Shown here: positions 1 through 64,000 of the stretch, piece after piece
Layout: each line of letters starts with the position of its first letter
Position numbering within the stretch: position 1 is the stretch's first letter
Assembly (NCBI GenBank): GCA_030650025.1
Contig: JAUSEN010000008.1
Location: 1,164 to 65,163 of the forward strand
Source: Candidatus Magasanikiibacteriota bacterium
GTDB taxonomy: Bacteria; Patescibacteriota; Patescibacteriia; Magasanikbacterales; GWA2-37-8
Direction of reading: 5' to 3'
Length of the DNA: 64,000 bases
Program-made: the position numbers and the translations under genes
The notes under the pieces: generated by a model
Databases searched by the model: none
Seen by the model: only the letters and a program-made list of their open reading frames with translations
Told to the model about the DNA's origin: nothing

Positions 1-126
1 TCCACAAAGCGCACATTGACCACCCCCGCATTTAATTGCCATATCGCGAATCAGTCTTCTTCGCTTTTGGACAGCAATTTTTAAATAGGAGGCCCGATCA
101 GCGTATTTTCGCTTATCTTTGGTCAT
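1..126 (-). CDS. Partial CDS, N-terminal ~42 aa only; the gene continues beyond the window start. Cys-rich, zinc-ribbon-like N-terminus of a hypothetical protein.
   Basis: Minus-strand ATG at 126..124. Translation MTKDKRKYADRASYLKIAVQKRRRLIRDMAIKCGGGQCALCG runs off the window edge. Not in the ORF track because it is truncated. Contains a CGGGQCxLCG motif. Confidence 0.3.
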   Translation of the reverse strand, partial: MTKDKRKYADRASYLKIAVQKRRRLIRDMAIKCGGGQCALCG

Positions 127-149
127 GTGAAGGTCTTTATGTCCACAGC

Positions 150-380
150 CAACTGCGCTACCGCTGCGCTACCCGGGAATAAATACTAATTTTTTTCATC
201 TTCCTGCGCTATCGCGGAGTTTACCCGACTAAAGCCCCGCAGGGGCGAAGGCGGGCTACCCGGGAATACAAATAGTATTTTGTTTACTTGTGTTACGCTA
301 CCGCGGAGTTTACCCGCCGTAGGTCGCCTAAGGCGACCGCAGGTGGGCTACCCGGGAATAAAACTTGTGAAAATAGTATA
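150..380. repeat. About 2.5 tandem copies of a ~92-bp unit (CGCTAYCGCGGAGTTTACCCG ... inner GC hairpin ... GGGCTACCCGGGAATAMAA)
   Basis: GGGCTACCCGGGAATA at ~165, ~255 and ~347. GCGCTAYCGCGGAGTTTACCCG at 207 and 296. Inner hairpins differ between units: GCCCCGCAGGGGC versus GGTCGCCTAAGGCGACC. Confidence 0.6.
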
Positions 381-415
381 CAAAATTAGCCAACAAATGT
401 CAACTCAAAAATGCT

Positions 416-856
416 CTAATTGATCGCCAAAATTCTATAACTGGCCTCCCCGCTCGCTATTTTAAAAACCACTGTCTCGCCTGCTTTATGCCCAAATAAA
501 GCGTGCCCCAGGGGCGAAAGATAGGAAATAACGCCTATTTGTGGATTAGACTCCACCGAACCAAGTATCTGAAACGTTTTCTCTCGCCCCTTAACTTCTA
601 CACTCACCCGAGAACCGATCTGCACGGTATTTCCGCCTGATTTTAAATCTATAACTTCGGCATTATTTATTTGGCTGTCAAGTCGGAGAATGGCATTATT
701 AATACCGCGAAGCCTCCCCTTTGCCAGCTGGTACTCTGCGTTCTCCGAAAAATCCCCCAGTTCCGCCAGCCGCGCCACTTCGCTCGCCGCGGCTGGCCTT
801 TTGGATTTGAGCTTCTCCAATTCAAAATTTAATTCGTTTAACTTAGCCTTGGTCAT
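416..856 (-). CDS. greA: Transcription elongation factor GreA
   Basis: 146-aa product MTKAKLNELNFELEKLKSKRP...AEYQLAKGRL... with GreA N-terminal coiled-coil and C-terminal FKBP-like motifs. Start trimmed to the internal ATG at 856; the track ORF extends to 913. Confidence 0.85.
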   Translation of the reverse strand: MTKAKLNELNFELEKLKSKRPAAASEVARLAELGDFSENAEYQLAKGRLRGINNAILRLDSQINNAEVIDLKSGGNTVQIGSRVSVEVKGREKTFQILGSVESNPQIGVISYLSPLGHALFGHKAGETVVFKIASGEASYRILAIN

Positions 857-992
857 AATGGGGTCAGGCGCGAGCGAACTAAATTTTCCTGGTTTACGAT
901 AAGGAATTTGCACAAAAAATTATAATTACTAGGGGTGAGTCAAAAATAAGTTTACTTATTTTTGCGAAGCCCGACGTAATTTCAAGCTTCGC

Positions 993-2342
993 TTATAATA
1001 AACTATCATCCGCCGTCGGTTCTTTTACGCCACGGAAAACAACATCTATAATATTTTGGACGCCAAACTGGCGGCCATCCAAAAACCCACTCATGGCCGC
1101 TTCCGCTAGCCAGCCAGAGTTAACCCAGTCAAACAGCCACTCGGATGTATAACGAGGGTCGTTTTGGCTAATGCCCGCGCCAATGGTTTTAAGCCAAGTG
1201 CGGTTAAACACCTCCTGGCTACCAAGAGACGGCGCCATGATAATAGGAATGCCCAAGGCCGAATAAAACACCAACTCGCTCGGCTTTGTCCACAGGATGT
1301 CGGTCGAACGAAGGCTCTCGTTAAGAGCGCGGAAATAATCTTCTTTCTGAAGAGCAAAAATAATTTGTAAATTTTTCCCAAAAACTTTTTCTAAGCCATA
1401 ATTGCTAATGGCCTCGCGAAAATAACAATAAACATCATTGCGCGTGCCGGCTACTAAATTCACATTTATTTCGTTGGCTAACAATTTTTGACGCAGACTC
1501 CACAGCATCTGGCGGCCAATCTTTTTTTGCGCGCCCGCGCCGCCGACCGCGAAAGCCAAGGTCAGAGGGTGGTGGTGCCGCTCTTCTATTTTTATATTTT
1601 TCAAAAAATTCTTGATTGTCTCCGCGTACTTGTGGCGGTAACGGTGTTCCGGATCTAAATTAATCAAACGCTCGGCCAAATCACGCTGGAGCGTATCAAG
1701 ACCCGAGCCGCCGTCCAAATTTTCTTCTGGGAGAGGGAACCCGGTTAAAAATATATTATCTGGTTTAACGCCATAAAGCTTAAGGCGCTCTACCACCCGC
1801 CGGCACGGCGCCAGATACTTAATCCGGCTCTTTTTAGGGTGGAGCGGCGCCCAGGTACGGCTAATATCCGAATCGCAAATTACTAAATAAATATCGTTTT
1901 TAAAATCATGCTCCTCGGCCATAAAGGCGGCGGTAAAAAAAGTGGTAATCAGGGGAATGTTTTTAGTATTTAAAAGCTTTATTAAATCTTTGCCCGAGCC
2001 GCGTTTAATAATGTAATAATTCTGACGAATTTGCAAATTGGGGGCCGAGAGATCCCGCCGTGGATAAAACGCCGGCACTTCTTGAAATTTGTCCATTAAA
2101 CCAAACAGCCACCCGCCAATGAAGGGCACGTTGGACAGGCGAGAAAAAGTCTCATACAAGCGCTGGGTGGCTTGCCAGCCGCGGTATTCTTTTTTCGAGA
2201 TGCCTTCGTAATTATTGGCGTTAATAACCTTGCCGGTCGGCGATAAATGCCGGAGCGGGTACGCCGCCCGCTGGTGGCCATAACCCATGTCAACCACCAC
2301 CACCCAGGCTTCGTGATTAGAATTTTTCTGCTCCATATTCAT
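993..2342 (-). CDS. GT-B fold glycosyltransferase, MurG/UgtP/MGDG-synthase-like (GT28-type)
   Basis: N-terminal VVVVDMGYGHQRAA (G-x-G-H nucleotide-sugar loop). C-terminal IPIIMAPSLGSQEVFNRTWL resembles the MurG/UgtP C-domain motif. Family call is by motif only. Confidence 0.5.
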   Translation of the reverse strand: MNMEQKNSNHEAWVVVVDMGYGHQRAAYPLRHLSPTGKVINANNYEGISKKEYRGWQATQRLYETFSRLSNVPFIGGWLFGLMDKFQEVPAFYPRRDLSAPNLQIRQNYYIIKRGSGKDLIKLLNTKNIPLITTFFTAAFMAEEHDFKNDIYLVICDSDISRTWAPLHPKKSRIKYLAPCRRVVERLKLYGVKPDNIFLTGFPLPEENLDGGSGLDTLQRDLAERLINLDPEHRYRHKYAETIKNFLKNIKIEERHHHPLTLAFAVGGAGAQKKIGRQMLWSLRQKLLANEINVNLVAGTRNDVYCYFREAISNYGLEKVFGKNLQIIFALQKEDYFRALNESLRSTDILWTKPSELVFYSALGIPIIMAPSLGSQEVFNRTWLKTIGAGISQNDPRYTSEWLFDWVNSGWLAEAAMSGFLDGRQFGVQNIIDVVFRGVKEPTADDSLL

Positions 2343-2350
2343 AATCTCAG

Positions 2351-2442
2351 TGTCATCTTGAGGCGAAGCCGAAAGATCTAAGCGTTATTAATTTTCGAAC
2401 GTCGCTTAGATTCTTCTCCGCCTGCGGCGGATCAGAATGACA
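2351..2442. mobile_element. 92-bp MITE-like element with TGTCAT...ATGACA terminal inverted repeats and an internal AGATCTAAGCG/CGCTTAGATCT inverted repeat
   Basis: tgtcatcttgaggcgaagccgaaagatctaagcg...cgcttagattc...cagaatgaca. A related fragment is at 38873-38906, and the same TGTCAT termini occur at 21090-21193. Confidence 0.5.
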
Positions 2443-2449
2443 AAAAATA

Positions 2450-3154
2450 TTAAAATTTAACTCTTTTATTTACCGCCCACAAAAAACCCATGCGCTTATC
2501 AAATTTAGAGGGAAAAATTCGCACGCCAAAACCATGCTCTCGCATTTTCCGCTCTATCCACTCGTAATTATTTTGCCCATAATTATGATACTCCATGATA
2601 ATGGCCCCAATATTCCCAAAATCTTCAGGAGTCGCGCCGGCAAAAACTTCATACTCGCCGCCCTCAATATCCATTTTAATTAGCGCCAATTTTCCTGATT
2701 GCGAAAATTTAATCAAATCTGCCAAACTATAAACTTTTACCGGGATCTCGCCCTCATTTAATTTACCGCGCTTGGATAAAAGCAGTTCGTGATTATGGCT
2801 ATCCGGTGAGAGCTTTAAGACGCCCTCCCCGCTGGCGCGCGCCAGCGCGCCCGCCACTATCCTTACACCGCTAATATTATTCTCGTTCAAATGCTTTTTT
2901 AAAAAAATTAAATTATTCGCTTCCGGCTCCAGAGCCGCCACTTCAACAGCCGGATTAATTGCCTTGGCATACAACGTAAAAAAACCCGCGTGCGCGCCCA
3001 CATCCGCGATGGCAAATTTTGCCTTCTCTATCACCGCCGCGCAAATTCGGTATTCCTCTAACTTAAAAATCTCGGCTACAACGCTTTTGTCCGCTTCGTC
3101 TCTTGTGTAAATAACCAAACTTCGGCCTCTAAATTTAATCAGGCTTTTTTGCAT
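2450..3154 (-). CDS. FkbM-family SAM-dependent methyltransferase
   Basis: DVGAHAGFFT (FkbM DiGAniG motif) and MDIEGGEYEVF (KiDvEGaE motif). Start set at the internal ATG at 3154. Confidence 0.7.
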   Translation of the reverse strand: MQKSLIKFRGRSLVIYTRDEADKSVVAEIFKLEEYRICAAVIEKAKFAIADVGAHAGFFTLYAKAINPAVEVAALEPEANNLIFLKKHLNENNISGVRIVAGALARASGEGVLKLSPDSHNHELLLSKRGKLNEGEIPVKVYSLADLIKFSQSGKLALIKMDIEGGEYEVFAGATPEDFGNIGAIIMEYHNYGQNNYEWIERKMREHGFGVRIFPSKFDKRMGFLWAVNKRVKF

Positions 3155-3189
3155 ATTAGTATTATAGCAGAATAACAAAAACAAAAAAA

Positions 3190-3227
3190 GACCGCCGGTT
3201 AAGGTGGTCTTTTGTGATAATTCTAGT
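3190..3227 (-). terminator. Intrinsic terminator after rpsI
   Basis: Minus strand: AAGACCACCttaaCCGGCGGTCTT hairpin followed by TTTTTGTTTTTG. Confidence 0.6.
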
Positions 3228-3635
3228 TTAGCGTTTGCTCCACTGCGGGCCGCGGCGGGCTTTTTTGAGGCCGGGTTTCTTGCGTTCTTTAATGCGGGCG
3301 TCTCGCGTCAAAAACCTCTGCGTCTTCATGGTTTTGCGCCAGTCTTCATTCCAAATCACCAAGGCGCGCGCGATCCCAAGCTGAACCGCTTCGGCCTGGC
3401 CATGCTTGCCGCCGCCCACCACTTTAGCGGAAATATCCAAATCTTTTTCTTTCGCCACTGCTTTTAAAGGCGACATCACTAAACTTTGCAAAGTAAAATG
3501 CGGAAAATACTTGTTCAATTCTTCGCCATTGATAGTAATTTTTCCAGAACCTTTAGTGAGACGCACGCGCGCCGACGCTCGCTTCCGGCGACCGACAGTC
3601 TGCAAACGATCTTTGGATCCAATAATCTTAGTCAT
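3228..3635 (-). CDS. rpsI: 30S ribosomal protein S9
   Basis: Product ends ...LKKARRGPQWSKR; clear S9 family sequence. Confidence 0.95.
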   Translation of the reverse strand: MTKIIGSKDRLQTVGRRKRASARVRLTKGSGKITINGEELNKYFPHFTLQSLVMSPLKAVAKEKDLDISAKVVGGGKHGQAEAVQLGIARALVIWNEDWRKTMKTQRFLTRDARIKERKKPGLKKARRGPQWSKR

Positions 3636-3666
3636 ATTATTTATTCTGATTTATTCGAAATCATCA

Positions 3667-4026
3667 TTATTTAACAAATCGCAAACGCTTCAAACGCGCG
3701 GTGCGGAACTTATTGCGCGGGAGCATTTTAGAAACCGCGTGCTTAATAACAAACTCGGGCTTTTCACGAATAACCATGTTAGCCGGAATTTCCTTAAGCC
3801 CGCCCGGGTGCATGGAATGATGGCGATAAACTTTTTGCGCCGCCTTCTTGCCGGTAAACACCGCCTGGTCAGCATTGGTTACTGTAACGCGGTCACCCAT
3901 ATCCCACTGCGGAACATAGCTAACTTTATGCTTGCCAATTAAAATTTGGGCAATCTGTGTTGCTAAGCGCCCGGGAGTATTACCAGCCGCATCAAGAGCG
4001 ATTGTTTTACGAGAAACTCGAGACAT
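3667..4026 (-). CDS. rplM: 50S ribosomal protein L13
   Basis: MSRVSRKTIALDAAGNTPGRLATQIAQIL...; typical L13. Confidence 0.95.
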   Translation of the reverse strand: MSRVSRKTIALDAAGNTPGRLATQIAQILIGKHKVSYVPQWDMGDRVTVTNADQAVFTGKKAAQKVYRHHSMHPGGLKEIPANMVIREKPEFVIKHAVSKMLPRNKFRTARLKRLRFVK

Positions 4027-4032
4027 AATTAT

Positions 4033-4383
4033 TTAGATAAATTCTATCACGGCTGTCTGGCTGCCATCCCCTTTACGCGGGCCGAGCATGGTCAACCTGG
4101 TGTAGCCGCCTTTCCGATCTTTATAGCGTGGGCCCAAAACTTCCATCAGCTTCTTGACAGCTTTATCAGTATGGAGATCAGCCCGGAGCAGGCGGCGAGC
4201 CGCCAGCGTATTATTCTTGGCCGACGTTACCAGCCTTTCCACTCGGCTCTGCGCGGCTTTCGCTTTCGCCTTGGTAGTTTTAATTTTTTCGTGCAAAATC
4301 AAGCTCTCGGCCAAATTGCGAAGCAAGGCCGTGCGCGGCCCAACCTTCCGATCTAGAGTAATTTTCTTTTTTTGATGCCGCAT
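4033..4383 (-). CDS. rplQ: 50S ribosomal protein L17
   Basis: MRHQKKKITLDRKVGPRTALLRNLAESLILHEKIKTT... matches the L17 N-terminus. Start trimmed to the ATG at 4383; the track ORF extends into the shared leader repeat. Confidence 0.9.
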   Translation of the reverse strand: MRHQKKKITLDRKVGPRTALLRNLAESLILHEKIKTTKAKAKAAQSRVERLVTSAKNNTLAARRLLRADLHTDKAVKKLMEVLGPRYKDRKGGYTRLTMLGPRKGDGSQTAVIEFI

Positions 4384-4430
4384 ACGATTTGACAAAATCG
4401 TGCCGCGCAATGTCCTTTGAAGCGCGGCGC
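4384..4430 (-). promoter_or_regulatory. Conserved two-hairpin 5' leader motif directly abutting the rplQ start codon
   Basis: Minus strand reads GCGCCGCGC-TTCAAAGGACATT-GCGCGGCAC (hairpin 1), then CGATTT-TGTC-AAATCG (hairpin 2), then T-ATG. A near-identical copy is upstream of rpsM and a compensated copy upstream of mraZ. TAAATTAAATAAT lies just 5'. Confidence 0.5.
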
Positions 4431-4442
4431 AAATTATTTAAT

Positions 4443-5288
4443 TTACTTCTTGCTTGCCTTTTTAACCTTGGCTTTCGCTTTCTTTTCCTTTTTTTCTGTT
4501 TTAGCGGCCTCTTCATCCGGGCTAGCCTCTTCAGCGGTTATTTCGGGAATAGCGGCGGCCTCCACTGTTTCGCGCGTGAATACTTCCGTGGCGCTAGCTT
4601 GTTCCACTGACTCGGAAATTACCGTAAAATGATCCATCAATATTTGCGTAGCCTGACGCAAAGCTTCACGCGGGCTGATTGTACCGTTGGTTTCGATATT
4701 AATAGTCAATTTCTCGTAGTTAGTGATGTCGCCAACGCGAGTGTACTCCACGTGATAACCAACATCCTTAACCGGTGTATAGACTGAATCTACCACCATA
4801 GTGCCAAGGTCATAATTCTTGCGATCTTTTTCCTCAACCGGCCTATAACCACGGCCTTTGCCAACCACAATTTCCATTTCGAAAATTTTGTTGCTTGTTA
4901 AATTGCAAATCACTAAATTCTTGTTAGCCACTTCCACGTCCGAATTCTTTTCAATATCCGCGGCTGTCACCGGGCCTGGGCCTTTTTTTACCAAATTCAA
5001 TTTGACCGGCTCGTCCGAAAATACTTTCACTGCCAGTTGCTTTAAATTAAGCATTATTTCCACGATATCTTCCTTCACGCCTTCGGCCGTGGTAAATTCG
5101 TGCTCGACGCCTTTGATTTTAAAATATTCTACCGCCGAACCCGGGAGAGAGGACAATAAAACGCGGCGATAAGCATTGCCAAGCGTCGTGGCGTAGCCAT
5201 GATAACACGGCATCACCACCACGGAACCAAGGCTCGGTGTGTCGCCTTCAAAAAATTCGATTTTAGATGGCAAGAGAAAATTTTCCAT
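4443..5288 (-). CDS. rpoA: DNA-directed RNA polymerase subunit alpha, N-terminal (assembly) domain only; no alpha-CTD
   Basis: Alpha-NTD is conserved through ...ALRQATQILMDHF. The protein then ends in a 45-aa acidic/Lys-rich tail (EEAAKTEKKEKKAKAKVKKASKK) instead of the ~80-aa alpha-CTD. Confidence 0.9.
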   Translation of the reverse strand: MENFLLPSKIEFFEGDTPSLGSVVVMPCYHGYATTLGNAYRRVLLSSLPGSAVEYFKIKGVEHEFTTAEGVKEDIVEIMLNLKQLAVKVFSDEPVKLNLVKKGPGPVTAADIEKNSDVEVANKNLVICNLTSNKIFEMEIVVGKGRGYRPVEEKDRKNYDLGTMVVDSVYTPVKDVGYHVEYTRVGDITNYEKLTINIETNGTISPREALRQATQILMDHFTVISESVEQASATEVFTRETVEAAAIPEITAEEASPDEEAAKTEKKEKKAKAKVKKASKK

Positions 5289-5324
5289 ATGGCTTTAAAT
5301 TTACCCTCCCTAAAATTGGGAAAA

Positions 5325-5933
5325 TTAACGTGAATAAAAACCGATGATGGCGTTCGCATCAAAATTAGGCAATTCCACGGTCGGCAGATTCAAAACTTTT
5401 GCCGAGAGTTTAGTGGCGTCAACATTGACCCAAGCCGGTAAATCTTTTTTAGCGATAGTCTCGGATAAATCCGTAAATAATTTGCTCTTTTTGGCAGGCT
5501 CGGCCACGGCGACAATTTCGCCAACGCGCACTCGGTACGACGGAATATCGAGCTTTTTGCCATTAACCGTGATATGGCCGTGGGAAACGGCTTGGCGCGC
5601 CGCGGCTCGCGAAGGCGCGAACCCCGCGCGATACGCCACATTGTCCAAACGAGATTCCAAATATTGCACCAAAAATTTACTGGTATCACCGGTTTTTTTG
5701 GAAGCCTCGGCCACATAATTAGAAAACTGCTTTTCTAAAATACCGTACAACTTTTTGGCTTTTTGCTTTTCGCGCAACTGCTTGCCAAAAGAAGAGAGTT
5801 TGGCGCGCTTCCTCGCTAAGCCGTGCTGGCCAGAGGGAAAATTGCGTTTCATTACCGGGCATTTTGGGCTATCGCAAAGCTTCTCGCCCCACAGGCGGCA
5901 AAGTTTATGTTTCGGTCCAATTAATCGTGCCAT
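5325..5933 (-). CDS. rpsD: 30S ribosomal protein S4
   Basis: MARLIGPKHKLCRLWGEKL... C4 zinc-type S4 N-terminus; S4 domain ...GHITVNGKK. Confidence 0.95.
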   Translation of the reverse strand: MARLIGPKHKLCRLWGEKLCDSPKCPVMKRNFPSGQHGLARKRAKLSSFGKQLREKQKAKKLYGILEKQFSNYVAEASKKTGDTSKFLVQYLESRLDNVAYRAGFAPSRAAARQAVSHGHITVNGKKLDIPSYRVRVGEIVAVAEPAKKSKLFTDLSETIAKKDLPAWVNVDATKLSAKVLNLPTVELPNFDANAIIGFYSR

Positions 5934-5957
5934 GCAATCTATTAATTATTATTTAAA

Positions 5958-6401
5958 TTAAACGCGCCGTCTCTTCGGCGGGCGGCAACCATTGTGTGGA
6001 ATAGGAGTCACATCCGCAATTCCCAAGATATTCAAACCATTGGCATGAAGCGCGCGGATCGCGGATTCGCGGCCGCCGCCAATACCTTTAACAAATACCG
6101 ACACTTCTTTAACATTATATCCGGCAATCTTGGTGAGCAAATCTTTCACTACCATGCTGGCGGCATACGGCGTGGCTTTCTTCGGGCCTTTAAAACCAGA
6201 GACGCCCGCGCTGGACCAGCCCAAAACATTGCCATTCGGATCAGTAATTGTAATAATAGTGTTATTAAAAGTGGCTTGCACGTAAGCGTTGCCTCGCGGC
6301 ACTTGGCGCGACACTGTTTTCTTTTTCACAACCTTAACCGGAGCGCCGGCCGCGGGCGCAGCGTTATTGCTGGCGGTTGGTTTTAAATTTTGTTCAGCCA
6401 T
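5958..6401 (-). CDS. rpsK: 30S ribosomal protein S11
   Basis: ...[30 protein letters not shown]...KRRRV; typical S11. Confidence 0.95.
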
Positions 6402-6406
6402 ATTTA

Positions 6407-6793
6407 TTAAGTTTTTTGCCCGTCGGGTTTGCGGCCGCTACCCATGGTCTTGCGAACATTGCCCCTAACCGTGCGGGAGTTAGTTTTGGTGCGCTGGCCG
6501 CGAACTGGCAAATGCTTCATGTGGCGAATGCCGCGGTAGCTCTTGGTATCTTTCAAAGTTTTGATATTACTCATTATTTCGCGGCGCAAATCGCCTTCGG
6601 TCTTAAAATTCTTCTCAACATATGCCCGCAGGGTATCTTCTTGTTCATTGGTCAAATCCTTGGTGCGGATATTGCCGTCAATCTTAGTAGCCACTAAGAT
6701 TTTTTTTGCCAGCGTTGCGCCAATGCCAAAAATATAACGCAGTGAAAACTCGATCTTCTTTTCCTCTGGTATGTTAGTACTGGCAATACGCAT
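6407..6793 (-). CDS. rpsM: 30S ribosomal protein S13
   Basis: [25 protein letters not shown]... Start trimmed to the ATG at 6793; the track ORF extends into the leader repeat. Confidence 0.9.
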
Positions 6794-6840
6794 ACGATTT
6801 AACAAAATCGTGCCGCGCAATGTCCTTTGAGGCGCGGCGC
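6794..6840 (-). promoter_or_regulatory. Second copy of the two-hairpin leader motif, abutting the rpsM start
   Basis: GCGCCGCGCC-TCAAAGGACATT-GCGCGGCAC-GATTTTGTTAAATCG-T-ATG. TTAGATTAAATTAA lies immediately 5'. Confidence 0.5.
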
Positions 6841-6850
6841 TTAATTTAAT

Positions 6851-6964
6851 CTAACCTTGGCGTTGGTTATGTTTTCTAGTTTCGCAAATAACATGCACTC
6901 GGCCTTTGCGGCGCACTATCTTACACTTCATGCAAATTTTCTTAACCGAGGCTTTGACTTTCAT
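6851..6964 (-). CDS. rpmJ: 50S ribosomal protein L36
   Basis: Hand-translated 37 aa [37 protein letters not shown], with the C-x2-C...C-x-H L36 zinc ribbon. Below the ORF-track length cutoff. Confidence 0.85.
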
Positions 6965-7183
6965 GTGATTTTATAAATGATTCTTCTGCAACCAAGTTAT
7001 CCGCCTTCGGCGGATTCATAACTGACAAGAAATTTTATTCGCCCACTACGTGGTCTCTAAAATTTCTGTCGTTATGAAAAAATACCAACCACTGCCGCGA
7101 TATCGTAGCCCGCGCAGCGCTGCCACAGACCAATTATCATTGGGCAGACGTTCGCCGTGCTCCACCGCACTGGTTGATATTAT

Positions 7184-7399
7184 TTAGTAACGAAATGTAA
7201 TCCTTCCTTTGCTCAAGTCGTAGGGCGTCATCACAACTTTTACCTTATCACCTACCGCGAGCCGAATGCGATTCAAACGCATTTTACCGGCCAAGTGCGC
7301 GATAATCATTTGGCCACTTTCGAGCTGTACTCGAAATGTCCCGGCTGGCAACATTTCTTCTACCACGCCCACTAATTCTATTACGTCTTTGTTCGACAT
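7184..7399 (-). CDS. infA: Translation initiation factor IF-1
   Basis: 71 aa, S1-like OB fold: ...[36 protein letters not shown]... Confidence 0.95.
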
Positions 7400-7592
7400 T
7401 CAAGAAAATTTAACTGGACACTATTTTAAACTAAATCCTGGGTTCTGTCAAGGGCGTGCCTTTTTTTACATTGGCAGCTTTTGAGTAACCACAAAATTTC
7501 GCTTATTTTAGCCTAAATAAATAAAAAACTAACATAGCCGCTAGCGACTTTTTGATAAATACATCATACCACAAGCATGACTTATTCACAAC

Positions 7593-7629
7593 GTAGGGGC
7601 ATGGTCGCATGGGGCGACCTTGCCCCTAC
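7593..7629. repeat. Palindrome GTAGGGGCATG...CATGCCCCTAC overlapping the alaS stop; member of a recurring palindrome family
   Basis: gtaggggcatggtcgcatggggcgaccttgcccctac. The same arms flank GGGGCATGATATATCATGCCCC at 28788-28817 and 37235-37260. Confidence 0.5.
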
Positions 7630-9557
7630 TCAACAATCGCTTTAATGCGCCGGACTCCAGCCGAAACCGCTTCTTCTTTAATAATTTTAAATTTACCAAT
7701 CAAGCCAGTGTGCTCCACATGCGGACCGCCGCAGACTTCGCGGCTAAAAGTCGGGCTAGAGACATCAGCAGTAGCCACATCATTCGGGTCGCCCACAGTA
7801 TAGACTTTAATTTTTGCTTGATATTTATCTTCAAACAAGCCAATCGCCTTCTTGACCTTCGCTTCTTCAAAACTCATCTCTTGATATGAAACCGGGTAAT
7901 CGCGTTTAATAGCCGCGTTTACTAAATCCTCGGCCTGTTTAACTTGTTCTGGCGTCATTTTTTGCGGATGGCTAAAATCAAACCGCATGCGCTCTTGGGT
8001 AATGTTACTCCCCCTCTGCATCGCGTGCGGCCCCAGAATTTTTTGGAGCGCGGCGTGGAGCAAGTGCGTGGCAGTATGGTATCTTGTCGAAATGGCGCTA
8101 TGATCAGCGAGGCCACCGGCGAATTTTTGTTCCGCGCCCGCGCGCGACTTATCCTGATGCTCTTTAAAAGCCGTTTCAAAACCATTAACATCAACTGTCA
8201 AACTATTCTCGATCGCGAGTTCTTGCGTCATCTCAAGCGGGAATCCGTACGTGTCGTATAATTTAAACGCGTGCTTGCCGGAAATCTCGGTAATACGCTG
8301 ACCCGTTTTCTCAAACGCGGTTTGAAACCCGCCGAGGAGGTGGGCAAATTCTTTTAAGCCTTGTTCGATGGTATTTCTAAATTTCGATTCCTCGGCTGCC
8401 ATTTCGTTCAAAATAAATTCGCGGTTGCGAGAGAGCTCTGGGTAAACTTCGCGAAAAATCTCAATAACTTTTTCTGAAATTATAGAACTAAAATTTTTGT
8501 TTATACCGAGCATTTCGCCATGGCGCACCGCGCGGCGAATTAATCGCCTCACGATATACCCGCGTTCCACGTTACTTGGCGCGATATGCGCGTCGTCTCC
8601 CATGATCATCGTAGCAGTGCGCAGGTGGTCGGCGACGATACGCATCGAGCGAGTAGTTTGACCACCAGCGATATATTCTTTACCGGCTAAATCCTGAATG
8701 GTTTGAATCAGAGGCCAAAAAGTGTCCACTTGGAACACATCAACAAATCCATTGAGCGCTACCAGCGTGCGCTCAAGACCCATGCCCGTATCAACATTTT
8801 TTTGCTTGAGTGGCGCGAATGTTCCGTCTGTATTTTTATTATATTGCATGAAGACATCGTTCCAGATCTCGAGCCAATTGTCTTCATCGTTCGCGGGGTT
8901 ACTGCCCAAGGGCGGGAACTCGGTTTTACCGCTCCAATAAAACATTTCCGTGTCCGGGCCGCACGGACCGGTTTTGCCGGCCGGGCCCCACCAATTATTT
9001 TTCTTGGGCAAACAGCCAATCCGTTCCTCGGGCACGCCGAGAGACTTCCAAATATTAGCCGATTCCTCGTCTTTAGGCGCGTCGCTGTCACCGGCAAAAA
9101 CCGTCACCGCCAATTTTTTTGGATCCAAACCTAGCCATTTTTTGTCTGTTAAAAATTCTAAGCTCCAAGCAATGGCCTCACTCTTAAAATAACCTGATCC
9201 GACCCCATCTGGGGCGTCGGATTCGCCCAAACTCCAGTTCCCGAGCATTTCAAAAAAAGTGTCGTGACGATTATCACCAACTTCATCAATATCTTGCGTG
9301 CGCACGCATTTCTGCACATTGGCTAAGCGCGTGCCCGCCGGGTGCTTCTGACCCATTAAGTATGGAACGAGTGGATGCATACCAGCGGTAGTATACAAAA
9401 CCGTCGGGTCATTATCCGGAATCAAAGAAGCCGAAGGAATAATGGCGTGCCTCTTGGACTCAAAAAACTTCAAATATTTGCTTCGAAGTTCTTGTGAACT
9501 AATCGATATTTTTGTCTGCCCGCCTTTGGCAGGGCGCAATTCTTTAGAAGTCAACAT
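7626..9557 (-). CDS. alaS: Alanine--tRNA ligase, shortened form: catalytic, tRNA-recognition and editing domains, no C-Ala domain
   Basis: N-terminal ...ELRSKYLKFFESKRH... and ...HDTFFEMLGNWSLG.... C-terminal editing-domain motif CGGPHVEHTG. Ends ~40 aa later. Start set at the ATG at 9557, giving 643 aa. Confidence 0.9.
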   Translation of the reverse strand: MLTSKELRPAKGGQTKISISSQELRSKYLKFFESKRHAIIPSASLIPDNDPTVLYTTAGMHPLVPYLMGQKHPAGTRLANVQKCVRTQDIDEVGDNRHDTFFEMLGNWSLGESDAPDGVGSGYFKSEAIAWSLEFLTDKKWLGLDPKKLAVTVFAGDSDAPKDEESANIWKSLGVPEERIGCLPKKNNWWGPAGKTGPCGPDTEMFYWSGKTEFPPLGSNPANDEDNWLEIWNDVFMQYNKNTDGTFAPLKQKNVDTGMGLERTLVALNGFVDVFQVDTFWPLIQTIQDLAGKEYIAGGQTTRSMRIVADHLRTATMIMGDDAHIAPSNVERGYIVRRLIRRAVRHGEMLGINKNFSSIISEKVIEIFREVYPELSRNREFILNEMAAEESKFRNTIEQGLKEFAHLLGGFQTAFEKTGQRITEISGKHAFKLYDTYGFPLEMTQELAIENSLTVDVNGFETAFKEHQDKSRAGAEQKFAGGLADHSAISTRYHTATHLLHAALQKILGPHAMQRGSNITQERMRFDFSHPQKMTPEQVKQAEDLVNAAIKRDYPVSYQEMSFEEAKVKKAIGLFEDKYQAKIKVYTVGDPNDVATADVSSPTFSREVCGGPHVEHTGLIGKFKIIKEEAVSAGVRRIKAIVE

Positions 9558-9565
9558 AAATTTTA

Positions 9566-11857
9566 TTACTCGCAAGTAGCGGCTAGCATATCGTACCAAT
9601 TAGACCCGCTACTAAATACCGAGAGCGGGGTCGTACAGCGGGAATGGTCAGGCGAATACCGCGCCGCCCAAATATCAGCATTATAAGCCGTGGCATCGAG
9701 CCTCACGCAAGTAATTCTAGCGCCGCCTTGGCAACTAATTTCCACTACGTCTTGGCCTTTGGGCGCGAAAGAAATCCGCGGATCGCCATAAAGCAAATAC
9801 GGTTTTTGATTCTTTACCGCTACGCTGGGGCTAAATCGGAACACAACTTGCTCTTCGAGTGGTTTACTGCGAACGATATCAACTTTCCCGCCTTGTCCAA
9901 AAACCCAATTATACAAATATGTCTTATGCTCGGTGGCGGCGCGCAGTAAAACCGAACTGTTGCGCAAAAGCGTATAAGGATAGCTGGCTCCCGAAGCAGT
10001 ATTTGGCGAAACAATCTCCGGGAGCGTGCGCTCAAACCGCTTTACTAATTTGGGGTTTCGGCCGCCGCGCTCGTACTCCCATTGATACAAAAAAACTCTG
10101 GCCTCGTAAGAGGTTACATTTTGGCCTCTCGGCACATCATCGAGTGTGCTGGTTGGCATTATATATTCCAAAACAATCAACCGGTTATTGCCGGCCTCGG
10201 TGAAAGAACAGGCCGCGCTCCGCTCTGCTCGCGCTAGGCGCGGGGCCGTACCGCTAAAATAAGAGTTGCTAATGGCGCAATCTTGGCTCCGGAGCTCGCT
10301 GTAGCTGGCCAAATTCCTCCCCGCCTGAAAAAGACGATCCTGCCGCTCGAGCCCGGCCCAATTAAACGCCCCCTCGCTTGCGAGCGCCACGGCGGCTCCC
10401 TTATAAGCGCTTTGGTTAAACGAACGCGCTGCAGTATGATTTTTCAGATTATAAATAGCCGCGGATCGAATGCTGTTCAGCTTAAGCTTCTGATCAACGC
10501 TTAAACGTGGCAAAACATCTTTAGAAAAAAGCAAAGTGAGCGCCGGCAAACTATCAGTGGAAAGTTCGGCGATATAGTCCAAATCCAAAGGCTGATTCTC
10601 CGCCATAAATCGGCGCACATTCTCGCGCGTAATAATATAATCAACGTTTACTGACGCGACCATTGTTAAAGCGGCCACCCCGGATATTAAAACGATATAA
10701 AAAAACCGGCGAAACGCCACCCGAATCCAAAAACAAGCCGCGGTTAGACTCAAAAGCGCCAAAATAAAATAAATAAACCACTCCACATAGAGCCGCAAAA
10801 CCGTGTAGCCATATTCAAACTGATACAAATTCATGCGCCGCAAAGCCGAGGCCGCGATGGCGCCGACTTGCAATACCAAGAGGGTGGTAAAAACGCTGAC
10901 GATTTTAGACTTCTCCCGCCCCACGAACGCGCGATACACCACTACCAAGAAAAGCGCAGAGAGCCCGATTACCCAGCTCAACTCAAAAAACCCTTGCCGC
11001 GCGTAATCCGCGAACGTCAAACCATTTTTTAAAACAAACTCCGCAGAACCAAATAAATACTTAAATTGAATAAATACGAACGCGCCAAATAAAACATTAA
11101 TCAAAGCCAACACCACGGCCACGATTACCTGGTCGAGCTCCCGGGCCAAGTCGTTAACACTGGCGAGAACGCTATCATGGAGGGCGGTCGCGTAATAAAA
11201 TCCGCCGGCAAAAAGCGCGAGCGCCACGGTGCGCAGAACCCGCCAAGCAAATTCCGGTATCTTCTCAATATTAAATAAATCCGCGAGCCCCTCTGCAAAC
11301 ACCGCGTCGGCCTTGTTAAAAAGCCAGGCAAAAATAATTAAAAACGGAATCGCGATAACAAGCCCGAGCAGTATCCGACGCACTAATTGTTTGCGCGGGT
11401 CATCGTGCCACAAAAAAACATCTTTATACATGTCCGACCACTTCATAAACAAGAGGTCAATCCGGCGCACCACGGGAAACCCGCGAAAATGGAACGTATG
11501 CTTAGCGGGGTTTTGCATGGTAGCGAGTAAGGCAAAGACCGCCGACAAAACCAAAACCATGGCGCCGCCGGCTTGGCGCACAAATTCGTTATTTAACAGG
11601 ACGCGATCCAAGCTAAGGATGACGATCGGAGCCAAGAGCCACCAGGCTTGTCTTTGGCGTAGCACCACGGTCAAGTTAGCGATTATTAAAAACCCGGTCG
11701 TATAAAGTAAAACGTAAATCGCGAACCCAATTCCCGGCTCTTGCTGCCAAAAAAAGAAGTCATACAGAATACTGATAACCGCCGCGAAACCCAGCCAAAT
11801 CAAACGATTATTTCTCGACTTTGAACTCGCGTTTGCATTCACAAAATCTAAATTCAT
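9566..11857 (-). CDS. Large polytopic membrane protein (~450-aa multi-TM region plus ~300-aa C-terminal soluble domain), function unknown
   Basis: Many hydrophobic helices at the N-terminus; no recognisable catalytic motif. Confidence 0.5.
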   Translation of the reverse strand: MNLDFVNANASSKSRNNRLIWLGFAAVISILYDFFFWQQEPGIGFAIYVLLYTTGFLIIANLTVVLRQRQAWWLLAPIVILSLDRVLLNNEFVRQAGGAMVLVLSAVFALLATMQNPAKHTFHFRGFPVVRRIDLLFMKWSDMYKDVFLWHDDPRKQLVRRILLGLVIAIPFLIIFAWLFNKADAVFAEGLADLFNIEKIPEFAWRVLRTVALALFAGGFYYATALHDSVLASVNDLARELDQVIVAVVLALINVLFGAFVFIQFKYLFGSAEFVLKNGLTFADYARQGFFELSWVIGLSALFLVVVYRAFVGREKSKIVSVFTTLLVLQVGAIAASALRRMNLYQFEYGYTVLRLYVEWFIYFILALLSLTAACFWIRVAFRRFFYIVLISGVAALTMVASVNVDYIITRENVRRFMAENQPLDLDYIAELSTDSLPALTLLFSKDVLPRLSVDQKLKLNSIRSAAIYNLKNHTAARSFNQSAYKGAAVALASEGAFNWAGLERQDRLFQAGRNLASYSELRSQDCAISNSYFSGTAPRLARAERSAACSFTEAGNNRLIVLEYIMPTSTLDDVPRGQNVTSYEARVFLYQWEYERGGRNPKLVKRFERTLPEIVSPNTASGASYPYTLLRNSSVLLRAATEHKTYLYNWVFGQGGKVDIVRSKPLEEQVVFRFSPSVAVKNQKPYLLYGDPRISFAPKGQDVVEISCQGGARITCVRLDATAYNADIWAARYSPDHSRCTTPLSVFSSGSNWYDMLAATCE

Positions 11858-11878
11858 AGATCTCTAATCTCTAAAAAA

Positions 11879-13132
11879 TTATTTAATCACTCCCCCGCCT
11901 AAACACGCCCCGTTATTGTAAAACACCGCGAATTGCCCGGGCGTAACCGCGCGCTCTGGCTTTGCAAAATGAACGATAACGAGATTCCTCGTCGGCCTTC
12001 GGCCTCGCTCGGAATGACAACGAACAATGCACTCCTGCAATATCTGGCGATGGCGTAGGCGTACCTGGCATTTTAACGGAAATTGAGGTTTCTGACAAAT
12101 CCAATTAACGCCCGTAACCACAGCTTCTTTGGAAAACAAAAGCAGGTCATCTTCATAGCCAACAACCAATTCATTGGTTCTAATATTTTTAGCGACCACA
12201 TACAAAGGCCGATTCCCCTCTCCTTCGCAAAGGAGAGGGCGAGGGTGAGGACTCGCCAATCCCAAATGCCTCTGACCAATCGTATAAAACGCCAGACCAT
12301 CGTGTTTACCGACAACAATTCGCTGTAGGGGCGGGGTTACCCCGCCCTTACCGTACGACATTATAATCTTTCCCGGTTTATGTTTTATTCTTTTCTCCAA
12401 AAATTCTTTCATCGGCACTTCGCCAATAAAACAAATGCCCATGCTCTCGGCTTTATCCGCGACTGGCAAGCCAAATTTCTTAGCTAATTTCCTGACTTCT
12501 GGCTTAGTATATTCGCCCACGGGAAATAGAGTTTTAGATAACTGCTTCTGGTTTAGCTGGTGCAAAAAATATGTTTGGTCTTTATTTTTGTCTTTGGCTT
12601 CGAGAAGATGAACCAGACCTCCCCCAAACCCCTCCTTTGCGAAGGAGGGGGGTCGAGCTCCCTCTCCATCGCAATGGAGAGGGCGGGGGGTGAGGACTCG
12701 TCTCGCATAATGCCCGGTCGCCAAATAATCAAAACCCAATTCTTCTGCCTTTTTCAGCCAACTCCCAAATTTAATAAATTTATTGCACATCACATCCGGG
12801 TTCGGCGTCCGCCCCTGCCGGTATTCCGCGAACATGTAATCCAAAACATCGCGTTTATATTCTTTAACAAAATTCAGTTTCAAAATCGGAATATTTAATT
12901 GCGCGGCCACGCGCACAGCGTCGCGGTAATCCGGAACATAACAAGACTGCGTCTGTTGTAGTGGCCCGGCATGCCTGGCCACTACGTTTTCGCCGTCATC
13001 ATCGTAATTAATCATAAAAGCCGCCGTGACATTATATCCGGCTTTAACGAGGAGCGCGGCGGCTACGGCCGAGTCCACCCCACCACTAAGCGCCACTAAA
13101 ACTTTTATTTTTTTATTAAACTTTATTTTCAC
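11879..13132 (-). CDS. mnmA: tRNA 2-thiouridine(34) synthase MnmA carrying four in-frame palindromic-element insertions
   Basis: PP-loop SGGVDSAV, ...LATGHYARR..., KDQTYFL, YTIGQR, TPGQFAVFY. At 417 aa it is about 50 aa longer than canonical MnmA. The extra segments map exactly onto DNA palindromes; see findings. Confidence 0.9.
   Translation of the reverse strand: MKIKFNKKIKVLVALSGGVDSAVAAALLVKAGYNVTAAFMINYDDDGENVVARHAGPLQQTQSCYVPDYRDAVRVAAQLNIPILKLNFVKEYKRDVLDYMFAEYRQGRTPNPDVMCNKFIKFGSWLKKAEELGFDYLATGHYARRVLTPRPLHCDGEGARPPSFAKEGFGGGLVHLLEAKDKNKDQTYFLHQLNQKQLSKTLFPVGEYTKPEVRKLAKKFGLPVADKAESMGICFIGEVPMKEFLEKRIKHKPGKIIMSYGKGGVTPPLQRIVVGKHDGLAFYTIGQRHLGLASPHPRPLLCEGEGNRPLYVVAKNIRTNELVVGYEDDLLLFSKEAVVTGVNWICQKPQFPLKCQVRLRHRQILQECIVRCHSERGRRPTRNLVIVHFAKPERAVTPGQFAVFYNNGACLGGGVIK
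11981..12019. repeat. Half MITE-like element (GAGATTCCTCGTCGG-CCTTCGG-CCTCGCTCGGAATGACA) in-frame inside mnmA
   Basis: Encodes CHSERGRRPTRNL in MnmA. A reverse-complement copy is at 15666-15704, and an intergenic copy within 21090-21193. Confidence 0.6.
12215..12257. repeat. Palindrome CCCCTCTCCTTCGCAAAGGAGAGGG plus CGAGGGTGAGGACTCG tail, in-frame inside mnmA
   Basis: Encodes ...SPHPRPLLCEGEGNRPL.... A second, duplicated copy is at 12628-12704. Confidence 0.6.
12321..12344. repeat. Palindrome AGGGGCGGGGTAACCCCGCCC(C)T in-frame inside mnmA; identical in sequence to the intergenic terminator hairpin at 62143-62175
   Basis: Encodes GKGGVTPPLQ, inserted just before the conserved ...HDGLAFYTIGQR. 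Confidence 0.6.
12628..12704. repeat. Tandem palindromes CCCCTCCTTTGCGAAGGAGGGG and CCCTCTCCATCGCAATGGAGAGGG plus CGGGGGGTGAGGACTCG tail, in-frame inside mnmA
   Basis: Encodes RPLHCDGEGARPPSFAKEGFGGG, inserted between the conserved GHYARR and LLEAKDKNKDQTYFL. Confidence 0.6.
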
Positions 13133-13149
13133 AAATAATTAACAACACT

Positions 13150-13782
13150 TTACAAACTTACTGGCTTAATTTCTTTTTTTAATAACTTGACCTGATACTC
13201 ATTTATCGGGCGCATTAAATTTTGATCATTGGCCATTTGGCGGGCCTTATTTGTTATTAGCCAGTTATACATATCATACTTAAACCGAAAATCACTTCTT
13301 AAAGCCAAATAATCATTTTTAAAAAATATTTTCGCTCTTTTCACTCCAATATTTCCTAAGGCGTCTAATTTATCCGCATCACGCAATATAATCGCTTCTT
13401 GGTACTTATCCGCCGCGTTATTATAGTGGTACCGTACCGCATACAACAAAATTATTTTTTCTTCTTTGGTAAGAAGCGAAAAAATTTTATCTTTCCTAAA
13501 CCACTCTCGGCAAAGTTTATACGACAACTCGTGATGAGTATTGGTGGAATTATTTTTCGCGTGCGAGCCCTTTTTTTCTAGAGTTCTGCCCACATCGTGG
13601 AGTACTGCCGCGAGTTCACACAAAAATATATTTGCTTTCACCGCTTTAGCGATGACAATCGCATTTTTTACCACCCGCGCCACGTGGTCATAACCATGCG
13701 CTGGGACTGGAGTAACTTTAAACAAAGCTTTAACTTTAATGTTTACCTCTCTAACAATTTGTTTTTGAATTTTTGTATACAT
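13150..13782 (-). CDS. HD-domain phosphohydrolase
   Basis: HGYDHVARV ... AAVLHDVGR ... RDADKLDALG (H..HD..D motifs). Start set at the ATG at 13782. Confidence 0.7.
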   Translation of the reverse strand: MYTKIQKQIVREVNIKVKALFKVTPVPAHGYDHVARVVKNAIVIAKAVKANIFLCELAAVLHDVGRTLEKKGSHAKNNSTNTHHELSYKLCREWFRKDKIFSLLTKEEKIILLYAVRYHYNNAADKYQEAIILRDADKLDALGNIGVKRAKIFFKNDYLALRSDFRFKYDMYNWLITNKARQMANDQNLMRPINEYQVKLLKKEIKPVSL

Positions 13783-13894
13783 AATAACCAGATTATATAT
13801 GAAACAGCCAAATATTTCAAGATATCCCGCCATAGGCGGATTGTTAACTGACACAAAATTTGCCTCGCTTATGCTCGCAAATTTAGGTCGTTAA

Positions 13895-13930
13895 CAAAAA
13901 AAATCCGGCAGCCTTAGGCTACCGGATCTA
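13895..13930 (-). terminator. Intrinsic terminator after the zinc-ribbon gene
   Basis: Minus strand: ATCCGGTAGCCTAAGGCTGCCGGAT followed by TTTTTTTGTT. Confidence 0.6.
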
Positions 13931-13942
13931 AAATTTTTATTT

Positions 13943-14269
13943 TTAGCCCTGGTTGCGTCGCGCCATCATGCAAGATTTGCAGTAGACGGGGCGATCACCG
14001 GTTGGTTGGAAGGGCAATTCAGTGATTGCCATGCCGCACTGTCCGCAGGTTAAATTAACCTGGAACATTTGGCGCGGGCCGCGGCTCATGCCGCCACCCA
14101 TTCCTCCACCCATACCACCACCGCGGGTTTGGCGGAAAGCCCGATTGCAGTCGCTGCAATAAACGGGGCGGTCGCCAGACGGCTGAAACGGCAGCTGTGA
14201 AATGTGGGCCCCGCACTTAGCGCAGGTTAAATCCACATCGTACATCTGGCGGTCATTGCCATATGCCAT
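13943..14269 (-). CDS. Small protein with two tandem CxxC-x17-CxxC zinc-ribbon repeats separated by a (GGGM)3 linker
   Basis: Two copies of LTC(A/G)xCGxxIxxLPFQPxGDRPVYCxxC; linker GGGMGGGMGGGM. Confidence 0.6.
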   Translation of the reverse strand: MAYGNDRQMYDVDLTCAKCGAHISQLPFQPSGDRPVYCSDCNRAFRQTRGGGMGGGMGGGMSRGPRQMFQVNLTCGQCGMAITELPFQPTGDRPVYCKSCMMARRNQG

Positions 14270-14286
14270 ACGTGTGTGTTCTGTTT

Positions 14287-14366
14287 GGTTCCCAAAATGT
14301 TGTTTGAGATATTTTGATTATTCGACCCCCAGTTTACTTTTAGTAAACCAGGACTATTTTGGGAAC
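14287..14366. promoter_or_regulatory. Nested inverted repeats upstream of the zinc-ribbon gene: outer GGTTCCCAAAAT...ATTTTGGGAAC, inner GTTTACTTTTAGTAAAC
   Basis: 11/11 outer arms about 57 bp apart; 7-bp inner palindrome. Lies in the 158-bp gap between 14269 and 14428. Confidence 0.35.
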
Positions 14367-14427
14367 TTTGTTATTACGCTGTTGCCCAAATTTATTGAGA
14401 TTAGTATAGCATAAAAATCCGGCTTTG

Positions 14428-14880
14428 TCAAATGCCTCTGGCATTCTGAACCGCCTCGGTTACTTCTTGCAGAGCCCCCGTGCCAACACTAGCCAAAACA
14501 GCGGCCTCTTTAACTGCTTTTTTAAGATCATACTTATTAGGAAAAACAGCAAAACTACGCCTTAAAAATATAATTGTGTTCGCGCGCAATGGGTCTTTAA
14601 TTAAGTTACTCTTTAATCCAGTTACTAAATCTCTTACCTTATTAAGCTCGTCTAACAAATCCTGAATTCTCTTCGCCTCTCCGCCCTTAGTATCAGGGAG
14701 AACGTCCAAACCTTGTTGTTGTAAAATTCTTAATTTATGCTCTATCTGTTCCAAAGACGACCCCAAGAATCCCTTCTCTAAAATTTCGCGCGCCGAATGA
14801 GAAAGCATCAACTTGTCTGGAGCGGCCGCGTCTCTTTTTACGCCTGGTTCCCGACCGCCTCCTTGTGTGTGAGTCCTCAT
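14428..14880 (-). CDS. Hypothetical protein
   Basis: 150-aa ORF with no recognisable motifs. The start may be the internal ATG at ~14808. Confidence 0.35.
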   Translation of the reverse strand: MRTHTQGGGREPGVKRDAAAPDKLMLSHSAREILEKGFLGSSLEQIEHKLRILQQQGLDVLPDTKGGEAKRIQDLLDELNKVRDLVTGLKSNLIKDPLRANTIIFLRRSFAVFPNKYDLKKAVKEAAVLASVGTGALQEVTEAVQNARGI

Positions 14881-14920
14881 AGATAAGCAAAGCTTGAAAT
14901 TGCGTCGGTCTTCGCAAAAA

Positions 14921-14948
14921 GAAAACTACAGTTTTCTTTTTGACTCAT
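14921..14948. terminator. Bidirectional intrinsic terminator downstream of the PPDK_N gene
   Basis: GAAAACTACAGTTTTC hairpin flanked by A-run/T-run (caaaaaGAAAACTacaGTTTTCtttttg). Confidence 0.55.
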
Positions 14949-14964
14949 CCCTAGCAATTATAAA

Positions 14965-16032
14965 TTAATTAGTAGTTCGATTTAAAGTCGTAATCGGCCG
15001 GCTCTGGGTGATATAAAATTTACTCCCGACTTTGGCCCATTCAATATCACAGGGGAAGCCATAATGCTTCTCAATATTTATAAAAATCTTAGCCGCTTCG
15101 ATAATTTCTTTGCCCGATAATTTTTGTTTTGTCCCTTCGCTCTCGCTAATATTTCCCCACTCATTGCGCTTCCCCTCTCCGCTATCTACTAACAAATCGC
15201 TTTTGGCGGAACGCGCCAACGCGTTCCCTACAAGTTTTTTTCCTACTAATTTTCGGGTCTGCGTCGCCACATTAATATCAAGAATGCTAAGCTCTGATTT
15301 ACTAACAATATAACTATCAGGAGTAATCTGACCGCCCACAATCGCTTCACCGAGGCCAAAACCGGCTTCTATTATCATCTGATCTCTGTCTTCGGTAACC
15401 GGATGCACGGTAAAAGCAATGCCTGACACTTCAGACTGTACCATAGTTTGCACTACCACCGCAACCGAAACATAGTGGTCGATTAAGTTCTTCTCGTGGC
15501 GGTAAAAAATTGCCCGAGGTGTGAATAGCGAAGACCAGCACTCTTTAACCCGCTCTACTACCTGCTCGGCTGGCGTATTTAAATATGTTTCCAGTTCCCC
15601 GGCCCAGCTCGCGACCGCCGAATCCTCCGCCGTCGCACTGCTCCGGACCGCCACCAAAAAATCATTGTCATTCCGAGCGAGGCCGGAGGCCGACGAGGAA
15701 TCTCCCGAAAGTTTAGCATGAGCTGCCAAAATTTCTACTTCTAAATCTTTGGGCATGGCATGGTCGTGAATCGCGTCCCGAATCACCGCGCTCGCTTTAT
15801 CAATCGAATTTACATCCGCCACGTTCACCTCTTTGAGCCGCGCACTAATTTCAGCATTCAAATCAGTTTCTTCTAAAAATCTATCAAAGGCGCTTGCGAG
15901 CACCACAAACCCGGGCGGGACAGGAATCCCGGTATTCGCCATCTCACCCAAACTGGCGCCTTTGCCACCCGCCTCGGCGACATTGTTTTTAGAAATTTCA
16001 TTGAAGAATTTTAGATGGGGCATACAACTCAA
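14965..16032 (-). CDS. PEP/pyruvate-binding (PPDK_N-type ATP-grasp nucleotide-binding) domain protein with an in-frame MITE insertion
   Basis: GGKGASLGEM ... GIPVPPGFVV ... FLVAVRSSATAED ... AG. The inserted segment SGDSSSASGLARNDND is encoded by the element at 15666-15704. Confidence 0.75.
   Translation of the reverse strand: MSCMPHLKFFNEISKNNVAEAGGKGASLGEMANTGIPVPPGFVVLASAFDRFLEETDLNAEISARLKEVNVADVNSIDKASAVIRDAIHDHAMPKDLEVEILAAHAKLSGDSSSASGLARNDNDFLVAVRSSATAEDSAVASWAGELETYLNTPAEQVVERVKECWSSLFTPRAIFYRHEKNLIDHYVSVAVVVQTMVQSEVSGIAFTVHPVTEDRDQMIIEAGFGLGEAIVGGQITPDSYIVSKSELSILDINVATQTRKLVGKKLVGNALARSAKSDLLVDSGEGKRNEWGNISESEGTKQKLSGKEIIEAAKIFINIEKHYGFPCDIEWAKVGSKFYITQSRPITTLNRTTN
15666..15704. 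repeat. Half MITE-like element (TGTCATTCCGAGCGAGGCCGGAGGCCGACGAGGAATCTC) in-frame inside the PPDK_N gene
   Basis: Reverse complement of the 11981-12019 family. Encodes SGDSSSASGLARNDND immediately before the conserved FLVAVRSSATAED. Confidence 0.6.
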
Positions 16033-16043
16033 AAATTAAAACC

Positions 16044-17459
16044 CTAAACCTTTTTTGCAGTACCCTTTACTGGATCAATCTCTACCAAATCTCCATTTTT
16101 AAATACTGTGGTCACGGTTTTCGTTCCAACAATGCATGGAATGTTTAATTCTCGGCTTGTAATAGCCGCATGCGAGGTGAGCCCACCGGTATCTGTTAAA
16201 ACTGCACAGGCCTTTTTCATAGCAAAAACATATTCCGGGCTAGTCATCGGCGCCACCAACACCTCACCTTCCTTAAAACTTTCTACCTTAGTTGGATCAA
16301 ATAAAATATGCACGACCCCCTTAATCATGGCGCCACTACCTTTACTCGCCACCGCCCCCCTTACTTCCGACGCTCCAACCGCAGATTTTTCTGTGCCATA
16401 CAAATTCCAATAAAAATCTACTTCCTGTGAGGATAATTCCCGGCAATCGTGGAAAAACCAAACGCCAAAACCATTGGCTCGTTTTTTTAATTCCTCGTGC
16501 AAATCTTGACCACTTATAATTTCGGCAATTTGATTATGCCACAAATTGTGTAACTCATCAAAACTATATTTATAACGACGCGCCACTTCGCTGGTCAAAA
16601 CATCAATATAATGCAAAATAATGAATATACTTTTTTTGCGTTCATCTTGCCACTCGATACCATACGTAATCGCCTTAGCTATAGCCATAATCTCTGGCGG
16701 TAAATTATATTGTGCTTGAAAACTGGCCTTGCGTTTAGCCGTTTCTGCTAATTTTGTTTTAACGTTACTTTCAAAATCAGTCGGGATTTCTTTTTTGTGT
16801 TCAGCAAACCAGGACTCAGACAAAATTTGGGTACCAGCATAGCTATTTTTTAACCAGTAAAATTGTTCAACGTGCTTTTTAAGATCGCTCGTGTTAACTA
16901 GGGCAATTTCTTCTTCCTGATAAAAAGAAATTTGCTCTGGCGCGGTTAACACTTCAAGAGCCGAACGCAATTCATCTTGGTCCGTAATAATAGGCTTTAA
17001 TTTTTCTGTCAGATACTCGGTCGAACCGTAATTTGCTAATTCGGGAATCGACCCAGCCACCCAAAATTTAAGATATAAATCATTAAAATTATTCCACAAC
17101 TTTAACAGCTCGCTATCGCTAGCAGCTGATAGTTTAAGCGAACCAATATGCTTTTCTAAGCTAGCGATCTCCCGATCATAACCCTGCCATTCTTTATATA
17201 TGCCCTCACGAGAAATCGAGGGTAACATGTACTTAACAAAAACTCGCTGCCCGGCCGCGACTACGTCTGGTGTGTTGTTAACCCAAAACGAACGACCGTC
17301 CTTAAACATCCATAAAGTCTCCGACCAATTTTCAGCAAACTTGGCACGAAAGGCTTGGTAGTGAGTCTCCACAAACGTAGAAACATACAAAAATTTGCCT
17401 GGCACTGGCCCCCAACGAAAAATATCGCCTTTGGAATCAAACGGAGTTTTATTTTGCAT
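16044..17459 (-). CDS. Protein with an unknown ~370-aa N-terminal domain and a C-terminal PEP-utilising-enzyme mobile (phosphohistidine swivel) domain
   Basis: C-terminus ...VLVAPMTSPEYVFAMKKACAVLTDTGGLTSHAAITSRELNIPCIVG carries the PEP-utilizers catalytic His motif. Overlaps the upstream HD gene by 11 nt. Confidence 0.7.
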   Translation of the reverse strand: MQNKTPFDSKGDIFRWGPVPGKFLYVSTFVETHYQAFRAKFAENWSETLWMFKDGRSFWVNNTPDVVAAGQRVFVKYMLPSISREGIYKEWQGYDREIASLEKHIGSLKLSAASDSELLKLWNNFNDLYLKFWVAGSIPELANYGSTEYLTEKLKPIITDQDELRSALEVLTAPEQISFYQEEEIALVNTSDLKKHVEQFYWLKNSYAGTQILSESWFAEHKKEIPTDFESNVKTKLAETAKRKASFQAQYNLPPEIMAIAKAITYGIEWQDERKKSIFIILHYIDVLTSEVARRYKYSFDELHNLWHNQIAEIISGQDLHEELKKRANGFGVWFFHDCRELSSQEVDFYWNLYGTEKSAVGASEVRGAVASKGSGAMIKGVVHILFDPTKVESFKEGEVLVAPMTSPEYVFAMKKACAVLTDTGGLTSHAAITSRELNIPCIVGTKTVTTVFKNGDLVEIDPVKGTAKKV

Positions 17460-18057
17460 ATGATTTATTAATTAATTCTATACTATTCCATTGTGGGTCG
17501 TGTGGTAAACCCATTTCCTGTCTGACCGCTTGCACCCGCTCGAAATATTTTCGGCAGGCCTCTAGAGTTTTTTCGTAAGCATAAGCATCATGGGTCCCTT
17601 CGTATGTAGAACAATCAAGAACATCGGCGTCTTTTACTAATTCCGCATATGGATTAGTCGAAACCACATGCTTATCGCTATGCTCATAAATCGCCTCGAC
17701 TATAATTTTGATTTCTTCTCCACTAAACTTATTAATCGACCGCAGATACTCTTCGGCAATTACAGCGCCTTTATGCGCGTGATCTTTGGCATCTCCCGAA
17801 ACATTTACGGCAATGTCATGCATCACACACACAATTGCTCCGATTTCGGGTCTTAAACCTCGCTTTTCTGCTAGCACCCGACCAAATTGGGCAACCGACG
17901 AACTGTGTTTAAGCTCAAATACTTTCCCCCAAACACGGCTCTCATCCGGAATTTTACTACAGCTTTCGAGTATCACTTCAACAACGTGGCGCTCTACCCG
18001 CTCAGCGCGCGACACGTTCTCGCCTTGAAAATGGGTGTAGGGGTTGGTGTTAGACAT
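17449..18057 (-). CDS. HD-domain protein
   Basis: H-x(n)-HD-x(n)-D pattern: ...HSSSVAQFG...VCVMHDIAVNVSG...KDADVLD. Confidence 0.55.
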   Translation of the reverse strand: MSNTNPYTHFQGENVSRAERVERHVVEVILESCSKIPDESRVWGKVFELKHSSSVAQFGRVLAEKRGLRPEIGAIVCVMHDIAVNVSGDAKDHAHKGAVIAEEYLRSINKFSGEEIKIIVEAIYEHSDKHVVSTNPYAELVKDADVLDCSTYEGTHDAYAYEKTLEACRKYFERVQAVRQEMGLPHDPQWNSIELINKSYAK

Positions 18058-18185
18058 ATTAAAAGATAAATTATTTTACACTCTAGAATAGCATTTTTTG
18101 GGTATTTCGTAAATCATCCGGCCACTCTCCGGTTGATTATAATCAAACTATTGGCTAACGCTAAGCTAAAATTTATAAAAAAAAT

Positions 18186-18206
18186 GTTGTAAGAGTCTTA
18201 CAACAT
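18186..18206 (-). terminator. Intrinsic terminator after the TrmB-like gene
   Basis: Perfect hairpin GTTGTAAGAgtTCTTACAAC followed on the minus strand by TTTTTTTTATAAATTTT. Confidence 0.6.
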
Positions 18207-18217
18207 TACCTGAAAAG

Positions 18218-19036
18218 CTACTTTTTAAAATTTCTCTGATCAGGTGGATATGGCTTATTTTTAATCTCATCTTTGGCATGCAACCACCCAAACTCAAAAA
18301 TTCGACGTTGTGACTCGGCAATCAGTGGGTCAACTACCGTAACTGCTCTATTTTCCTCTGGCAAAGCAATGCTAAAACTATTGTCAAAAATAGCCATAAA
18401 AGCGAACGAGGAAAATTCTTTAGGATCAATAAAACGCGCCTTCATGGGCGATGCTTTAGGATTTTTAATATACTTCATTTCCACATATTTTCTGGCTTCA
18501 GAAGTATCCATGAAAATAAACCGGGTCGGAATTTGTTTAGCAAATTTTTGAGGAAAATAAAAATTTTCTAAATAATCCTCAAACGGTTTAGCAAAAGCTT
18601 CGATTTTGGTCCACTCTAAAACTTCGGTTTTAGTATCTAACACAGCCGAAGCCCAATTCCGCAGTCCTTCTACTCCTTCATAATATATAACGTTAGTTTT
18701 AACAGGCTTTGGATTTTTACTAATTTCTTTAAGCTCCGGTACCAAAAATTCCAAAGCCCGCTCTTCGCGTTTTACTTGCTCCCCATGTTTACTAACGATA
18801 TCGTAAAGTTTAAATGGCGGGAAAGCCGCAAAACATCTTTTATTTTTTACAAATTCTTCATGCAAAAAACCTTTATCAATCAAGGATTTTATTAACCCAT
18901 AAGCACTCACACGCTTCTGCTTAGCTCTGCCTGCAATTTTTTGCACCGACTCAGGCCCTAATTCTAAACAAGCGACGTATACTTTAGCTTCAGCCAAAGT
19001 CAAATTAAATTTTTCCAATTCTTTAAAAATATTCAT
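18218..19036 (-). CDS. TrmB-family transcriptional regulator (N-terminal winged HTH)
   Basis: LTLAEAKVYVACLELGPESVQKIAGRAKQKRVSAYGLIKSLIDKGFL matches the TrmB HTH pattern. Confidence 0.65.
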   Translation of the reverse strand: MNIFKELEKFNLTLAEAKVYVACLELGPESVQKIAGRAKQKRVSAYGLIKSLIDKGFLHEEFVKNKRCFAAFPPFKLYDIVSKHGEQVKREERALEFLVPELKEISKNPKPVKTNVIYYEGVEGLRNWASAVLDTKTEVLEWTKIEAFAKPFEDYLENFYFPQKFAKQIPTRFIFMDTSEARKYVEMKYIKNPKASPMKARFIDPKEFSSFAFMAIFDNSFSIALPEENRAVTVVDPLIAESQRRIFEFGWLHAKDEIKNKPYPPDQRNFKK

Positions 19037-19066
19037 GAAAATGGCCGTAATTAATTCCGAACCAAA

Positions 19067-20998
19067 TTACCCACCAACATTCGCCACTGTATTCGGAGGC
19101 AAGTTCTGCGGCGGGCGGGGCGGTTTAGACGGCTCGGGCACAAACCCCAAATCTAATGGCGCTGGCACATCGACTGGCGGGGACGGAGTTGTTGATTTTT
19201 GGGCACTGACAATATCAATTGATATTGGCTTTTGAACAAGTGGCGCGGGCGCTGTCAAAGTACGCAAAGAAACGCCGGGCGCGGCCGGGTTGCCGAGTAA
19301 TACCGGAGTCCCTCCGCCTGGCGGCATACCCCCGCCCCCTCGGTTCCTTTTACGCTTACGCTTTTTTTCTTGACCAGGCCCACCTGGTACGCTGGGAGCA
19401 GAGTTAAATTGAGGTGGGCGAGAGAAACTAGCGAGCGGCTTAGGTGTTGCAACAGGGGGCTTAGGCAGAGACGAATTCAGCGATTTTTGGGTTATTGGCA
19501 AAGGCGCCGGAGCCGATCTCACCGCCACCGGCAGACTGGCTGTTGACTTATTATTAGTAGAAGCAGAATTAGAAACAGGCAGAGAGGCAAGCGCGGCGAC
19601 TTTGGGTGGAATGTCACCAAACATCGCTTCGTCTTCATCAACTTCTAAATTACCAGCTTCGTCCCCACCCGTGACTAGCATGCCGCTCCAACGCGCGATT
19701 TTATCTTCAATCTTCTCGCGCGGCAGGGCATAGCGCTCGCGCGATACTCGAATCACCTTTTCCGTACTGTCAGTCGGGGTGCCAATTGGCGGCAGGGTCA
19801 AGGCGCTAAACGGCCGCGAAGCCACGCCATCAATCATCAGTTTTAAATAAACATGGTACTTAGGCAAATTAACTAAATCTTCTTCTATAAACGTCGGCGC
19901 GAATTCTTTGGCTAAAATTTCGGCGTCACTCGAACCCACTCTAAAAGTAATCATGGTGCCAACGTTGCCAACCACCGCGGCCAACACTTCCTCTTCCAGC
20001 TGTTCCATGTACTGGTGCGCCATGGTTAAGTCCAGCCGATACTTACGCGCTTCGGACAAAATATTCGCGAAGCTTTCGTTGGCAAAATTTTGGAACTCGT
20101 CTACATACATAAAAAAATCTTTGCGCTCGGTCTCGGGGATATCCACCCGCTCCATAGCCGCCAGCTGGATCTTGGTAATCAGCATACCGCCGAGGAGCCG
20201 AGAATTATCCTCGCCGATCCGGCCTTTAGAAAGATTCATTATAAAAATTCTTTTATTATCCATTATCTCGCGAATATCGATGCGAGATTTAACTTGCGCC
20301 ACAATGTTGCGAATAACCGATGCCGACAAAAACTGACCGATTTTATTTTGGATCGGCGCCACGGCCTCGGTCCGAAACTTCTCGGCATAATTAGCGAACT
20401 CCGTGGTCCAAAAAGCTTTCACGACCGGGTCCTTGGAATTATTAACCACGCGGCGGCGATAGTCCGCGTCCGCTAGCATTCGATTAATGCCAAGTAATGT
20501 CGTCCCCGGGAAATCTAAAAGCGCGAGTATTGTGTTATTCAAAATATATTCCATACGTGCGCTCCACACATCCGGCCAGATTTTTTTAAACACGCCCATG
20601 AGGCCACTCGCCACCAAATGCTTTTGCTCGGGCCGGACAGTTTCTAAAATATTAAACCCAATCGGAAAATCAATGTCCGCCGGATTAAAATAAACCACGT
20701 CATTAATGCGGTTCGCCGGAATGTAATTAATAATTTTTTCCGCGAAGTCCCCGTGCGGGTCTACCAAGCCCACCCCATGCCCGGCGTAAATATCGTTCAA
20801 AACCATATTTTCCAAAATCGTGGTTTTGCCCATGCCGGTTTTACCCACCACATAAACATGCCGGCGGCGATCGTCGATTTTAATGCCAAACTTCCGATTT
20901 TGATTCCGAAAATTAGTTAAACCAAAAAAATTAATCTCTGGGTTAGATTTTATAGTGCCTGCTTGCGGCTCCAAGCCACCACCTTGTTCTTCACTCAT
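19067..20998 (-). CDS. VirD4/TraG/TraD-like type IV coupling-protein ATPase with a Pro-rich low-complexity C-terminal tail
   Basis: Walker A VVGKTGMGKTT; Walker B FFMYVDEFQNF; RKYRLDLTMAHQYMEQL (TraG-D_C-like motif). C-terminal ~200 aa is P/S/A-rich with KKRKRKRNRGGGG. Confidence 0.6.
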   Translation of the reverse strand: MSEEQGGGLEPQAGTIKSNPEINFFGLTNFRNQNRKFGIKIDDRRRHVYVVGKTGMGKTTILENMVLNDIYAGHGVGLVDPHGDFAEKIINYIPANRINDVVYFNPADIDFPIGFNILETVRPEQKHLVASGLMGVFKKIWPDVWSARMEYILNNTILALLDFPGTTLLGINRMLADADYRRRVVNNSKDPVVKAFWTTEFANYAEKFRTEAVAPIQNKIGQFLSASVIRNIVAQVKSRIDIREIMDNKRIFIMNLSKGRIGEDNSRLLGGMLITKIQLAAMERVDIPETERKDFFMYVDEFQNFANESFANILSEARKYRLDLTMAHQYMEQLEEEVLAAVVGNVGTMITFRVGSSDAEILAKEFAPTFIEEDLVNLPKYHVYLKLMIDGVASRPFSALTLPPIGTPTDSTEKVIRVSRERYALPREKIEDKIARWSGMLVTGGDEAGNLEVDEDEAMFGDIPPKVAALASLPVSNSASTNNKSTASLPVAVRSAPAPLPITQKSLNSSLPKPPVATPKPLASFSRPPQFNSAPSVPGGPGQEKKRKRKRNRGGGGMPPGGGTPVLLGNPAAPGVSLRTLTAPAPLVQKPISIDIVSAQKSTTPSPPVDVPAPLDLGFVPEPSKPPRPPQNLPPNTVANVGG

Positions 20999-21089
20999 AT
21001 AAATACCTTAAAATAGCGTTAGGACTTAACACTTTTATTATACGCTAAAACTAACCCTCCGACAACAACGAACATATGTAACAATTTGC

Positions 21090-21193
21090 TGTCATTTCGA
21101 CCCCGCCTCTGGCGGGGAGAAATCTCTATCACAATTGTGAAATGGACAGAGATTCCTCGTCGGTCGCCATAGGCGACCTCGCTCGGAATGACA
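21090..21193. mobile_element. About 104-bp MITE-like element with TGTCATT...AATGACA termini and two internal GC hairpins
   Basis: tgtcatttcgaCCCCGCCtctgGCGGGGagaaatctct...gagattcctcgtcGGTCGCCataGGCGACCtcgctcggaatgaca. Intergenic, between the coupling-ATPase and AMMECR1 genes. Confidence 0.55.
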
Positions 21194-21197
21194 GCGC

Positions 21198-21773
21198 CTA
21201 ATCTTCAGAGAATACTTCTACCTGGTAAGTATAAACCGTGAGCCCTGGTTTTTTCCACTCCTCCGGTTCCAAACCTGCCTTCATACAAAGCGCCGTCAAA
21301 AAATTGCTTTTCTCGAGCATTTCATCCCAGACTTGGGGCAGAAACGTCGCGTTCTTCTCCCCTCTTTCCACCACCACGCCGTCCACCCCCACTCGGAGTT
21401 TATTAAACAAATCTTCCGGGGAATCAAACTCCAAAACTTTCGGATCGGTCAAAACCGAAATTTCAATATTGACATCTGGCAGTTCCTCTTTAGTAACCGG
21501 AAAAAATCGCGAATCCTCAAACGCCGCCGCGTAAGCATTTTCTAAAATATCCAAATACAGCGGACGCCGCGCCTCTAAACTGCCCATACACCCTCTTAAT
21601 TCCACTAAATCTTTTTTAAGCGTCACAAAACACGCCCGCTTGATTTTTACGCTCTCCCCGCTCGCCTCGATCTCGCTCTCTTTAAGTTTCAATTTTTTTC
21701 CAGTTTCTAAAAAATGCGCAATACTCTCGCGCGCTAATTTTAAAAGCCAGGTTTGTTCTTCCCGAGTAAACAT
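21198..21773 (-). CDS. AMMECR1-domain protein
   Basis: ...RACFVTLKKDLVELRGCMGS... is the AMMECR1 signature. Confidence 0.8.
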   Translation of the reverse strand: MFTREEQTWLLKLARESIAHFLETGKKLKLKESEIEASGESVKIKRACFVTLKKDLVELRGCMGSLEARRPLYLDILENAYAAAFEDSRFFPVTKEELPDVNIEISVLTDPKVLEFDSPEDLFNKLRVGVDGVVVERGEKNATFLPQVWDEMLEKSNFLTALCMKAGLEPEEWKKPGLTVYTYQVEVFSED

Positions 21774-21807
21774 TTTTCTGTAAATCTATACCAAAATAAA
21801 ACTTTTT

Positions 21808-22518
21808 TTAAATATTAAAATATTCTTTCCACCGCAAATACAACTCGCCGGTAGATTTTAAATCACCCACGTTATATTTCGCGATCTCGAGGCACTTACC
21901 GGCTTTAAATAGCCCGGCTACATCTTCGCCAGTCACGCCGCCGGCTTTGGGGCTCTCTATTCCAAGCGCGCGGCACCACAAATGCAGACTGCCCTTCTTC
22001 CTAACTGTTCCGTAAAAACTTAGCTGATCCATTAAATCATAATGCTTCGCGTCCTGGGGCATATAATTTAAATACCGATTCGAGAGCAAATTTTTTGACG
22101 GCTTTATTTTATGCACAGCCGAACGCACCATCATATAGGGAACATCGAAACCACGGCCATTATAAGTTACAAAGTCATTATATTTTTTGGCGAGTAACCA
22201 AAACTGTTCCAGCATTTCTGGTTCCGTATGCTGTTTAAATATTATTCCATCTTCCTCAAATTCCTTATTATTTTGCCCAGGAGCATTATAGTACACGGCG
22301 CCTTTTAATCTCTCTAAATCCCAAACACCGAGCGCGACAATTTCGCCGGTGAGAGGGCTAAACCCGAGTCCGGTTTTTACGTCCTCCATCGCTTTCTCAT
22401 ACTCACCCTCATCATAACTCTCGCGCTTCAGCCACTTAGTCATGAGCGTTTGCGTAGTTTCGTCCATCGCTCCCCACTCCTCCCCCACAGTCTCGACGTC
22501 AAATATTAATGTTGGCAT
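21808..22518 (-). CDS. Predicted 3'-5' exonuclease of the RNase H-like / PolB-exonuclease-like (DEDDy) family
   Basis: IFDVETVG (Exo I D,E); TYNGRGFDVPYM (Exo II D); HYDLMDQL (Exo III Y..D). Confidence 0.6.
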   Translation of the reverse strand: MPTLIFDVETVGEEWGAMDETTQTLMTKWLKRESYDEGEYEKAMEDVKTGLGFSPLTGEIVALGVWDLERLKGAVYYNAPGQNNKEFEEDGIIFKQHTEPEMLEQFWLLAKKYNDFVTYNGRGFDVPYMMVRSAVHKIKPSKNLLSNRYLNYMPQDAKHYDLMDQLSFYGTVRKKGSLHLWCRALGIESPKAGGVTGEDVAGLFKAGKCLEIAKYNVGDLKSTGELYLRWKEYFNI

Positions 22519-22581
22519 ATAAGTAAAATCTCACTAATAATATCTTAAAGGCTGCCGACTATTCGTAAAATCCTAGATGTA

Positions 22582-23004
22582 CTAAATTCCATCGGTAAAC
22601 ATCATGGCAACTTCCGGCACATCAATCGCCTCTTTAGGGGCCTTAATAATCGAATGCATACTGCCGCCGCCGTCCCCTTCCCAGCGCGGAATAATGTGCC
22701 AATGGACGTGCGGCACCGCTTGCCCGGCGGCCGCGCGCTCGTTAATGCCAGCGTTGAGGCCCTCCGGAGCCAACACCTGTTCGATCCGGTTACGGGCGGC
22801 ATTAAGCCCGCGCATAAAATCCCGCCATTCACTGTCACTCATATCTTTTAAAGATTCGTAGTGTTGTTTGGGGATCACTACCGTATGACCTTTGGCGCAG
22901 GGGTGAATATCCAGAAACGCCAATACATCGCTATCTTCATATACTTTATAAAACGAAACCTCTTTACGAAGTATTTTACAAAACAAACACGAATCTTTTA
23001 GCAT
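22582..23004 (-). CDS. HIT-family (histidine triad) hydrolase
   Basis: CLFCKI... N-terminus; HVHWHIIPR histidine triad. Confidence 0.85.
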   Translation of the reverse strand: MLKDSCLFCKILRKEVSFYKVYEDSDVLAFLDIHPCAKGHTVVIPKQHYESLKDMSDSEWRDFMRGLNAARNRIEQVLAPEGLNAGINERAAAGQAVPHVHWHIIPRWEGDGGGSMHSIIKAPKEAIDVPEVAMMFTDGI

Positions 23005-23025
23005 AGATTTTTGTTAGTTTAACAA

Positions 23026-24714
23026 TTATTTATAAAACCAGCAAATGCCCTGCGGCGTTGGTAATTGTACCGCAGTATTGTTCTTAATTACAAGTTCGCG
23101 CGAATATTTCTCAAACAACGCCACGCGCTCACTCTGGCCAAAATTAGCATCAATCGGAAAGCCTCCCCCGATAATTTCTTTTCCGGAAATTGCTTCGAGC
23201 GCGAGAAGCGGATAAGTGTCGGCGATGACACAATGTTTATCTTGATCTTTCTCTTGCGACCACACGTACTCCATAGCGCGGTATTCGTCCACGCTGACGG
23301 CGCGCGCATCCGGGCCCAAGGAATACGAGGCGGTGATGGCGATGGACGCAATGATAACGAGGGGAGTAGTAATAAGTAGTGAGTAGTGAGTAGTGAGTAG
23401 TAACGATTTTTTGGTGATATGAGAAAAAAGCTCTTGGAGAGCCAGAGCGAATAACAAAACTGAAAAAAGCGCGAGCGTAGCGTCCAACCGGCGCGACAAC
23501 ACCTGTTCGCCCGTCAAAAAATAACGGGAAATGAAGTAAGAAATAAATAGGCCCAGAGTAAAAATTGCGAGCCACAAGTTCTCTCGCTTGCGCCAGCTAA
23601 TTACCACCCCACTCGCTACCCCGCCCCAAAACACCAGCGCGAACACGGGCAACCACCAACGCCACGTTGTAAACAGATTGGAAACAAACGCGTAACTTGG
23701 CACTTGATTAAATAAAATATTACCGGTCGCGATGTCGTGCGGCCGCGGACCGGCGGCAACGTACCAGCCGAGCAGATTCCCAATAAATTGTTTAATGGCG
23801 GAGAATGCGGCCACGGGAACAAAATGACTGTATCCGGCCGCGATTTCTAGCGCCGGAATAATCAGCGCCACCGGAATAATCAGCCAGGCCAGACTTTGGA
23901 CTTTGGACTTTGGATTTTGGACTGCCAACACTCCCCACGCGAGCAGAAACAAAACTAAAAATAATAAATAATTAACGGCCAGTACCGCCGTATAGATAAA
24001 CAAAATTTTACGCGTCGCCCAGACAGCGCCGCGCGCTCGCGCCGCGAGAATGACCAGCCCGCCGAGGAAAAACAAAAATCCAAAATTTACCGGCAAGCTA
24101 AACGCGCCGGCGGCTTGCAGAGCAAACGGCAAATTGCTGAACCAAATGGTAAACAGCCGCGCCCGGGACGAAAATCCCAGATATTCCGTCAATTTCCAAA
24201 GCAAAAACGGAAACGCGATAGAAAACAAAACCGGCTGAAACCATTTGGTAACCGCGATTAAACTTATTCCGAGGAGCTTGCTAATTCCAGCGCTCACCAG
24301 CCAAAATAATCCATAAGACAAATCCCCCGCCCCAAACCCGGTTTGCGTGCCATCGGCAAGCGTCGGGTGCGTTGGCCAATGGCCTTGGAGTATTTGCGCC
24401 TCGCTCGCCATGTGCCGCCAACCATCGGCTCCGTAGATTAGTTGGTGTGACAGAGGCAGAAGACTGTGTACTACTAACGCGTATAAACATAACACAACCA
24501 ATTTTACGGGGAGCGACCAACGCGTAAATAAAACCACTAGTCCTATGACTAGAGTATAAATATAAAAAATATTGATATAATACGAGGGCACTACTTGCCA
24601 AGGGGTATTAATTGCCGCTATATTTTGGTGAGAGAACACTACCCACATTAATATGCCCGACCAAACCAAAATACCGAACAAGCCGCACCATTCTAAATAA
24701 TTTTTTTTTATCAT
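23026..24714 (-). CDS. Polytopic membrane protein of unknown function, containing two short in-frame tandem DNA repeats
   Basis: >10 predicted TM helices. Contains (AGTAGTG)x3 at 23385-23405 and (CTTTGGACT)x~4 at 23883-23916. Confidence 0.5.
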   Translation of the reverse strand: MIKKNYLEWCGLFGILVWSGILMWVVFSHQNIAAINTPWQVVPSYYINIFYIYTLVIGLVVLFTRWSLPVKLVVLCLYALVVHSLLPLSHQLIYGADGWRHMASEAQILQGHWPTHPTLADGTQTGFGAGDLSYGLFWLVSAGISKLLGISLIAVTKWFQPVLFSIAFPFLLWKLTEYLGFSSRARLFTIWFSNLPFALQAAGAFSLPVNFGFLFFLGGLVILAARARGAVWATRKILFIYTAVLAVNYLLFLVLFLLAWGVLAVQNPKSKVQSLAWLIIPVALIIPALEIAAGYSHFVPVAAFSAIKQFIGNLLGWYVAAGPRPHDIATGNILFNQVPSYAFVSNLFTTWRWWLPVFALVFWGGVASGVVISWRKRENLWLAIFTLGLFISYFISRYFLTGEQVLSRRLDATLALFSVLLFALALQELFSHITKKSLLLTTHYSLLITTPLVIIASIAITASYSLGPDARAVSVDEYRAMEYVWSQEKDQDKHCVIADTYPLLALEAISGKEIIGGGFPIDANFGQSERVALFEKYSRELVIKNNTAVQLPTPQGICWFYK

Positions 24715-24715
24715 A

Positions 24716-26893
24716 TTATTTGATTGGTTCGACAGTTGGCATGCCCCCGGCAGTATTTATTTTATAACGGATACCATTTTTAGTTCCTATAAAATAATTT
24801 AAATTATCATGGTCCGGTCTTAACTCGCTAAAACCGCCGAGCAAGACTTTATCGTTTTTATTAATTATGACCCATTCATTATCAATTTGCGCGCCAGTTA
24901 AACCATTTCTAAAATTCCAAACTTTTTCATAGCCGCGCGTTATCAAGCGTTGTTTAGCCAGGTCAAAAAAATGCCATTTATAATCGGGCGACAATACCGC
25001 GGCTAAACCGTCATGAAGTTCTGATACTACGAAAAATGGCCCGCCAATAATTCTAAAATTTTCATTTACTAAGAACCGATTGTAATGTTTATCCCGCACC
25101 AGACTAATCCCTTGTTGTAAATATTGCGGAGTTCCAATACTTTCAAATCCATCGGAACCAATTAGATCGGCTGCATTAACAATATTTGCATTAATAAAAA
25201 AATATTTATCCCCGATTTTATGCAAGGTACTCAGTATTTCATTTTCATCTAAATCAACTTTAAAACGCCGTCCATTTTTTTCTACCACAGCCGTGCCATC
25301 CGGGTAAGCCTCGGCCCAGTCATATTCACCCGCGGCCTGCCGCATAAAATTACGATACACAAAAAACCACTTTTTGCCATTGCGTACCGCCGCCCGACCG
25401 CCATTAAAATCTTTAATCTCATCAAAACCATTTCTAAAACCAAAAGTTTCAATACCTTTAAGGCGTTTATCAAAAAAATACCAACGCTTACCTATTTGCA
25501 CTTTATTCATCCCCTCAAATGAACGAGCGCCAACGGCATCAAATGAATTTTTTCCCTCATCATCACCACCAACAAAAAAAGTTTGTGAAAAATTTTCATC
25601 TAGAAAAACCCATTTACCTTTGCTCTTAATTGCCACCATTCCATCGCTAAATTCCCCTACCTTTTCAAAATTTGGGCTCACTCTCTTCCCGGCATTATCT
25701 ACAAAATAATAGCGTTCACCAATTTTTACGGATCTATATTTGCTGGATTTGCTGGTTGCAATCTCAATTTCTATAGTGTGCGCGCTGGCTCGCCTGTCTT
25801 CGGCTTGTTCATACGTCATTGTCACTGGTGGCAATTTTCCGCCCGGCGGAAGATATACATCAGAATCCTTGGGCGAACCGGCTGGCTCTACCCCATCAGG
25901 AAGCAGCGCGTCTTCAAAACCATCGGTAATGGACGGCGCCGGAGAATCAAGTGGAGTTTCATCGGCATAGCCAACGCCAGCCTTGGCCTCGCCCCTTCTG
26001 GCAATATCGAGGTGCGCCGATAAATAATTCGTGGCTGGCACAAATACCGTGCCATCGGTTTCTTTAGGGTCAAGCGGCAACAAAGTATTTTCTAGAGAAT
26101 ACCAAATGCCACCAATTTGCGCCACCACCCGCCGATGGCCAAATTTATTTTTCTTGTTACGCTTAAATACTTGCAGTTTAACCGGCAATTCCGGATACAC
26201 CGCGGTAATAAACGCCAAATGGTGCTTTTCGCGGAACCAGCAGTCGCCCTCCTTCTCCTTGCCTAATTTTTTTTCGCGGGAAGTTAAAATACCGCCGGAT
26301 AAAAACGGCTGATCGTAATGATAAGCGCCCTTGCTATTAAGAATTTCCTGAATAACACGAAATATATTTGCGTCTTTTTTGGCCAACTCTTGATAGCGAG
26401 CGGCCTCGGCTTGCAGGACATCCATTTTTTCCTCCGCCTCCTTCGGAGATAGTACGCCACGCGCTACTTCGGACTGTAAAAAAAACCTGCCCCATTCAAC
26501 TTTGGATTCTTGTCCTTCCTTAACTTCAACTCTACCATCTTTAGTTCTTACCAGCTCCAAGCCATTAATTCCCAAACCTTTATCTGTCAGAGGCTTACCC
26601 TCGCGGAGCGCTTCGGCCATTTTTTGCTGAGCCGTAGCCTTGAGTTGATCTGGTGTTTTACTTCCAAACCTATTCCAACCCCGCTCTACCATGCTCCCAA
26701 GCGATCGTAAGTGGGGAGCGCCTTGCGACGCTTCGTACGCCGCGCCGTGGAACGCGCCTGACAAACCAACTGCCCCCAGAAAAAGCTTCTGCCGACGCAA
26801 AAACCCACCTGGCCGAGGGGCTTTAGACTCGGCCGGAGCGACGGTTGGAATTTCGCCATGTGGTTGTTCTTTCATAATCGCTAATTTTGCCAA
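24716..26893 (-). CDS. Membrane-anchored protein with C-terminal WG-type (KWGFID-like) beta repeats
   Basis: N-terminal TM anchor GGFLRRQKLFLGAVGLSGAF. Repeated GKW(V/Y/F)F(L/F/V)D motifs, e.g. KGKWVFLDENF, GKRWYFFDKR, NGKKWFFVYRN. Confidence 0.5.
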   Translation of the reverse strand: MAKLAIMKEQPHGEIPTVAPAESKAPRPGGFLRRQKLFLGAVGLSGAFHGAAYEASQGAPHLRSLGSMVERGWNRFGSKTPDQLKATAQQKMAEALREGKPLTDKGLGINGLELVRTKDGRVEVKEGQESKVEWGRFFLQSEVARGVLSPKEAEEKMDVLQAEAARYQELAKKDANIFRVIQEILNSKGAYHYDQPFLSGGILTSREKKLGKEKEGDCWFREKHHLAFITAVYPELPVKLQVFKRNKKNKFGHRRVVAQIGGIWYSLENTLLPLDPKETDGTVFVPATNYLSAHLDIARRGEAKAGVGYADETPLDSPAPSITDGFEDALLPDGVEPAGSPKDSDVYLPPGGKLPPVTMTYEQAEDRRASAHTIEIEIATSKSSKYRSVKIGERYYFVDNAGKRVSPNFEKVGEFSDGMVAIKSKGKWVFLDENFSQTFFVGGDDEGKNSFDAVGARSFEGMNKVQIGKRWYFFDKRLKGIETFGFRNGFDEIKDFNGGRAAVRNGKKWFFVYRNFMRQAAGEYDWAEAYPDGTAVVEKNGRRFKVDLDENEILSTLHKIGDKYFFINANIVNAADLIGSDGFESIGTPQYLQQGISLVRDKHYNRFLVNENFRIIGGPFFVVSELHDGLAAVLSPDYKWHFFDLAKQRLITRGYEKVWNFRNGLTGAQIDNEWVIINKNDKVLLGGFSELRPDHDNLNYFIGTKNGIRYKINTAGGMPTVEPIK

Positions 26894-27041
26894 AAGCGTA
26901 TTTTACCAAAAACGTAAGTTCTAAACAAAAAAATATGCACACTCTGCCCACATTTTAGGCCATTACCTCTCTTGTTTATTTTCACTGGTTAGTTTAACAT
27001 AACCTGGCTTTTAATTCTACCTAATTTTACAACCACTGCTT

Positions 27042-28469
27042 ATGCCGCCCCTCTCCGAAATAGACAAAATCCCCCCCCAGAGCCTGGACGCGGAAATGTC
27101 CCTTCTAGGCTCAATTCTTCTTGACAAAGAAGCGATGCTTAAAGTAGCCGACATTGTTACTGCCGAAGATTTTTATAAAGACGCGCATAGTAAAATTTTT
27201 GAATCAATTTCCGAACTCTACTCCAAAAATGAGCCTTTAGACCTCTTGACGCTAAGTAACCGGCTCGAAGAAAAGAACCAGCTAGAAGCCATCGGCGGCC
27301 GCAGTTACCTAGCCAGCCTCACCAACGCCGTGCCCACCGCCTCGAACGTGGTTCATTACGCTCATATCGTGCACCGCAAAGCCACGCGCCGGCGCTTGTT
27401 AACGGCTTCCCACAATATCGCGCAACTGTCTTACGAAGAAGGAGTGGACGACATTGAACAAATTTTAGACAACGCCCAAAAACACTTATTTGGCGTCTCC
27501 AATATTTATTTCAAACAGGGTTTTACCCCTATTCGTGGCGTTTTGGCCGATGCGTTTGACCGCATTGACGAACTCCACAAAAATAAAGGGCAATTACGCG
27601 GCCTCGCGACCGGTTTTAGAGCGCTTGATAATTTATTAGCCGGTTTCCAAAAATCCGATCTTATTGTTATTGCCGCGCGCCCGTCCGTTGGTAAAACTTC
27701 GTTCGCTCTGGATATTGTCCGCCACGTGGCCACCAAAAGCCGCGTACCAGTGGGGCTCTTCTCTCTCGAAATGAGCAAAGAACAGCTGGTGGACCGCTTG
27801 CTCTGCTCCGAAGCTAATGTCGACCTCTGGCGCATGCGCACCGGCCGCCTCAATGACCGGCCCGAAGCCGACGACTTCCCCAAAATCGGCCACGCCATCG
27901 GCGTCTTATCCGAATCGCCTATTTTTATCGACGATTCTCCTAATATCAACATTATGCAAATTCGCACCAAAGCGCGCCGTTTGCAAGTGGAACATGGCTT
28001 AGGAATGATCGTGGTTGATTATTTACAACTCATGGAATCGCGCGGCAGTATTGAAAACCGCGTGCAAGAAGTGGCCGAAATTACCAGAGGTTTGAAAGGC
28101 ATTGCCCGCGAACTGAACGTGCCGGTCGTGGCTCTCTCCCAGCTATCGCGCGTCGTGGAGCAAAGCAAGCCGGCGATCCCCAAACTTTCTCACCTGCGCG
28201 AGTCTGGTTCTATCGAGCAAGACGCGGACGTGGTATTATTTATTTACCGCAAAGCCGCGGATCGCGGCTACCGCGCCGAGGACATTCCGCCCGACGAGCG
28301 TAATATTGCCGAAATCCACATTGCCAAGCACCGCAACGGCCCGACTGGCCTGGTAAAAATGATTTTCAACGAACCACTCGCTTCGTTTCGCAACCTGGAA
28401 AGTAAAATTGTGGATACAGCGGCTGGCTCCGCCCCCCTGAAACCCAAATCCGCCTTTACTAATAATTAA
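27042..28469 (+). CDS. dnaB: Replicative DNA helicase DnaB
   Basis: DnaB N-domain ...PQSLDAEMSLLGSILLD.... Walker A ARPSVGKTSFALD, Walker B MIVVDYLQLM, RecA-like ...ALSQLSR.... No intein. Confidence 0.9.
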   Translation: MPPLSEIDKIPPQSLDAEMSLLGSILLDKEAMLKVADIVTAEDFYKDAHSKIFESISELYSKNEPLDLLTLSNRLEEKNQLEAIGGRSYLASLTNAVPTASNVVHYAHIVHRKATRRRLLTASHNIAQLSYEEGVDDIEQILDNAQKHLFGVSNIYFKQGFTPIRGVLADAFDRIDELHKNKGQLRGLATGFRALDNLLAGFQKSDLIVIAARPSVGKTSFALDIVRHVATKSRVPVGLFSLEMSKEQLVDRLLCSEANVDLWRMRTGRLNDRPEADDFPKIGHAIGVLSESPIFIDDSPNINIMQIRTKARRLQVEHGLGMIVVDYLQLMESRGSIENRVQEVAEITRGLKGIARELNVPVVALSQLSRVVEQSKPAIPKLSHLRESGSIEQDADVVLFIYRKAADRGYRAEDIPPDERNIAEIHIAKHRNGPTGLVKMIFNEPLASFRNLESKIVDTAAGSAPLKPKSAFTNN

Positions 28470-28475
28470 TTTTCT

Positions 28476-28778
28476 ATGTCCATGCTCTCTAAACTCAAAC
28501 AATTCAAAGATCTGCGCAGCCAAGGCAAAAAAATGCAAGGGCTCATGAAGGATGTATCCGCGACCGGCACTGGCGCGGGCAACAAAGTGGTGCTCATCAT
28601 GGACGGGAATTTTAGTATTTCCGGACTTACCATTGACCCCGAACTTTTAAACCCGGACAACAAAAACAAACTAGAAGAAGCCATTAAATCCGCCCACAGC
28701 GACGCCATGCGCCAAATTCAGAAACAAATGATGGCTAAAATGCAAGCTTCTCCCGACATGAAACTGCCGGGGATGTAA
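28476..28778 (+). CDS. ybaB: YbaB/EbfC-family nucleoid-associated protein
   Basis: 100 aa. KKMQGLMKD...GTGAGNKVVLIMDGNFSISGLTIDPELL...EEAIKSAHSDA matches the YbaB pattern. Conserved ybaB-recR pair. Confidence 0.85.
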   Translation: MSMLSKLKQFKDLRSQGKKMQGLMKDVSATGTGAGNKVVLIMDGNFSISGLTIDPELLNPDNKNKLEEAIKSAHSDAMRQIQKQMMAKMQASPDMKLPGM

Positions 28779-28787
28779 TTAACTTGT

Positions 28788-28817
28788 AGTAGGGGCATGA
28801 TATATCATGCCCCTACT
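28788..28817. repeat. Perfect 30-nt palindrome AGTAGGGGCATGATATATCATGCCCCTACT
   Basis: Core GGGGCATGATATATCATGCCCC is identical to 37239-37260. No flanking T-run on either strand here. Confidence 0.6.
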
Positions 28818-28841
28818 CACGCCTAGTCAGCTTCTCGAAAC

Positions 28842-29444
28842 ATGTACTCCCCTGCCATAGACAAATTAATTTTAGCGTTAAAAAAGCTTCCGGGCGTGGG
28901 GCGCCAAACCGCGGAGCGTTATGTTTTTCATTTTTTAAAATCCGGCAAAAAAGAAGTGGCGGAACTGACGCTCGCCCTCAAGGACTTGATGACTACCACC
29001 CAAAGCTGCCAAATTTGCTGGAATTTTAGCGACCAAAACCCCTGCGCGCGCTGCTCTCAACCCAAACGCAATCAAGCAATCATCTGCGTGGTGGCCGAAC
29101 CGCAAGACTTGGCTGTCATTGAAGCGACGCAAGCCCATCAGGGCTCTTACCATGTGCTGCGAGGTTTAATCGACGCCTCGGACGAAGAATCAGTTTTAAA
29201 AACAAAAATCGCGGACTTGCTGGCGCGCTGTCAAATTAACACCAGAATTAAAATATCCGAGGTTATTCTCGCCTTGAATCCCAATCTCGCTGGTGAAACT
29301 ACGATGCTGTATTTAGAAAAGAAATTACGCGAACAAAACCTCACTCTCAAAATTACTCGCCTGGCGCGCGGCCTTCCGCTCGGATCCGACATCCGCTACG
29401 CCGACGAACTGACGCTTCTCTCGGCTATTAAAAACCGGACTTAA
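28842..29444 (+). CDS. recR: Recombination protein RecR
   Basis: HhH ...LPGVGRQTAERYVFH.... C4 zinc finger CQICWNFSDQNPCARC. Toprim ...IICVVAEPQDLAVIE.... Confidence 0.9.
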   Translation: MYSPAIDKLILALKKLPGVGRQTAERYVFHFLKSGKKEVAELTLALKDLMTTTQSCQICWNFSDQNPCARCSQPKRNQAIICVVAEPQDLAVIEATQAHQGSYHVLRGLIDASDEESVLKTKIADLLARCQINTRIKISEVILALNPNLAGETTMLYLEKKLREQNLTLKITRLARGLPLGSDIRYADELTLLSAIKNRT

Positions 29445-29449
29445 AAAAT

Positions 29450-29989
29450 ATGAAAGACAGAATATCATTATCAGAATGGTTTGCGCAAGGAGAAAAAATT
29501 AAACGCGGCGGCGAACCACCGGATAATTTTCGTAAAGAGGTTCAGCTGATAGTGCCGGACGACGCCGGCTGGCAACTACCAGGGGAAGTAGCGCGAAGCA
29601 CTCAAGAATACTCCGGGCCAAGTGAAAGTTTAAGCGTCTCCGATGCTCTAAGACGGCTAGCTGCCGAGATTGAATTGATACGGGAAGATAAAATAACTTT
29701 ACAGTCCGGAGAAACTTTCCCCGGCCATAACGCCCGCTTGCTGTTGGAGAGGATCGGAAATGTGGTCTTCCATAAAACTCGCCGATCTTCAGAATCTCTA
29801 AATGAAGATCTGCAAATACCGCAAGAGATTTGGAACAAACAGGCAACTCTGGCGGAACGACTGGCATATGTTAAGGATATAAAAAAACGACTCAGCAGAC
29901 TACTCGGAGAAATTTCCGCGGAAATTGCCAGGCAGGCGGAATCAAAAGAATCGACGCACAAACCATTCCCCGATATTCTGCCTGATTAA
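29450..29989 (+). CDS. Hypothetical protein
   Basis: 179-aa ORF downstream of recR with a 5-nt gap. No recognisable motif. Confidence 0.4.
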   Translation: MKDRISLSEWFAQGEKIKRGGEPPDNFRKEVQLIVPDDAGWQLPGEVARSTQEYSGPSESLSVSDALRRLAAEIELIREDKITLQSGETFPGHNARLLLERIGNVVFHKTRRSSESLNEDLQIPQEIWNKQATLAERLAYVKDIKKRLSRLLGEISAEIARQAESKESTHKPFPDILPD

Positions 29990-29997
29990 AAATAAAA

Positions 29998-30030
29998 CCC
30001 GCCTCCAGTCTTAACCGAGAGGCGGATTTT
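29998..30030. terminator. Bidirectional intrinsic terminator between the hypothetical gene (+) and rplU (-)
   Basis: aaaataaaaCCCGCCTCcagtcttaaccgaGAGGCGGatttttttat: a GC stem with an A-run 5' and a T-run 3'. Confidence 0.65.
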
Positions 30031-30042
30031 TTTATATTCGCG

Positions 30043-30348
30043 TTATCCTATCTTCACTTCCGTAAAACGTTGGCGCTGGCCGTGGGTTTTGTGATAGCGC
30101 ACTTTGCGTTTATATTTTTCTACTAAGAGCGTTCGTTCTTTACCTTGCTTCATGACAGTGGCTTGCACACTCGCGCCCGCGACTGTCGGCATACCAACTT
30201 TTACGTTAGAACCATCGTCATCAGCCGTTAATAACACCTTATCAAATACAAAACTTCCTTTTTCCTCGGCTAACAACTTCTCGATTTTCAGAGTCTCACC
30301 GGTTTTTACTAAATATTGTTTACCGCCTGTGGCAATAACTGCGAGCAT
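30043..30348 (-). CDS. rplU: 50S ribosomal protein L21
   Basis: MLAVIATGGKQYLVKTGETLKIEKL...; typical L21. No rpmA (L27) follows. Confidence 0.9.
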   Translation of the reverse strand: MLAVIATGGKQYLVKTGETLKIEKLLAEEKGSFVFDKVLLTADDDGSNVKVGMPTVAGASVQATVMKQGKERTLLVEKYKRKVRYHKTHGQRQRFTEVKIG

Positions 30349-30489
30349 ATTAATATGATTTTTTATTTTTTAACAATCAATTCTGCTCCCCTCTCAGCTG
30401 GGTCAGAATCTAAACTAGGGACTAGTATAATAAAATTAGCCAAAAAAGTCAAGGGCATATTATCAACCCACGCCAAACCGTCTGTTCCA

Positions 30490-30984
30490 TTATTTTACAC
30501 TCTTTACAATCTCCCAAGAATCACCAACTTTTAAACTGTTTTTCTTCGCGAAACCAGCTGATAGTTCCAAGACGGCAGTAGAGGGCGCGCGGCCAAAATA
30601 CGGGGTCAGTTCGGCCTCGCTCTTGCTGGCTTCTGGCTCTACACCCGGAGCAATGTCCACCACTGCTTTGCCATTAAGCCAAACAATATCCAGTGGAAAC
30701 TGCATCGCGCGCATTACCATGGCGTGCTGGCCAACCTCGCTAAAAATAAAAAGCATACCGTCTGCCTTCCCCATATTCTTGTAATCACTCCAACCCTGAT
30801 AGCGCAACGCGGGCGTATCCGCCACTAAAACTTTTAGTTCTGTTCCCGCCAGATTAATTGTAACCAAACGCGGACCGGAAAAAAATATTTTAAAAATAAC
30901 CGCCGACCCCACAATAATCAGCAGTAACACAACCTGCCATTTCTTAAATTCCGATTGCTTTTTAGAGCGAAAAATAAAGCTCAT
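30490..30984 (-). CDS. DUF192-domain protein (COG1430-like)
   Basis: N-terminal TM anchor. ...ADTPALRYQGWSDYKNMGKADGMLFIF...MRAMQFPLDIVWLNGKAVV...VLELSAGF... matches the DUF192 pattern. Confidence 0.65.
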   Translation of the reverse strand: MSFIFRSKKQSEFKKWQVVLLLIIVGSAVIFKIFFSGPRLVTINLAGTELKVLVADTPALRYQGWSDYKNMGKADGMLFIFSEVGQHAMVMRAMQFPLDIVWLNGKAVVDIAPGVEPEASKSEAELTPYFGRAPSTAVLELSAGFAKKNSLKVGDSWEIVKSVK

Positions 30985-32000
30985 AACTTGGACTGCGTGC
31001 TTTTAAAACTAAGAGCAACCGCGAATAACAGAAAACCGACCCCCACGAGTAGCAAAGCTACTAATTTTTGATAGCTCTGGAGCCAGAGACCTAACCACCC
31101 AAATAACACCGCTAGGCCAACGAGGAAAGCTAACACCTGCCACTCGCGCCAACCGCGATCAATCAGGACAAAGTGCAGATGGCTCCGATCACCGCCAAAA
31201 ATTGGCTGGTGAGCGCGCCAACGCACGAACATTACCCGGAGCAAATCCAAAACCGGCACCGCCATCACCAAAAGACCGGTCGCTATTTTACTGCCGGCCA
31301 TAATACTTAAGCCCCCGAGCATTAGCCCCACGAACAGGCTTCCCGCTTCTCCCAAAAAAATCCTGGCTGGCGGTAAATTGAATACCAAAAATCCGGCCAA
31401 GGCCGCCGCCAAGCTTAAAGCCACGTACGCCACGTTCGGTTGATAAAATTTAGTTGTTAAAGTAAGCGCCGCGATGCTCAAAGCTCCGACCAAACCAATG
31501 CTCGTGGCCAGCCCGTCAACGCCGTCCAATATTTTTACGCTAATCGTTGTTAGCATTAACCAAAAGAATACCAGCCCGATGCCAAGGAGCGGATCCACCA
31601 AAAAATAACCGCCCGCGGGGTTAGTAATTTTTTCCACGGGGGCAAAAATTGCCACGAGGAGTGTGGCTACTACCAAAAACGGCAGCCGAATGCCAAACGA
31701 TAAAGTCCAAAAATCATCGGCTAGGCCTAGTAATAAATATATTAAACTGGCGATAAAAAGCGCGTACAAAACCGGCCAAAGCAAAAACATGTCCGCGCGC
31801 GGCTCTATAAAATAAACATAAGCTAATGCTCCCCAAAAAGCTAACCAAATCGGCAGGCCTCCCCACAGCGCCACCGGTCGCTGATGGCGCTTGCGGCCTT
31901 GGTCCGGGGTATCCACAATTTTTAAATATAGCGCTAAGCGCCTGACGCCAAAAGTCAAAATCACTGTTAAAATAAATACCGCTACAGAAACTTCATTCAT
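30981..32000 (-). CDS. Polyprenyl-phosphate N-acetylhexosamine-1-phosphate transferase, MraY/WecA family
   Basis: IVDTPDQGRKRHQRPVALWGG; ADDFWTL; VKILDGVDGLATS; FLGEAGSLFVG. These are the characteristic family motifs. Overlaps the DUF192 gene by 4 nt. Confidence 0.75.
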   Translation of the reverse strand: MNEVSVAVFILTVILTFGVRRLALYLKIVDTPDQGRKRHQRPVALWGGLPIWLAFWGALAYVYFIEPRADMFLLWPVLYALFIASLIYLLLGLADDFWTLSFGIRLPFLVVATLLVAIFAPVEKITNPAGGYFLVDPLLGIGLVFFWLMLTTISVKILDGVDGLATSIGLVGALSIAALTLTTKFYQPNVAYVALSLAAALAGFLVFNLPPARIFLGEAGSLFVGLMLGGLSIMAGSKIATGLLVMAVPVLDLLRVMFVRWRAHQPIFGGDRSHLHFVLIDRGWREWQVLAFLVGLAVLFGWLGLWLQSYQKLVALLLVGVGFLLFAVALSFKSTQSKL

Positions 32001-32002
32001 AA

Positions 32003-34792
32003 TTAAGGCTGTTGAATTAAATTACCCTGGCCATCTAAAATCACGGTATCGCGGCGCTTAAGTTGGCCCTTGAGAATTAGCTCGGCCAGCTTATTTTCTA
32101 CTTTGTCCTCTAACGCCCGCCGCATCGGCCGGGCGCCAAACTCGCTGTCAAACCCAATACTAGCTAAAAAATCCAGGGCGCCCGCGCCAATCTCGAGCTT
32201 GATACCCTTGGCGTCTAAGTCATTAATAATACGCTTGAGCATAAAACCCGCCACCTGCTTAATATCCGCCTCGCTAAGCGGTTTAAATAAAACAATGCCG
32301 TCAAAACGGTTGAGAAATTCCGGTTTAAAATAGTCCCGAAGCTGCCCGTGCAGTAATTTGTTTTTAATCTCTTCGCTCGCAACGCCCATACGCATTTGGT
32401 CGCTCACAAAGCTGGTGCCGGCATTAGAGGTCGCGATTAAAATAATGTTGGTTAAATCCACCACTCGCCCCGTGGAATCTGTTAACCGGCCATCGTCCAT
32501 TACCTGCAAGAATAAATTTAAAATGTCTTTATCGGCTTTTTCAATTTCATCAAGCAAGAGGAGCGTAAACGGATTTTGGCGGATCGCTTCGGTTAAAGCG
32601 CCGCTACCGGGTTGGTTCGGAGCGCCAATCAGGCGGTAAATACTGCTCGCGTCTTGATACTCACTCATGTCTAAGCGCGCCATTTTATTCTCGCCGCCAA
32701 AATAAACTTCGGCAATGGTTTTGGCGAGTTCAGTTTTGCCGACACCGGTTGGCCCTAAAAATAAAAAGTTAGCAATCGGCCGGGTGGCGGCTCTAATTTC
32801 CGCTCGCGCCCGGCGCAGAGCATTAGCGACCAAAGCCACGGCTTCGTCTTGCCCCACTACCCGCTCGTGCATTGTTTTTTCTAAATTCAAAAGCTTAGTC
32901 GATTCATTGGCCGTGAGCGCCGCGAGCGGAATATGAGTCTTCTCGGCTACCACGGCGGCTACTTCTTCGCCTAACACCAGAGCGTGCGCGCCTTTATGAT
33001 TACGCGCGTAAGCCGCTGACTCTGTTAAAATTTCTAACGCCGCACCCGGCAAAGTAACATCGTGCAAATAGCGCTTCGCGTACTGAACCGCCTTTTCAAT
33101 GGCTCCGTAAGAAAAAAATACCTGATTCTTATATTCCAAATAACCAACTTTAGATTCTAAAACTTGAATGGCCTGATTTTCATCCATTTCTCGCACCTCT
33201 ACCTTGGTAAAGGCATTGCTCAAGGCCGAACTGCGAATGGTATGCGTAAAAGCTTCGGTCGTGGTGGTGGCTAGTGTCAAAAATCTCCCGCCGCTGATAA
33301 ATTGGCTAAGGCTCGAGGCCACGTCTAAACTCTGCCCCGCGGCGCCGCCGAGAGACACGCCAATTAATTCGTGAATATTATGCACAAACAAAATAATATT
33401 ACGCGCCCGCGCTATTTCATTCATGATAATCATCAAGCGTTCCAGGGCTTCTTCCGGGCGCGCGCCCGAGAGCAAGGCCGAGGTAGAGAGCCTGATGAGC
33501 CTCTTATCGAAAAGGCGGTTCGGCACATCATTCACTATCATGCGCTTGGCGATGCCATCCACAATACTCTTTTTGCCAACACCATAGTCTCCCACTAATA
33601 AAACGCTTTCTACGCCCCCTTCTACCACCCTAAAAATCTCTTCAATCTCCGGCTCTCGCGCCATGCACTCTTCGGTATAGCCTCGTTGCGCCAAAAGTGT
33701 CAGGTCCTCGCTGAAACGGTCTAAATAAGGGGTGGCGAGAGCCGTCATGGCGCGATCCATGCCGTGCTTGCTACGATGGCGCGCGGCCGAGCGGAATTGC
33801 ACGGCTTCGCGGTGGAGCCGCTCCCGAACCCGGGCCCAAACAATGACATTAATTAATTTTTGCCGGTCAATCCCTAAATCAAACAAAATTTCTTGTAGCG
33901 TTTGCGACCAGGCAATGGCCGCTTCTAAAAGTTCTGTCACGCTCACATACTTCTGATGCTCCTCATAAGCGCGGTTATAAGCCAAAAACAGCACCTGCCA
34001 GGTTTCGGCCAAAATGCTCGGGGCGAGCGCCCGGCTTTGGGTGCTATGATTTTTAAATAAAGATTCTAAAGCTTTCTCCAAAGAGGTTGGCGATACTCCG
34101 AGGCGCACAAAAATATTCCCAATCCGCCCCAAAGACAGCAAGCTATAAAACAAATGCAACGGAGAAACTGCTTGGTGGCCGGATTTCTGTGCCAACCGAA
34201 AAGCTAACCCGATGGCTTGCCTGGCTTCGCCGGTAAAGGTATCGGCAATATTGCGTTTTAATTTATGCGGCAACTTAATGGCATCCGCAAAAGTTTGCGC
34301 CAATGCCTCCTCCGGGGCTCCGGGCAGAGTTTGATCCGGCAAATTATTATAATCGAAGCGCTCTACCTCGGCCGCGATCGCTCGCTCGCGCACGCTGCGG
34401 TACCAAGCATAAGTGAAAAAGAGAAGTCCCAGCCAAAACAAGCCCATTACTTGCTTCGGCAAATTAGTAATAAACCAGAGCGGTCCCAAAGCACTCGCCC
34501 CAATATTTTTTAATAACCCGAGCCTCACGATAATAACGCCCGCCCAAACCCAAAAATTTAAACCAATGGCCAAAACTGTAAAAAACCGCAGACGGTTAAA
34601 TATCCGCCGCGCCCTCTCCAGGGCAAAATTATAAGGCGTCAAGGGGTAGCCCCAATATAAAAAATTGCGGCGTTTAAAAAAACCCACGGTCAAGCCATGG
34701 CAGGACCGGCAAAGTTTGCTTCGGATGCGTCCGCGCCCGGCGCAAACCGCGCAGTAAATCAGCGGCAAGTTAATTTGCTTGGCTAGTTCCAT
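32003..34792 (-). CDS. Clp-family double-AAA+ ATPase (ClpC/ClpB-like) fused to an N-terminal zinc-ribbon plus transmembrane segment
   Basis: N-terminus CAVCAGRGRIRSKLCRSCHG followed by ~3 TM helices. Clp_N repeat ...ARQAIGLAFRLAQKSGHQAVSPLHL.... D1 Walker A LLVGDYGVGKKSIV. D2 VVGQDEAVALVANALRRARAEI..., FLFLGPTGVGKTELAKT, and sensor ...GARPMRRALE. Confidence 0.8.
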   Translation of the reverse strand: MELAKQINLPLIYCAVCAGRGRIRSKLCRSCHGLTVGFFKRRNFLYWGYPLTPYNFALERARRIFNRLRFFTVLAIGLNFWVWAGVIIVRLGLLKNIGASALGPLWFITNLPKQVMGLFWLGLLFFTYAWYRSVRERAIAAEVERFDYNNLPDQTLPGAPEEALAQTFADAIKLPHKLKRNIADTFTGEARQAIGLAFRLAQKSGHQAVSPLHLFYSLLSLGRIGNIFVRLGVSPTSLEKALESLFKNHSTQSRALAPSILAETWQVLFLAYNRAYEEHQKYVSVTELLEAAIAWSQTLQEILFDLGIDRQKLINVIVWARVRERLHREAVQFRSAARHRSKHGMDRAMTALATPYLDRFSEDLTLLAQRGYTEECMAREPEIEEIFRVVEGGVESVLLVGDYGVGKKSIVDGIAKRMIVNDVPNRLFDKRLIRLSTSALLSGARPEEALERLMIIMNEIARARNIILFVHNIHELIGVSLGGAAGQSLDVASSLSQFISGGRFLTLATTTTEAFTHTIRSSALSNAFTKVEVREMDENQAIQVLESKVGYLEYKNQVFFSYGAIEKAVQYAKRYLHDVTLPGAALEILTESAAYARNHKGAHALVLGEEVAAVVAEKTHIPLAALTANESTKLLNLEKTMHERVVGQDEAVALVANALRRARAEIRAATRPIANFLFLGPTGVGKTELAKTIAEVYFGGENKMARLDMSEYQDASSIYRLIGAPNQPGSGALTEAIRQNPFTLLLLDEIEKADKDILNLFLQVMDDGRLTDSTGRVVDLTNIILIATSNAGTSFVSDQMRMGVASEEIKNKLLHGQLRDYFKPEFLNRFDGIVLFKPLSEADIKQVAGFMLKRIINDLDAKGIKLEIGAGALDFLASIGFDSEFGARPMRRALEDKVENKLAELILKGQLKRRDTVILDGQGNLIQQP

Positions 34793-34794
34793 GT

Positions 34795-35157
34795 TTAACG
34801 AGCTTTAATAAACAGCTGTACTATTCCCGAGAGAATTAAAAGCGGGAATCCGATCCAAAACAACAGCAAAACCACGCAAAATATCAACCAGACCAGCAAA
34901 GCCAGGCTGCGCATAATAACTTGGAAGAACCGCATCACAAAACTGATGATTCTCCCCTCCCAATCGTATTGCCCAAACATGGGCACAAAAATATTTTTAA
35001 GCCACAAGCCCGGCGCCAAACGCGCGTTCCCCTGCAAAAACCAAACCCAGCAATTTTTGGCCGCGTGCCCAAAACCAAACGAATACCACCACACGGGAAA
35101 ATAAACCAAATCCAAAATAGCTTCTCCTAAAATCTGTTGGAATACCAAAAAATACAT
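34795..35157 (-). CDS. Small hydrophobic membrane protein, hypothetical
   Basis: 120 aa, mostly TM helices. Gap of 3 nt to the Clp gene. Confidence 0.4.
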   Translation of the reverse strand: MYFLVFQQILGEAILDLVYFPVWWYSFGFGHAAKNCWVWFLQGNARLAPGLWLKNIFVPMFGQYDWEGRIISFVMRFFQVIMRSLALLVWLIFCVVLLLFWIGFPLLILSGIVQLFIKAR

Positions 35158-35226
35158 ACTAAATATAGTATATCATAAAATCAACCAGGCGTCTTGAGAC
35201 GCCTGCCTAAATAACATAACTGAATA

Positions 35227-35589
35227 CTAACGTTGCGCCACTAAACTGGGCGCCGCGGCCTTCAGGCGCGTTACCTTGCCTGCCGACACCATATTAACCG
35301 CGCTAAGCCTAACAGAAATCGCCGTGAGTGACTCGGCCGCGGCCAATTCTGTCTCGATCTTTTTATTGCTAGAATTAAGTTCCGCGATTTTTAACTCTAA
35401 TTTTTGCACTTCGTACCCGGCCGTAGAAACATTACTGACCCCGACTATATACAAAACCGCCATCGCGCCAACGCTCGCTAAAATCGCTACTCGCGCCGGG
35501 AGTAAGCCAAGCCAGCGGGGCACGCGCCACAGCGACCAGTATGCTCGCCAGCTTCTGAATTGATACTTTAAGCGTAGTTTAATAGACAT
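35227..35589 (-). CDS. FtsL-like small bitopic cell-division protein. Assigned by position (mraZ-rsmH-ftsL) and architecture only.
   Basis: Single TM helix (LLPARVAILASVGAMAVLYIVGV) followed by a coiled coil (EVQKLELKIAELNSSNKKIETELAAAESL). Lies directly downstream of rsmH. Confidence 0.45.
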   Translation of the reverse strand: MSIKLRLKYQFRSWRAYWSLWRVPRWLGLLPARVAILASVGAMAVLYIVGVSNVSTAGYEVQKLELKIAELNSSNKKIETELAAAESLTAISVRLSAVNMVSAGKVTRLKAAAPSLVAQR

Positions 35590-35602
35590 ACATTTTTATT
35601 AT

Positions 35603-36514
35603 TTATATTTTTTCTACCACCCGAAGTTTAGCGCTTTTGGCGCGCGCGTTCTCCGCGACTTCCTCCGCGCTCGCCACGATTGGTTTATTATTTACTAATT
35701 TAATAATCTTATTATTAATCGACTTAAAATATTGTTTGACTATTCTGTCTTCTAAAGAATGAAACGCGATCACGGCCAGCCGCCCGCCTTGCGCGAGTAA
35801 AGCCACGGCTTGAGGTAACGCTTGTCGTAATACCTCAAGCTCGTGGTTTACTTCAATCCGGAGGGCTTGAAAAACTTTAGTGGCGGGGTGTAATCCGCCG
35901 ATCCAAGGCACGGGTGCGTCTGTGCGAAGTTTCGCGCGATAGCTTTGTAAAATAATGTCCGAAAGCTCACCGCTTCTCTCGATAGGGTGGCGCTCTCGAG
36001 CCGCCACAATTGCCCGCGCGATTTCGTTGTAGAGATTTTCTTCTCCATAGGTACGAAATAATTTCGCCAAGGCTTCTTCCGAATAACTATTGACTACGTC
36101 AGCCGCGGTGGATGAATTCTTGTCTTGCTGGCCGCCAAAACGCATGTCAAGCGGCTCGTCTGCTAAAAAACTAAAGCCTCTCCCCCGCTCCCTGAACTGC
36201 GGACTGCTCCAGCCCAAATCCATTAAAATCGCGTCGACCGGACCAAAATGATTTTCAACGACAATTTTTTTTAAATTTATAAAATTGTCCCTCACGCCGA
36301 TTACTTGTTCTTGCCATTTATACAAATATTGTTTAGAGCGCAGGAGCGATTCCGGATCCGCGTCAATCCCAAGCAACTTCCCCTTCGGCCCGATCTTTTC
36401 TAAAATTTTGGCTGCGTGGCCGCCGTCTCCGAGCGTGCAATCAACTACCTGCATTCCGCTTTTAAGCTGTAAATTGTCAACAACCTCGTTTAATAATGCC
36501 GGTACATGGCGCAT
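35603..36514 (-). CDS. rsmH: 16S rRNA (cytosine1402-N4)-methyltransferase RsmH (MraW)
   Basis: ...HVPALLNEVVDNLQLKSGMQVVDCTLGDGGHAAKIL... SAM-binding region; ...DLGWSSPQ...; canonical dcw position. Confidence 0.9.
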   Translation of the reverse strand: MRHVPALLNEVVDNLQLKSGMQVVDCTLGDGGHAAKILEKIGPKGKLLGIDADPESLLRSKQYLYKWQEQVIGVRDNFINLKKIVVENHFGPVDAILMDLGWSSPQFRERGRGFSFLADEPLDMRFGGQQDKNSSTAADVVNSYSEEALAKLFRTYGEENLYNEIARAIVAARERHPIERSGELSDIILQSYRAKLRTDAPVPWIGGLHPATKVFQALRIEVNHELEVLRQALPQAVALLAQGGRLAVIAFHSLEDRIVKQYFKSINNKIIKLVNNKPIVASAEEVAENARAKSAKLRVVEKI

Positions 36515-36515
36515 A

Positions 36516-36965
36516 CTAAACTCCTAGTTCCGCCATTTTTTCCGCGATCGCGTTGCTTTCAGCCTCGGTACGGCTCTTATAATGTTCCCACTCGGGTTTA
36601 GCCCAAATTTCTAAGCGGCTGTACAGCCCGGCAATAACTACTTCTTTTTTTAAACCGGCAAAAACTCGCAAATATTCCGGGAGCATGGCGCGACCCTGCT
36701 TATCAATCGGGATATCCATGGCGCCCGCTAGCATTAAACGCGCAAACGCGCGGCTATTAGCTTGAGCCATAGGGAGTGCGGCCAATTTCTCGGCGAGCTT
36801 ACCCCACTCGGCCTTGGTGAAAACAAACAAGCAATTATCAAGACCGCGGGTCACCACTGCCCCTTTTTTTAAGTCATTCCGGAATTTGGCGGGCAGGGCC
36901 ACACGCCCTTTATCGTCTAGCGTGTGCGAAAATTCTCCTATGAACATATGAATTGACGAATTCAT
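36516..36965 (-). CDS. mraZ: Transcriptional regulator MraZ
   Basis: Two MraZ repeats: ...MFIGEFSHTLDDKGRVALPAKFR... and ...DKQGRAMLPEYLR.... Start at the first ATG after the leader hairpin (36965). An alternative ATG at 36947 gives the canonical MFIGEF N-terminus. Confidence 0.85.
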   Translation of the reverse strand: MNSSIHMFIGEFSHTLDDKGRVALPAKFRNDLKKGAVVTRGLDNCLFVFTKAEWGKLAEKLAALPMAQANSRAFARLMLAGAMDIPIDKQGRAMLPEYLRVFAGLKKEVVIAGLYSRLEIWAKPEWEHYKSRTEAESNAIAEKMAELGV

Positions 36966-37036
36966 GCCCGATTCAACAGAATCGTGCCGAGCAGTGTCCT
37001 TTGAAGCTCGGCTCGCATTCCTTTGAAGCGCGGCGC
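36966..37036 (-). promoter_or_regulatory. Third, compensated copy of the two-hairpin leader motif (plus a partial tandem extra copy) abutting the mraZ start
   Basis: Minus strand: GCGCCGCGC-TTCAAAGGAATGCGA-GCCGAGC-TTCAAAGGACACT-GCTCGGC-AC-GATTCTGTTGAATCG-GGC-ATG. Stem 1 is GCCGAGC/GCTCGGC here versus GCGCCGCGC/GCGCGGCAC at rplQ and rpsM. The loop is conserved. Confidence 0.5.
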
Positions 37037-37234
37037 TAGTGAGTAAAGTAGTAAGACAAGCATTTTCACCACTCTTCCCCACTTATAACCATTTTACACC
37101 ACTTAAAAACACTAGTCAACACTTAAAACCAGAGTTATCCACAGTCCTTCGGTCGCCTAAGGCGACCTTCGGACTGCAAGCGCTTTTTTGCGTGTCTAAG
37201 ACGAATAATATGCGCAGACGATAAAATAAAAAAA

Positions 37235-37260
37235 CAGGGGCATGATATATCATGCCCCTG
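37235..37260. terminator. Bidirectional intrinsic terminator (CAGGGGCATGATATATCATGCCCCTG) downstream of the MBL-fold gene
   Basis: Perfect palindrome flanked by AAAAAAA 5' and TGAATTTTTTTATT 3'. The minus strand reads hairpin plus TGTTTTTTTATTTT. Confidence 0.7.
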
Positions 37261-37296
37261 TGAATTTTTTTATTCTCTAAAACAAGTTAATAATTT

Positions 37297-38715
37297 TTAG
37301 ACCCTAACCTCTAAGCCCACGTTTACCACTGTGGCTTTCACCCCCAAATCCTCGGTTATTCTTTTGGCGAGAGCTTCCGAAGCCACCGGGTCGCCGTGGT
37401 TTAAATAAACCTTTTTTGGAGTCGTAGCGCCTCCGCCAATCCAATCAAGGAGTTTATCCTGATCGCCGTGCGCGGACAGCGCTCCCACCATTTTTACTTT
37501 GCATCTTACCTCGACTCTCTCGCCAAGTATGTCTACAAAACGCTGGCCGTCCACAATTTTCCGCCCCAGCGTCCCTGCGGACTGGTAGCCAATGATGAGC
37601 AAAGTATTTTTGGGGTCTGACAAATAGCGCAGAGCGTGGAACACAATGCGCCCGCCGTTCATCATACCCGCGCCCGCGATAATAATTTTACAACCCGGCG
37701 TGTGGTTAATCTTCATGGATTCTTCGCGCAAATGAGTGAGCGTGAGGCCGGGAAAATTAAATAAATCATCGCCCGCTTTAAAATATTTAGCGGCTTCAGC
37801 GTCGTAATACTCGGGATATTTTTCGTAAACTTTAATAGCATCAATTGCCAAAGGCGAATCTAAAAAAATCGGAACCCGAGGCAGTTTCTTCTTACGGTCA
37901 ATCAAATCATTTAATTCATATAATAACTCTTGAGTGCGCTCGAGCGAAAAAGACGGAATCATAACCACGCCACCCCGCTCTATCCCCTCGCGAATCATAT
38001 TTTCGATTACTTCTTGCCGCTCGTGCACACTCTCGTGCAAGCGATTGCCATATGTCGATTCGCAAATCAGGGCGTCTAGCCCCCCGGGCAATTTTTCGGT
38101 ATCACGGAGTATCGGCACCTCAACGTTGCCGACGTCCCCACTAAACACAATTCGCTTCCCCTCACCGGCAATTTCAATAAACGCCGAACCAAAAATATGC
38201 CCCGCGTCGTGAAACTTAACGACAACCTCACCACTAGTGTCATTCCCGCGTAAGCGGGAATCTAACTCTCTTGACTTCAAGATCCCCGCTTTCGCGGGGA
38301 TGACAATCTCCTCTCCATATTCCACTCCCACAAACATGCTCATCACGCTAGCGATGTCGCTCTCTGCATACAAAATTGGCGTCTTTAATTTGCGATTGTT
38401 ATAAGTCATGACGTTGAGCGCGTCGTCCAAAATTAGCTGCGCCAGCTCCACGGTTGGTTTGGTCGCGTAAATCTTGCCCGCAAAACCATTTTTCGTTAAG
38501 AGCGGCAAACGCCCCACGTGGTCCAAATGCGCGTGGGTCACAAACACGGCCGCGATGGCTTTGTGATCATACCCGAGCGGTTCTGAATTTCTCTTCTCAA
38601 TTTCCGGACTGCCCTGATGCAGGCCACAATCAACCAAAAACTTCTGGCCGCCAACCTCAATCATACTATTAGAACCCGTCACTTCCCGCGCCGCCCCAAA
38701 AAACGTAATTTTCAT
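37297..38715 (-). CDS. MBL-fold metallo-hydrolase (beta-CASP / RNA-metabolising type) with an in-frame MITE insertion
   Basis: HxHxDH motif VFVTHAHLDHVGRLP; ...FHDAGHIFGSAFIEI.... The inserted segment IPAKAGILKSRELDSRLRGNDTSGE is encoded by the element at 38239-38305. Confidence 0.75.
   Translation of the reverse strand: MKITFFGAAREVTGSNSMIEVGGQKFLVDCGLHQGSPEIEKRNSEPLGYDHKAIAAVFVTHAHLDHVGRLPLLTKNGFAGKIYATKPTVELAQLILDDALNVMTYNNRKLKTPILYAESDIASVMSMFVGVEYGEEIVIPAKAGILKSRELDSRLRGNDTSGEVVVKFHDAGHIFGSAFIEIAGEGKRIVFSGDVGNVEVPILRDTEKLPGGLDALICESTYGNRLHESVHERQEVIENMIREGIERGGVVMIPSFSLERTQELLYELNDLIDRKKKLPRVPIFLDSPLAIDAIKVYEKYPEYYDAEAAKYFKAGDDLFNFPGLTLTHLREESMKINHTPGCKIIIAGAGMMNGGRIVFHALRYLSDPKNTLLIIGYQSAGTLGRKIVDGQRFVDILGERVEVRCKVKMVGALSAHGDQDKLLDWIGGGATTPKKVYLNHGDPVASEALAKRITEDLGVKATVVNVGLEVRV
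38239..38305. repeat. Complete ~67-bp MITE-like element (TGTCATTCCCGCGTAAGCGGGAATC...GATCCCCGCTTTCGCGGGGATGACA) inserted inside the MBL-fold CDS
   Basis: TGTCAT/ATGACA termini. Two internal hairpins: ATTCCCGCgtaaGCGGGAAT and ATCCCCGCtttcGCGGGGAT. The host ORF remains open. Confidence 0.6.
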
Positions 38716-38976
38716 GTAAATCTTCGTTATTTAATCTAAAAAATAAACTTAACTCTATATATTAGAGCTCTTTGAATATTATACCAACCGCCATCTCAAA
38801 ACACAATTCGAAACACCTCCTCAAGCCGCCCAGTGTGCATAACTTCACACGTATGTACTTTACGCATAATCCTGTCATCTTGAGCGTAGCGAAAGATCTA
38901 AGCGTTTTATATTTTGGCGAATTGACTTAGATAAACTTAAATCAAGTGATAATTCTGCTATGAGAAATCCATACCG

Positions 38977-39005
38977 GATTCCGGAGCTCCCTTTAGGGGG
39001 AGCTT
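38977..39005 (+). terminator. Orphan intrinsic-terminator-like hairpin in a 415-bp intergenic region
   Basis: GGAGCTCCCtttaGGGGGAGCT followed by TTTTTTCTTATTTTT. No annotated plus-strand gene lies upstream. A MITE fragment sits at 38873-38906. Confidence 0.4.
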
Positions 39006-39132
39006 TTTTCTTATTTTTCTCCTCTATTCAAAACCTAAAAAATCTGGTAAGCTATTCTTTGTAATAAACCACTCTCCCGTGGAAATTTTTGGTTACATTT
39101 AACCACGTTTAGACTTTCTTAACCATCGCGAC

Positions 39133-39831
39133 ATGACGCTTCCTAACTTAGATAAAATTGAAATTGTCGAACCCCCGATTCAAGAACTGACAACCAAGCC
39201 CTCGGTCTGGAAGCGCGCGGCCCTGCTCGGTTGTGGCGGGCTCCTCTTGGTTTTAATTATATTATTCGTGAGCATAAAAATTGCCCTCGGGCCGGGTCCA
39301 GAAACTTTGCGCGCCGTGCCCGCGAGCTTCCCGAGTAACATCCCCATTTACGACAAAGAAAATATTGAAACCATTACCTATATTCCCGGGCGCTATAAAA
39401 ATCGAGCGGTAGAAATCGCCGCCTTATTCCCAAAAATAATTTTAGCGCCGCTTTTTATTAGTTTAGATGATAACGCGGTTGTAAATACCACAACAGTAAA
39501 AACAAACTCCGGATTTTCAGCTAAAAAACTTTGGCGGGTGATAGCCACGCCTGTCAGTAACGCCCATGATACTGTACAAATCGAGTGGCACCGCTCCAGC
39601 GCTGGCCCCAAATTTGTCTACTCTTATTACCAAAGCGAACTAAAAAAGAAAAAATTTACCATTGAATCCGAGACCCACAGCCCAGGCTTTAGGCAATTTT
39701 CTTTTAAAAACGCCACTGTCAGCGGCTTCTTCGCGGTACGCGGAGAGAGCGAAGAAACCGGCGCTGATTACATGGTGTTAACTGTCAACATCGCGCCGAG
39801 CGCTAATTTAAGTTCTCCCGCGCTCAAATAA
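39133..39831 (+). CDS. Hypothetical membrane-anchored protein
   Basis: Single N-terminal TM helix (AALLGCGGLLLVLIILFVSIKIAL) and a ~190-aa extracytoplasmic domain. No recognisable motif. Confidence 0.4.
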   Translation: MTLPNLDKIEIVEPPIQELTTKPSVWKRAALLGCGGLLLVLIILFVSIKIALGPGPETLRAVPASFPSNIPIYDKENIETITYIPGRYKNRAVEIAALFPKIILAPLFISLDDNAVVNTTTVKTNSGFSAKKLWRVIATPVSNAHDTVQIEWHRSSAGPKFVYSYYQSELKKKKFTIESETHSPGFRQFSFKNATVSGFFAVRGESEETGADYMVLTVNIAPSANLSSPALK

Positions 39832-39835
39832 AACT

Positions 39836-41452
39836 GTGATTAAAATTCTCAATTCCATTTCTAAATCAGTCACCGGGGCCGCCTTAATGATATCGGCCGC
39901 TACTTTAGTTAGCCGCCTGATCGGGCTTCTGCGTGATCGCGCCTTTATGCACTATTTTGGCGCCGGGCCCGTCATGGACGCTTATTACGCGGCCTTTAAA
40001 ATTCCGGACTTAATTTATAATCTTTTAATCGTTGGCGCCTTAACTGCTGGTTTTATTCCGGTTTTTACCAAACTATTTTACGAAGCGAGCGACCCCTCTC
40101 CGGCCTGGCGGCTCGCTAGTAACATCGTCAATCTGGCGGCTGTCATTTTACTAATCGTCTGCGTCGCTGGAGTGGTATTCATGCCCGCTTTGGCCAAAAT
40201 CATTGCCCCGGGATTTTCTTTAGCCAACCAAAAAATCATGATAACTTTTAGCCGCATCATGTTCTTTTCGCCATTTTTACTCGGCATTTCCATGGTCATG
40301 GGTGGCATTCTGCAATCCCTGCGGCAATTTGTTTTATATGCCATCGCCCCGATATTTTACAATTTAGGCATAATCTTCGGCACAATTTTTTTAGTCCCGA
40401 CCCGCCTCGGCTTAAACGGCTTGGCGTGGGGTGTGGTTTTAGGCGCCGCCCTGCACGCGGGCATTCAAATTTATGGCGCTCATAAAAATGGCTGGCGCTG
40501 GCAACCCCTCCTTAATTTTAGAGATAAAAACGCCAAATTGATTGGCCGCCTCATGCTCCCCCGCACTTTAGGCTTGGCCATGACTCAAATCAACCTGGTA
40601 GTTATAACCATTCTGGCTTCGCTGTTACCAGCCGGCAGCGTTACTGTATTTAATTTAGCCAACAACTTGCAGGCCGTGCCAAGCGGCCTCATTGGGATTC
40701 CTTTTGCTTTGGCTGTCTTCCCCATTCTTGCTTCGGCCGCTGGCAAAAATCCCGAAGAGTTCCGCCGTTATTTTTCGGCCACCCTCCGCCAAATTATTTT
40801 TTTAATCGCTCCCTGCGCGATCGCTCTTTTAATATTGCGCGCCCAATTCGTGCGCATTTTGTGGGGCACCGGCGAATTTAACTGGGCCGCCACAATCGCG
40901 ACCGCTAACACCGTGGCGTTTTTTGCTCTCGGGTTAGTTAGCCAAGCGGTCATTCCGCTTTTCGCGCGCGGTTTTTACGCTTTTCATAATACCAAAACCC
41001 CATTTGTGATTAGCCTGATTTCCGAATTAATCAGCATTATCGCCGCTCTCGTCTTGATGCGCCCACTCGGAGTCGCGGGGCTGGCTCTCGCGGCAACGCT
41101 CGGCGCCACACTCAATGCTGTCCTGCTCTATTGGCATCTGCGCCCCTTAACCGGCCCCTTAGAAGGAGATAGGCTGTGGCAAACCACGCTCAAAGTTTCG
41201 CTCGCCGCGCTTATTATGGCGATTATTACCCAAACTCTTAAATACCCGCTCGCGCTAATTTTTGATTTAGATAGATTTTGGGGAATATTCTTGCAAGGCC
41301 TAACCACCGGCCTAATTGGCCTAGCCGCTTATTTCTTAATTTGTTACTTATTAAAGCTGGAGGAGATGGTCCACCTCCAAGCCAGCCTGCGGCGCAAATG
41401 GCTACGCCTCTGGAGCATCCCCGCTGGCATTGATGAAGCCGAAAGTTTATAA
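39836..41452 (+). CDS. murJ: Lipid II flippase MurJ (MOP/MVF family)
   Basis: ...TLVSRLIGLLRDRAFMHYFGAGPVMDAYYAAFKIPDLIYNL... canonical MurJ N-terminus; ~14 TM helices. Confidence 0.85.
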   Translation: MIKILNSISKSVTGAALMISAATLVSRLIGLLRDRAFMHYFGAGPVMDAYYAAFKIPDLIYNLLIVGALTAGFIPVFTKLFYEASDPSPAWRLASNIVNLAAVILLIVCVAGVVFMPALAKIIAPGFSLANQKIMITFSRIMFFSPFLLGISMVMGGILQSLRQFVLYAIAPIFYNLGIIFGTIFLVPTRLGLNGLAWGVVLGAALHAGIQIYGAHKNGWRWQPLLNFRDKNAKLIGRLMLPRTLGLAMTQINLVVITILASLLPAGSVTVFNLANNLQAVPSGLIGIPFALAVFPILASAAGKNPEEFRRYFSATLRQIIFLIAPCAIALLILRAQFVRILWGTGEFNWAATIATANTVAFFALGLVSQAVIPLFARGFYAFHNTKTPFVISLISELISIIAALVLMRPLGVAGLALAATLGATLNAVLLYWHLRPLTGPLEGDRLWQTTLKVSLAALIMAIITQTLKYPLALIFDLDRFWGIFLQGLTTGLIGLAAYFLICYLLKLEEMVHLQASLRRKWLRLWSIPAGIDEAESL

Positions 41453-41460
41453 TTTTTCTT

Positions 41461-43275
41461 GTGAATAGCCACATCCGTAACTTCTGTATTATAGCCCACA
41501 TTGATCACGGCAAATCCACCTTGGCGGATCGATTCTTGGAATTCACCAAAACCGTGGCCGCCCGCGACATGAAATCACAACTCCTCGACAGCATGGATCT
41601 GGAGCGCGAACGCGGCATTACTATTAAACTCGCCCCGGTGCGTATGCATTATACCAATTCCGGAACCGAATACATTTTAAATCTCATCGACACTCCCGGA
41701 CACGTGGATTTCAATTACGAAGTTTCACGATCGCTCGCGGCGGTGGAAGGCGCCATACTCCTCGTGGACGCGACCCAAGGCGTGCAAGCCCAGACCATTG
41801 GCAATTTATATTTAGCCTTAGAGCAAAACTTAAGCATTATTCCGGTTATTAATAAAATCGACATGGCTATCGCCAATGTCGAAAAGACCCGGGCCGAAAT
41901 CAAAAGCTTGACCGGGTGCAAAGACCAAGACATTATTCTCGCCTCTGGCAAAACCGGGCAAGGGGTCCCCGAAATTCTGGAAGCTATTATTAAACGCGTT
42001 CCGCCGCCTGCGAACAATATTCAAACTACCCCCCGCGCCCTTATTTTTGATTCCTTGTTCAACGAATATAAAGGTGTCGTGGCCTCGGTGCGCGTAGTGG
42101 ACGGCGTCTTAAAAAAAGGCGATAAAATTATTCTGATGTCTACCCGCGCTCCCGCCGAAATTTTAGAACTGGGCTATTATGTGCCTAAATTCCACCCCGC
42201 GCCCGAACTAAAAAATGGGGAAATTGGTTATATTGTCACTGGCCTTAAAGAAGTACGCGATTGCCGTGTCGGCGACACTATCACTCTCTACGATAAAGCC
42301 CGTGGCGCTTTAAGCCAATCGCCCCTCCCTGGGTATAAAGAAGTCAAACCCATGGTCTTTGCCGGCATCTTCCCCAAAGACGGTTCCGCCTACGAAGAAC
42401 TGCGCGACGCTATTGAGAAGCTTAAACTAAGCGACTCGGCCTTAATTTTTGAACCCGAGCACTCCTCGGCCCTTGGCTTTGGGTTTCGCTGTGGCTTTTT
42501 AGGAATGTTGCATCTAGATATTTTTCAAGAACGCTTAAAACGTGAACACGATCTCGAAGTCGTCATTACCGCGCCGAGCGTAGCCTATCAGGTAACCAAA
42601 ACTAATGGCGCCGTAGTCGTCATCAAAAGCCCCACTGAAATGCCCGAGCAGAATTATGTGGTAGAAGTAGAAGAACCGTGGATGAAGCTTGATATTATCA
42701 CCCCCAAAGATTATGTCGGCGCTGTGATGGGCTTAGTCCAAGAGCGCCAAGGACGTTACCTCACTACCGAATATCTCTCGTCCGGGGCGGACCAAAGAGC
42801 CTTATTACACTACGAAATTCCGCTGGCTTCTCTGATTACTGATTTTTATGATAAACTAAAAACTGTCACCTCTGGCTATGCCTCCATGAACTACGAACTC
42901 AAAGGCTACCACAAAACCGAAGTAGTGCGCCTCGATATTTTAGTGGCCGATGATTTAGTGGAGTCTTTAGCCACTCTGGTTTGGAAGTCAGACGCCCACG
43001 CCGTGGGCAAAAAAATTTGCGCCGCGCTCAAGGACAGTTTGCCGCGCCAGCAATTTGAATTAAAAATCCAGGCCGCGATTGGTGGCAAAATTATTGCCGC
43101 CGAGAGGCTGTCGGCCCTGCGTAAAGATGTTTTGGCCAAGATGAGCGGCGGCGACGTTACCCGCAAAATGAAACTGCTCAAAAAACAAAAACAGGGCAAA
43201 GCCAAAATGAAAGCCGCGGGCTTGAGCAAAGTTAATATCCCGACTGAAGCGTATCTGGCCGTGCTGAAGCGTTAA
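41461..43275 (+). CDS. lepA: Elongation factor 4 (LepA)
   Basis: IRNFCIIAHIDHGKSTLADR (G1); DTPGHVDF (G3); NKID (G4); conserved LepA C-terminal domain. Confidence 0.95.
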   Translation: MNSHIRNFCIIAHIDHGKSTLADRFLEFTKTVAARDMKSQLLDSMDLERERGITIKLAPVRMHYTNSGTEYILNLIDTPGHVDFNYEVSRSLAAVEGAILLVDATQGVQAQTIGNLYLALEQNLSIIPVINKIDMAIANVEKTRAEIKSLTGCKDQDIILASGKTGQGVPEILEAIIKRVPPPANNIQTTPRALIFDSLFNEYKGVVASVRVVDGVLKKGDKIILMSTRAPAEILELGYYVPKFHPAPELKNGEIGYIVTGLKEVRDCRVGDTITLYDKARGALSQSPLPGYKEVKPMVFAGIFPKDGSAYEELRDAIEKLKLSDSALIFEPEHSSALGFGFRCGFLGMLHLDIFQERLKREHDLEVVITAPSVAYQVTKTNGAVVVIKSPTEMPEQNYVVEVEEPWMKLDIITPKDYVGAVMGLVQERQGRYLTTEYLSSGADQRALLHYEIPLASLITDFYDKLKTVTSGYASMNYELKGYHKTEVVRLDILVADDLVESLATLVWKSDAHAVGKKICAALKDSLPRQQFELKIQAAIGGKIIAAERLSALRKDVLAKMSGGDVTRKMKLLKKQKQGKAKMKAAGLSKVNIPTEAYLAVLKR

Positions 43276-43291
43276 AATACCCCGTCATTGC

Positions 43292-43320
43292 GAGCCCCCG
43301 ACGCAGTCGGGGCAAAGCAA
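43292..43320 (+). terminator. Possible intrinsic terminator after lepA
   Basis: CCCCGACgcaGTCGGGG hairpin followed by CAAAGCAATTTTT. Weak T-run spacing. Preceded by a GTCATTGCGAGC MITE-like end. Confidence 0.35.
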
Positions 43321-43356
43321 TTTTTAAAAATTATAATTAATTTCTCAAATTTACTT

Positions 43357-43452
43357 ATGAAGAGAAAAACTATCAAATCACTCTGGACCCTGGTTGCCGT
43401 GATTGGCATTATCGCCATGCTGATGTTTACAGCTTTGCCGGCTTTCCAATAA
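43357..43452 (+). CDS. Possible 31-aa small hydrophobic peptide (MKRKTIKSLWTLVAVIGIIAMLMFTALPAFQ)
   Basis: Hand-translated ORF in the lepA-recJ gap. KRK followed by one TM helix. No SD-like sequence was checked. Confidence 0.25.
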   Translation: MKRKTIKSLWTLVAVIGIIAMLMFTALPAFQ

Positions 43453-43461
43453 AATAAATTT

Positions 43462-45246
43462 GTGACTAAAAATTGGATTTTTTCCGATCCGCCCCCGCCC
43501 GAATTTATTCAGGAATCGGCGGCCGAAAGCGTGCCCGCAATCGCGGCGCGCCTCTTGTGGACCCGTGGCTTAAAAACCAAGCCGGCGATTGACGCTTTTT
43601 TAAACCCTAATTATGAACAAGGCGTTCCAGACCCGTTTTTGTTTAAAGACATGCCCCAAGCCGTAGATTTAATTTTAACTTGCCTAAAAAATAACGCCAA
43701 AATTGTGGTCCATGGCGACTACGACGCCGATGGCGTGGATGCGGCCGCGATCCTGGTGTTAACTCTCCGAAAATTAGGCGGGCAAAATATCGAGGTTTTT
43801 ATTCCCCACCGCGAAACTGATGGTTACGGCCTCAACGAAAAAACTATAAAATATTTGCATGAGCGCGGCGCCAAATTAATCATCACCTGCGACTGTGGCA
43901 TTAGTAATACCAAAGAAATAGCGCTTGCTAGAAAACTGGGCATCAAAACAATTGTCACCGACCACCATGCCATGCCGCCGAAGCTACCGGAGGCCGACGC
44001 CATACTCCATCCGCTTATCCCGGGCGAAACTTACCCCGACAAAACTCTTTCCGGCGGTGGCGTGGCTTTTAAATTGGCACAGGCGCTCTTAAAAAATAAT
44101 GCTTTGACTAACCAGACTCTGCCCGATGGCGCCGCTCATGAAGCTTTTGCCAAATGGCTCTTGGATTTGGTGGCCATTTCGAGCGTCGCTGATATGGTCC
44201 CTCTGCTTGGCGAAACCAGAGTACTGGTAAAATATGGCCTCATGGTTTTAAATAAAACCAGAAATTTAGGCCTGCGCGCGCTCATTGATATTTCTCGTCT
44301 CAACGGCGAAGATGGCAAGCTGAAAAAAAACATTACTACCGAGACCATCAGCTTTCAACTTGCTCCTCGCATCAACGCGGCCGGCCGCATGGATCATGCC
44401 AACGTCGCCTTTGCTTTACTGATTGCCGAAACCGAGGCCGAGGCAAAGGAGCTGGCCGCGCAGCTGCAACAAAATAATCTTGACCGGCAAAAATTAACCG
44501 AAAAATTAACACTCGCCGCGCGCTATCAAGTAGTAGCCACCCAGCAAGAAAATAATCCTCTAATCTTTGTTTTGGGAGAGGGGTGGCCAACCGGAATTTT
44601 GGGTTTGATCGCGGGGCGCGTGCGTGAAGAATTCGGTCGACCGGCTATTGTCATGGGTCAAAATGCCGCCGGCGAAATTACTGGCTCGGGGCGCTCCCAT
44701 CCCGCCTTTAACATGATTGAAGCGATCAAAACCATTCCTGAATGTTTTAATAAATTTGGCGGCCACCCCCAAGCGTGCGGGTTTTCTTTAAAAAACGGAG
44801 AGACTCTTGAAGATTTTAAATCTAAACTGTTGCCCCTCGCCGCCGCCGCTCTTAAAAATACGGATCTCGAACCGGAAGTTAAAGTTGACGCTGTCATTGA
44901 CCTCGATGATATCACCTGGCCGCTTTACGAAACCCTGCAAAAATTCGCGCCTTTTGGCGTCTCAAACCCCGAACCTATTTACGCCGCCCAAAATTTAACT
45001 TTAGTCGCCATGAATCCGGTCGGTAACGATGGCAAACATTTGCGCCTGTTAGTTAAACACAACTCTCACTTGATTAAAAAAACCATTGCCTTTGGTTTTG
45101 GCAATGCCGAACGCCATCCGGCCGACTGGAAACAAAATTTAAAGCCGGGCGACAAAATCGACTTGGCTTTTACCATTGATGTTAACGAATGGAACGGCCG
45201 GCGCGAGCTCCAGCTGGCAGTAAAAGATATCCGGCGCTCTCTTTAA
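43462..45246 (+). CDS. recJ: Single-stranded-DNA-specific exonuclease RecJ
   Basis: DHH motifs: VVHGDYDADGVDAAAIL, ...IITCDCGISN..., TDHHAMP. DHHA1 ...GGHPQACGFSL.... C-terminal OB-like domain. Confidence 0.9.
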   Translation: MTKNWIFSDPPPPEFIQESAAESVPAIAARLLWTRGLKTKPAIDAFLNPNYEQGVPDPFLFKDMPQAVDLILTCLKNNAKIVVHGDYDADGVDAAAILVLTLRKLGGQNIEVFIPHRETDGYGLNEKTIKYLHERGAKLIITCDCGISNTKEIALARKLGIKTIVTDHHAMPPKLPEADAILHPLIPGETYPDKTLSGGGVAFKLAQALLKNNALTNQTLPDGAAHEAFAKWLLDLVAISSVADMVPLLGETRVLVKYGLMVLNKTRNLGLRALIDISRLNGEDGKLKKNITTETISFQLAPRINAAGRMDHANVAFALLIAETEAEAKELAAQLQQNNLDRQKLTEKLTLAARYQVVATQQENNPLIFVLGEGWPTGILGLIAGRVREEFGRPAIVMGQNAAGEITGSGRSHPAFNMIEAIKTIPECFNKFGGHPQACGFSLKNGETLEDFKSKLLPLAAAALKNTDLEPEVKVDAVIDLDDITWPLYETLQKFAPFGVSNPEPIYAAQNLTLVAMNPVGNDGKHLRLLVKHNSHLIKKTIAFGFGNAERHPADWKQNLKPGDKIDLAFTIDVNEWNGRRELQLAVKDIRRSL

Positions 45247-45256
45247 AATTAAAAAA

Positions 45257-45568
45257 TTATTTTTTCTCTAAATCTTTTTTAATCTCGTGCCACTTCTTTT
45301 TAAGTTGGCGCGTCAGTTGCACTTTCATCTCTTCGGCCATTTGGCGCTTCAACGCGTATTCCTCTACCGCCCGCTCGACCAAGGCTTCGTACATTTCGCG
45401 GGTCGGCCCCTCGAGCTGTTTTAAGCTGGCCTTGAGCTCCTCAAACAGCGGATTTAAATGCTCCGCGAGTTTAGCGCGGAATTCTTTACCCCTAGGAGTC
45501 GCGTTCAGCCACGTCAATGCCGCCCCCATTAATCCTCCTAAAATTAGCCCCTTACGAAATCTACCCAT
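45257..45568 (-). CDS. YtxH-like (DUF948) small membrane-associated protein
   Basis: GLILGGLMGAALTWLNATPRGKEFR matches the YtxH GxxxGxxxG...AP.sG.E.R pattern. Confidence 0.6.
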   Translation of the reverse strand: MGRFRKGLILGGLMGAALTWLNATPRGKEFRAKLAEHLNPLFEELKASLKQLEGPTREMYEALVERAVEEYALKRQMAEEMKVQLTRQLKKKWHEIKKDLEKK

Positions 45569-45574
45569 ATAATT

Positions 45575-46213
45575 TTATGTTTTTTTATTAGTTAACTCGT
45601 CAAAAATTTCTTGATAAATCAGCATCAGTTTTACCCCTAAGCGCTCTTCGGGTTTCAGCCGGTAGCCGTTAACCTCCGAGAAATCCCCACCCGCAAATTC
45701 CGGGCCATAATCCATGGGTATATACAACTTAGCCATTCTTTTCAGGCTTTTAGGGACTTCTTCCGGAGAAATTGTGGTTACCAAATCAGCCACTCTAAAC
45801 AATTTTGGCAATACTAAACTATTATACCACCGAACCAAGTAACTGAACAGGTCGGTGACTGGTATTAAATGATAAAAACTCACCACCAAAACAATGTTCG
45901 GATTATTAGCCTTCCACTTTAAAATTTTCTGAATACCGCCAAAAAAGGGGCAGTGCACATGCACTACCTGAAAACCACTAAGCCCAAAGAGGACATCGCT
46001 AAAGCTCATTTTGCCGCTGAATTTACGACTAATAAAGCGCTGTGTACCCTCCCCGGCGCCGTCTAAAGCCGCCACCGACACCCGGCCAAACTGCAACGTA
46101 AAAGCTTCCACCTCCATACCCAAATTACTTTGCGCCTCCACTAACGCGAACGCTTCGCCTTTAATGTCTTCAAAATATTCAAACGAGGCCGGGATTAGGT
46201 GCGCGATTTTCAT
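45575..46213 (-). CDS. Stand-alone GT-B N-terminal-domain-like protein (glycosyltransferase half)
   Basis: MKIAHLIPASFEYF... resembles a GT4 N-terminus. Only 212 aa with no C-terminal nucleotide-sugar domain. Confidence 0.35.
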   Translation of the reverse strand: MKIAHLIPASFEYFEDIKGEAFALVEAQSNLGMEVEAFTLQFGRVSVAALDGAGEGTQRFISRKFSGKMSFSDVLFGLSGFQVVHVHCPFFGGIQKILKWKANNPNIVLVVSFYHLIPVTDLFSYLVRWYNSLVLPKLFRVADLVTTISPEEVPKSLKRMAKLYIPMDYGPEFAGGDFSEVNGYRLKPEERLGVKLMLIYQEIFDELTNKKT

Positions 46214-46216
46214 AAA

Positions 46217-47029
46217 TTATTTTTTAGCAAAAACGTGAACATTGGGTGACGCCACCCGCGTCAGTAAAACCGATTCGCTGTAAACCAAGCTGTTAACAAA
46301 ATCTTTAAACAGCCGCGCCAGGCCGCTAGTATTCTGGCGGGCAAAATATTGTTCGTTATTAATCTGCGATCCGTTCGTTTGGCTTTTAGCTTGCCGCGCC
46401 ATTAAATAAAAAGCCACTACCCCTAATATTTGCCCCAAAATATGCTCGCTGTAACGGCAATTAATATTTTTAAAACCGGCTTTAATCAATAAATTTTGGA
46501 GCGCGCCCCGCGAAAAATACTGAATATGCCCGGCGAACCGCTTGGTCAAATCTTTTTTTAAACCCACCCTATCGAGAATATGCCAGAGCGACAGCCCATC
46601 TCCTTCGCACGGCACAAAACCGTAAAACCTTCCGCCCGGCTTTAATACCCGGTTCGCTCTTAACAAAAAATCCGCGGGGTCAGGCACATGCTCCAACACA
46701 TCAAATATTACCACGGCCTCAAAATAATTATCGCTAAATCCTAAGTCCGTGGCCGTTGAGACCGCGTAAGTAACACCATCAGCAAATTTTGTAGCTTCCC
46801 GAATCGCCTCTTGGCTGATATCAATGCCAAAACAAAGTAAATCCGGGCGCGCTTTTTTAAGGCCACGAATAAACTGGCCCGCCCCGCTCCCAACTTCTAA
46901 AACTTTAGCCCCCGCGGGCAGATTTTTAAGAGCGTGAAGCGCTTGGCGCAACCGGAAGGCCGCCGGGTCCGAGAGTTTTAAGGTCGCGGTCCGCGCCCCC
47001 CAAATGGATTGTTCGTAGTCAAATGACAT
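46217..47029 (-). CDS. Class I SAM-dependent methyltransferase
   Basis: Motif I VLEVGSGAGQF; ...GIDISQEAI...; Methyltransf_11-like ...VIFDVLEHVPDP...LKPGG.... Start set at the ATG at 47029. Confidence 0.7.
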   Translation of the reverse strand: MSFDYEQSIWGARTATLKLSDPAAFRLRQALHALKNLPAGAKVLEVGSGAGQFIRGLKKARPDLLCFGIDISQEAIREATKFADGVTYAVSTATDLGFSDNYFEAVVIFDVLEHVPDPADFLLRANRVLKPGGRFYGFVPCEGDGLSLWHILDRVGLKKDLTKRFAGHIQYFSRGALQNLLIKAGFKNINCRYSEHILGQILGVVAFYLMARQAKSQTNGSQINNEQYFARQNTSGLARLFKDFVNSLVYSESVLLTRVASPNVHVFAKK

Positions 47030-48134
47030 GTTGGCTGAAATAAGCGTTTTCCAATAAATCAACGTGCGCCGCGAGCGAAAATTTGTTTTGAACCGCTGGG
47101 CTAACTTTACTGCCCAGGTTTTTCCGCTCCTCCTCGCTCATGCTAAAAATCAGGCATAATTTTGCAATTAAATCCGTGGCACTACCGGCTAAAAACTTAA
47201 ATATGCCATCGTCTTCACTGGCCTGATTGCCTTCAGAATGGCTTTTAATTACCAATGTTCCGGACGCCATCGCCTCGGCCGCCACCAAAGAAAAAGATTC
47301 ACTGTCGCTTGGCACCACCACGCAGTCCGCCGCCCGATAAAATCGCGACAACTCCGCTCTCGCCATACTGCCAAAAAAATTAATTTTATCACCTATCTTC
47401 AAATCTTCCGCCATTTTTCTAAATTTTTTTTCGCTATAACCACCACCCACTACCGCTAAACGCCAATCGCTATCGCCCTCGGCAAGAGCTCGAAGTAATA
47501 AATCCAGCCTTTTTACCGGCATCAAATTCCCTACAAATAAAATAACCTTCCCTTCTCCGAGCGCTAAATTACCTAAAATTGCTCGGTCTCTTGTTCCCAA
47601 TGTAAATATATTGCTATCGACCGGGTTCGGCAACTCGCTAATTTTATCAGCTCGTAAATTTTTTAAATATGCGCTACGCGCAAAATAAGTTTTGCTGACT
47701 AAAAATACTTGATTGGCATTTCTTAAAATTGTTCCTAAAAAAAATTCGTCACTGATTTTTTTATAAATTTGCCGCATTCCCGTCATCTGGCCTTCCATGT
47801 GCAAAGTTACCACCAAGGGCACTCTGGCTTGGCGTGCCGCCCGCGCCGCTAACCAAGCCGAACCATACCACGGCAAATGCAGATGAACGATATCAAAATC
47901 CTTAAAGCGATCGCCAAACCTGACCACGCCCCCGTCGCCACGGCGCAAGATTGGCTTTAAGCGCTCTACCATAAAACCATCTACCGCCTCGCTCCCCGTT
48001 TCACTGCCATAGCGCATGGTAAAAACACTAACACTGTGGCCGCGTAAAACGAGCGCCTTAGACTCGTCATAAACCACCACTCCCATACCGCCTAGCCGGG
48101 GATAAAAAGTGCTAACCACGTGAGCAATACGCAT
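47019..48134 (-). CDS. Glycosyltransferase family 4
   Basis: MRIAHVVSTFYPRLGGMG... N-terminus. C-terminal EX7E-type region ...VVPSDSESFSLVAAEAMASGTLVI.... Confidence 0.8.
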   Translation of the reverse strand: MRIAHVVSTFYPRLGGMGVVVYDESKALVLRGHSVSVFTMRYGSETGSEAVDGFMVERLKPILRRGDGGVVRFGDRFKDFDIVHLHLPWYGSAWLAARAARQARVPLVVTLHMEGQMTGMRQIYKKISDEFFLGTILRNANQVFLVSKTYFARSAYLKNLRADKISELPNPVDSNIFTLGTRDRAILGNLALGEGKVILFVGNLMPVKRLDLLLRALAEGDSDWRLAVVGGGYSEKKFRKMAEDLKIGDKINFFGSMARAELSRFYRAADCVVVPSDSESFSLVAAEAMASGTLVIKSHSEGNQASEDDGIFKFLAGSATDLIAKLCLIFSMSEEERKNLGSKVSPAVQNKFSLAAHVDLLENAYFSQHVI

Positions 48135-48136
48135 AC

Positions 48137-48469
48137 CTATTTTTTTTCCGCGTTCTTTAAGGCTAATTCTCGAGTCAATTCGGTAACTTCTTTCTTTAAA
48201 CGCTCGACCGCCACGAGCAATCGGAAAACCATAAAAAATAATACGGCCAGCGCCAAATACATTACCGCGTCCGCCCCGCGCGCTACTCCCAAAATTCTAG
48301 CCAAATAAAACGTGCCATTAGGGTTTACCACCACCCACGCCCCCGCGGCCCAAAAAATCAGCCAAAGCGCCACCATGCCAAAAGTAATATCGCGGCTTTG
48401 GTAGCGTTGCCAGGCTTTAAAGGCCGCCCCAGCGAAAAAAATCATTAAAATAATCTGGATAGTGTTCAT
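48137..48469 (-). CDS. DUF2304-family small membrane protein
   Basis: Two TM helices plus a C-terminal coiled coil (RLKKEVTELTRELALKNAEKK). Typical partner of a GT2 Dpm-like gene and overlaps it by 4 nt. Confidence 0.55.
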   Translation of the reverse strand: MNTIQIILMIFFAGAAFKAWQRYQSRDITFGMVALWLIFWAAGAWVVVNPNGTFYLARILGVARGADAVMYLALAVLFFMVFRLLVAVERLKKEVTELTRELALKNAEKK

Positions 48470-49122
48470 ACAAACAAAGATTTAACTAAATCAACCACGA
48501 CTCTAAACCCGCTAATCATTCCTTGGCCATATTCGTGATAATAAACCGTTACCGGCACTTCGGCGAATTTTAAATTGTTCCGCTTTAAACTCCCCACAAT
48601 CTCACTGTTATGCGCCATGCGCGGCTGTTCAATTCTAATTTTTTGTAAAGCCGCGGCTCCAAAAATTCTAAAACCATTTTGCCCGTCTGTCAACTTAACT
48701 CCTGCGAATAAAAAATTAATTAGCCTAGCTAACGGCAAAATTAATAAACGTTTAGAAACTGGCAGGCGATTAGCGCGCATAAAACGCGATCCTAAAACCG
48801 CGTCTAAATTCCCGACTTTTAAAAACTCTAGAGCCGGAGCAATATCCCCTGCGTCGTGCTGGTTGTCCGCGTCAAAATGAACTACCGTGTCAAATCCTTG
48901 GCGGCGCGCGTACTCATTGCCAGTTTCTAAGGCCGCTCCTTGGCCGCGGTTAAGCGCGTGGCGCAAAACCACCGCCCCCTCGCTGGCCGCAATTTCCCCG
49001 GTTACGTCCCCTGACCCATCGTCTACCACTACCACGTCTTTAAATCCGTGTTCAAAAAGGTCGCGGAGCACGCGACCAATCTTCTTGGCTTCATTATAAG
49101 CCGGAATTATAATCAGCGCCAT
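48466..49122 (-). CDS. Glycosyltransferase family 2 (dolichol/polyprenol-phosphate hexosyltransferase-like)
   Basis: ...ALIIIPAYNEAKKIGRVL...VVVVDDGSGD...HFDADNQHD... carries the DxD and GT2 motifs. Start set at the ATG at ~49122. Confidence 0.8.
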   Translation of the reverse strand: MALIIIPAYNEAKKIGRVLRDLFEHGFKDVVVVDDGSGDVTGEIAASEGAVVLRHALNRGQGAALETGNEYARRQGFDTVVHFDADNQHDAGDIAPALEFLKVGNLDAVLGSRFMRANRLPVSKRLLILPLARLINFLFAGVKLTDGQNGFRIFGAAALQKIRIEQPRMAHNSEIVGSLKRNNLKFAEVPVTVYYHEYGQGMISGFRVVVDLVKSLFV

Positions 49123-49141
49123 ACACATCGCGATAGGCCAT

Positions 49142-50173
49142 TTACACTCTCTGTCCTTCGTCGCTAAACAAAAAAGCTTCTTTGTTGGCAATTACAAAAT
49201 CTACAGTTTTGCGGAGGCCATCTTCGAGCCGGACCAACGGGAACCACCCCAAGGTTTCTTTGGCATAATGCACGTTCGGCGTGCCTTTGCTGGTTAAAAA
49301 CAACAGTGGTTTATCTAACACCACTCGCGAAGTGGAATTAGTCAAATTAATAATCATGGCGGCAACATCAGTGTATTTGATCGCTTCTTCGCCGCCTAAA
49401 TTCACAACTTTAACGCTCTCTTCCGCGTCCATGAGGCGCACTAAGCCGTCTACCATGTCTGACACAAAGCAAAGCGAAGTGGAAAAATTCTTATCGCCGT
49501 GAATAACTAAATCTTTATTCTCTAAAGCGTTGATAATAAAATCCGGTATGAGCTGATTTTCAAACAAACGCAAACGCGGCCCATACGTGGTAAACACCCG
49601 GGCAATTTTGGCGTCGAACCCATTTTTCTCCGCGTAAGTGGAAACGCAGGTTTCCGCGAACCGCTTGCCTTCGTCATAGCAAGCCCTCGGCGAGAGCTGG
49701 TTAACTGTGCCCTGCGAATCTTCGGACAAAGCCGACCGCTTCTGAATATCATCGCCATAAACCACCGCGCTCGAGGTAAAGAGATATTTGGCGCGGTGCT
49801 TAGCCGCGAGCTCCAAAGTATTGATCACGCCCAAAGAATTCGCCTTGAGAGTGTCTATTTTAATGGCTTCAAAATTTTTGGGGCTGGTTGGGCACGCCAA
49901 ATGATAAATTTCTTGGATACCCTGAAATTTAATTTTAAACTTGTCGAGGCCTTCGTGTTCTTCCAAATTAAGCGGTTTGGTAATGTCGTAATTAATAAAT
50001 TCGAAATCCGGATACTGCAATAAATGGTTAATATTTTGGGTGTTGGAATTGGAAAAATTGTCAACGCAAATCACCTTGGCTTCGCGCAAGAGCCGTTCGC
50101 ATAAATGCGAGCCAATAAAGCCGGCTCCGCCCGTTACTAAAACATTTTTTTTCTCAAATATGGGGGTATCCAT
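49142..50173 (-). CDS. NAD-dependent sugar-nucleotide epimerase/dehydratase, UDP-glucuronate decarboxylase-like (SDR)
   Basis: VLVTGGAGFIGSHLCERLL; ...YHLACPTSP...; YDEGKR (catalytic YxxxK). Confidence 0.8.
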   Translation of the reverse strand: MDTPIFEKKNVLVTGGAGFIGSHLCERLLREAKVICVDNFSNSNTQNINHLLQYPDFEFINYDITKPLNLEEHEGLDKFKIKFQGIQEIYHLACPTSPKNFEAIKIDTLKANSLGVINTLELAAKHRAKYLFTSSAVVYGDDIQKRSALSEDSQGTVNQLSPRACYDEGKRFAETCVSTYAEKNGFDAKIARVFTTYGPRLRLFENQLIPDFIINALENKDLVIHGDKNFSTSLCFVSDMVDGLVRLMDAEESVKVVNLGGEEAIKYTDVAAMIINLTNSTSRVVLDKPLLFLTSKGTPNVHYAKETLGWFPLVRLEDGLRKTVDFVIANKEAFLFSDEGQRV

Positions 50174-50226
50174 AGGTAATATTAGCGTTTAAATTATATC
50201 ATGCCAGCTAAAAAAACGCAAAAAAA

Positions 50227-52161
50227 CTATTTAACCGCTAAATTCGCTAGATTTAGGGTTGTAACAAAACTGCCATCGGGCTTGACCACGCCAAATTTCC
50301 CGCCACCCGGATGCCAACGCAGTAAGAGAGGCCGCCCGCTGTCCTGGTCGCTACCAAGCAAAATTTTCCAAGCCGGTAGCTTGGCCGCGCCTTTAACAGT
50401 AGCCACAACTTCTTGCCGGTAACTTTGTGAAGGCAAATCTAGAATAAATTGCTTCAGTATTTTACCGCTTAAAACCAGAGCCGCGGCCTGGTCGCTCCCG
50501 CCGCCAAACAAATTCCCCGCTGTAAAATCTACAATTTTATCCACACTCGGGAAGCTCATGGCGCTTAGCTGTTTGCCGCTAATATCAAATTCACGAACAT
50601 TTAAAACCTTTTTGGTCAGCGTAGCCATTGCCAACGATTTGCCATTATTTAATAGCGCCCAGTCAGCCACCGAACCGGCTATCAGCATCTCTCCCTGGCG
50701 TTCGCCCGTTGCCGAAATCGTCACGAATTTAGTTTGCTTAAACCGCGGCGAATAAAACTCCACCATAAATTTTCTCTCCAAATAATCGCTCTGCCAAGCG
50801 ACTCGTCTAGGCTTAAAATCCCCTTCTTTTTCTAAATCCACCGACAATTCTTTAAGCGCGCGGCCATTGCCCCAAAATAAATTTAAATAGTAATAAGAAC
50901 CGCGCCGGAGGAGAGCCACCCCTTCCTCCTGGCGCTTCACCGCCGCTGATTTCACGGCCCAATCTACCAGCGTCGCGCCCGCGAAACTTTTTACCAAAAA
51001 TTTTTCCTCGCTCAAAATGTCGTAACGCCACAGTTGATTTTTACCCGCGTAAAATATGGAACTAAAAGGCAGGATCTCGCCGCCGCTATTTTTGGCCTGC
51101 TTCACAGCCGCTCCCATGTTAAGGCGGCCCGCTAGTTCCGCCTCCCCCTTAGGCGCCAAGAACACTGTCTTTTCCGCCGTATTGACCAAAACATCCGCGA
51201 TTTGCTCTGGTGTCCACGCCGGGCGCAGGGATTTAACCAGCGCGGCCGCTCCCGCCACAATCGGCGTCGCGAACGAAGTCCCATTCCAGGGTCCGCCAAA
51301 TTCTTCGGAAAAACCCTTGGCTAAGTCATACCATTCGGTGCTGTAAATATTCTCGCCCGGCGCGTAAATATCAACACACGATCCAAAATTACTAAAAACG
51401 CTAACGTTATTTTTTTGATCCACCGAACCCACTCCTAAAACTAAATTCTTAATCGTCGGCGTTTTAAAACAAGCCGGGTATAATGGCTTGGCATCAAGGT
51501 TCCCCTCGCTCCTGGGGTCATGATTGCCCGCGGCCGCCACAATTAATACTCCGGCTTGATTAGCGCGAATTAAGGCGCTATATAACTCGGTGCTAAAATT
51601 CTCGCCCACAAAACTCATGCTGATAATATCCGCGCCATTTTGAACGGCGTAATCAACCGCTTGCGCCACCTTGAAAGACGAACCATACCCATAACTATCA
51701 ATAGTGCGCAGGAGCATCATCTTGACTCGCCAGGCCGCCCCTACCCCGTCTCTATTATTATCACCAACTGCCCCGGCGAGGCCGGCTCCGATGGCCGCGT
51801 GGCGAACCGCGTCCGGATCCAGGTCACCATTTCCTAGTTCCCGGGGGTTATTATTATTCTCCACGAAATTCCATCCATGCACATCATCTACATAGCCATT
51901 ATTATCATCATCAATCTCATTAAACGGAGTTTCATAAGGATTCACCCAAATATTAGTGGCTAAATCCGGATGCAAATAATCGCTCCCGGTGTCAATAATC
52001 GCGAGCACCACGGCTCCATTGCCAATCGTTTCGTCCCAAGCGGCCGGCGCCTGTACTTGCTCCCAAAAAGCGGCCTGGCGAGCATATTCCGGATCATTCG
52101 GCAAACGCGCGCTTACCGCTAATGGACTCAAAAATAAAATCACGGTCGTGAGAGCGACCAT
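50227..52161 (-). CDS. Secreted subtilisin-like S8 serine peptidase with a C-terminal extension domain
   Basis: Signal peptide MVALTTVILFLSPLAVSA. Asp motif LAIIDTGSD; His region RHAAIGAGLAG; Ser motif GTSFATPIVAGAAALV. Start set at the ATG at 52161. Confidence 0.8.
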   Translation of the reverse strand: MVALTTVILFLSPLAVSARLPNDPEYARQAAFWEQVQAPAAWDETIGNGAVVLAIIDTGSDYLHPDLATNIWVNPYETPFNEIDDDNNGYVDDVHGWNFVENNNNPRELGNGDLDPDAVRHAAIGAGLAGAVGDNNRDGVGAAWRVKMMLLRTIDSYGYGSSFKVAQAVDYAVQNGADIISMSFVGENFSTELYSALIRANQAGVLIVAAAGNHDPRSEGNLDAKPLYPACFKTPTIKNLVLGVGSVDQKNNVSVFSNFGSCVDIYAPGENIYSTEWYDLAKGFSEEFGGPWNGTSFATPIVAGAAALVKSLRPAWTPEQIADVLVNTAEKTVFLAPKGEAELAGRLNMGAAVKQAKNSGGEILPFSSIFYAGKNQLWRYDILSEEKFLVKSFAGATLVDWAVKSAAVKRQEEGVALLRRGSYYYLNLFWGNGRALKELSVDLEKEGDFKPRRVAWQSDYLERKFMVEFYSPRFKQTKFVTISATGERQGEMLIAGSVADWALLNNGKSLAMATLTKKVLNVREFDISGKQLSAMSFPSVDKIVDFTAGNLFGGGSDQAAALVLSGKILKQFILDLPSQSYRQEVVATVKGAAKLPAWKILLGSDQDSGRPLLLRWHPGGGKFGVVKPDGSFVTTLNLANLAVK

Positions 52162-52250
52162 TGATTTTTTTAAGAATTTAGCGTATAGTAAAAACATAAG
52201 CTACTTAAACTCGTAAGTAGTATATCTTATTTTATAATTTTTTACTACGC

Positions 52251-53639
52251 ATGATGATGCGTTTTAAACAACTCACGCTTCTGTGCGGTGACTTCTTGGC
52301 GCTTTGGGCCGGCCTGTACCTAGCCGCCGCCACCCGGGAGTTCAACCTCACGCCGAATAACTGGCTCGCCTTGAGCGAGTCATTTTTGCCTTTATTCGGA
52401 TTGGCGGTGGTAATTCTGTTTATTATCGGCCTCTACGACGTGGGGCGCGCCAAAAATAGCTGGGGTTTTTTTGAGAGCATATCCCTCACCGCCGCAATCT
52501 GGCTATTGCTCGGCGTTATCTTTTTTTACATAAACCCCAACGCCACCCTCGCCCCCAAAACTATTCTGGCGCTCGGTACAATATTTTGTTTTGGCCTCAT
52601 CGCGCTCTGGCGCTATATTTACAATCGTTTTTTATCGGCTTCTATCTTACGCACTCGGGTTTTATTCATCGGACTGACTCCCGAAGTCAGCGAGCTGGTT
52701 GCTCTCTTTCAAAGAGAACCGGCCCGCGGCTTTGTAGTCTTGGGCTGTATCGCCGCCAACCTGCAAACTACCGGCTTGCCGGGCGCCGCTAATCTTAATG
52801 TCGCTACCGCCGCCACCTTAGAAGAAATTCTCAAGCTCTCTCCTCGCGTCTTTCCCGATATTATTGTCATCGCTCCAGGCGAGGACAGCGCCCTGTTGCG
52901 CCAAGAGCTTTACGCTCTCTTATTCAACCAAATCAGCGTGTTAGACTTAGCGGAATTTTACGAACGGATTTTCCGCCGCGTTCCGCCCTTTACGTTTTCC
53001 GAAAGCTGGTTTTTAACGCATCTCAACGAGCAGGCCAACAAAATATACGACCGCGCGCGCCTGCTGTTTGATTATTTAGTAGCGGCGCTCATGGCCATAA
53101 TTTTTTTAGCTACCTGGCCGCTCTTAGCTCTCTTAATAAAAATTACTTCCTCCGGGACGATTCTTTTTAAACAAATTCGCGTGGGGCGCGGCCAAACCAA
53201 TTTTACCATGTACAAATACCGCACCATGCGTTCTTTAGCGGCGGATGGCAGCGCCGAGGTTTCGGGCCCAGAATTTGCCAAAAACAATGACACCCGGGTC
53301 ACTAAATTCGGGAAATTTTTGCGCCAAACTAGGCTGGACGAACTGCCCCAATGTTTAAATATTCTGCGGGGCGAAATGGGCCTGATTGGCCCCAGGCCAG
53401 AGCGGCCGGAATTTGTCGAGGCTCTCAAGCGCGAGATGCCCTTTTATTCCCTCCGGCACTTAATTAAACCCGGTCTCACCGGCTGGGCGCAATTGCAACA
53501 ATCTTATTATGGGAACATTTCGGAAAATTTAAAAAAATTGGAATACGATTTATATTATATAAAAAATCGCGGGCCCTGGTTAGACCTCGCGATTATATTG
53601 CGGACGTTTAATATCTTATTTCGGATGATTGGACGCTAA
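52251..53639 (+). CDS. Polyprenyl-phosphate hexose-1-phosphate sugar transferase (WbaP/EpsL-like bacterial sugar transferase)
   Basis: C-terminal ...TILFKQIRVGRGQTNFTMYKYRTM...RLDELPQCLNILRGEMGLIGPRP...KPGLTGWAQ matches the Bac_transf domain. N-terminal TM helices. Confidence 0.85.
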   Translation: MMMRFKQLTLLCGDFLALWAGLYLAAATREFNLTPNNWLALSESFLPLFGLAVVILFIIGLYDVGRAKNSWGFFESISLTAAIWLLLGVIFFYINPNATLAPKTILALGTIFCFGLIALWRYIYNRFLSASILRTRVLFIGLTPEVSELVALFQREPARGFVVLGCIAANLQTTGLPGAANLNVATAATLEEILKLSPRVFPDIIVIAPGEDSALLRQELYALLFNQISVLDLAEFYERIFRRVPPFTFSESWFLTHLNEQANKIYDRARLLFDYLVAALMAIIFLATWPLLALLIKITSSGTILFKQIRVGRGQTNFTMYKYRTMRSLAADGSAEVSGPEFAKNNDTRVTKFGKFLRQTRLDELPQCLNILRGEMGLIGPRPERPEFVEALKREMPFYSLRHLIKPGLTGWAQLQQSYYGNISENLKKLEYDLYYIKNRGPWLDLAIILRTFNILFRMIGR

Positions 53640-53641
53640 AA

Positions 53642-55273
53642 TTATTTTTCGGCCAACGCCGCTTTAATTAGCCCCATAAAAAGCGGATGCGGATTCAATG
53701 GCCGGGACTTAAACTCCGGATGGAACTGCGTCCCCACAAAATAAGGATGGTCCTTAAGCTCAATTATTTCCACTAAATCCGACTCGGGGTTAACGCCCGC
53801 GACCTCAAGACCCGCGGCCTCCATTTGCACCCTGAATTCGTTATTAAATTCATAACGGTGGCGATGCCGCTCGCTAATTTCATCCGCCTTATAAAGCTTG
53901 TGGGCGCGGCTACTCTTTTTTAAAACACAGCGGTAAGCGCCGAGGCGCATCGTGCCTCCGTATCTGTCTTCGCGGATATTTTTGGCTTGTGTCGGGTTGG
54001 CGCTGATAATTAAATACGGACTGTCCGGATTGCATTCCACCGTATGCGCGCCCGTAAAATGCAAAACATGGCGCGCGAATTCGATTGCCGCGAGTTGCAT
54101 GCCATAGCAAAGGCCCAGATACGGAATTTTATTTTCTCGAACGTAGCGAATGGCCGCGATTATCCCTTCTATCCCGCGGGTGCCAAACCCGCCCGGAACA
54201 ATCACCGCGTCAAAACTGTTCAGCTCTTTTAATTTGGCCGGGTTAGCCTCGTACTCTTCCGAATCCACCCACGTCAATTCCGGTTTAACGTTATGCGCGA
54301 AGCTGGCGTGTTTGATAGCTTCAATGACGGATATATAAGAATCCGACAACGTATAATTGCCGGTGCCAAAATATTTCCCCACGACCGCGATTTTTACCGG
54401 CTGCTCCGAGGTTTTTACTTTTTGCACAAAATGATTCCAGCGCAAATTCTTTTTATTGCGTAATTTCAATTTTAATTGCTTGGCCAAAAGTTCGCTAAAA
54501 TTTTGCCGCTCCAGCAAAGCCGGAATTTCATAGATACTTTTTACATCCGGAGCCGAAATAACATGATTTTCCGAGCGCATGCCGCAATTAGCTACCAGCG
54601 TTTCTTTGCGCGGCTTATCGAGCTCGTCCGGCCCCCGCGCCACGATAAAATCCGGTTGGAGGCCGCTGTTGTTCATGGTGCGAACGGCATGCTGGGTCGG
54701 CTTGGTTTTCATTTCGCCCAAATGCGATGGCACCGGCAAATAACTCACCAAAACCAAAGCCACATCGTCCGGTTCTTTTAATTTCATCATGCGCGCCGTT
54801 TCCAAAAATAAAATGTTTTGATACTCACCGACGGTGCCGCCGACTTCAATAATCATGACCTTGGCTGCCGAGGCCGCGGCCGCGGCATTAATGCGTTCCA
54901 TTACCTCAAGCGGAATATGTGGCACTACCTCCACGCATTTGCCTTTATATTTCATGGCCCTCTCCTTTTGAATTACATTCAGGTAAATCCGCCCGGTGGT
55001 CATGTAATTGGGCGAGTTAATATCGCAATCCAAAAAACGCTCGTAGTTGCCAATGTCTTGATCAGTCTCGTCGCCATCGTCAGTCACAAAAACCTCGCCG
55101 TGCACAGTGGGGTTCATGGTGCCGGCGTCAACATTAATATAAGGGTCAATTTTAATCGCGGACACTTTAAGCCCGCGATTGATCAAAATGCGCCCGATGG
55201 ACGCGGCGGTAATGCCTTTGCCCACTCCGGACAAAACCCCGCCCACCACAAAAATATATTTTGTTTTCTGCAT
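53642..55273 (-). CDS. pyrG: CTP synthase
   Basis: KYIFVVGGVLSGVGKGITAAS. GATase ...GLCYGMQ... with H/E at ...QFHPEF.... Confidence 0.95.
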   Translation of the reverse strand: MQKTKYIFVVGGVLSGVGKGITAASIGRILINRGLKVSAIKIDPYINVDAGTMNPTVHGEVFVTDDGDETDQDIGNYERFLDCDINSPNYMTTGRIYLNVIQKERAMKYKGKCVEVVPHIPLEVMERINAAAAASAAKVMIIEVGGTVGEYQNILFLETARMMKLKEPDDVALVLVSYLPVPSHLGEMKTKPTQHAVRTMNNSGLQPDFIVARGPDELDKPRKETLVANCGMRSENHVISAPDVKSIYEIPALLERQNFSELLAKQLKLKLRNKKNLRWNHFVQKVKTSEQPVKIAVVGKYFGTGNYTLSDSYISVIEAIKHASFAHNVKPELTWVDSEEYEANPAKLKELNSFDAVIVPGGFGTRGIEGIIAAIRYVRENKIPYLGLCYGMQLAAIEFARHVLHFTGAHTVECNPDSPYLIISANPTQAKNIREDRYGGTMRLGAYRCVLKKSSRAHKLYKADEISERHRHRYEFNNEFRVQMEAAGLEVAGVNPESDLVEIIELKDHPYFVGTQFHPEFKSRPLNPHPLFMGLIKAALAEK

Positions 55274-55289
55274 AACACGAAAGTCTAGC

Positions 55290-55733
55290 TCATTTACTAG
55301 ATTCGATATTTACTGCCACTTCCGCCTCGAGGCCATGGCGCAATTTGATTAAAATCGTGTGGCTCCCAATTTCTTTAATCGGTCTAGTTTTTATTTGACC
55401 TGGTTCTATCACCAACCCTTTAGCGCTAAGCGCCAGAGCGATTTTAACATCTCCCACGGCGGCATATAATTGGCCTTTCTCACTGGCTTTTTCTTTTAAA
55501 TCTAATTCATAGCCGTCGAGTCGGCTCGCCAGCGCCTGCTGCGCCTGAAGATCTTTTTCCGCGTCGCGGCCCGCTTTGGTATGACGCGCTTCAATCGCAT
55601 TCACATTATGCTGATTAGCTTGCACTGCTAAATTTCGCGGAAACAAAAAATTGCGGGCATAGCCATCGGCCACGTCTTTGACATCATCGGGATTGCCTAA
55701 ACCAGTTACCTTTTTTAAGAGTATTACCTTCAT
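55290..55733 (-). CDS. rplI: 50S ribosomal protein L9
   Basis: MKVILLKKVTGLGNPDDVKDVADGYARNFLFP... matches the L9 N-domain. Confidence 0.9.
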   Translation of the reverse strand: MKVILLKKVTGLGNPDDVKDVADGYARNFLFPRNLAVQANQHNVNAIEARHTKAGRDAEKDLQAQQALASRLDGYELDLKEKASEKGQLYAAVGDVKIALALSAKGLVIEPGQIKTRPIKEIGSHTILIKLRHGLEAEVAVNIESSK

Positions 55734-55768
55734 AACACTTGATTTTTACTGATATTTAGTATATCATA

Positions 55769-56686
55769 GTGATTCTAAATAAACAAATTATGAATTCCCC
55801 AGAAAATCAACTTAAAAAAAGCGGGTTAGTAACATTGGTTGGGCGCTCGAACGTCGGCAAATCCACCCTCTTAAATACCATCATTGGCACCAAAATTGCG
55901 GCCGTTACCGACAAACCTCAAACTACCAGAAACGCTATCCATGGCGTTTTAAACCGGCCTGCCTCGCCGGCAGGCGGGCCAGAAGGCCAGGCAGTTTTTA
56001 TTGACACCCCCGGTGTTTTTAAAAACCACTCTTCTCCGCTTTCTGGCGCTCTCCTCGAGCATGTGCAAGAATCTATTAAACACATTGATTTAATTGTTTA
56101 CGTGGTCGACCCTACTAAACCAATTGGCAGTGAAGAGCGTTATATCATGTCTTTAATACGCAACATCGAAGTTCCCAAAATTTTAGTCATCAACAAAAGC
56201 GATATTCATGAAAAGGAAAAAGAATTTCTAGAAGATTACAAAAGCCTTGGCGATGATTTTGCCGCCGTATTTGAATTGTCGGCTTTGCGCGCCCGCCACA
56301 TTGAACCCTTGATTCAAAAAGTTTTAGAATTACTACCAGTAGGCGAACCACTCTACCCGCCGGATCAACTCACTAATATCGACAAGAACTTCTGGGTGGC
56401 CGAACTAATCCGCGAAAAAATATTTCTAGCCTTGCGCAAAGAAGTGCCATATTCTACGCACGTCGAAGTGGAGAACATTGAAGATAAAACTGATATTTTT
56501 GTCGTCAAAGCGCGCGTTTTAACCTATAACAAAAAATATAAAGAAATGATTATTGGTAAAGGCGGCCGCGCCATTAAAGAAATTGGCATCGCCGCGCGCA
56601 AAGAACTGGAACAAGCTTTAGGTAAAAAAGTATATTTAGAGCTCGAAGTGGAGTATGACCGCCACTGGATCGATCGCGTCGCTTAA
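55769..56686 (+). CDS. era: GTPase Era, with a small in-frame GC-palindrome insertion in the G-domain
   Basis: G1 LVGRSNVGKST; G3 DTPG; G4 NKSD; C-terminal KH domain. The extra segment NRPASPAGGPEGQ before DTPG is encoded by the palindrome CCGGCCTGCCtcgccGGCAGGCGGGCC at 55961-55987. Confidence 0.9.
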   Translation: MILNKQIMNSPENQLKKSGLVTLVGRSNVGKSTLLNTIIGTKIAAVTDKPQTTRNAIHGVLNRPASPAGGPEGQAVFIDTPGVFKNHSSPLSGALLEHVQESIKHIDLIVYVVDPTKPIGSEERYIMSLIRNIEVPKILVINKSDIHEKEKEFLEDYKSLGDDFAAVFELSALRARHIEPLIQKVLELLPVGEPLYPPDQLTNIDKNFWVAELIREKIFLALRKEVPYSTHVEVENIEDKTDIFVVKARVLTYNKKYKEMIIGKGGRAIKEIGIAARKELEQALGKKVYLELEVEYDRHWIDRVA

Positions 56687-56728
56687 AAATTATTAAAAAC
56701 AGCTAAAATTAGCCAAAATATAGCAAAT

Positions 56729-56752
56729 AGGCCTTGACAAAAGGCCTTTTTT
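56729..56752 (+). terminator. Intrinsic terminator of era
   Basis: AGGCCTTgacaAAGGCCT followed by TTTTTT. Confidence 0.7.
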
Positions 56753-56762
56753 GTGCTATACT
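56735..56762 (+). promoter_or_regulatory. Near-consensus sigma70-type promoter (TTGACA-16 nt-TATACT) overlapping the era terminator and driving the M23 peptidase gene
   Basis: TTGACA at 56735-56740 sits in the terminator loop; TATACT at 56757-56762. A GGAGG SD lies 7 nt before ATG 56884. Confidence 0.55.
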
Positions 56763-56883
56763 GTTTAGTTAATTAAGATCAAAAATCGTGCCTAAAAATA
56801 CTTGGCGCGCCTAATGGGTAAGGGGAATTCTCCTCGAACCCTGGGGCGCGTCACGCCTCGTCAACCTGCCATGGAGGTGGCCA

Positions 56884-57615
56884 ATGTACGGAGAACACAG
56901 AAAGGCCGTGAGGCAGTTCTACGTGCTTTGCGCCATCCTCCCGGTGGGAGTGTTGGCCAAGGCAATGTGGGACGCCTACCACGAAGCCCCGGAGCGTGTG
57001 TTTACGTACCATGCTCCGCTCGCGCCCGCGGTCGACCTGCGCGATAAGCAGGCCTGGCCGTGGGCGCCCTTCACGGGCGGCCGGGACTCGGTCCCGGTAG
57101 AGCCGAGGCAGGGAGATCAGGACACCGGCCACGCGCTAGCGCTCCCGGCAGCTGCCCTCGCGGCCCTTCATGCCTGCCCCCTCACTGGGGCGGCCTGCCA
57201 GGTCTCGACCAGGCCAAACCTGCTCGTCGGCGCGGATCGCCCCGGGCGACGCCTTCCAAACGGGGACTGGCTCGCGGGGCACGAGCACAAGGGCATCGAC
57301 CTGCCCGGTGCCGGGAACGACGTCCAGGCCACCTGGCCCGGTGTCGTGGACAGCGTCGTAGAGGACCGGGACGGGTCCTCGGGTCTGATGGTCGTAGTCA
57401 GATCCAACCTTGGAGGCCTGGTGCTGTATCACAAGTACATGCACCTCGCCTCTGTCGCTTCCGGCCTTCGGCCGGGAGTGTCCGTCCGGGTCAGAGAAAA
57501 GCTCGGAGTGTCCGGTGCGAGCGGCGTGAAACAAAGCGCCGCGCACCTGCACTACGAGGTTCGGAGTCAGGCCGAGGGTGGGTCGTTCTACGACCCCACT
57601 CCCCTGATCCACTGA
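56884..57615 (+). CDS. Secreted M23-family (LytM/lysostaphin-like) zinc metallopeptidase, encoded in a GC-rich island
   Basis: Signal-peptide-like FYVLCAILPVGVLAKA. HxxxD HKGIDL; ...MVVVRSNLGGLVLYHKYMHLASV...; HxH SAAHLHYEV. Strong SD ccatGGAGGtggccaATG. GC content is far above the flanking DNA. Confidence 0.8.
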   Translation: MYGEHRKAVRQFYVLCAILPVGVLAKAMWDAYHEAPERVFTYHAPLAPAVDLRDKQAWPWAPFTGGRDSVPVEPRQGDQDTGHALALPAAALAALHACPLTGAACQVSTRPNLLVGADRPGRRLPNGDWLAGHEHKGIDLPGAGNDVQATWPGVVDSVVEDRDGSSGLMVVVRSNLGGLVLYHKYMHLASVASGLRPGVSVRVREKLGVSGASGVKQSAAHLHYEVRSQAEGGSFYDPTPLIH

Positions 57616-57621
57616 CCGAGG

Positions 57622-57716
57622 TGGGCAGAGCGGTCGCCTCAAGCGATCGCTCTGCCCCACCTGTAGTATCATCAAAAACAAAATCCCCTGAGCCTAGTCG
57701 AAGGGGAATTTTTTTA
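57622..57716. terminator. Two consecutive hairpins ending the M23 island. The distal one (ATCCCCTGAgcctagtcgAAGGGGAAT plus T-run) is a bidirectional terminator shared with ctpA.
   Basis: GGTGGGCAGAGCGgtcgcctcaagcgatCGCTCTGCCCCACC, then CCCCTgagcctagtcgaAGGGG plus AATTTTTTTATTTT. The minus strand has the same hairpin plus ATTTTGTTTTT. Confidence 0.6.
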
Positions 57717-58979
57717 TTTTAATAATTCTAAAGCTTTTTTGAGAGCCGCGTCTTCCCCGGCCGGCTCGGCATCCAATTTTTCTGTTATCTCAAAATCAGG
57801 CGTAATGCCTTTTTCGTTTATATTATTCCCCGCTGGAGTAAACCACTCGGCCACGGTAATTTTTAAAGCCGAACCATCCGAAAAAGTTTCAAAATCCTGC
57901 ACCGAGCCTTTACCAAAAGTCTTGGCACCCACCACAATCGCGACTTTATTGTCTTGAAGCGCCCCGGCCACGATTTCCGAAGCCGAAGCCGAGCCGCCAT
58001 TGACCAAAACCACGGTTTTAACACCCAGCAAACGATGCTCGCCGCGCGAGATATGCTTGTTCTCCCGGCCAGTGCTGAATTTTTCCGCCACGATTACGTC
58101 GCCTTCAGAAATCCATTCGCCAGCCAAACTCACGGCCGAATCCAGATATCCGCCCGGGTTGCCGCGCAAATCTAAAATGATTTTCTGGCCCTGTTTCTTT
58201 TTAAACTCTTGAATCGCTTTACCAAATTCCGGAACAGTCCGGTCGTTAAACTGCATCACGCGTAGGCGGAGCGCGCCTGGCGCTTCCCACACCATCATCG
58301 TCGCCGGAACATTAATCTTGGCTCTGGTTATTACGTAATCTTGCGCTTTTCCCAAACCATTTCGGCTAATGGTTAGGGTGGTCGTACTGCCCGCCGGACC
58401 CCGGATTAATTGCACCGCCGAAATCACATCCATCCCAAGCGTGATGGTTTTATCAATCGCCAAAATTTTGTCTCCGGGCCGCAAACCCGACCGCTCAGCC
58501 GGTGAACCAGGGAGCGGCGCCACCACGGTTAACTGGTCGTTCTTAAAGCCGATTTCCGCGCCAATGCCTTCAAACTCTCCCGCGAAACTTTTCTGAAATT
58601 CGTCCGCCGCTTTAGGCGGAAAAAATAATGAATACGGGTCGCCGAGAGACCCTACCAATCCCTGAATCGCTCCATAAAACATGTCCACATCTTTTACTTT
58701 GTCTTTTTTAACGTAAGAATCCTTAATTTTGTCCCAAATATCCCAAAATTGGTTAAAATCAGCGGTCTTCGAATTATTTTTAGTCCGGTCAATGTTGACT
58801 AGCGCGGCCATGTCCGTGGTGCTAGAAGCTCCCACTTCTTTTTTTAATTCCGATGTTTTCCCAATTAAAAGGCCAAGCGCAAAAGCGCCGACTACCGCGA
58901 TCAGTGTTAAATAAACTGTGATATAACGCGTGGCTTTAAATTTTGTTGGAGAAATTGGCGCCATAACTGGTTTAATCAT
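57714..58979 (-). CDS. ctpA: Carboxyl-terminal processing protease (S41, CtpA/Prc-like) with a PDZ domain
   Basis: N-terminal TM anchor; PDZ ...GLRPGDKILAIDKTI...; S41 ...VLVNGGSASASEIVAGAL...KTFGKGSVQ.... Confidence 0.85.
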   Translation of the reverse strand: MIKPVMAPISPTKFKATRYITVYLTLIAVVGAFALGLLIGKTSELKKEVGASSTTDMAALVNIDRTKNNSKTADFNQFWDIWDKIKDSYVKKDKVKDVDMFYGAIQGLVGSLGDPYSLFFPPKAADEFQKSFAGEFEGIGAEIGFKNDQLTVVAPLPGSPAERSGLRPGDKILAIDKTITLGMDVISAVQLIRGPAGSTTTLTISRNGLGKAQDYVITRAKINVPATMMVWEAPGALRLRVMQFNDRTVPEFGKAIQEFKKKQGQKIILDLRGNPGGYLDSAVSLAGEWISEGDVIVAEKFSTGRENKHISRGEHRLLGVKTVVLVNGGSASASEIVAGALQDNKVAIVVGAKTFGKGSVQDFETFSDGSALKITVAEWFTPAGNNINEKGITPDFEITEKLDAEPAGEDAALKKALELLK

Positions 58980-60276
58980 TTTTAATTTTTAGGCGCGCGC
59001 CCGCGCTATTCAAGAGAGCGTACAAATTTTCGTATCCGCGGTCAATCTCATAAGGATTGCGCAAAATTGACCGGCCTTTGGCCGCCAGCATGCATAAGAG
59101 CACGTTCACCGCGGGGCGCAGCGCCGGCGGGCAGATCACTTCGTTGGCGACAAACTCCGCCGGCCCTTCCACCCACAAGCGATGCGGGTCGAGTAATGTA
59201 ATTTTAGCTCCCAGTTTCTGAAGCTCAAGCGCGTAAACCGCGCGATTGTCATAGGCCCAATCGTGCACCAGTGTCCGACCGCTGGCGCGCGCCAAGATAG
59301 GAATAAATAAAGGCAAATTATCAATATTTAAACCCGGGAAGGGCCGCCCGTATATTTTATCGGGCAAAGCTTTAAGCGCGCTCGGAATAATTTCGATATC
59401 CACAACTTCAAACCAACCATTCTTGGACAAACGCTTATTTTTTAACTTAAATTTTTGCCCCATGACCGTTAATTTTTCTAATTCCAACTCCAAAAATTCT
59501 AACGGGCAATTAGTAATAGTGAGCCGGGAATTAGTCACAATCGCGGCGGCGAGCAAAGTCATGGACACAATCGGGTCGGGCATGATCGGATAACCACTAA
59601 CGCTTTTTAATTTCGAAACACCTTCGATTATCAGAGTGGCGGTGCCGATTCCAGAAATTTTCGCTCCCGCCGCTACCAAAAAATGGCACAAATCCTGCAC
59701 CATGTAATTGGCCGAAACCATTTTAAGAGTGGTGACTCCCTGGGCCAGAGCCGCCGCCATAATCACGTTTTCCGTGGTGGTATCTCCGGACTCATACATC
59801 ACAATTTTCGCGCCGCGCAACTTGTTGTTCACTGCTTCGTAAAATGTTTCCGTGGAAGTTATATTAACGCCCAATTTTTTAAGAGCGTAAATATGCGGGC
59901 GCACCGTGCGCGTGCCAAGCCTACAGCCGCCCGATTTATAAAGACGAAATTTTTTAACCCGGCCAGCGAGCGCCCCCCAGAGTAGCAGAGACGCCCTGGT
60001 ATTAATCGAAGCGTGCTTATCCAGCTTAGCAGGATTAATTTTTTTAGAAGCATTAACCAGAAGACGGCCTTGGCCTTGCCATTTCACTTCTACTCCCAAA
60101 CTTTTAATAAGATCAATAATTCGTTTAACTTCCTCAATATTCGGCACGTTTTTTAGGGTTGTGACGCCCTGAATGGCCGTGGCCGCGCACAAAATAGCCA
60201 GCGCCGAATTTTTAGTGGGCTGGGTCGCGATTTGGCCATGGAGCTTCCGGCCGCCCTGAATTTCTAAATAGGCCAT
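58972..60276 (-). CDS. murA: UDP-N-acetylglucosamine 1-carboxyvinyltransferase
   Basis: EPSP-synthase fold. MAYLEIQGGRKLHGQI...; active-site Cys region KSGGCRLGTRTVRPH. Confidence 0.9.
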   Translation of the reverse strand: MAYLEIQGGRKLHGQIATQPTKNSALAILCAATAIQGVTTLKNVPNIEEVKRIIDLIKSLGVEVKWQGQGRLLVNASKKINPAKLDKHASINTRASLLLWGALAGRVKKFRLYKSGGCRLGTRTVRPHIYALKKLGVNITSTETFYEAVNNKLRGAKIVMYESGDTTTENVIMAAALAQGVTTLKMVSANYMVQDLCHFLVAAGAKISGIGTATLIIEGVSKLKSVSGYPIMPDPIVSMTLLAAAIVTNSRLTITNCPLEFLELELEKLTVMGQKFKLKNKRLSKNGWFEVVDIEIIPSALKALPDKIYGRPFPGLNIDNLPLFIPILARASGRTLVHDWAYDNRAVYALELQKLGAKITLLDPHRLWVEGPAEFVANEVICPPALRPAVNVLLCMLAAKGRSILRNPYEIDRGYENLYALLNSAGARLKIKND

Positions 60277-60354
60277 AATTTTGACTTTACGATTTTTAGA
60301 GTGTAGTATTAATTATACTGTTTTCACGCCCTCCTGACAAGCCTGCCTGCTATT

Positions 60355-61722
60355 ATGGAATACCCTGGATCTCATTTTAGAAGAGGCTACCGCCTCGCCC
60401 TCTTAGCGGTGGCTATTTTGATTTTTTTTGGACTTTTGCCATTCGTTATTCTTTACAGCGCCGGCTATCGCTTGAATCTAAAGAGCGGTTGGCTGCGCGC
60501 CGCCGGGGGCCTAAGCTTTGACGCCATCAAACCAAATAATACCGAGGTTTTTTTAAACGAGATTAAAATTCAGGACACGTTCCCCATCCGCTTAAAAAAC
60601 ATTACGCCGCGCGCTTATTCCTTGCGCCTTTTTGCTCCCGGCTACCATAGTTTTGAAAAACTAATTGCGGTGCGCGACCAAACCACTGTTTATATTAAAG
60701 AAATCAACTTAATAAAACAAGCTGAACCAAAACTAATCTTCAGTGGCGACTTGGCTTATTTGACTGGCTCGGCCGATGGTAAGTGGCTAGCTTACGTGGA
60801 CAATTCCTCTCGGACTAGCTCCAAACTAATGCTCGCTAATGCCGCTGACCGAACCGCGCGGCTACTTTATAAACTGCCTAAAAAAATTGAAATCAAACTT
60901 AGCTGGTCTAAAGCCCACTCCGCTCTCGCCCTGGCGACCGGCACTCTCCCTTACAAAAACTTAACAATCGTGAGCGCCGCTCCGAGCGGCTCGCCCTTTA
61001 ATCTGGGTGCGTTAGTAGGGGCGCCCGTTGAAAAATTTGCCTGGAACGACGAGCTAAATCCGGCGTTGTATATCGCCACTGCCAAAAATTTATTCTTTTT
61101 TTCTCTCTCCACCAAACAACTTATCAAAATCGGCCCGAAAAATTTTGGCGACTGGTACGTGGCCGAAACAAAACTTTGGACTGTCAACGAAATTTTTACT
61201 ACCAGCACCGGAAAAAAAATCATCCTCACCAAAGATGCTCTAGGGTTTAGTTCTCAAATTGCGCTACCCGAGAACGACCCGAGCAGTGGCCTTAAGTCTT
61301 GGCGGTTTTTAGACGCGAATGGCGATACCGCCTTGGTGCGAGCTACCTCCAGCAACTTCGCCTGGATAGTAAACCACCGTGGCGCGAGCCGGCTCGATGC
61401 ATTGTTCGCCACCCGCTCTCGGTTTAATAATCATTCTATCCTCTGGAGCCCTTCTGAAGCTTGGCTTTACGCGCCTGGCACCCCACCCATGCTTTTAAGC
61501 CGCACCGGCGACAGACTCCTAGATCTTTATTTTTTAGATAAATTTGATACTCTCGCTCTAATGTGGGATAATAAGATTTCTATTTTTTTCCCGAGCTACC
61601 TAGTAGCCACCGACATCGCGATTGGCCAATTTACCGGCCTCACGCCCGACTTAAATAATAAAATTTTATACTTCACCGGCACCATCAATAATCAAACCGG
61701 ACTCTGGTCGCTAGCTTATTAA
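60355..61722 (+). CDS. Membrane-anchored PEGA-domain protein with a C-terminal beta-rich (propeller-like) region
   Basis: TM anchor LALLAVAILIFFGLLPFVIL. The PEGA-like segment EVFLNEIKIQDTFPIRLKNITPRAYSLRLFAPGYHSFEKLIAV. Confidence 0.5.
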   Translation: MEYPGSHFRRGYRLALLAVAILIFFGLLPFVILYSAGYRLNLKSGWLRAAGGLSFDAIKPNNTEVFLNEIKIQDTFPIRLKNITPRAYSLRLFAPGYHSFEKLIAVRDQTTVYIKEINLIKQAEPKLIFSGDLAYLTGSADGKWLAYVDNSSRTSSKLMLANAADRTARLLYKLPKKIEIKLSWSKAHSALALATGTLPYKNLTIVSAAPSGSPFNLGALVGAPVEKFAWNDELNPALYIATAKNLFFFSLSTKQLIKIGPKNFGDWYVAETKLWTVNEIFTTSTGKKIILTKDALGFSSQIALPENDPSSGLKSWRFLDANGDTALVRATSSNFAWIVNHRGASRLDALFATRSRFNNHSILWSPSEAWLYAPGTPPMLLSRTGDRLLDLYFLDKFDTLALMWDNKISIFFPSYLVATDIAIGQFTGLTPDLNNKILYFTGTINNQTGLWSLAY

Positions 61723-61728
61723 TTATTT

Positions 61729-62133
61729 ATGAAGTTGACAACTTTCACGGACGGCGGCGCCCGCGGCAACCCCGGGCCAGCCGCTCTCGGCGTCGTTATT
61801 AAAAATGAATCTGGCGTCATTCTCTCCGCCTATGGCGAATATTTGGGCTCCCAAACTAATAACTTTGCCGAATATAGCGCTCTGCTCTCGGCCTTAAACC
61901 GGGCGCACCAGCTGGGCGCTACCGAGGTGGCTTGCGTATTGGACAGCGAACTCATCGTCAAGCAAATGAACAGAATATACAAAGTAAAAGAACCCACGCT
62001 CCAAAAATTATTTATTCAGGTTTATAACGCCGCCGCCAAATTTAAACGCGTCTCTTATCGCCATATATTGCGCGCCGGTAATTACGAAGCCGACGCTGAA
62101 GTCAACAAAGCTATCGATAATCATGTAAAATAA
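61729..62133 (+). CDS. RNase H-like (ribonuclease HI family, short type)
   Basis: TDGGARGNPGPAALGVV (D); NNFAEYSALLSAL (E); ...VLDSELIVKQ (D); ...NYEADAEVNKAID (D). Confidence 0.75.
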   Translation: MKLTTFTDGGARGNPGPAALGVVIKNESGVILSAYGEYLGSQTNNFAEYSALLSALNRAHQLGATEVACVLDSELIVKQMNRIYKVKEPTLQKLFIQVYNAAAKFKRVSYRHILRAGNYEADAEVNKAIDNHVK

Positions 62134-62142
62134 ATATAGGGG

Positions 62143-62175
62143 CGGGGTTACCCCGCCCCTATATTTATTTTAAAA
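62143..62175. terminator. Bidirectional intrinsic terminator between rnh-like (+) and metK (-)
   Basis: TAGGGGCGGGGTTACCCCGCCCCTA followed by TATTTATTTT. The same palindrome occurs inside mnmA at 12321-12344. Confidence 0.7.
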
Positions 62176-62176
62176 A

Positions 62177-63325
62177 TTATTTTATAGCCTCTTTCAGGGC
62201 GTCCACTTTATCTACCCGCTCCCACGGGAATTCGATCCTGCCAAAATGCCCATAAGCCGCCGCGGCGCGGTAAATGGGGCGAAGCAAATCAAGATACTCT
62301 ATAATTTTACCAGGCCGAAAATCAAATGTCTTTTTAATGACTTCAATTAATTTTTCGTCGCTGACCTTTCCAGTTCCATAGGTATTGACATTAATACTGG
62401 TCGGTTCCGCGCGGCCGATCACATAGGCAACTTGCAGTTCACAGCGCTCCGCGAGGCCCGCCGCCACAATATTTTTGGCAACATAACGGGCCATATAAGC
62501 GCCCGAACGATCTACTTTGGAAGGGTCCTTGCCCGAGAAGCACCCGCCGCCATGCCGCCCCATGCCGCCATAAGTATCCACGATTATTTTACGGCCGGTT
62601 AAACCCGTGTCCCCTTGCGGCCCTCCTACCACAAATTTGCCGGTCATATTAACGAAAAATTGCGTGTCTTTATCAATATATTTCGCGCAAATTGGTTCAA
62701 TAACTTGCGAAATTATATCTTGGCGGAGTGTTTCCAATTCAACGTTATCGTCATGTTGAGCCGCTACTACCACGTTTTGGAGTCGCGTGGGTTTGCCATT
62801 CACATATTCGACAGCGACTTGGGTTTTACCGTCCGGGCGTAAATACGCTAATTGATCGGTTTTACGCACCACTGCCAAGCGCTCGGCCAGATGATGCGCG
62901 AGCATTATCGGAAGCGGCATCAATTCCGGTGTTTCCGTGCAAGCATAACCAAACATCAGGCCCTGGTCTCCCGCGCCCTGTGTTTCGAGGCCGGCGCGAT
63001 TAACGCCTTGAGCAATATCCGGCGATTGTTCGTGAATAGAAACTAAAATCCCCGCGTGATCAGCGTCTATGCCATACGCTGGGTCAGTATAACCAATATC
63101 TTGTAAGACGCCGCGCGAAATTTTCTGCACATCAACATAGCCTTTAGTTGTGACTTCTCCGCCCACAATCAGAAGGCCCGTAGTAGTAAAGCATTCCACC
63201 GCGACATGCGAATTAGGGTCCTGCTCGAGCAACGCGTCCAAAACCGCGTCCGAAATTTGATCGCAAATTTTATCCGGGTGCCCCTCGGTTACCGACTCTG
63301 AAGTAAATACAAAGTTCTCTGCCAT
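62177..63325 (-). CDS. metK: S-adenosylmethionine synthetase
   Basis: [31 protein letters not shown]...; GAGDQG; GGGAFSGKD-like ...[16 protein letters not shown].... Start trimmed to the ATG at 63325. Confidence 0.95.
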
Positions 63326-63472
63326 ATGATATAAATACTTTAATTGATTTATACAGAAGATAGACTTGTCCGCCGACGAGGCGGAAGAAAGTTGTTGATT
63401 AGTAATCATTCTATCGACCAAGAACGATAAACCAGCCAACAACCAGCACCATCTTCGCTTAATTAAATTTAT

Positions 63473-63958
63473 TTAATAAAACAATTTAACGCCAATATCA
63501 TACAGGCTTACGCCTAAAACCGCAAGATATGTTATTAACACCACTCCGGTAAAAAATATGGCGTGCGGCAGGCGAAAATACTTAGGCTTGATATCGCCTT
63601 GTAATCTGGCCTTATAAAAAACCAAGGCCATAATAATATTTTCGGTCGCTATAAAAATGCCGCCCACTACTTCTAAAATAAGAATAAACGAGCGCAACCC
63701 CAAAACAAACAGTCCAATTGGCACCACTGCCACCAAAAATGCCGCCGTTAATTTTTTTATTTTATAATCCCAAATAAACGTTTCCTTAAGAGCGGTGCCG
63801 ACGCCCATATAGGCTGTGCTCATGGCCAAAATCGCAAAAATATTAGCAAAGAGTAGCATGCCAGCGCCAAATTTATTGCCTAGAGCCACCGTGGCCACTT
63901 CAGTAACAGTATCGCCGAGCACCCCGACTACCGCTACCGCGAATAAAATATAAACCAA
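63473..63958 (-). CDS. Hydrophobic membrane protein, hypothetical (possibly the C-terminal part of a longer transporter-like gene near the window edge)
   Basis: 161-aa ORF with ~5 TM helices and no motif. The in-frame region continues toward the window end. Confidence 0.35.
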   Translation of the reverse strand: MVYILFAVAVVGVLGDTVTEVATVALGNKFGAGMLLFANIFAILAMSTAYMGVGTALKETFIWDYKIKKLTAAFLVAVVPIGLFVLGLRSFILILEVVGGIFIATENIIMALVFYKARLQGDIKPKYFRLPHAIFFTGVVLITYLAVLGVSLYDIGVKLFY

Positions 63959-64000
63959 AGTAGAGAGTAATGTCCCGATAATCAGAGCGCGCCGAAAACG

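Follow-up and report, generated by a model that had tools for sequence, protein, structure and literature searches.

The 64-kb stretch of DNA analysed here, referred to throughout as the window, contains on its minus strand an open reading frame (14965-16032) encoding a 355-amino-acid, stand-alone PPDK_N protein (PF01326, an ATP-grasp nucleotide-binding domain), which was assigned by a domain profile search with an E value of 3.6e-92 and is 100% identical to one encoded in a Candidatus Magasanikbacteria MAG. Within this gene, and antisense to it, lies a 39-nt hairpin repeat unit, TGTCATTCCGAGCGAGGCCGGAGGCCGACGAGGAATCTC (15666-15704, plus strand), composed, in order, of a TGTC tag, ATTCC, the box GAGCGAG, a hairpin (GCC-GGA-GGC), the box CGACGA, GGAAT, and a CTC tail. 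Spanning 13 codons, the unit reaches from codon position 2 of Gly110 to codon position 1 of Asn123 and is read in frame with no stops, such that the host protein across the element is ...AKLSGDSSSASGLARNDNDFLVAVRSSATAED... and the segment G110-N123 is GDSSSASGLARNDN. The latter is encoded directly upstream of FLVAVRSSATAED, and the insert lies four residues ahead of the conserved VAVRSSATAED strand. Both the nature of the host and the intactness of its frame are therefore as stated in the preliminary description of this locus, which was made from the sequence alone. Direct reading of the sequence reveals that five of the six frames of the 39-mer are open; consequently, freedom from stops comes cheaply, and the property that counts for the host gene is that the length be a multiple of three.

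An AlphaFold model of the host protein (mean pLDDT 77.8) places the insert between a helix (residues 95-115) and a strand (residues 127-133), with residues 113-123 falling below a pLDDT of 50. Judging from this model, the insert is a floppy loop, predicted to be disordered; the length of the loop varies among homologues. Given that the insert comprises 13 stop-free codons in a loop predicted to be disordered, it is most simply read as being translated through, yielding a hydrophilic 13-residue loop, for which the expected tryptic peptide would be LSGDSSSASGLAR.

The 120 best homologues of the host protein (64-73% identical, self-match aside) were compared with it, 115 of which could be scored at the site. 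In 62 of the 115, ...ELDA is followed directly by EFVAVRSS within a linker fixed at 19 residues, and 53 (46%) are filled at exactly the same site with 10-41 extra residues. Three solved PEP synthase-type homologues likewise have gaps at the position of the insert. Taken together, the empty orthologues, the gaps in the solved homologues, and the low pLDDT values argue that the segment is extra, as had been proposed, and located in a loop, and no conserved segment occurs at this position. The inserts of the filled orthologues represent several repeat families, of either TGTC type or PxxGE type, including the family of the 39-mer itself (..DSS..ARND..), simpler relatives (DSRLRGND, ..AQND.., and ..VQDD..), and an unrelated proline/glycine-rich family (..SPSPxKGEG.. 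and ..PLIKGE..). On a neighbour-joining tree, filled and empty orthologues intermingle, with lone filled sequences occurring within otherwise empty clades.

At the DNA level, six filled and four empty orthologous genes were compared. The gene in the window and those at two other loci (L001 and L005) share the boxes GATTCCTCGTCG...CTCGCTCGGAATGACA around a central stem, the sequence of which differs among the three yet remains paired (GCC/GGC, TCCCGC/GCGGGA, and TCCCGTTCG/CGAACGGGA). All 28 box positions are identical in these three genes, as opposed to only 37-49% of their four-fold degenerate sites. Read from the sequences, this disparity would imply either that the box copies arose far more recently than the genes, or that the boxes are constrained at the DNA level. 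One further orthologue (L002) retains just the final 13 nt of a unit, and three others (L003, L127, and L129) contain units of a related subfamily. No target-site duplication or target motif was found at any junction compared between filled and empty orthologues, nor did any junction bear the signature of a clean insertion; between the most similar filled and empty orthologues, approximately 9 nt have been replaced, as opposed to a simple interruption of the sequence. Two orthologues, P0002 and P0007, which are 86% identical across the whole protein, are 100% identical downstream of the insert and clearly more divergent upstream, and their inserts differ.

Further copies are present within the window. 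A sister copy identical at 38 of 39 nt (11981-12019, minus strand), where shuffles of the window gave an expectation of 0, lies in sense orientation within mnmA (11879-13132, minus strand), encodes CHSERGRRPTRNL, and is read in a frame other than that of the PPDK_N copy; mnmA also contains two or more additional palindromic inserts, which belong to a different family. The conserved ends of the 39-mer, TGTCATTCCGAGCGAGG and CGACGAGGAATCTC, recur in a 45-nt unit (21149-21193, minus strand) that possesses both boxes and a longer hairpin (GTCGCC-TAT-GGCGAC). The latter is the right unit of an intergenic, head-to-head inverted pair of 104 nt (21090-21193), the left unit of which (21090-21126, plus strand) is diverged and has a compensatory variant of the outer stem (ATTTC/GAAAT) and the hairpin CCCCGCC-TCT-GGCGGGG. 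Three full units with identical boxes are thus found in 64 kb, compared with an expectation of 0-0.25. The preliminary description had recognized the 39-mer and had related it both to the oppositely oriented element in mnmA and to the intergenic pair; the copies, the single mismatch with mnmA, and the difference in reading frame uphold this view, and the term "half" is fair insofar as the 39-mer is one unit of a two-unit inverted element.

Units bearing a [T/C]GTC tag, an AT-starting stem, and a CTN tail number at least 11 in the window, compared with 3.8 in shuffles, and their outer stems covary. These include an intergenic head-to-head dimer of two further TGTC-tagged units (2351-2442; outer stems ATCTT/AAGAT and ATTCT/AGAAT), a head-to-head dimer of dRS3/NTS-like units, TGTCATTCCCGCGTAAGCGGGAATCTA and TGTCATCCCCGCGAAAGCGGGGATCTT (38238-38305), which is in frame within a 472-aa ORF (37297-38715, minus strand) and reads VIPAKAGILKSRELDSRLRGND, and two single intergenic units, one of which is TGTC-tagged (38873-38900, plus strand) and the other CGTC-tagged (43283-43324, plus strand; outer stem ATTGC/GCAAT). 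Four of the 11 are inside ORFs, namely those of mnmA and PPDK_N and the dimer in ORF 37297-38715. GTCATTCCG at 40949 was rejected as a chance match in coding sequence; a further match lies at 36873.

A family scan, conducted on one genome per species and requiring the two exact boxes 6-36 nt apart, identified at least 120 loci (labelled L), among which the invariance of the boxes is partly built in because exact boxes were required. The phyla represented among the matches listed are Patescibacteria, Acidobacteriota, Bacteroidota, Bacillota, Chloroflexota, Hydrogenedentota, Proteobacteria, Planctomycetota, and Zixibacteria, and these matches include three cultured Mucilaginibacter (Bacteroidota) and a Lachnospiraceae MAG. 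In CPR bacteria, in-frame exact-box copies are found in genes encoding LeuRS (L060, L107), QueA (L038), KsgA (L028), a UvrD-like helicase (L051), and a TsaE-like protein (L026), and an MnmA copy (L094) occupies the same site as that in the mnmA gene of the window. In-frame CPR copies are often dimers or accompanied by other units, and most CPR copies have an upstream partner tag. Across the family, units are 35-61 nt in length, and the distal hairpin varies from 3 to 9 bp or more.

The pattern seen in PPDK_N extends to MnmA, 120 orthologues of which display at least six loops with repeat-like extra residues; 28 are filled at the site of the window copy, and 52-53 at two other sites. Five of six intragenic single copies have lengths in the class 0 mod 3, compared with 4 of 15 copies that are not clearly inside genes, although copies are few and some are orthologous. 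In a full-text literature search, the box sequences were encountered only as primer coincidences, and a search for literature linking CPR lineages with REP or palindromic elements found nothing relevant.

Taken by itself as single-stranded DNA, the 39-mer folds weakly (-4.8 kcal/mol, z = 0.3), which is no better than shuffled sequence; the computed fold consists of an outer 5-bp stem, an internal loop, 4 bp, and a 3-nt loop. The 45-mer (z = -2.1) and the 37-mer (z = -5.0) fold significantly better, and the 104-nt dimer at 21090-21193 forms a single long hairpin (-27.6 kcal/mol, z = -5.3). Support for the hairpin character consequently comes from the family as a whole and not from the 39-mer copy alone. 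The matches listed contain 100 different central segments, which are specific to their lineages and in which pairing starts next to the boxes, with a mean of 3.0 contiguous Watson-Crick pairs compared with 0.45 in shuffled segments. In the same matches, mismatches are G-T-compatible on the TGTCAT strand in 48 cases versus 27 on the reverse, an excess that hints that the TGTCAT strand is the one that folds. Inspection of the sequence by eye indicates that the boxes could form tandem G-A pairs flanking a G-C pair on this strand. A likeness of the core to a hammerhead ribozyme or kink-turn was also considered by eye and rejected; there is a resemblance in the tandem G-A pairs beside a hairpin, but not in the invariant catalytic nucleotides. 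No Rfam family was matched by any unit, whether the whole window was searched at gathering thresholds or 11900-21300 at E <= 10, and the window contains no tRNA or tmRNA.

While no GIY-YIG gene is present in the 64-kb window, a motif search, together with a small profile derived from its hits, identified GIY-YIG ORFs in 10 of the at least 120 loci listed. In five of these ten, a single-domain GIY-YIG gene of approximately 100 aa lies within 0-299 nt of an exact-box unit (L012, L075, L033, L056, and L072). The gene in L012, which comes from a Magasanikbacteria genome, is bracketed by TGTC-tagged units, and in L075 a unit together with approximately 10 nt of its flank is repeated on both sides; L033 belongs to Alistipes, and L056 and L072 to Acidiferrales. 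All three proteins scanned against Pfam (L012, L075, and L056) matched PF01541. The neighbouring proteins agree with the neisserial nuclease SsnA in length and in the register of Tyr/Tyr/Glu, with Tyr7, Tyr17, and Glu64 of the L075 protein in the same register as Y6, Y17, and E64 of SsnA. They had no matches in NCBIfam and are weakly similar to UPF0213 structures.

Taking these lines of evidence together, we consider it probable that the 39-mer is a unit of the CGTC/TGTC-tagged REP superfamily, which overlaps with Ssn-related motifs, and that it has become fixed in the PPDK_N gene of a Candidatus Magasanikbacteria bacterium, a tiny groundwater organism. The TGTCAT strand would fold when single-stranded and, by analogy with the NTS/dRS3 repeats of Neisseria, the folded strand would serve as the recognition site of an Ssn-type GIY-YIG single-strand nuclease, the two boxes most likely forming the surface recognized by such a nuclease. 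Selection would then retain only those copies situated in tolerant loops and having a length divisible by three. Such a filter on loop and length would explain how one loop comes to hold different repeat families in 46% of orthologues, and the occurrence of the same pattern, with unrelated families, in a second protein (MnmA) favours a filter over sequence-specific targeting. The apparent insertion hot spot is, therefore, most simply explained as a selection filter.

The preliminary description had named the 39-mer a half-MITE, in which case a DDE transposase would recognize TGTCAT... terminal inverted repeats and the 39-mer would be the remnant left by loss of one arm. The 104-nt element at 21090-21193, with its inverted ends TG...CA and its folding as one long hairpin, accords with this interpretation, as does the insert in L127, which holds part of the dimer spacer (GGACAGA) as though it were a truncated dimer. 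However, target-site duplications are missing from every junction compared, no transposase (and hence none with matching ends) lies beside the copies in the window or in the loci inspected (the neighbours in L009 are housekeeping genes), single units are common with tag and tail fixed, and a superfamily of the same anatomy exists that has no associated transposase (PMC3733652). An origin as half of a MITE is thus unlikely; the TGTC tag, the A-T stem start, the CTC tail, and the tags-outside dimers instead constitute the anatomy of REP or Ssn motifs, and while the observation itself stands, TGTC-tagged REP or Ssn-type hairpin repeat is a better name than half-MITE. Mobilization by a RAYT, a Y1 tyrosine transposase of the IS200 type, as occurs with GTAG-type REPs and REPINs, would likewise account for short tagged hairpins, inverted dimers, and folding that is apparently strand-specific, but we regard it as highly improbable given that the tag is TGTC rather than GTAG and that CGTC repeats do not flank tyrosine transposase genes (PMC3733652). 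Moreover, the sole Y1_Tnp protein seen (L004) returned nothing by tblastn in the window or in any locus, and its gene is flanked by unrelated hairpins.

CPR bacteria are known for intervening sequences in their rRNA genes, and the 39-mer could by extension be removed from RNA or protein, leaving the mature enzyme without it. However, an insert of 39 nt is much smaller than any self-splicing intron or intein, and intragenic single copies are almost all stop-free multiples of three, a property needed only if they are translated, so that removal appears extremely improbable. Retention of the hairpin for a role in mRNA or transcription (a pause between folding units, or stability), with the peptide as a by-product, is suggested by the use of GC-rich palindromes of several unrelated families in the same inter-element loop of 46% of orthologues and by the same pattern in several MnmA loops. 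Yet the mRNA carries the pyrimidine-rich strand in PPDK_N and the other strand in mnmA, the folding energy of the 39-mer copy is close to nil, over half of the orthologues lack an insert, no Rfam family is matched, and SsnA does not interact with RNA of the same sequence (PMC11893778), all of which render such a role very unlikely. Finally, variation in length at this site among distant solved homologues might be taken to indicate a native, lineage-specific protein loop whose likeness to other loci is coincidental or convergent. This is effectively refuted, and carries next to no probability, in view of the 38/39-nt identity in an unrelated gene, in another frame and orientation and with a chance expectation of 0, the occurrence of the same boxes in at least 120 loci of other genomes, and the invariance of those boxes (28/28) between orthologues whose synonymous sites are near saturation.

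An extension of the preferred reading, that of a REP-type unit kept in tolerant loops, concerns recombination. In Magasanikbacteria and related CPR bacteria, Ssn-type repeats in essential genes might go beyond the role of tolerated passengers, in that single-stranded DNA entering the cell would be cut preferentially at them, so that they set the breakpoints of intragenic recombination, a proposal that we put forward as speculative and, on present evidence, rather doubtful. If it were true, new repeats would enter mainly at sites already occupied, which would explain the fast turnover of families at one loop. The relationship between P0002 and P0007 described above has the expected look of such a breakpoint, although a chimeric metagenome assembly at the repeat would look alike.

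For 25 years, palindromic inserts that preserve the reading frame have been a peculiarity associated with Rickettsia. Ssn, a partner protein of the CGTC-tagged repeats, was identified only in 2025. The data presented here suggest that the CGTC/TGTC superfamily is active in CPR bacteria, and they place an extended variant, which escapes the published SRM pattern, beside genes of the GIY-YIG type in Patescibacteria, Bacteroidota, and Acidobacteriota. The many closely related alleles, filled or empty, that public metagenomes contain could allow insertion and turnover to be observed. In practical terms, the repeats make CPR proteins longer and more diverse, give rise to spurious ORFs, and are likely sites of assembly chimeras.

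Among the closest known systems is the REP superfamily tagged with CGTC, and sometimes with TGTC or CCTC (Di Nocera, De Gregorio and Rocco 2013, PMC3733652). Its stem positions 1-2 are complementary A-T, its tail is short (consensus CCA), and its members occur mostly as head-to-head dimers with no associated transposase and do not flank tyrosine transposase genes; in families CGTC-1 to -4 the stem is 8-9 bp and the loop 4-5 nt, copies within ORFs are listed, and members are equated with dRS3 of Neisseria and with RPE-4 and RPE-6 of Rickettsia conorii (PMC3733652). In the window, the tag is TGTC in the 39-mer and nine other units and CGTC in that at 43283, and stems begin with AT (ATTCC...GGAAT, with the variants ATTTC/GAAAT, ATCTT/AAGAT, ATTCT/AGAAT, ATTGC/GCAAT, and ATCCCCGC/GCGGGGAT). 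All three dimers (2351-2442, 21090-21193, and 38238-38305) have their tags outside. As in the superfamily, dimer spacers are structured, copies are many and dispersed, some lie wholly within ORFs and add residues, and no transposase flanks them in the window or in the surroundings (up to 8 kb) of the copies. Units in the window have a 3-nt tail, which is CTC, CTA, or CTT against the CCA consensus. A departure from the superfamily is the composite stem of the 39-mer (5 bp, a purine-rich two-box internal loop, and a variable distal hairpin), which lies outside the 8-9 bp stem and 4-5 nt loop of CGTC-1 to -4. The dRS3-like units at 38238-38305, by comparison, fall within the CGTC stem-loop definition (8 bp, 4-nt loop). 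The host, a CPR bacterium, also belongs to a group outside the published survey (PMC3733652).

Another close system is that of Ssn, in which the dRS3-containing NTS repeat, CGTCATTCCCGCGMAVGCGGGAATCYRG, and SRM hairpins flank genes for single-domain GIY-YIG Ssn proteins of approximately 94 aa that belong to cd10448, GIY-YIG_unchar_3 (Nat Commun 2025, PMC11893778). SsnA cuts single-stranded DNA beside the repeat, is inactive on RNA or duplex DNA, and lowers transformation by repeat-carrying DNA; cleavage needs three bases upstream of the palindrome, binding needs a C just after it, and residues Y6, Y17, and E64 have been mutated (PMC11893778). The words "intragenic" and "Patescibacteria" are absent from the main text of that study (PMC11893778). 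In terms of the published SRM pattern, HGTCWY N0-2 YYVSBRH N0-5 WNVSBRG N0-2 RNCYNB (PMC11893778), the head of the 39-mer (TGTCAT) fits HGTCWY and its tail (ATCTCC) fits RNCYNB. A C directly follows the palindrome (GGAAT-C-TC), one strand is apparently favoured for folding, and units flank a GIY-YIG gene of approximately 100 aa on one or both sides at the five loci named above. The 39-mer, 45-mer, and 37-mer nevertheless all fail the full pattern, the 39-mer because its stem and unit are too long, whereas 38278-38305 is an SRM match and 38238-38265 is an NTS with three mismatches.

Two further systems share some of these features. RPEs are palindromic repeats found in frame in many unrelated housekeeping genes at fold-compatible positions (review, PMC10969869), and the inserts described here are likewise in frame in protein-coding genes at such positions. 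However, RPEs are approximately 150 bp in length with a conserved peptide (PMC10969869), compared with 39 nt and 13 residues here; the host lineage is CPR, free-living or epibiotic, rather than Rickettsia, one loop is reused by several repeat families, and the link between the 39-mer family and RPE-4 and RPE-6 is the CGTC assignment of Di Nocera et al. With the GTAG REP/REPIN and RAYT system, the present units share short tagged hairpins, inverted dimers, probable recognition as single-stranded DNA on one strand, and a small dedicated nuclease gene flanked by repeats, but differ in their tag (TGTC, not GTAG) and in the associated protein, a GIY-YIG nuclease taking the place of an HUH/Y1 transposase. 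Measured against these systems, the event in PPDK_N is of a known kind, unusually frequent in the Candidatus Magasanikbacteria lineage; the element and the kind of event are already known, and what is new is the structural variant, the CPR host group, and the repeated use of the same loops of housekeeping genes.

Two orthologues of the host PPDK_N protein (PF01326; gene at 14965-16032, minus strand), P0002 and P0007, hold different inserts at the insertion site. Between this site and the C terminus their identity is 100%; upstream of the site, divergence is clearly higher, and whole-protein identity is 86%. Either the repeat marks a recombination breakpoint, or the metagenome assembly is chimeric here. 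The PPDK_N domain is a stand-alone protein in the window (neighbouring gene at 16044-17459, minus strand) and in loci L001, L002, L006, L128, and L130 from other genomes, and is adjoined by one or several genes whose sole domain is the PEP-utilizers mobile domain (PF00391). Relatives have up to 4-5 consecutive PF00391-only paralogues, often together with Fic, HAD, or acylphosphatase genes. Directly downstream of the PPDK_N stop codon lies one arm of an inverted repeat of ~80 nt (arms at 917-996 and 14883-14966, 88-90% complementary, with 14 kb between them).

The mnmA gene (11879-13132, minus strand), which carries a sister copy of the 39-nt element, encodes 417 aa in the window versus ~355-366 aa in the shortest orthologues. 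It also contains three palindromic inserts of other families, namely CCCCTCTCCTTCGCAAAGGAGAGG (12215-12238, reading ..PLHCDGEGA..), TAGGGGCGGGGTTACCCCGCCC (12326-12350, reading ..PLLCEGEGN..), and CCCCTCCTTTGCGAAGGAGGGGGG (12629-12652, reading ..PPSFAKEGFGGG..); a second copy of TAGGGGCGGGGTTACCCCGCCC is located at 62137-62161.

Several further repeats were observed in the window. At 150-360, a different repeat is present in approximately three tandem copies, in the order GCGCTACCGCGGAGTTTACCCG, variable GC hairpin, GGGCTACCCGGGAATA; its hairpin GTCGCCTAAGGCGAC occurs again at 37146-37167 and reappears as GTCGCCATAGGCGAC within the right unit of the intergenic dimer (21149-21193, minus strand). 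A 52-nt direct repeat, with small inverted repeats of its own, has copies at 4379-4430, 6789-6840, and 36963-37014 (96% and 77% identity to the reference copy), and a 24-nt perfect palindrome, AGGGGCATGATATATCATGCCCCT, is found as two identical copies 8.4 kb apart (28791-28814 and 37236-37259).

A head-to-head dimer of units resembling the Neisseria repeats dRS3/NTS (38238-38305) lies in frame (VIPAKAGILKSRELDSRLRGND) within a 472-aa ORF (37297-38715, minus strand) whose product, judged by eye, looks like a metallo-beta-lactamase/beta-CASP nuclease. One unit fits the published Ssn-related hairpin motif (SRM) pattern (PMC11893778), and the other is 3 mismatches away from the NTS consensus of Neisseria.

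Units with the two boxes of the 39-nt element were also seen in other lineages. In a Flavobacteriales MAG (L046, 2906-3226), three units with exact matches to both boxes are spaced 137-139 nt apart with conserved flanks, the array being a tandem repetition of the exact-box unit plus ~93 nt, and several other contigs of this MAG hold the same unit. Mucilaginibacter isolates (L015, L039, L045, and L117) possess a between-box segment of 25-26 nt ending in CC(C)WGG; this segment forms no obvious hairpin, in contrast to the hairpin found in most other lineages.

Follow-up and report, generated by a model that had tools for sequence, protein, structure and literature searches.

The three minus-strand genes at positions 14965-18057 of the window (the whole 64-kb stretch of DNA analyzed here) probably encode a two-component, ATP-dependent small-molecule dikinase of the RPH/HpeHI type together with an HD phosphohydrolase. 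This assignment draws on conserved motifs, predicted structures and analogy with characterized enzymes.

Organization of the cassette

An earlier note on this DNA had described three tightly packed genes encoding an HD-domain protein, a ~370-aa domain without a match joined to a phosphohistidine swivel domain, and a PPDK_N protein. Open reading frames were found in the sequence at the claimed positions on the minus strand (17449-18057, 16044-17459 and 14965-16032), and a Pfam scan bore out all three gene contents. The features of the locus are as follows.

18218-19036, minus strand: TrmB-family transcriptional regulator, 272 aa (N-terminal winged helix, PF01978, E 1.1e-10)
18183-18207, minus strand: terminator-like hairpin (11-bp stem, then a T-run) separating HD1 from the TrmB gene
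17449-18057, minus strand: HD1, stand-alone HD-domain metal-dependent phosphohydrolase, 202 aa (PF01966, 42.8 bits, cutoff 22)
16374-17459, minus strand: central domain of the kinase subunit, residues 1-362, predicted to bind the acceptor (AF2 and Foldseek)
16044-16373, minus strand: phosphohistidine swivel domain of the kinase subunit, residues ~363-471 (PF00391, E 1.6e-24, residues 395-466)
14965-16032, minus strand: stand-alone ATP-grasp (PPDK_N) subunit, 355 aa from TTG 16032 or 352 aa from ATG 16023 (PF01326)
15662-15704, minus strand: 43-nt GC-rich palindromic element, in frame in the ATP-grasp gene, encoding a 14-aa extra loop
15205-15228, minus strand: core of a second in-frame insertion of 42 nt in the ATP-grasp gene, palindrome GGAACGCGTTGGCGCGTTCC, extra peptide GKKLVGNALARSAK
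14915-14942, minus strand: A/U-rich 12-bp hairpin directly 3' of the ATP-grasp gene (RNA fold -21.4 kcal/mol, z -3.5)

The reported 11-nt overlap between HD1 and the kinase subunit gene was confirmed, with the HD1 stop codon TAA at 17451-17449 and the ATG of the next gene at 17459-17457. The kinase subunit gene stops at 16046-16044. The further claim of an 11-nt gap before the ATP-grasp gene holds if TTG 16032 is the start codon, but the gap is 20 nt if translation begins at ATG 16023. The hairpin at 14915-14942, which was missed by a G+C-dependent terminator scan, is the probable end of the operon.

Downstream of the cassette, a second HD gene (13150-13782/13854) and a tandem CxxC-x17-CxxC zinc-ribbon gene (13943-14269) are present as the note had claimed. 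Its description of the cassette as bracketed by HD hydrolases was appropriate for HD1, which is translationally coupled and co-conserved with the kinase subunit, but not for the downstream HD protein. The latter is YpgQ/YedJ-like, a different type from HD1, is separated from the cassette by two genes and a terminator-like hairpin, and was seen alongside the cassette in one close relative only. Of the two HD genes, only the upstream one is linked to the cassette; the presence of the second HD gene and the zinc-ribbon gene nearby reflects local synteny.

ATP-grasp subunit and swivel domain

The ATP-grasp subunit matched PF01326 with an E value of 3.6e-92 (profile positions 3-315 of 328), and the GGKGASLGEM and VAVRSSATAED motifs were invariant in its alignment. 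In comparisons with the PDB, the closest sequences were PEP synthases (E ~1e-64), followed by the RPH ATP-grasp domain (5hv6, E 2e-53); identity to residues 11-341 of Acinetobacter baumannii PpsA was 38%. Two recent 14-aa insertions interrupt the gene in the window, a point against the dikinase assignment, although frame and motifs are intact; the one at 15662-15704 is missing from orthologues 72% identical to the protein. A second copy of the 43-nt palindromic element lies in mnmA at 11981-12023.

PF00391 was the sole Pfam domain in the 471-aa kinase subunit. Its swivel motif, TDTGGLTSHAAI, contains the T/SxxGGxxxH signature as T422-D-T-G-G-L-T-S-H430, with His430 (codon 16172-16170) as the predicted phosphocarrier. 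All orthologues have this residue, and 97% of paralogues retain it. The best PDB sequence matches of the swivel were archaeal PEP synthases (E 6.7e-24), and it retains the PEP-synthase-type Thr, T428, at the regulatory position (compare PMC12167813). Judged from sequence, all domains and intact motifs needed for the proposed relay from ATP through phosphohistidine to an acceptor are present.

As both catalytic modules are nearer in sequence to PEP synthase than to RPH, and some sources label homologues 'phosphoenolpyruvate synthase/pyruvate phosphate dikinase', we considered whether a PEP synthase or PPDK serving central carbon metabolism might be dispersed here over three pieces. Together the ATP-grasp subunit and the swivel span PEP synthase positions 6-454, but nothing beyond was matched in Pfam or NCBIfam, and the N-terminal model NF005057 was matched by the ATP-grasp subunit over positions 6-341 only. 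Scores of the two proteins fell below the cutoffs of the PEP synthase models NF005057 (329 and 102 bits versus 598) and TIGR01418 (321 and 90 versus 739.75). PEP-utilizers_C, the TIM-barrel domain, was missing from the cassette; tblastn with the C-terminal domain of PpsA gave no match in the 64-kb window and none in ~90 related loci, and the PSRP regulator was not found in either set. The note had allowed that the N-terminal domain of the kinase subunit might itself prove to be a TIM barrel or an ordinary PEP-synthase domain; no TIM barrel was found there, and in a dispersed PEP synthase this strongly conserved 362-aa domain would be without a role. As the TIM-barrel domain is absent, the cassette does not encode a PEP synthase, and this reading is largely refuted. 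The order that the note took as reference, ATP-grasp, then substrate, then His domain, applies to RPH. It does not hold for PEP synthase or PPDK, where the His domain occupies the middle of the chain and the substrate TIM barrel its C-terminus (PMC4844700).

Central domain of the kinase subunit

The claim of an uncharacterized acceptor domain was upheld with respect to sequence families. Residues 1-~365 had zero matches in Pfam, NCBIfam and PDB sequences, PDB searches with the N-domain profile or the single protein returned just a chance sigma-factor match (E 0.85), and a PADLOC scan gave no defence-system match. The AF2 model of the kinase subunit (pLDDT 94.6, pTM 0.92) showed the central domain to be mostly helical. 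A Foldseek search identified RPH-Lm (5fbt) as the best match of the 471-aa two-domain model (E 1.5e-12, TMq 0.59-0.60, 555-585 columns), six orders of magnitude ahead of other matches and covering both the central domain and the swivel. Enzymes sharing the swivel only reached a TMq of ~0.2. The central domain's own share of the match corresponds to a TM of only ~0.5, an estimate derived from the two-domain model. On the basis of these models, the central domain is predicted to fold like the rifampin-binding domain of RPH.

Sequence comparison did not detect this likeness. An hhalign comparison of the central-domain profile with the RPH/HpeH-type central domain gave a probability <1% (E 0.81), a single RPH-like sequence aligned to the profile through the swivel alone, and PF27448, which marks the RPH/HpeH central domain, was present in 119 of 120 listed RPH-like relatives versus none of 120 CPR homologues. 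A possible bridge through ~580-aa relatives to PpsA-like PRK08296 models was rejected, as the swivel domains alone matched.

Invariant motifs of the central domain were ELANYGS, LTAPE..SFYQEEE, FWLKNSY, EWQDERKK and R327. D272, R274, K275 and R327 were retained in 69-90% of highly diverged paralogues, whereas the other invariant residues were orthologue-specific; those that distinguish the orthologue group are polar, acidic or aromatic (E140, N143, Y144, Y180, E184, N205, H283 and W351). R274 lies 156 residues before the catalytic His, a spacing similar to that of the essential Arg666 of RPH, 159 residues before His825 (PMC4844700). From the character of the orthologue-specific residues, and because the neighboring regulator is of a sugar-sensing family, we favor a hydroxylated, polar acceptor (a sugar, polyol, glycan or nucleoside-like metabolite) over a hydrophobic aromatic compound.

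The structural match to RPH raises the question of an RPH-like kinase that inactivates xenobiotics or antibiotics and shields a symbiont from natural products of its host or community. RPH is the closest solved structure, bulky natural products are substrates of its family (PMC4844700), the literature describes zearalenone and flavonoid kinases, a survey of the CPR resistome counts rph-like matches generically (PMC8651080), and diversified paralogue arrays would suit a broad detoxification repertoire. However, the RPH model NF041857 (RIF_Ptrans_rph) scored 254 bits with the ATP-grasp protein only and 31.6 with the swivel only, far under its cutoff of 999, the genes being split. The central domain is ~80 aa shorter than that of RPH and unrelated to it in sequence, and an HD partner and a TrmB regulator are foreign to rph loci. 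Strong conservation of orthologues across distant phyla, along with the polar pocket residues, suggests instead a housekeeping metabolite. We regard a xenobiotic kinase as improbable, and rifampin is an unlikely substrate.

Distribution, gene order and module arrays

The division into two proteins is genuine, as the note had supposed. A ~470-aa protein with central and swivel domains and a separate ~310-335-aa PPDK_N protein were found in >100 assemblies, a recurrence which shows that the split is not an artefact. Fused relatives do exist, as would be expected had an assembly error or frameshift divided a single RPH-like gene, but the same split and protein lengths recur in dozens of independent assemblies across phyla, and a frameshift in a canonical fused gene cannot place the His-domain gene before the ATP-grasp gene. 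This explanation is refuted.

The proposed novelty of a domain-permuted arrangement did not survive comparison with the literature, where the two-component dikinases HpeHI, CreHI and PpsAB share the layout (PMC12167813). Across the CPR/DPANN family, the ATP-grasp gene may precede the other genes, follow them or lie among them. Some close relatives (P0152, P0135, L026 and L055) are fused in the canonical order of ATP-grasp, central and swivel domains and carry the same central domain (E 1e-101 to 1e-112). Only gene order varies; the polypeptides are not permuted.

Many CPR/DPANN genomes encode the substrate/His subunit as multiple diverged modules, as many as 8, set in arrays or joined in polyproteins. 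Tandem arrays held up to 8 modules within 13 kb, and polyproteins included one with an ATP-grasp domain and three modules in 1805 aa and another whose ORF, 2803 aa or longer, held at least 7 modules. There was never more than one ATP-grasp nearby. Acceptor/His modules outnumbered ATP-grasp genes tenfold in the loci examined, where about 30% of the genes were members of the dikinase family. Loci lacking an adjacent ATP-grasp gene had no conserved hidden partner downstream of the kinase subunit; the genes at that position varied (NTP-transferase, CorA, flippase, AI-2E transporter). Neither the clade nor its multi-module forms turned up in literature searches.

We tentatively propose, at somewhat less than even confidence, that a modular dikinase system extends across CPR and DPANN, with this cassette as its single-module form. 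A single ATP-grasp protein would act as the 'charging' subunit for many diversified acceptor/His modules, genome-reduced symbionts would gain a combinatorial means of irreversible phosphorylation with which to trap or neutralize many different small molecules, and HD hydrolases would be recurrent pathway partners.

HD1 and the TrmB-family regulator

HD1 belongs to a CPR/DPANN-specific subfamily of 88 homologues, nearly all at least 48% identical. H51, H80-D81, H93, H126 and D143 were invariant in 33 sequences and correspond to the conserved H...HD...D metal ligands. Fold matches of the AF2 model (pLDDT 92.4) were all HD hydrolases and were weak (E >= 0.008, TM 0.4-0.5), the nearest being small nucleotide-acting enzymes. 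Twelve kinase-seeded loci, and all three HD1-seeded ones (from Woesearchaeota, Uhrbacteria and another Patescibacterium), had HD1 next to the kinase subunit. HD1 was more conserved than the kinase subunit. The TrmB, HD1, kinase subunit and ATP-grasp genes occurred together in several CPR phyla and one Woesearchaeote, and no ATP-grasp gene lay within 6 kb in about two thirds of HD1-type loci, which counts against the dikinase reading and leaves the phosphoryl donor in those loci presumptive. Most likely, HD1 would hydrolyze a phosphoester or diphosphate, either product or precursor, in the pathway of the dikinase.

Other HD proteins also accompany the family. One is fused to the kinase subunit (P0121), and a second HD family is embedded within paralogue arrays. 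An HD1-type identity for the HD domain of the fusion, or for the HD protein adjacent to the kinase subunit in locus L005, was rejected, as similarity was only generic.

Two considerations on the HD proteins count against the preferred explanation: a kinase and a phosphatase acting on one compound would form a futile cycle, and in other lineages the HD domains that adjoin the kinase subunit or are fused to it fall outside the HD1 type.

The TrmB-type gene was the most frequent neighbor, found in 16 of 81 non-redundant kinase-seeded loci, and it flanked HD1 in two of three HD1-seeded loci. Its product probably regulates the operon of HD1, kinase and ATP-grasp genes. The sole PDB similarity of the protein was a weak one to TrmBL2 residues 11-139, and no TrmB C-terminal sugar-binding domain was detected in the C-terminal ~190 aa by Pfam, NCBIfam or PDB sequence searches.

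These neighbors allow a more specific version of the preferred explanation, in which the dikinase adds a phosphate to a carbohydrate, HD1 removes it and a sugar-sensing TrmB protein acts as the switch. Plant glucan, water dikinase phosphorylates glucan, and the phosphatases SEX4 and LSF2 remove the phosphate in starch turnover; this dikinase likewise has its His domain before the ATP-binding domain. The frequency of the TrmB neighbor fits such a cycle, as do the kinase/phosphatase pair and the orthologue-specific invariant Trp/Tyr and Glu/Asn/Gln residues, which are of the kind seen in carbohydrate sites. But Pfam detected no carbohydrate-binding module, the regulator showed no sugar-binding domain, glycoside hydrolase or transporter neighbors were not consistently conserved, and the nearest HD1 structures act on nucleotides. 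We consider a carbohydrate cycle unlikely.

The coupling of HD1 to the kinase subunit could also reflect a phosphorelay whose target is a macromolecule or HD1 itself, with the helical domain as a protein-docking module and HD1 as a regulated output or reset phosphatase. PTS enzyme I passes phosphate to HPr in this manner. In a milder version HD1 would be an accessory stimulatory subunit, as PpsC is for phenylphosphate synthase. The translational coupling, the kinase-subunit/HD fusion and the greater conservation of HD1 are consistent with a relay, as is the PEP-synthase-type T428 (PMC12167813). However, Enzyme I fragments aligned to the swivel part only (TMq 0.16-0.20), the central domain resembles a small-molecule-binding domain, and HD partners from different subfamilies across lineages are hard to square with one specific protein-protein relay. 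We judge a relay very unlikely.

Proposed reaction of the dikinase

For the small-molecule dikinase that we prefer, characterized relatives suggest the following sequence of events. The free ATP-grasp protein would bind ATP, and the swivel of the 471-aa subunit would dock on it so that His430 takes the beta-phosphate, with release of AMP and departure of the gamma-phosphate as Pi. The charged swivel would then swing back to its own helical central domain, where phosphate would move to a hydroxyl of the bound acceptor, aided by the D272-R274-K275 basic/acidic cluster and R327.

Comparison with known systems

Public records label genes of this family "PEP-utilizing enzyme" or "PEP synthase/PPDK"; metabolic and resistome reconstructions of CPR/DPANN organisms can therefore mistake them for gluconeogenic enzymes, or for rph resistance genes, and count them as such. 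They are neither. The RPH/HpeHI dikinase design probably extends far beyond aromatic catabolism and antibiotic resistance, and the pairing of an acceptor domain invisible to sequence methods with PEP-synthase-like catalytic modules may inform the evolution of dikinases. The CPR/DPANN genomes are among the smallest known, yet dikinase-family genes abound in the loci examined, and identification of the substrates could show how ultra-small symbionts capture or defuse host metabolites.

The likeness to glucan, water dikinase (GWD/PWD) is one of layout: the substrate-binding part and His domain precede the ATP-binding domain, and dedicated phosphatases are partners in vivo. In contrast, GWD/PWD is a single large polypeptide with CBM45/CBM20 modules, none of which were found here. 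In sequence, the ATP-grasp subunit and the swivel (GGxTSHAAI, regulatory-Thr position included) are both closest to PEP synthase, but in the cassette an unrelated helical acceptor domain precedes the swivel, and the TIM-barrel domain and PSRP are absent.

RPH (5fbt/5hv1; PMC4844700) shares the three-part logic, the domain order of the fused family members and, similarly spaced ahead of the catalytic His, a conserved Arg/Lys cluster. It differs in being a single chain of ~865 aa with a longer central domain that lacks sequence similarity to the one described here.

The two-component dikinases HpeHI, CreHI and PpsAB (PMC12167813) likewise consist of two polypeptides, an RPH-type substrate domain with a swivel and a free ATP-grasp protein, encoded by adjacent genes with the substrate/His gene first, and they carry the T/SxxGGxxxH motif. 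By analogy, the same overall reaction is expected here: ATP + acceptor-OH -> AMP + Pi + acceptor-phosphate. Their central domain is ~480 aa, compared to ~360 aa here, with no sequence similarity detected and no PF27448 in ours. The residue two before the His is Met in those enzymes and Thr in the cassette, as in PEP synthase, to which the ATP-grasp and swivel here are closer. Their partners are carboxylases of aromatic catabolism, whereas those of the cassette are an HD hydrolase and a TrmB regulator, and the hosts here are CPR bacteria and DPANN archaea, with paralogue arrays and multi-module polyproteins.

Organization of the cassette

Inspection of the window revealed three minus-strand open reading frames, as the earlier note had described. 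They encode an HD hydrolase (HD1), a kinase subunit and an ATP-grasp subunit. The kinase subunit shows 100% identity to a GenBank protein from a Candidatus Magasanikbacteria MAG (Patescibacteria/CPR). The cassette and its upstream flank are arranged as follows.

18218-19036, upstream of HD1: TrmB-family regulator gene
18207-18183, between the TrmB-family gene and HD1: strong terminator-like hairpin
17449-18057, minus strand: HD1 gene, Pfam HD, 11-nt overlap with the kinase-subunit gene
16044-17459, minus strand: kinase-subunit gene, Pfam PEP-utilizers swivel domain at residues 395-466
14965-16032, minus strand: ATP-grasp gene, start TTG 16032 or ATG 16023, Pfam PPDK_N over the whole frame

The gap between the kinase-subunit and ATP-grasp genes is 11 nt with the TTG start and 20 nt with the ATG start, and the ATP-grasp gene is followed by an A/U-rich 12-bp hairpin (z = -3.5). 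Hairpins thus lie on both sides of the cassette, and the transcription unit therefore consists of the HD1, kinase-subunit and ATP-grasp genes. Beyond it are a 150-aa open reading frame, a zinc-ribbon gene and a second HD gene, which has its own promoter-like site and is preceded by another terminator at 13929-13901. The cassette is a genuine, conserved operon.

Short GC-rich palindromes inserted in frame were also observed within conserved genes. A 43-nt element is present in both mnmA (11981-12023) and the ATP-grasp gene (15662-15704); the copies are 95% identical and in opposite orientations. Three copies of another hairpin occur in mnmA (12216-12239, 12628-12651 and 12660-12683), and a third palindrome (15205-15228) accounts for another insertion of 14 aa in the ATP-grasp gene. 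Orthologues that share 72% identity with the window's ATP-grasp protein lack both of its insertions. We take these elements to be reminiscent of Rickettsia palindromic elements.

Fold of the central domain

Residues 1 to ~365 of the kinase subunit had no match in Pfam, NCBIfam, PADLOC or PDB sequences, even with a 21-sequence profile. An AlphaFold2 model of the subunit, built from 40 diverse homologues, was highly confident (pLDDT 94.6, pTM 0.92) and placed the beta-rich swivel after a mostly helical domain of 360 residues. When the whole model, central domain and swivel together, was compared to the PDB with Foldseek, six entries for the rifampin phosphotransferase (RPH) RPH-Lm ranked first (E 1.5e-12 to 1e-10, TMq up to 0.60, 555-585 aligned columns). 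Pyruvate kinase, PPDK and enzyme I, which have just the swivel in common with the subunit, matched at E 4e-6 or worse, with TMq ~0.2 and fewer columns. As the RPH-Lm matches stood far above these, the central domain is predicted, in the two-domain model, to adopt the rifampin-binding fold of RPH. A PEP-synthase TIM barrel is ruled out.

A relationship to RPH was not visible at the sequence level. RPH/HpeH-like proteins carry Pfam PF27448 on their central domain, and this family was absent from the 120 listed CPR homologues of the kinase subunit (0/120). Profile-profile comparison with the RPH/HpeH-type central domain likewise gave a probability of <1%, with no sequence-level relationship.

The split layout

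The earlier note described the layout as split and domain-permuted. This is not new, as such a layout is already published: HpeH joins a RIF-binding-like domain to a swivel domain, and HpeI supplies the ATP-grasp (Dexter et al., PMC12167813), with CreHI and the phenylphosphate synthase PpsAB as further two-component members (PMC12167813). These systems share with the window cassette the gene order of substrate/His component followed by ATP-grasp. The domain order that the note had used for reference, with the His domain last, is moreover wrong for PEP synthase and PPDK, in which the His domain is central (PMC4844700).

An exhaustive profile search yielded 2123 representatives at E <= 0.001. 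Among them are proteins whose central domain is closely related to the CPR one and is fused in the canonical order of ATP-grasp, central domain and swivel, for example P0152 (784 aa), P0135 and those at loci L026 and L055 (L-numbers denote loci of relatives). The ATP-grasp gene of related loci is located before, after or between other genes, and the variation within the family is in gene order only. The same split was found in dozens of independent assemblies, so a frameshift origin was ruled out.

Gene neighborhood and HD partners

HMMs from the window proteins were used to survey 81 non-redundant kinase-seeded loci in reference genomes, with flanks of +/-6 kb. HD1 was found in 12 of the 81 loci; in 11 of these 12 it immediately preceded the kinase subunit, usually with an overlap. 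A TrmB-type gene was found in 16. HD1-seeded searches agreed with this picture, with HD1, the kinase subunit and the ATP-grasp gene together in three loci.

HD1-seeded loci in which the three cassette genes recur
L087, Woesearchaeote: TrmB, HD1, kinase subunit, ATP-grasp
L089, Uhrbacterium: TrmB, HD1, kinase subunit, ATP-grasp
L088, another Patescibacterium: ATP-grasp, kinase subunit, HD1, kinase-like gene

No ATP-grasp gene lay within 6 kb in about two thirds of the HD1-type loci, where the kinase subunit was followed by heterogeneous genes. HD1 homologues were confined to CPR/DPANN and nearly all were >=48% identical. The HD1 model (pLDDT 92.4) gave only weak fold matches, to the small nucleotide-acting HD hydrolases YqeK, SP1746, YpgQ and PgpH (E >= 0.008). 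Its invariant residues (H51, H80-D81, H93, H126, D143 and several Lys/Arg) fit a metal-dependent phosphohydrolase.

The claim that HD hydrolases bracket the cassette did not hold on the downstream side. The second HD gene is YpgQ/YedJ-like and is found alongside the cassette in a single close relative, so its position is coincidental. Other HD domains do occur with the family: protein P0121 is a fusion of central domain, swivel and HD, and L005 has an HD gene immediately downstream of the kinase subunit, although neither was of HD1 type on comparison. A second, distinct HD family of ~200 aa occurs inside paralogue arrays (L031, L048, L076, L077 and L078, e.g. L078:8974-9573).

Several other features of these neighborhoods were recorded. 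At L005 (2852-8087) the kinase subunit and HD gene lie between dnaK and dnaJ; the lineage is labelled 'archaeon' yet carries sigma-70 and DnaK/DnaJ/GrpE genes. At the Woesearchaeota-type loci L020, L023, L036, L037 and L069 the kinase subunit belongs to a conserved block, probably lineage synteny, whose other members are an ABC-2 transporter pair, an AAA_18 kinase, eRF1, a 225-aa protein of unknown type and an M50 peptidase. The window zinc-ribbon gene (13943-14269) encodes a tandem CxxC-x17-CxxC ribbon (zf_Tbcl_2 / TIGR04272) whose linker is rich in Gly and Met. In the distant loci L005/L006 about 2.5 kb separates a homologue from the kinase-HD pair, and homologues occur in close relatives L012/L013; these cases are too few to call linkage to the cassette. 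The window gene at 19067-20998, syntenic with the cassette in L012/L013, encodes a VirD4/TrwB-like coupling protein of type IV secretion that ends in a long, low-complexity tail rich in Pro and Ser.

Multi-module relatives

Across the 81 loci there were 239 swivel modules versus 24 ATP-grasp (PPDK_N) genes, and no locus had more than one ATP-grasp gene. At least three swivel modules were present in 39 loci and at least five in 19, with a maximum of eight within ~13 kb. Tandem arrays of diverged central-plus-swivel paralogues were observed, for example, at L067:1-12051, L072:57-12598, L061:109-11481, L030:144-11025 and L045:713-7422, and central domains inside one array were only 19-28% identical. 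Giant reading frames in CPR/DPANN genomes contained either one ATP-grasp domain and several modules or from 4 to at least 7 strung swivel modules, and have the appearance of dikinase polyproteins with multiple modules.

Multi-module fusions
L033:546-5960, uninterrupted, 1805 aa: ATP-grasp and three central-plus-swivel modules
L046:1085-5995, uninterrupted: ATP-grasp and three modules
L043:5020-8709, uninterrupted: ATP-grasp and two modules
L029:1-8409, at least 2803 aa: at least seven swivel modules
L038:1-7365, uninterrupted: six swivel modules
L052:1-5928: uninterrupted giant frame, among the multi-module fusions

Window-type HD1/TrmB loci were single-module in every case. No description of the arrays or multi-module forms was found in the literature searched; one CPR resistome survey counted rph-like hits generically (PMC8651080).

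Candidate residues and proposed mechanism

Residues were compared between 58 kinase-subunit orthologues and 94 array paralogues. His430 (97%), R327 (90%), W202 (81%), R274 (79%), K275 (73%) and D272 (69%) are kept in the paralogues and, as such, are candidates for the phosphotransfer site. R274 lies 156 residues N-terminal of His430, and the essential Arg666 of RPH 159 residues before His825 (PMC4844700); this spacing, rather than superposition, suggests that the two arginines are positionally equivalent. Specific to the orthologues were E140, N143, Y144, G145, Y180, E184, N205, S206, H283 and W351, a candidate substrate-recognition set. Because this set is polar, acidic and aromatic and a TrmB-family regulator is present, a polar hydroxylated acceptor is tentatively favored.

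The case for a dikinase is built on demonstrated domain content, intact motifs, fold, gene coupling and conservation. If the system follows RPH and HpeHI, the ATP-grasp subunit would bind ATP and interact in trans with the kinase subunit. His430 of the swivel would take the beta-phosphate, with release of AMP and Pi, and the swivel would then return to the central domain and phosphorylate the bound acceptor. HD1 could be a phosphohydrolase of the product or precursor, an accessory subunit or a reset phosphatase.

Relation to known dikinases

The ATP-grasp and swivel domains are nearer in sequence to PEP synthase than to RPH (329 bits for the PEP synthase model NF005057 versus 254 bits for the RPH model), and PDB PEP synthases matched at E ~1e-64 (ATP-grasp) and 7e-24 (swivel). 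The PEP-synthase motif GGxTSHAAI is retained in the swivel together with its Thr, a regulatory residue in PEP synthase; HpeH, CreH, PpsA and RPH have Met at this position (PMC12167813) and differ from the window swivel in this respect. PEP synthase itself was ruled out, as neither a PEP/pyruvate TIM-barrel domain nor a PSRP regulator was found in the window or ~90 related loci, and all cassette scores were far under the NCBIfam equivalog cutoffs. By analogy, the cassette would work like a two-component dikinase of the RPH/HpeHI type, with which it has fold and architecture in common. It differs from those enzymes in an acceptor domain that falls outside their sequence family, in PEP-synthase-like catalytic modules, in its HD and TrmB partners, and in the distribution of its family in CPR/DPANN.

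Follow-up and report, generated by a model that had tools for sequence, protein, structure and literature searches.

A TGTC-tagged hairpin-repeat dimer inserted in frame in a Patescibacteria beta-CASP ribonuclease gene

The closest described relatives of the element reported here are the CGTC-tagged REPs, whose tag is CGTC, often TGTC and also CCTC, and which occur mainly as head-to-head dimers with the tags outside and a spacer that is usually 20–100 nt long (Di Nocera 2013, BMC Genomics 14:522, PMC3733652). Within this family the CGTC-1 REPs have stems of 8–9 bp that open with A-T pairs and loops of 4–5 nt; CGTC-1 is the same repeat as dRS3 and as RPE-6 of R. conorii, and RPE-4 is CGTC-4. 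Dimers of CGTC REPs that lie inside genes and code for 20–30 residues are already known, the Rickettsia RPEs being an example, and the CGTC REPs have been said to “lack a dedicated transposase”, RAYT genes not being flanked by them (PMC3733652). The Neisseria NTS, CGTCATTCCCGCGMAVGCGGGAATCYRG, contains dRS3, and the Ssn-related motif (SRM) is a broader motif (Chenal 2025, Nat Commun 16:2388, PMC11893778). According to the latter paper, the GIY-YIG nuclease SsnA binds the NTS hairpin in single-stranded DNA (ssDNA) only, does not bind RNA, and cuts just upstream of the hairpin; cleavage needs the three bases (GTC) before the palindrome, binding needs the C after it, and the loop can be altered or lengthened. 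What is demonstrated there for Ssn is the cleavage of ssDNA and not transposition (PMC11893778).

The gene considered here was found in a 64-kb stretch of genomic DNA (64,000 nucleotides, hereafter the window), where it occupies positions 37297..38715 on the minus strand and encodes a 472-aa RNase of the beta-CASP type with a metallo-beta-lactamase (MBL) fold, similar to TTHA0252. An earlier note, made from the sequence alone, had assigned the gene to the MBL-fold/beta-CASP hydrolases and had described its 472-aa open reading frame as uninterrupted. Both statements proved correct: Pfam recognizes Lactamase_B, Beta-Casp and RMMBL (E-values 1e-37 to 5e-14), the best-scoring relative with a solved structure is Thermus TTHA0252 (E = 2e-92), the MBL motifs HxHxDH, H and D are found together with the beta-CASP and RMMBL domains, and the motif residues H61, H63, D65, H66, H173, D194, H416 and H440 are all intact. 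The frame is intact as well, with the translation that had been quoted, which around the insert discussed below reads ...VGVEYGEEIVIPAKAGILKSRELDSRLRGNDTSGEVVVKFHDAGHIFGS.... A database look-up of the exact 472-aa protein returned no record, only a partial one (P0001) from the Logan assembly; this comes from a separate source and specifies an identical protein with the same insert, which makes an assembly artefact unlikely. Judged by the sources of its homologues, the gene comes from a Patescibacteria genome that is probably related to Magasanikbacteria. An AlphaFold2 model based on 60 homologues (mean pLDDT 88.9, pTM 0.90) superposes on TTHA0252 with a TM-score of 0.93, and its sole low-confidence stretch, residues 141–160, lies within the insert (V138–D159) and forms the tip of a beta-hairpin with strands 136–139 and 164–170. 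Because the fold and the catalytic motifs are intact and low confidence is confined to this loop, the gene looks functional, and the insert has the appearance, in the model, of a disordered surface loop that the protein tolerates.

The insert derives from a complete 68-nt head-to-head dimer of TGTC-tagged hairpin repeats at 38238..38305, with the tags pointing outward (here and below, doublets and the spacer are given without strand). Its sequence, TGTCATTCCCGCGTAAGCGGGAATC-TAACTCTCTTGACTTCAA-GATCCCCGCTTTCGCGGGGATGACA, runs in the order TGTCAT, 8-bp hairpin, ATC, 18-nt spacer, GAT, 8-bp hairpin, ATGACA. The perfect TGTCAT/ATGACA termini reported in the earlier note are present and the quoted sequence was found exactly; of the coordinates 38239–38305 given there the end is right, and the start moves by one nucleotide, TGTCAT beginning at 38238. 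The left arm (38238..38262, plus strand) consists of the TGTC tag (38238–38241), an 8-bp stem in which 38242–38249 pairs with 38254–38261 around a GTAA loop (38250–38253), and a 3′ C at 38262. The spacer TAACTCTCTTGACTTCAA follows at 38263..38280, and then the right arm (38281..38305, minus strand), which reads TGTCATCCCCGCGAAAGCGGGGATC on its own strand and whose 8-bp stem closes a GAAA loop. Each arm is 25 nt long, and one is the inverted copy of the other apart from three positions. Likewise, the two internal hairpins with 8-bp stems that had been described are recovered when the arms are folded as ssDNA: the left arm as ATTCCCGC/GTAA/GCGGGAAT (−9.0 kcal/mol, z −5.7) and the right arm, on the minus strand, as ATCCCCGC/GAAA/GCGGGGAT (−9.8 kcal/mol, z −5.5), each with TGTC at the 5′ end and C at the 3′ end left unpaired. 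In an alternative fold the entire element makes a single long hairpin, for which −42 kcal/mol (z = −7.8) is predicted as RNA. The pattern TGTCAT-N(40–70)-ATGACA occurs once in the window, where 0.02 occurrences are expected from shuffles. A search of the whole 64-kb window against Rfam at gathering thresholds matched no RNA family, and the exact spacer had 0 matches in metagenome_contigs; a second copy of the exact doublet was likewise not found.

Comparison with orthologues indicates that this sequence was added to an existing gene. On the minus strand the codons GTC (38304–38302) to GAC (38241–38239) specify V138–D159 of the host protein; the element holds no stop codon in this reading frame, and the net insertion is 22 codons. 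As judged from the intact reading frame only, the insert is presumably translated as the disordered surface loop VIPAKAGILKSRELDSRLRGND. In an alignment with 120 homologues the distance between the EY and FHD anchors is 34 residues in the query and 12–13 in most of the others, and the loop is shorter than 22 residues in 90 of the 121 sequences, so that an equivalent loop is not universal among the orthologues. In the closest insert-free orthologues, P0002 and P0003 (73% and 77% identical when the loop is left out), this place is taken by a bare turn of 12–13 residues (EYGEPVVVSGGVSATFHD and EYGEEKKINDLSVRFHD, respectively). Taking out the 22 codons (66 nt, GTC to GAC) turns the query into EYGEE-ITSGEVVVK-FHD, equal in length to P0003, and the junction without the element would be ...GAGGAGAT(T)/(A)CTAGTGG..., the exact boundaries being set by comparison with orthologues that are about 75% identical. 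On this comparison of sequences, the reading of the 68-nt element as a discrete inverted-repeat insertion, in frame in the beta-CASP gene, holds.

The analysis shows the element to be a head-to-head dimer of TGTC-tagged “CGTC-1”-type REPs, that is, of the dRS3/NTS, SRM and RPE-6 motif; it is a fresh example from a known repeat family and not a new kind. Like the CGTC-1 REPs it has an unpaired TGTC 5′ of both arms, 8-bp stems that start with A-T, T-A, and 4-nt loops, and it is repeated, with three head-to-head dimers in the 64 kb examined. It differs in its tails, C-TAA and C-TTG against the consensus CCA, of which the first C alone agrees, in its spacer of 18 nt against the usual 20–100, and in its host phylum, Patescibacteria, which is outside the five phyla named in PMC3733652. 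Of the 28 NTS positions the left arm shares 25, and as ATTCCCGCGTAAGCGGGAAT it fits the dRS3 pattern ATTCCC-N8-GGGAAT exactly, whereas the right arm is an ATCCCC/GGGGAT variant; the right arm fits the published SRM expression, which the left arm misses at its last position only. In contrast to the NTS and SRM, the first base of the element is T and not C, the element lies within coding sequence, and its 64-kb window holds no ssn gene; the text of the SRM paper makes no mention of Patescibacteria (PMC11893778). The RPEs offer a further parallel, as in-frame palindromic repeats in housekeeping genes that form a surface loop and are missing from orthologues (Ogata et al. 2000/2002). Here, however, a free-living or episymbiotic bacterium of the Candidate Phyla Radiation (CPR) takes the place of an intracellular alphaproteobacterium as host. 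RPE-1, at about 100–150 bp, is also longer than the 68-nt element. Searches of the literature on CPR bacteria together with palindromic coding insertions, and on “TGTCAT”, found nothing specific. We did not find in PMC3733652 or PMC11893778 a Patescibacteria host, in-frame copies this dense in a genome so small, a single loop colonized recurrently and in a locked phase, or the parallel between the doublet and a hairpin-ssn-hairpin unit in a CPR genome, the last two of which are described below.

A search for further copies had been suggested, and the window holds two more TGTCAT...ATGACA doublets and three single arms. The published SRM regular expression recovered one arm in the whole window; because it is too strict for copies with long or nested loops, we searched for TGTCAT followed by a stem with 5 bp or more and then C, with 200 dinucleotide shuffles as control. 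This yielded 11 sites against 0.2 expected, nine of them clearly genuine half-sites, which make up the three head-to-head dimers and the three single arms. The second complete doublet (2351..2442, 92 nt) lies between genes, immediately before the start of the open reading frame 993–2342(−), and the stems of its arms are different. The third (21090..21193, 104 nt) is also intergenic, directly past the stop codon of the frame 21198–21773(−), and carries a nested GGTCGCC..GGCGACC hairpin in one arm. One single arm lies in frame in the MnmA gene (11983..12019, minus strand), where it encodes ..RCHSERGRRPTRNL.., and another (15666..15702, plus strand) is antisense to the open reading frame 14965–16032(−), in frame, and encodes ..DSSSASGLARNDN... 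The last (38873..38898, plus strand) is intergenic, lying 158 nt ahead of the start codon of the beta-CASP gene, and a degenerate partner comes after it. All nine copies begin with TGTCAT and finish with ATC, and all have the GTC before the palindrome and the C after it, while stems, loops and lengths vary. The bases that SsnA needs are exactly those that are invariant across the window copies. Furthermore, in several arms a second hairpin is nested in the loop, which fits the reported tolerance of the NTS hairpin for loop extensions.

Outside the window, the exact arm TGTCATYCCCGCGNNNGCGGGRATC occurs in at least 120 genomic stretches from at least 20 phylum-level groups by record titles, including at least 13 Patescibacteria loci and also Rickettsia and Tisiphia, in which the copies sit within very long open reading frames. 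Convergent doublets of the same design are present in 46 of the 120 stretches listed, many of them inside long open reading frames and in many phyla. The earlier note had held that a full-length element, as opposed to a half, is meaningful, and this is borne out by the same convergent arms flanking a small nuclease gene in other genomes. Specifically, seven of the 120 stretches listed contain an open reading frame of about 95 aa of the Ssn-type GIY-YIG kind; convergent arms enclose six of them on both sides, and the seventh, cut off at a contig end, has one arm. A profile built from these frames has thousands of relatives, one of them in a Candidatus Doudnabacteria (CPR) metagenome-assembled genome, where a hairpin-ssn-hairpin unit lies between grpE and dnaK, with one arm that stops 4 nt before the ATG and another that begins directly past the stop codon. 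The catalytic spacing Y-11-Y-47-E is identical in the Ssn-type frames and in SsnA, and by this spacing, their size and their flanks we assign the flanked frames to a putative ssn (cd10448). In these autonomous-looking units an ssn gene of about 290 nt stands at the place of the 18-nt spacer of our element. Since the same pair of ends is present with 18 nt in place of ssn, the 68-nt doublet looks like a gene-less derivative of the hairpin-ssn-hairpin unit. Searches with approximate query sequences and then with two profiles found no ssn or other GIY-YIG gene in the 64-kb window or in ten orthologous CPR loci.

The explanation that we favour, and consider probable, is that a TGTC-tagged REP dimer sits in frame at the beta-hairpin tip of a Patescibacteria RNase and probably spread through ssDNA with an Ssn-type nuclease acting in trans. 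The starting unit would be a TGTCAT-hairpin, an ssn gene encoding a GIY-YIG nuclease of about 95 aa, and a hairpin-ATGACA. Ssn would bind the hairpin in ssDNA and cut immediately 5′ of the tag; ssDNA intermediates probably carried the spread of copies, with such a nuclease provided in trans, and insertion would leave no target duplication. Copies inside genes would persist only where their length, phase and position are tolerated. The mobilization of the doublets by Ssn is something that we infer from these correspondences. A bolder version is possible, and we advance it tentatively and with considerable doubt: the TGTCAT...ATGACA doublets might be the non-autonomous partners of an unrecognized class of ssDNA mobile elements with Ssn as the “transposase”, which enter or survive in beta-hairpin tips of Patescibacteria in one phase and repeatedly supply new protein loops.

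It is worth considering how the loop itself came to be occupied. The five orthologous long-loop loci whose DNA was examined (L001, L005, L006, L007 and L009) all carry a TGTCAT...ATGACA doublet at the same hairpin, and the six DNA-verified beta-CASP doublets share a single reading phase, T/GTC/AT. ....AT/GAC/A (slashes marking codon boundaries), encoding V-I-[PL] ... [ND]-D, whereas doublets in other genes have three left-end phases, at 12, 9 and 5. One could therefore imagine a single ancestral insertion that was kept as a functional loop and lost repeatedly, the shared site and phase reflecting common descent. However, the beta-CASP doublets range from 56 to 107 nt, the hairpins inside them are of unrelated sequence (in one doublet an arm is nested), and their distances to the EY and FHD anchors vary by several residues. 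The carriers are also scattered on an NJ tree, where the 31 long-loop orthologues require 22 state changes, not far from the 27.7 expected at random placement, and the query clusters with empty-site sequences; other long-loop orthologues carry hairpins of another, GC-rich family in this loop; and the loop has no defined structure in the AlphaFold2 model. With these differences, we regard an ancestral insertion as improbable, and we read the pattern, as it appears in the sequences, as a loop that was probably colonized repeatedly, with the tolerance of the beta-hairpin acting as the filter: V-I would extend the strand and N-D would suit the turn. An insertion process with a site or phase preference of its own may also be at work at this loop. 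An apparent rule that doublet lengths follow 3n+2, drawn from the first eight doublets, was discarded when the lepA doublets turned out to be 78 and 84 nt, with phases that vary among genes. A different proposal is that the hairpins are kept for a role in cis in the mRNA or DNA, such as stability, pausing or nuclease entry, the effect on the protein being incidental. The very stable predicted RNA fold given above would suit such a role, the intergenic copies adjoin gene ends, and action of REPs at the RNA level has often been proposed (PMC3733652). Yet most orthologues lack the element, no Rfam family matches, and SsnA does not bind RNA; as this proposal also leaves the origin of the element unexplained, it complements our main explanation, and as a sufficient account it seems to us unlikely.

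The remaining alternatives concern the class of the element and turn largely on its flanks. The earlier note had named it a MITE, which in the classical sense would be the product of an insertion sequence with a DDE transposase, and terminal inverted repeats, small size and multiple copies are indeed features of this kind. The target-site duplication that was proposed as a check is absent, both in 91 doublets and at the window copy: direct repeats of 2–3 nt in the flanks of the 91 doublets are at chance level, repeats of 4–5 nt give 0–2 matches (two at 5 nt against 0.1 expected, at a single offset), and the sole conserved base outside the doublets is a T or C preceding GTCAT. Since 91 doublets lack such a duplication, the element is not a classical MITE. 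Moreover, each supposed terminal inverted repeat is a hairpin in its own right that bears a 4-nt tag, arms often occur singly, the tag stays constant among copies whose stems differ, and no transposase of a known class is linked to the element, so we give the MITE reading almost no weight. The claim of mobility survives in a changed form, as an element that was inserted, is repeated and was probably once mobile, with a REP dimer taking the place of the transposase-type MITE. The architecture comes closer to that of a REPIN moved by a RAYT, an IS200/IS605-type tyrosine transposase, in which an inverted REP doublet with a short spacer likewise lacks a target duplication and the repeats flank an associated gene, single-copy in the RAYT system (Bertels & Rainey 2011; Nunvar 2010). 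There, however, a GTAG tag goes with an HUH tyrosine transposase, whereas here the tag is TGTC/CGTC and the gene flanked by convergent arms elsewhere is a GIY-YIG nuclease; in addition, CGTC REPs are reported not to lie beside RAYT genes (PMC3733652), and a search of the window for a Y1 transposase, a weak test with approximate query sequences, came back negative. A REPIN of this kind is thus very unlikely to be what we observe.

If the TGTC-tagged dimer did spread with an Ssn-type nuclease, the repeatedly colonized beta-CASP loop would be a natural experiment for Ssn-driven ssDNA elements. The family of dRS3/NTS/SRM, CGTC REPs and RPEs now reaches the Candidate Phyla Radiation, and in these tiny genomes the repeats occupy essential genes, with three genes hit in this window. 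The tie between the doublet and the hairpin-ssn-hairpin unit bears on the point made in 2013 about the dedicated transposase that CGTC REPs lack, and doublets and unit together provide concrete substrates for asking whether Ssn nucleases move repeats. For the annotation of CPR proteins, strings like VIPAKAGI and DSRLRGND are better taken as repeat-derived loops than as conserved motifs. One group of CPR genes should be kept apart from this system: the proteins P0121–P0240 (MYYVYIL...), considered as candidates for a CPR Ssn, belong to the wrong GIY-YIG family and are not flanked by TGTC hairpins, and genes of this type are found, as intron or homing endonucleases are, within the gene for RNase P RNA (L011) or for a tRNA (L012).

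Insertion of the TGTC-tagged hairpin repeat (the arm) and of its head-to-head doublet, TGTCAT...ATGACA, is not confined to the beta-CASP RNase gene. Doublets also lie in frame within lepA in two related Patescibacteria (78 nt at 4317-4394 of locus L007 and 84 nt at 6439-6522 of locus L009); lepA is a second conserved gene that has been colonised recurrently. All six doublets in beta-CASP loops (those of loci L001, L005, L006, L007 and L009 and that at 38238-38305 of the window) are read in a single phase, V-I-[PL]...[ND]-D; among doublets of genes other than beta-CASP, all permitted phases are found. The phase common to the beta-CASP doublets may reflect selection by the beta-hairpin that carries them, or it may reflect a preference at insertion.

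Comparison with solved MnmA structures reveals at least four additional in-frame segments in the product of the MnmA gene of the window (11879-13132, minus strand), and their source is GC-rich hairpins. Specifically, two are of the CCCTCTCC..GGAGAGGG type (12207-12245 and 12651-12689), one is of the GGGGCGGGGT/ACCCCGCCCC type (12326-12350) and one is a TGTC-tagged arm (11983-12019). The last of these is 95% complementary (repeat I1) to another in-frame arm, at 15666-15702, that lies on the antisense strand of the ORF at 14965-16032 (minus strand) and contributes ..DSSSASGLARNDN.. to its product, which, judged by eye, may be a PEP-utilising enzyme.

The exact arm sequence is also present on at least 120 viral-contig stretches (IMG/VR; L148-L267), and among the matches listed there, seven stretches carry ORFs of the type of Ssn, the GIY-YIG single-stranded DNA nuclease; in several of these seven, again among the matches listed, arms adjoin or overlap the ORF. 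Viral contigs are a possible path for the spread of the arm between phyla. The TGTC arm of the bacterial type and a doublet lie on contig JAHIPG010000372.1 (L061), binned as a Nanoarchaeota MAG, which could be a case of mis-binning or of cross-domain occurrence.

A second small GIY-YIG family (MYYVYIL...), common in Patescibacteria, is distinct from the Ssn type and resembles intron or homing endonucleases. Its genes lie within an RNase P RNA gene (L011, 4001-4261) and a tRNA gene (L012, 4001-4264), with no TGTC hairpins beside them at either locus.

Some arms (L005, 1239-1345; L001, 1262-1344; window, 21151-21193) have hairpins nested in their loops, including one whole TGTC-tagged arm within another, and several stems are interrupted by tandem G.A/A.G mismatches, in the pattern ATTCC-GA-GC...GC-GA-GGAAT.

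The window also holds repeated perfect palindromes that lack the TGTC tag, which may be terminators or additional REP families: AGGGGCATGATATATCATGCCCCT in two copies (28791-28814 and 37236-37259), one of them roughly 40 nt past the point where the RNase gene stops, on its downstream side; GGTCGCCTAAGGCGACC in three (317-338, 21157-21178 and 37146-37167); and a palindrome of 23+23 nt (62126-62172). Finally, a 52-nt direct repeat occurs in three copies (4379-4430, 6789-6840 and 36963-37014; identity 96% and 77%), with a partial fourth at 37019-37047.
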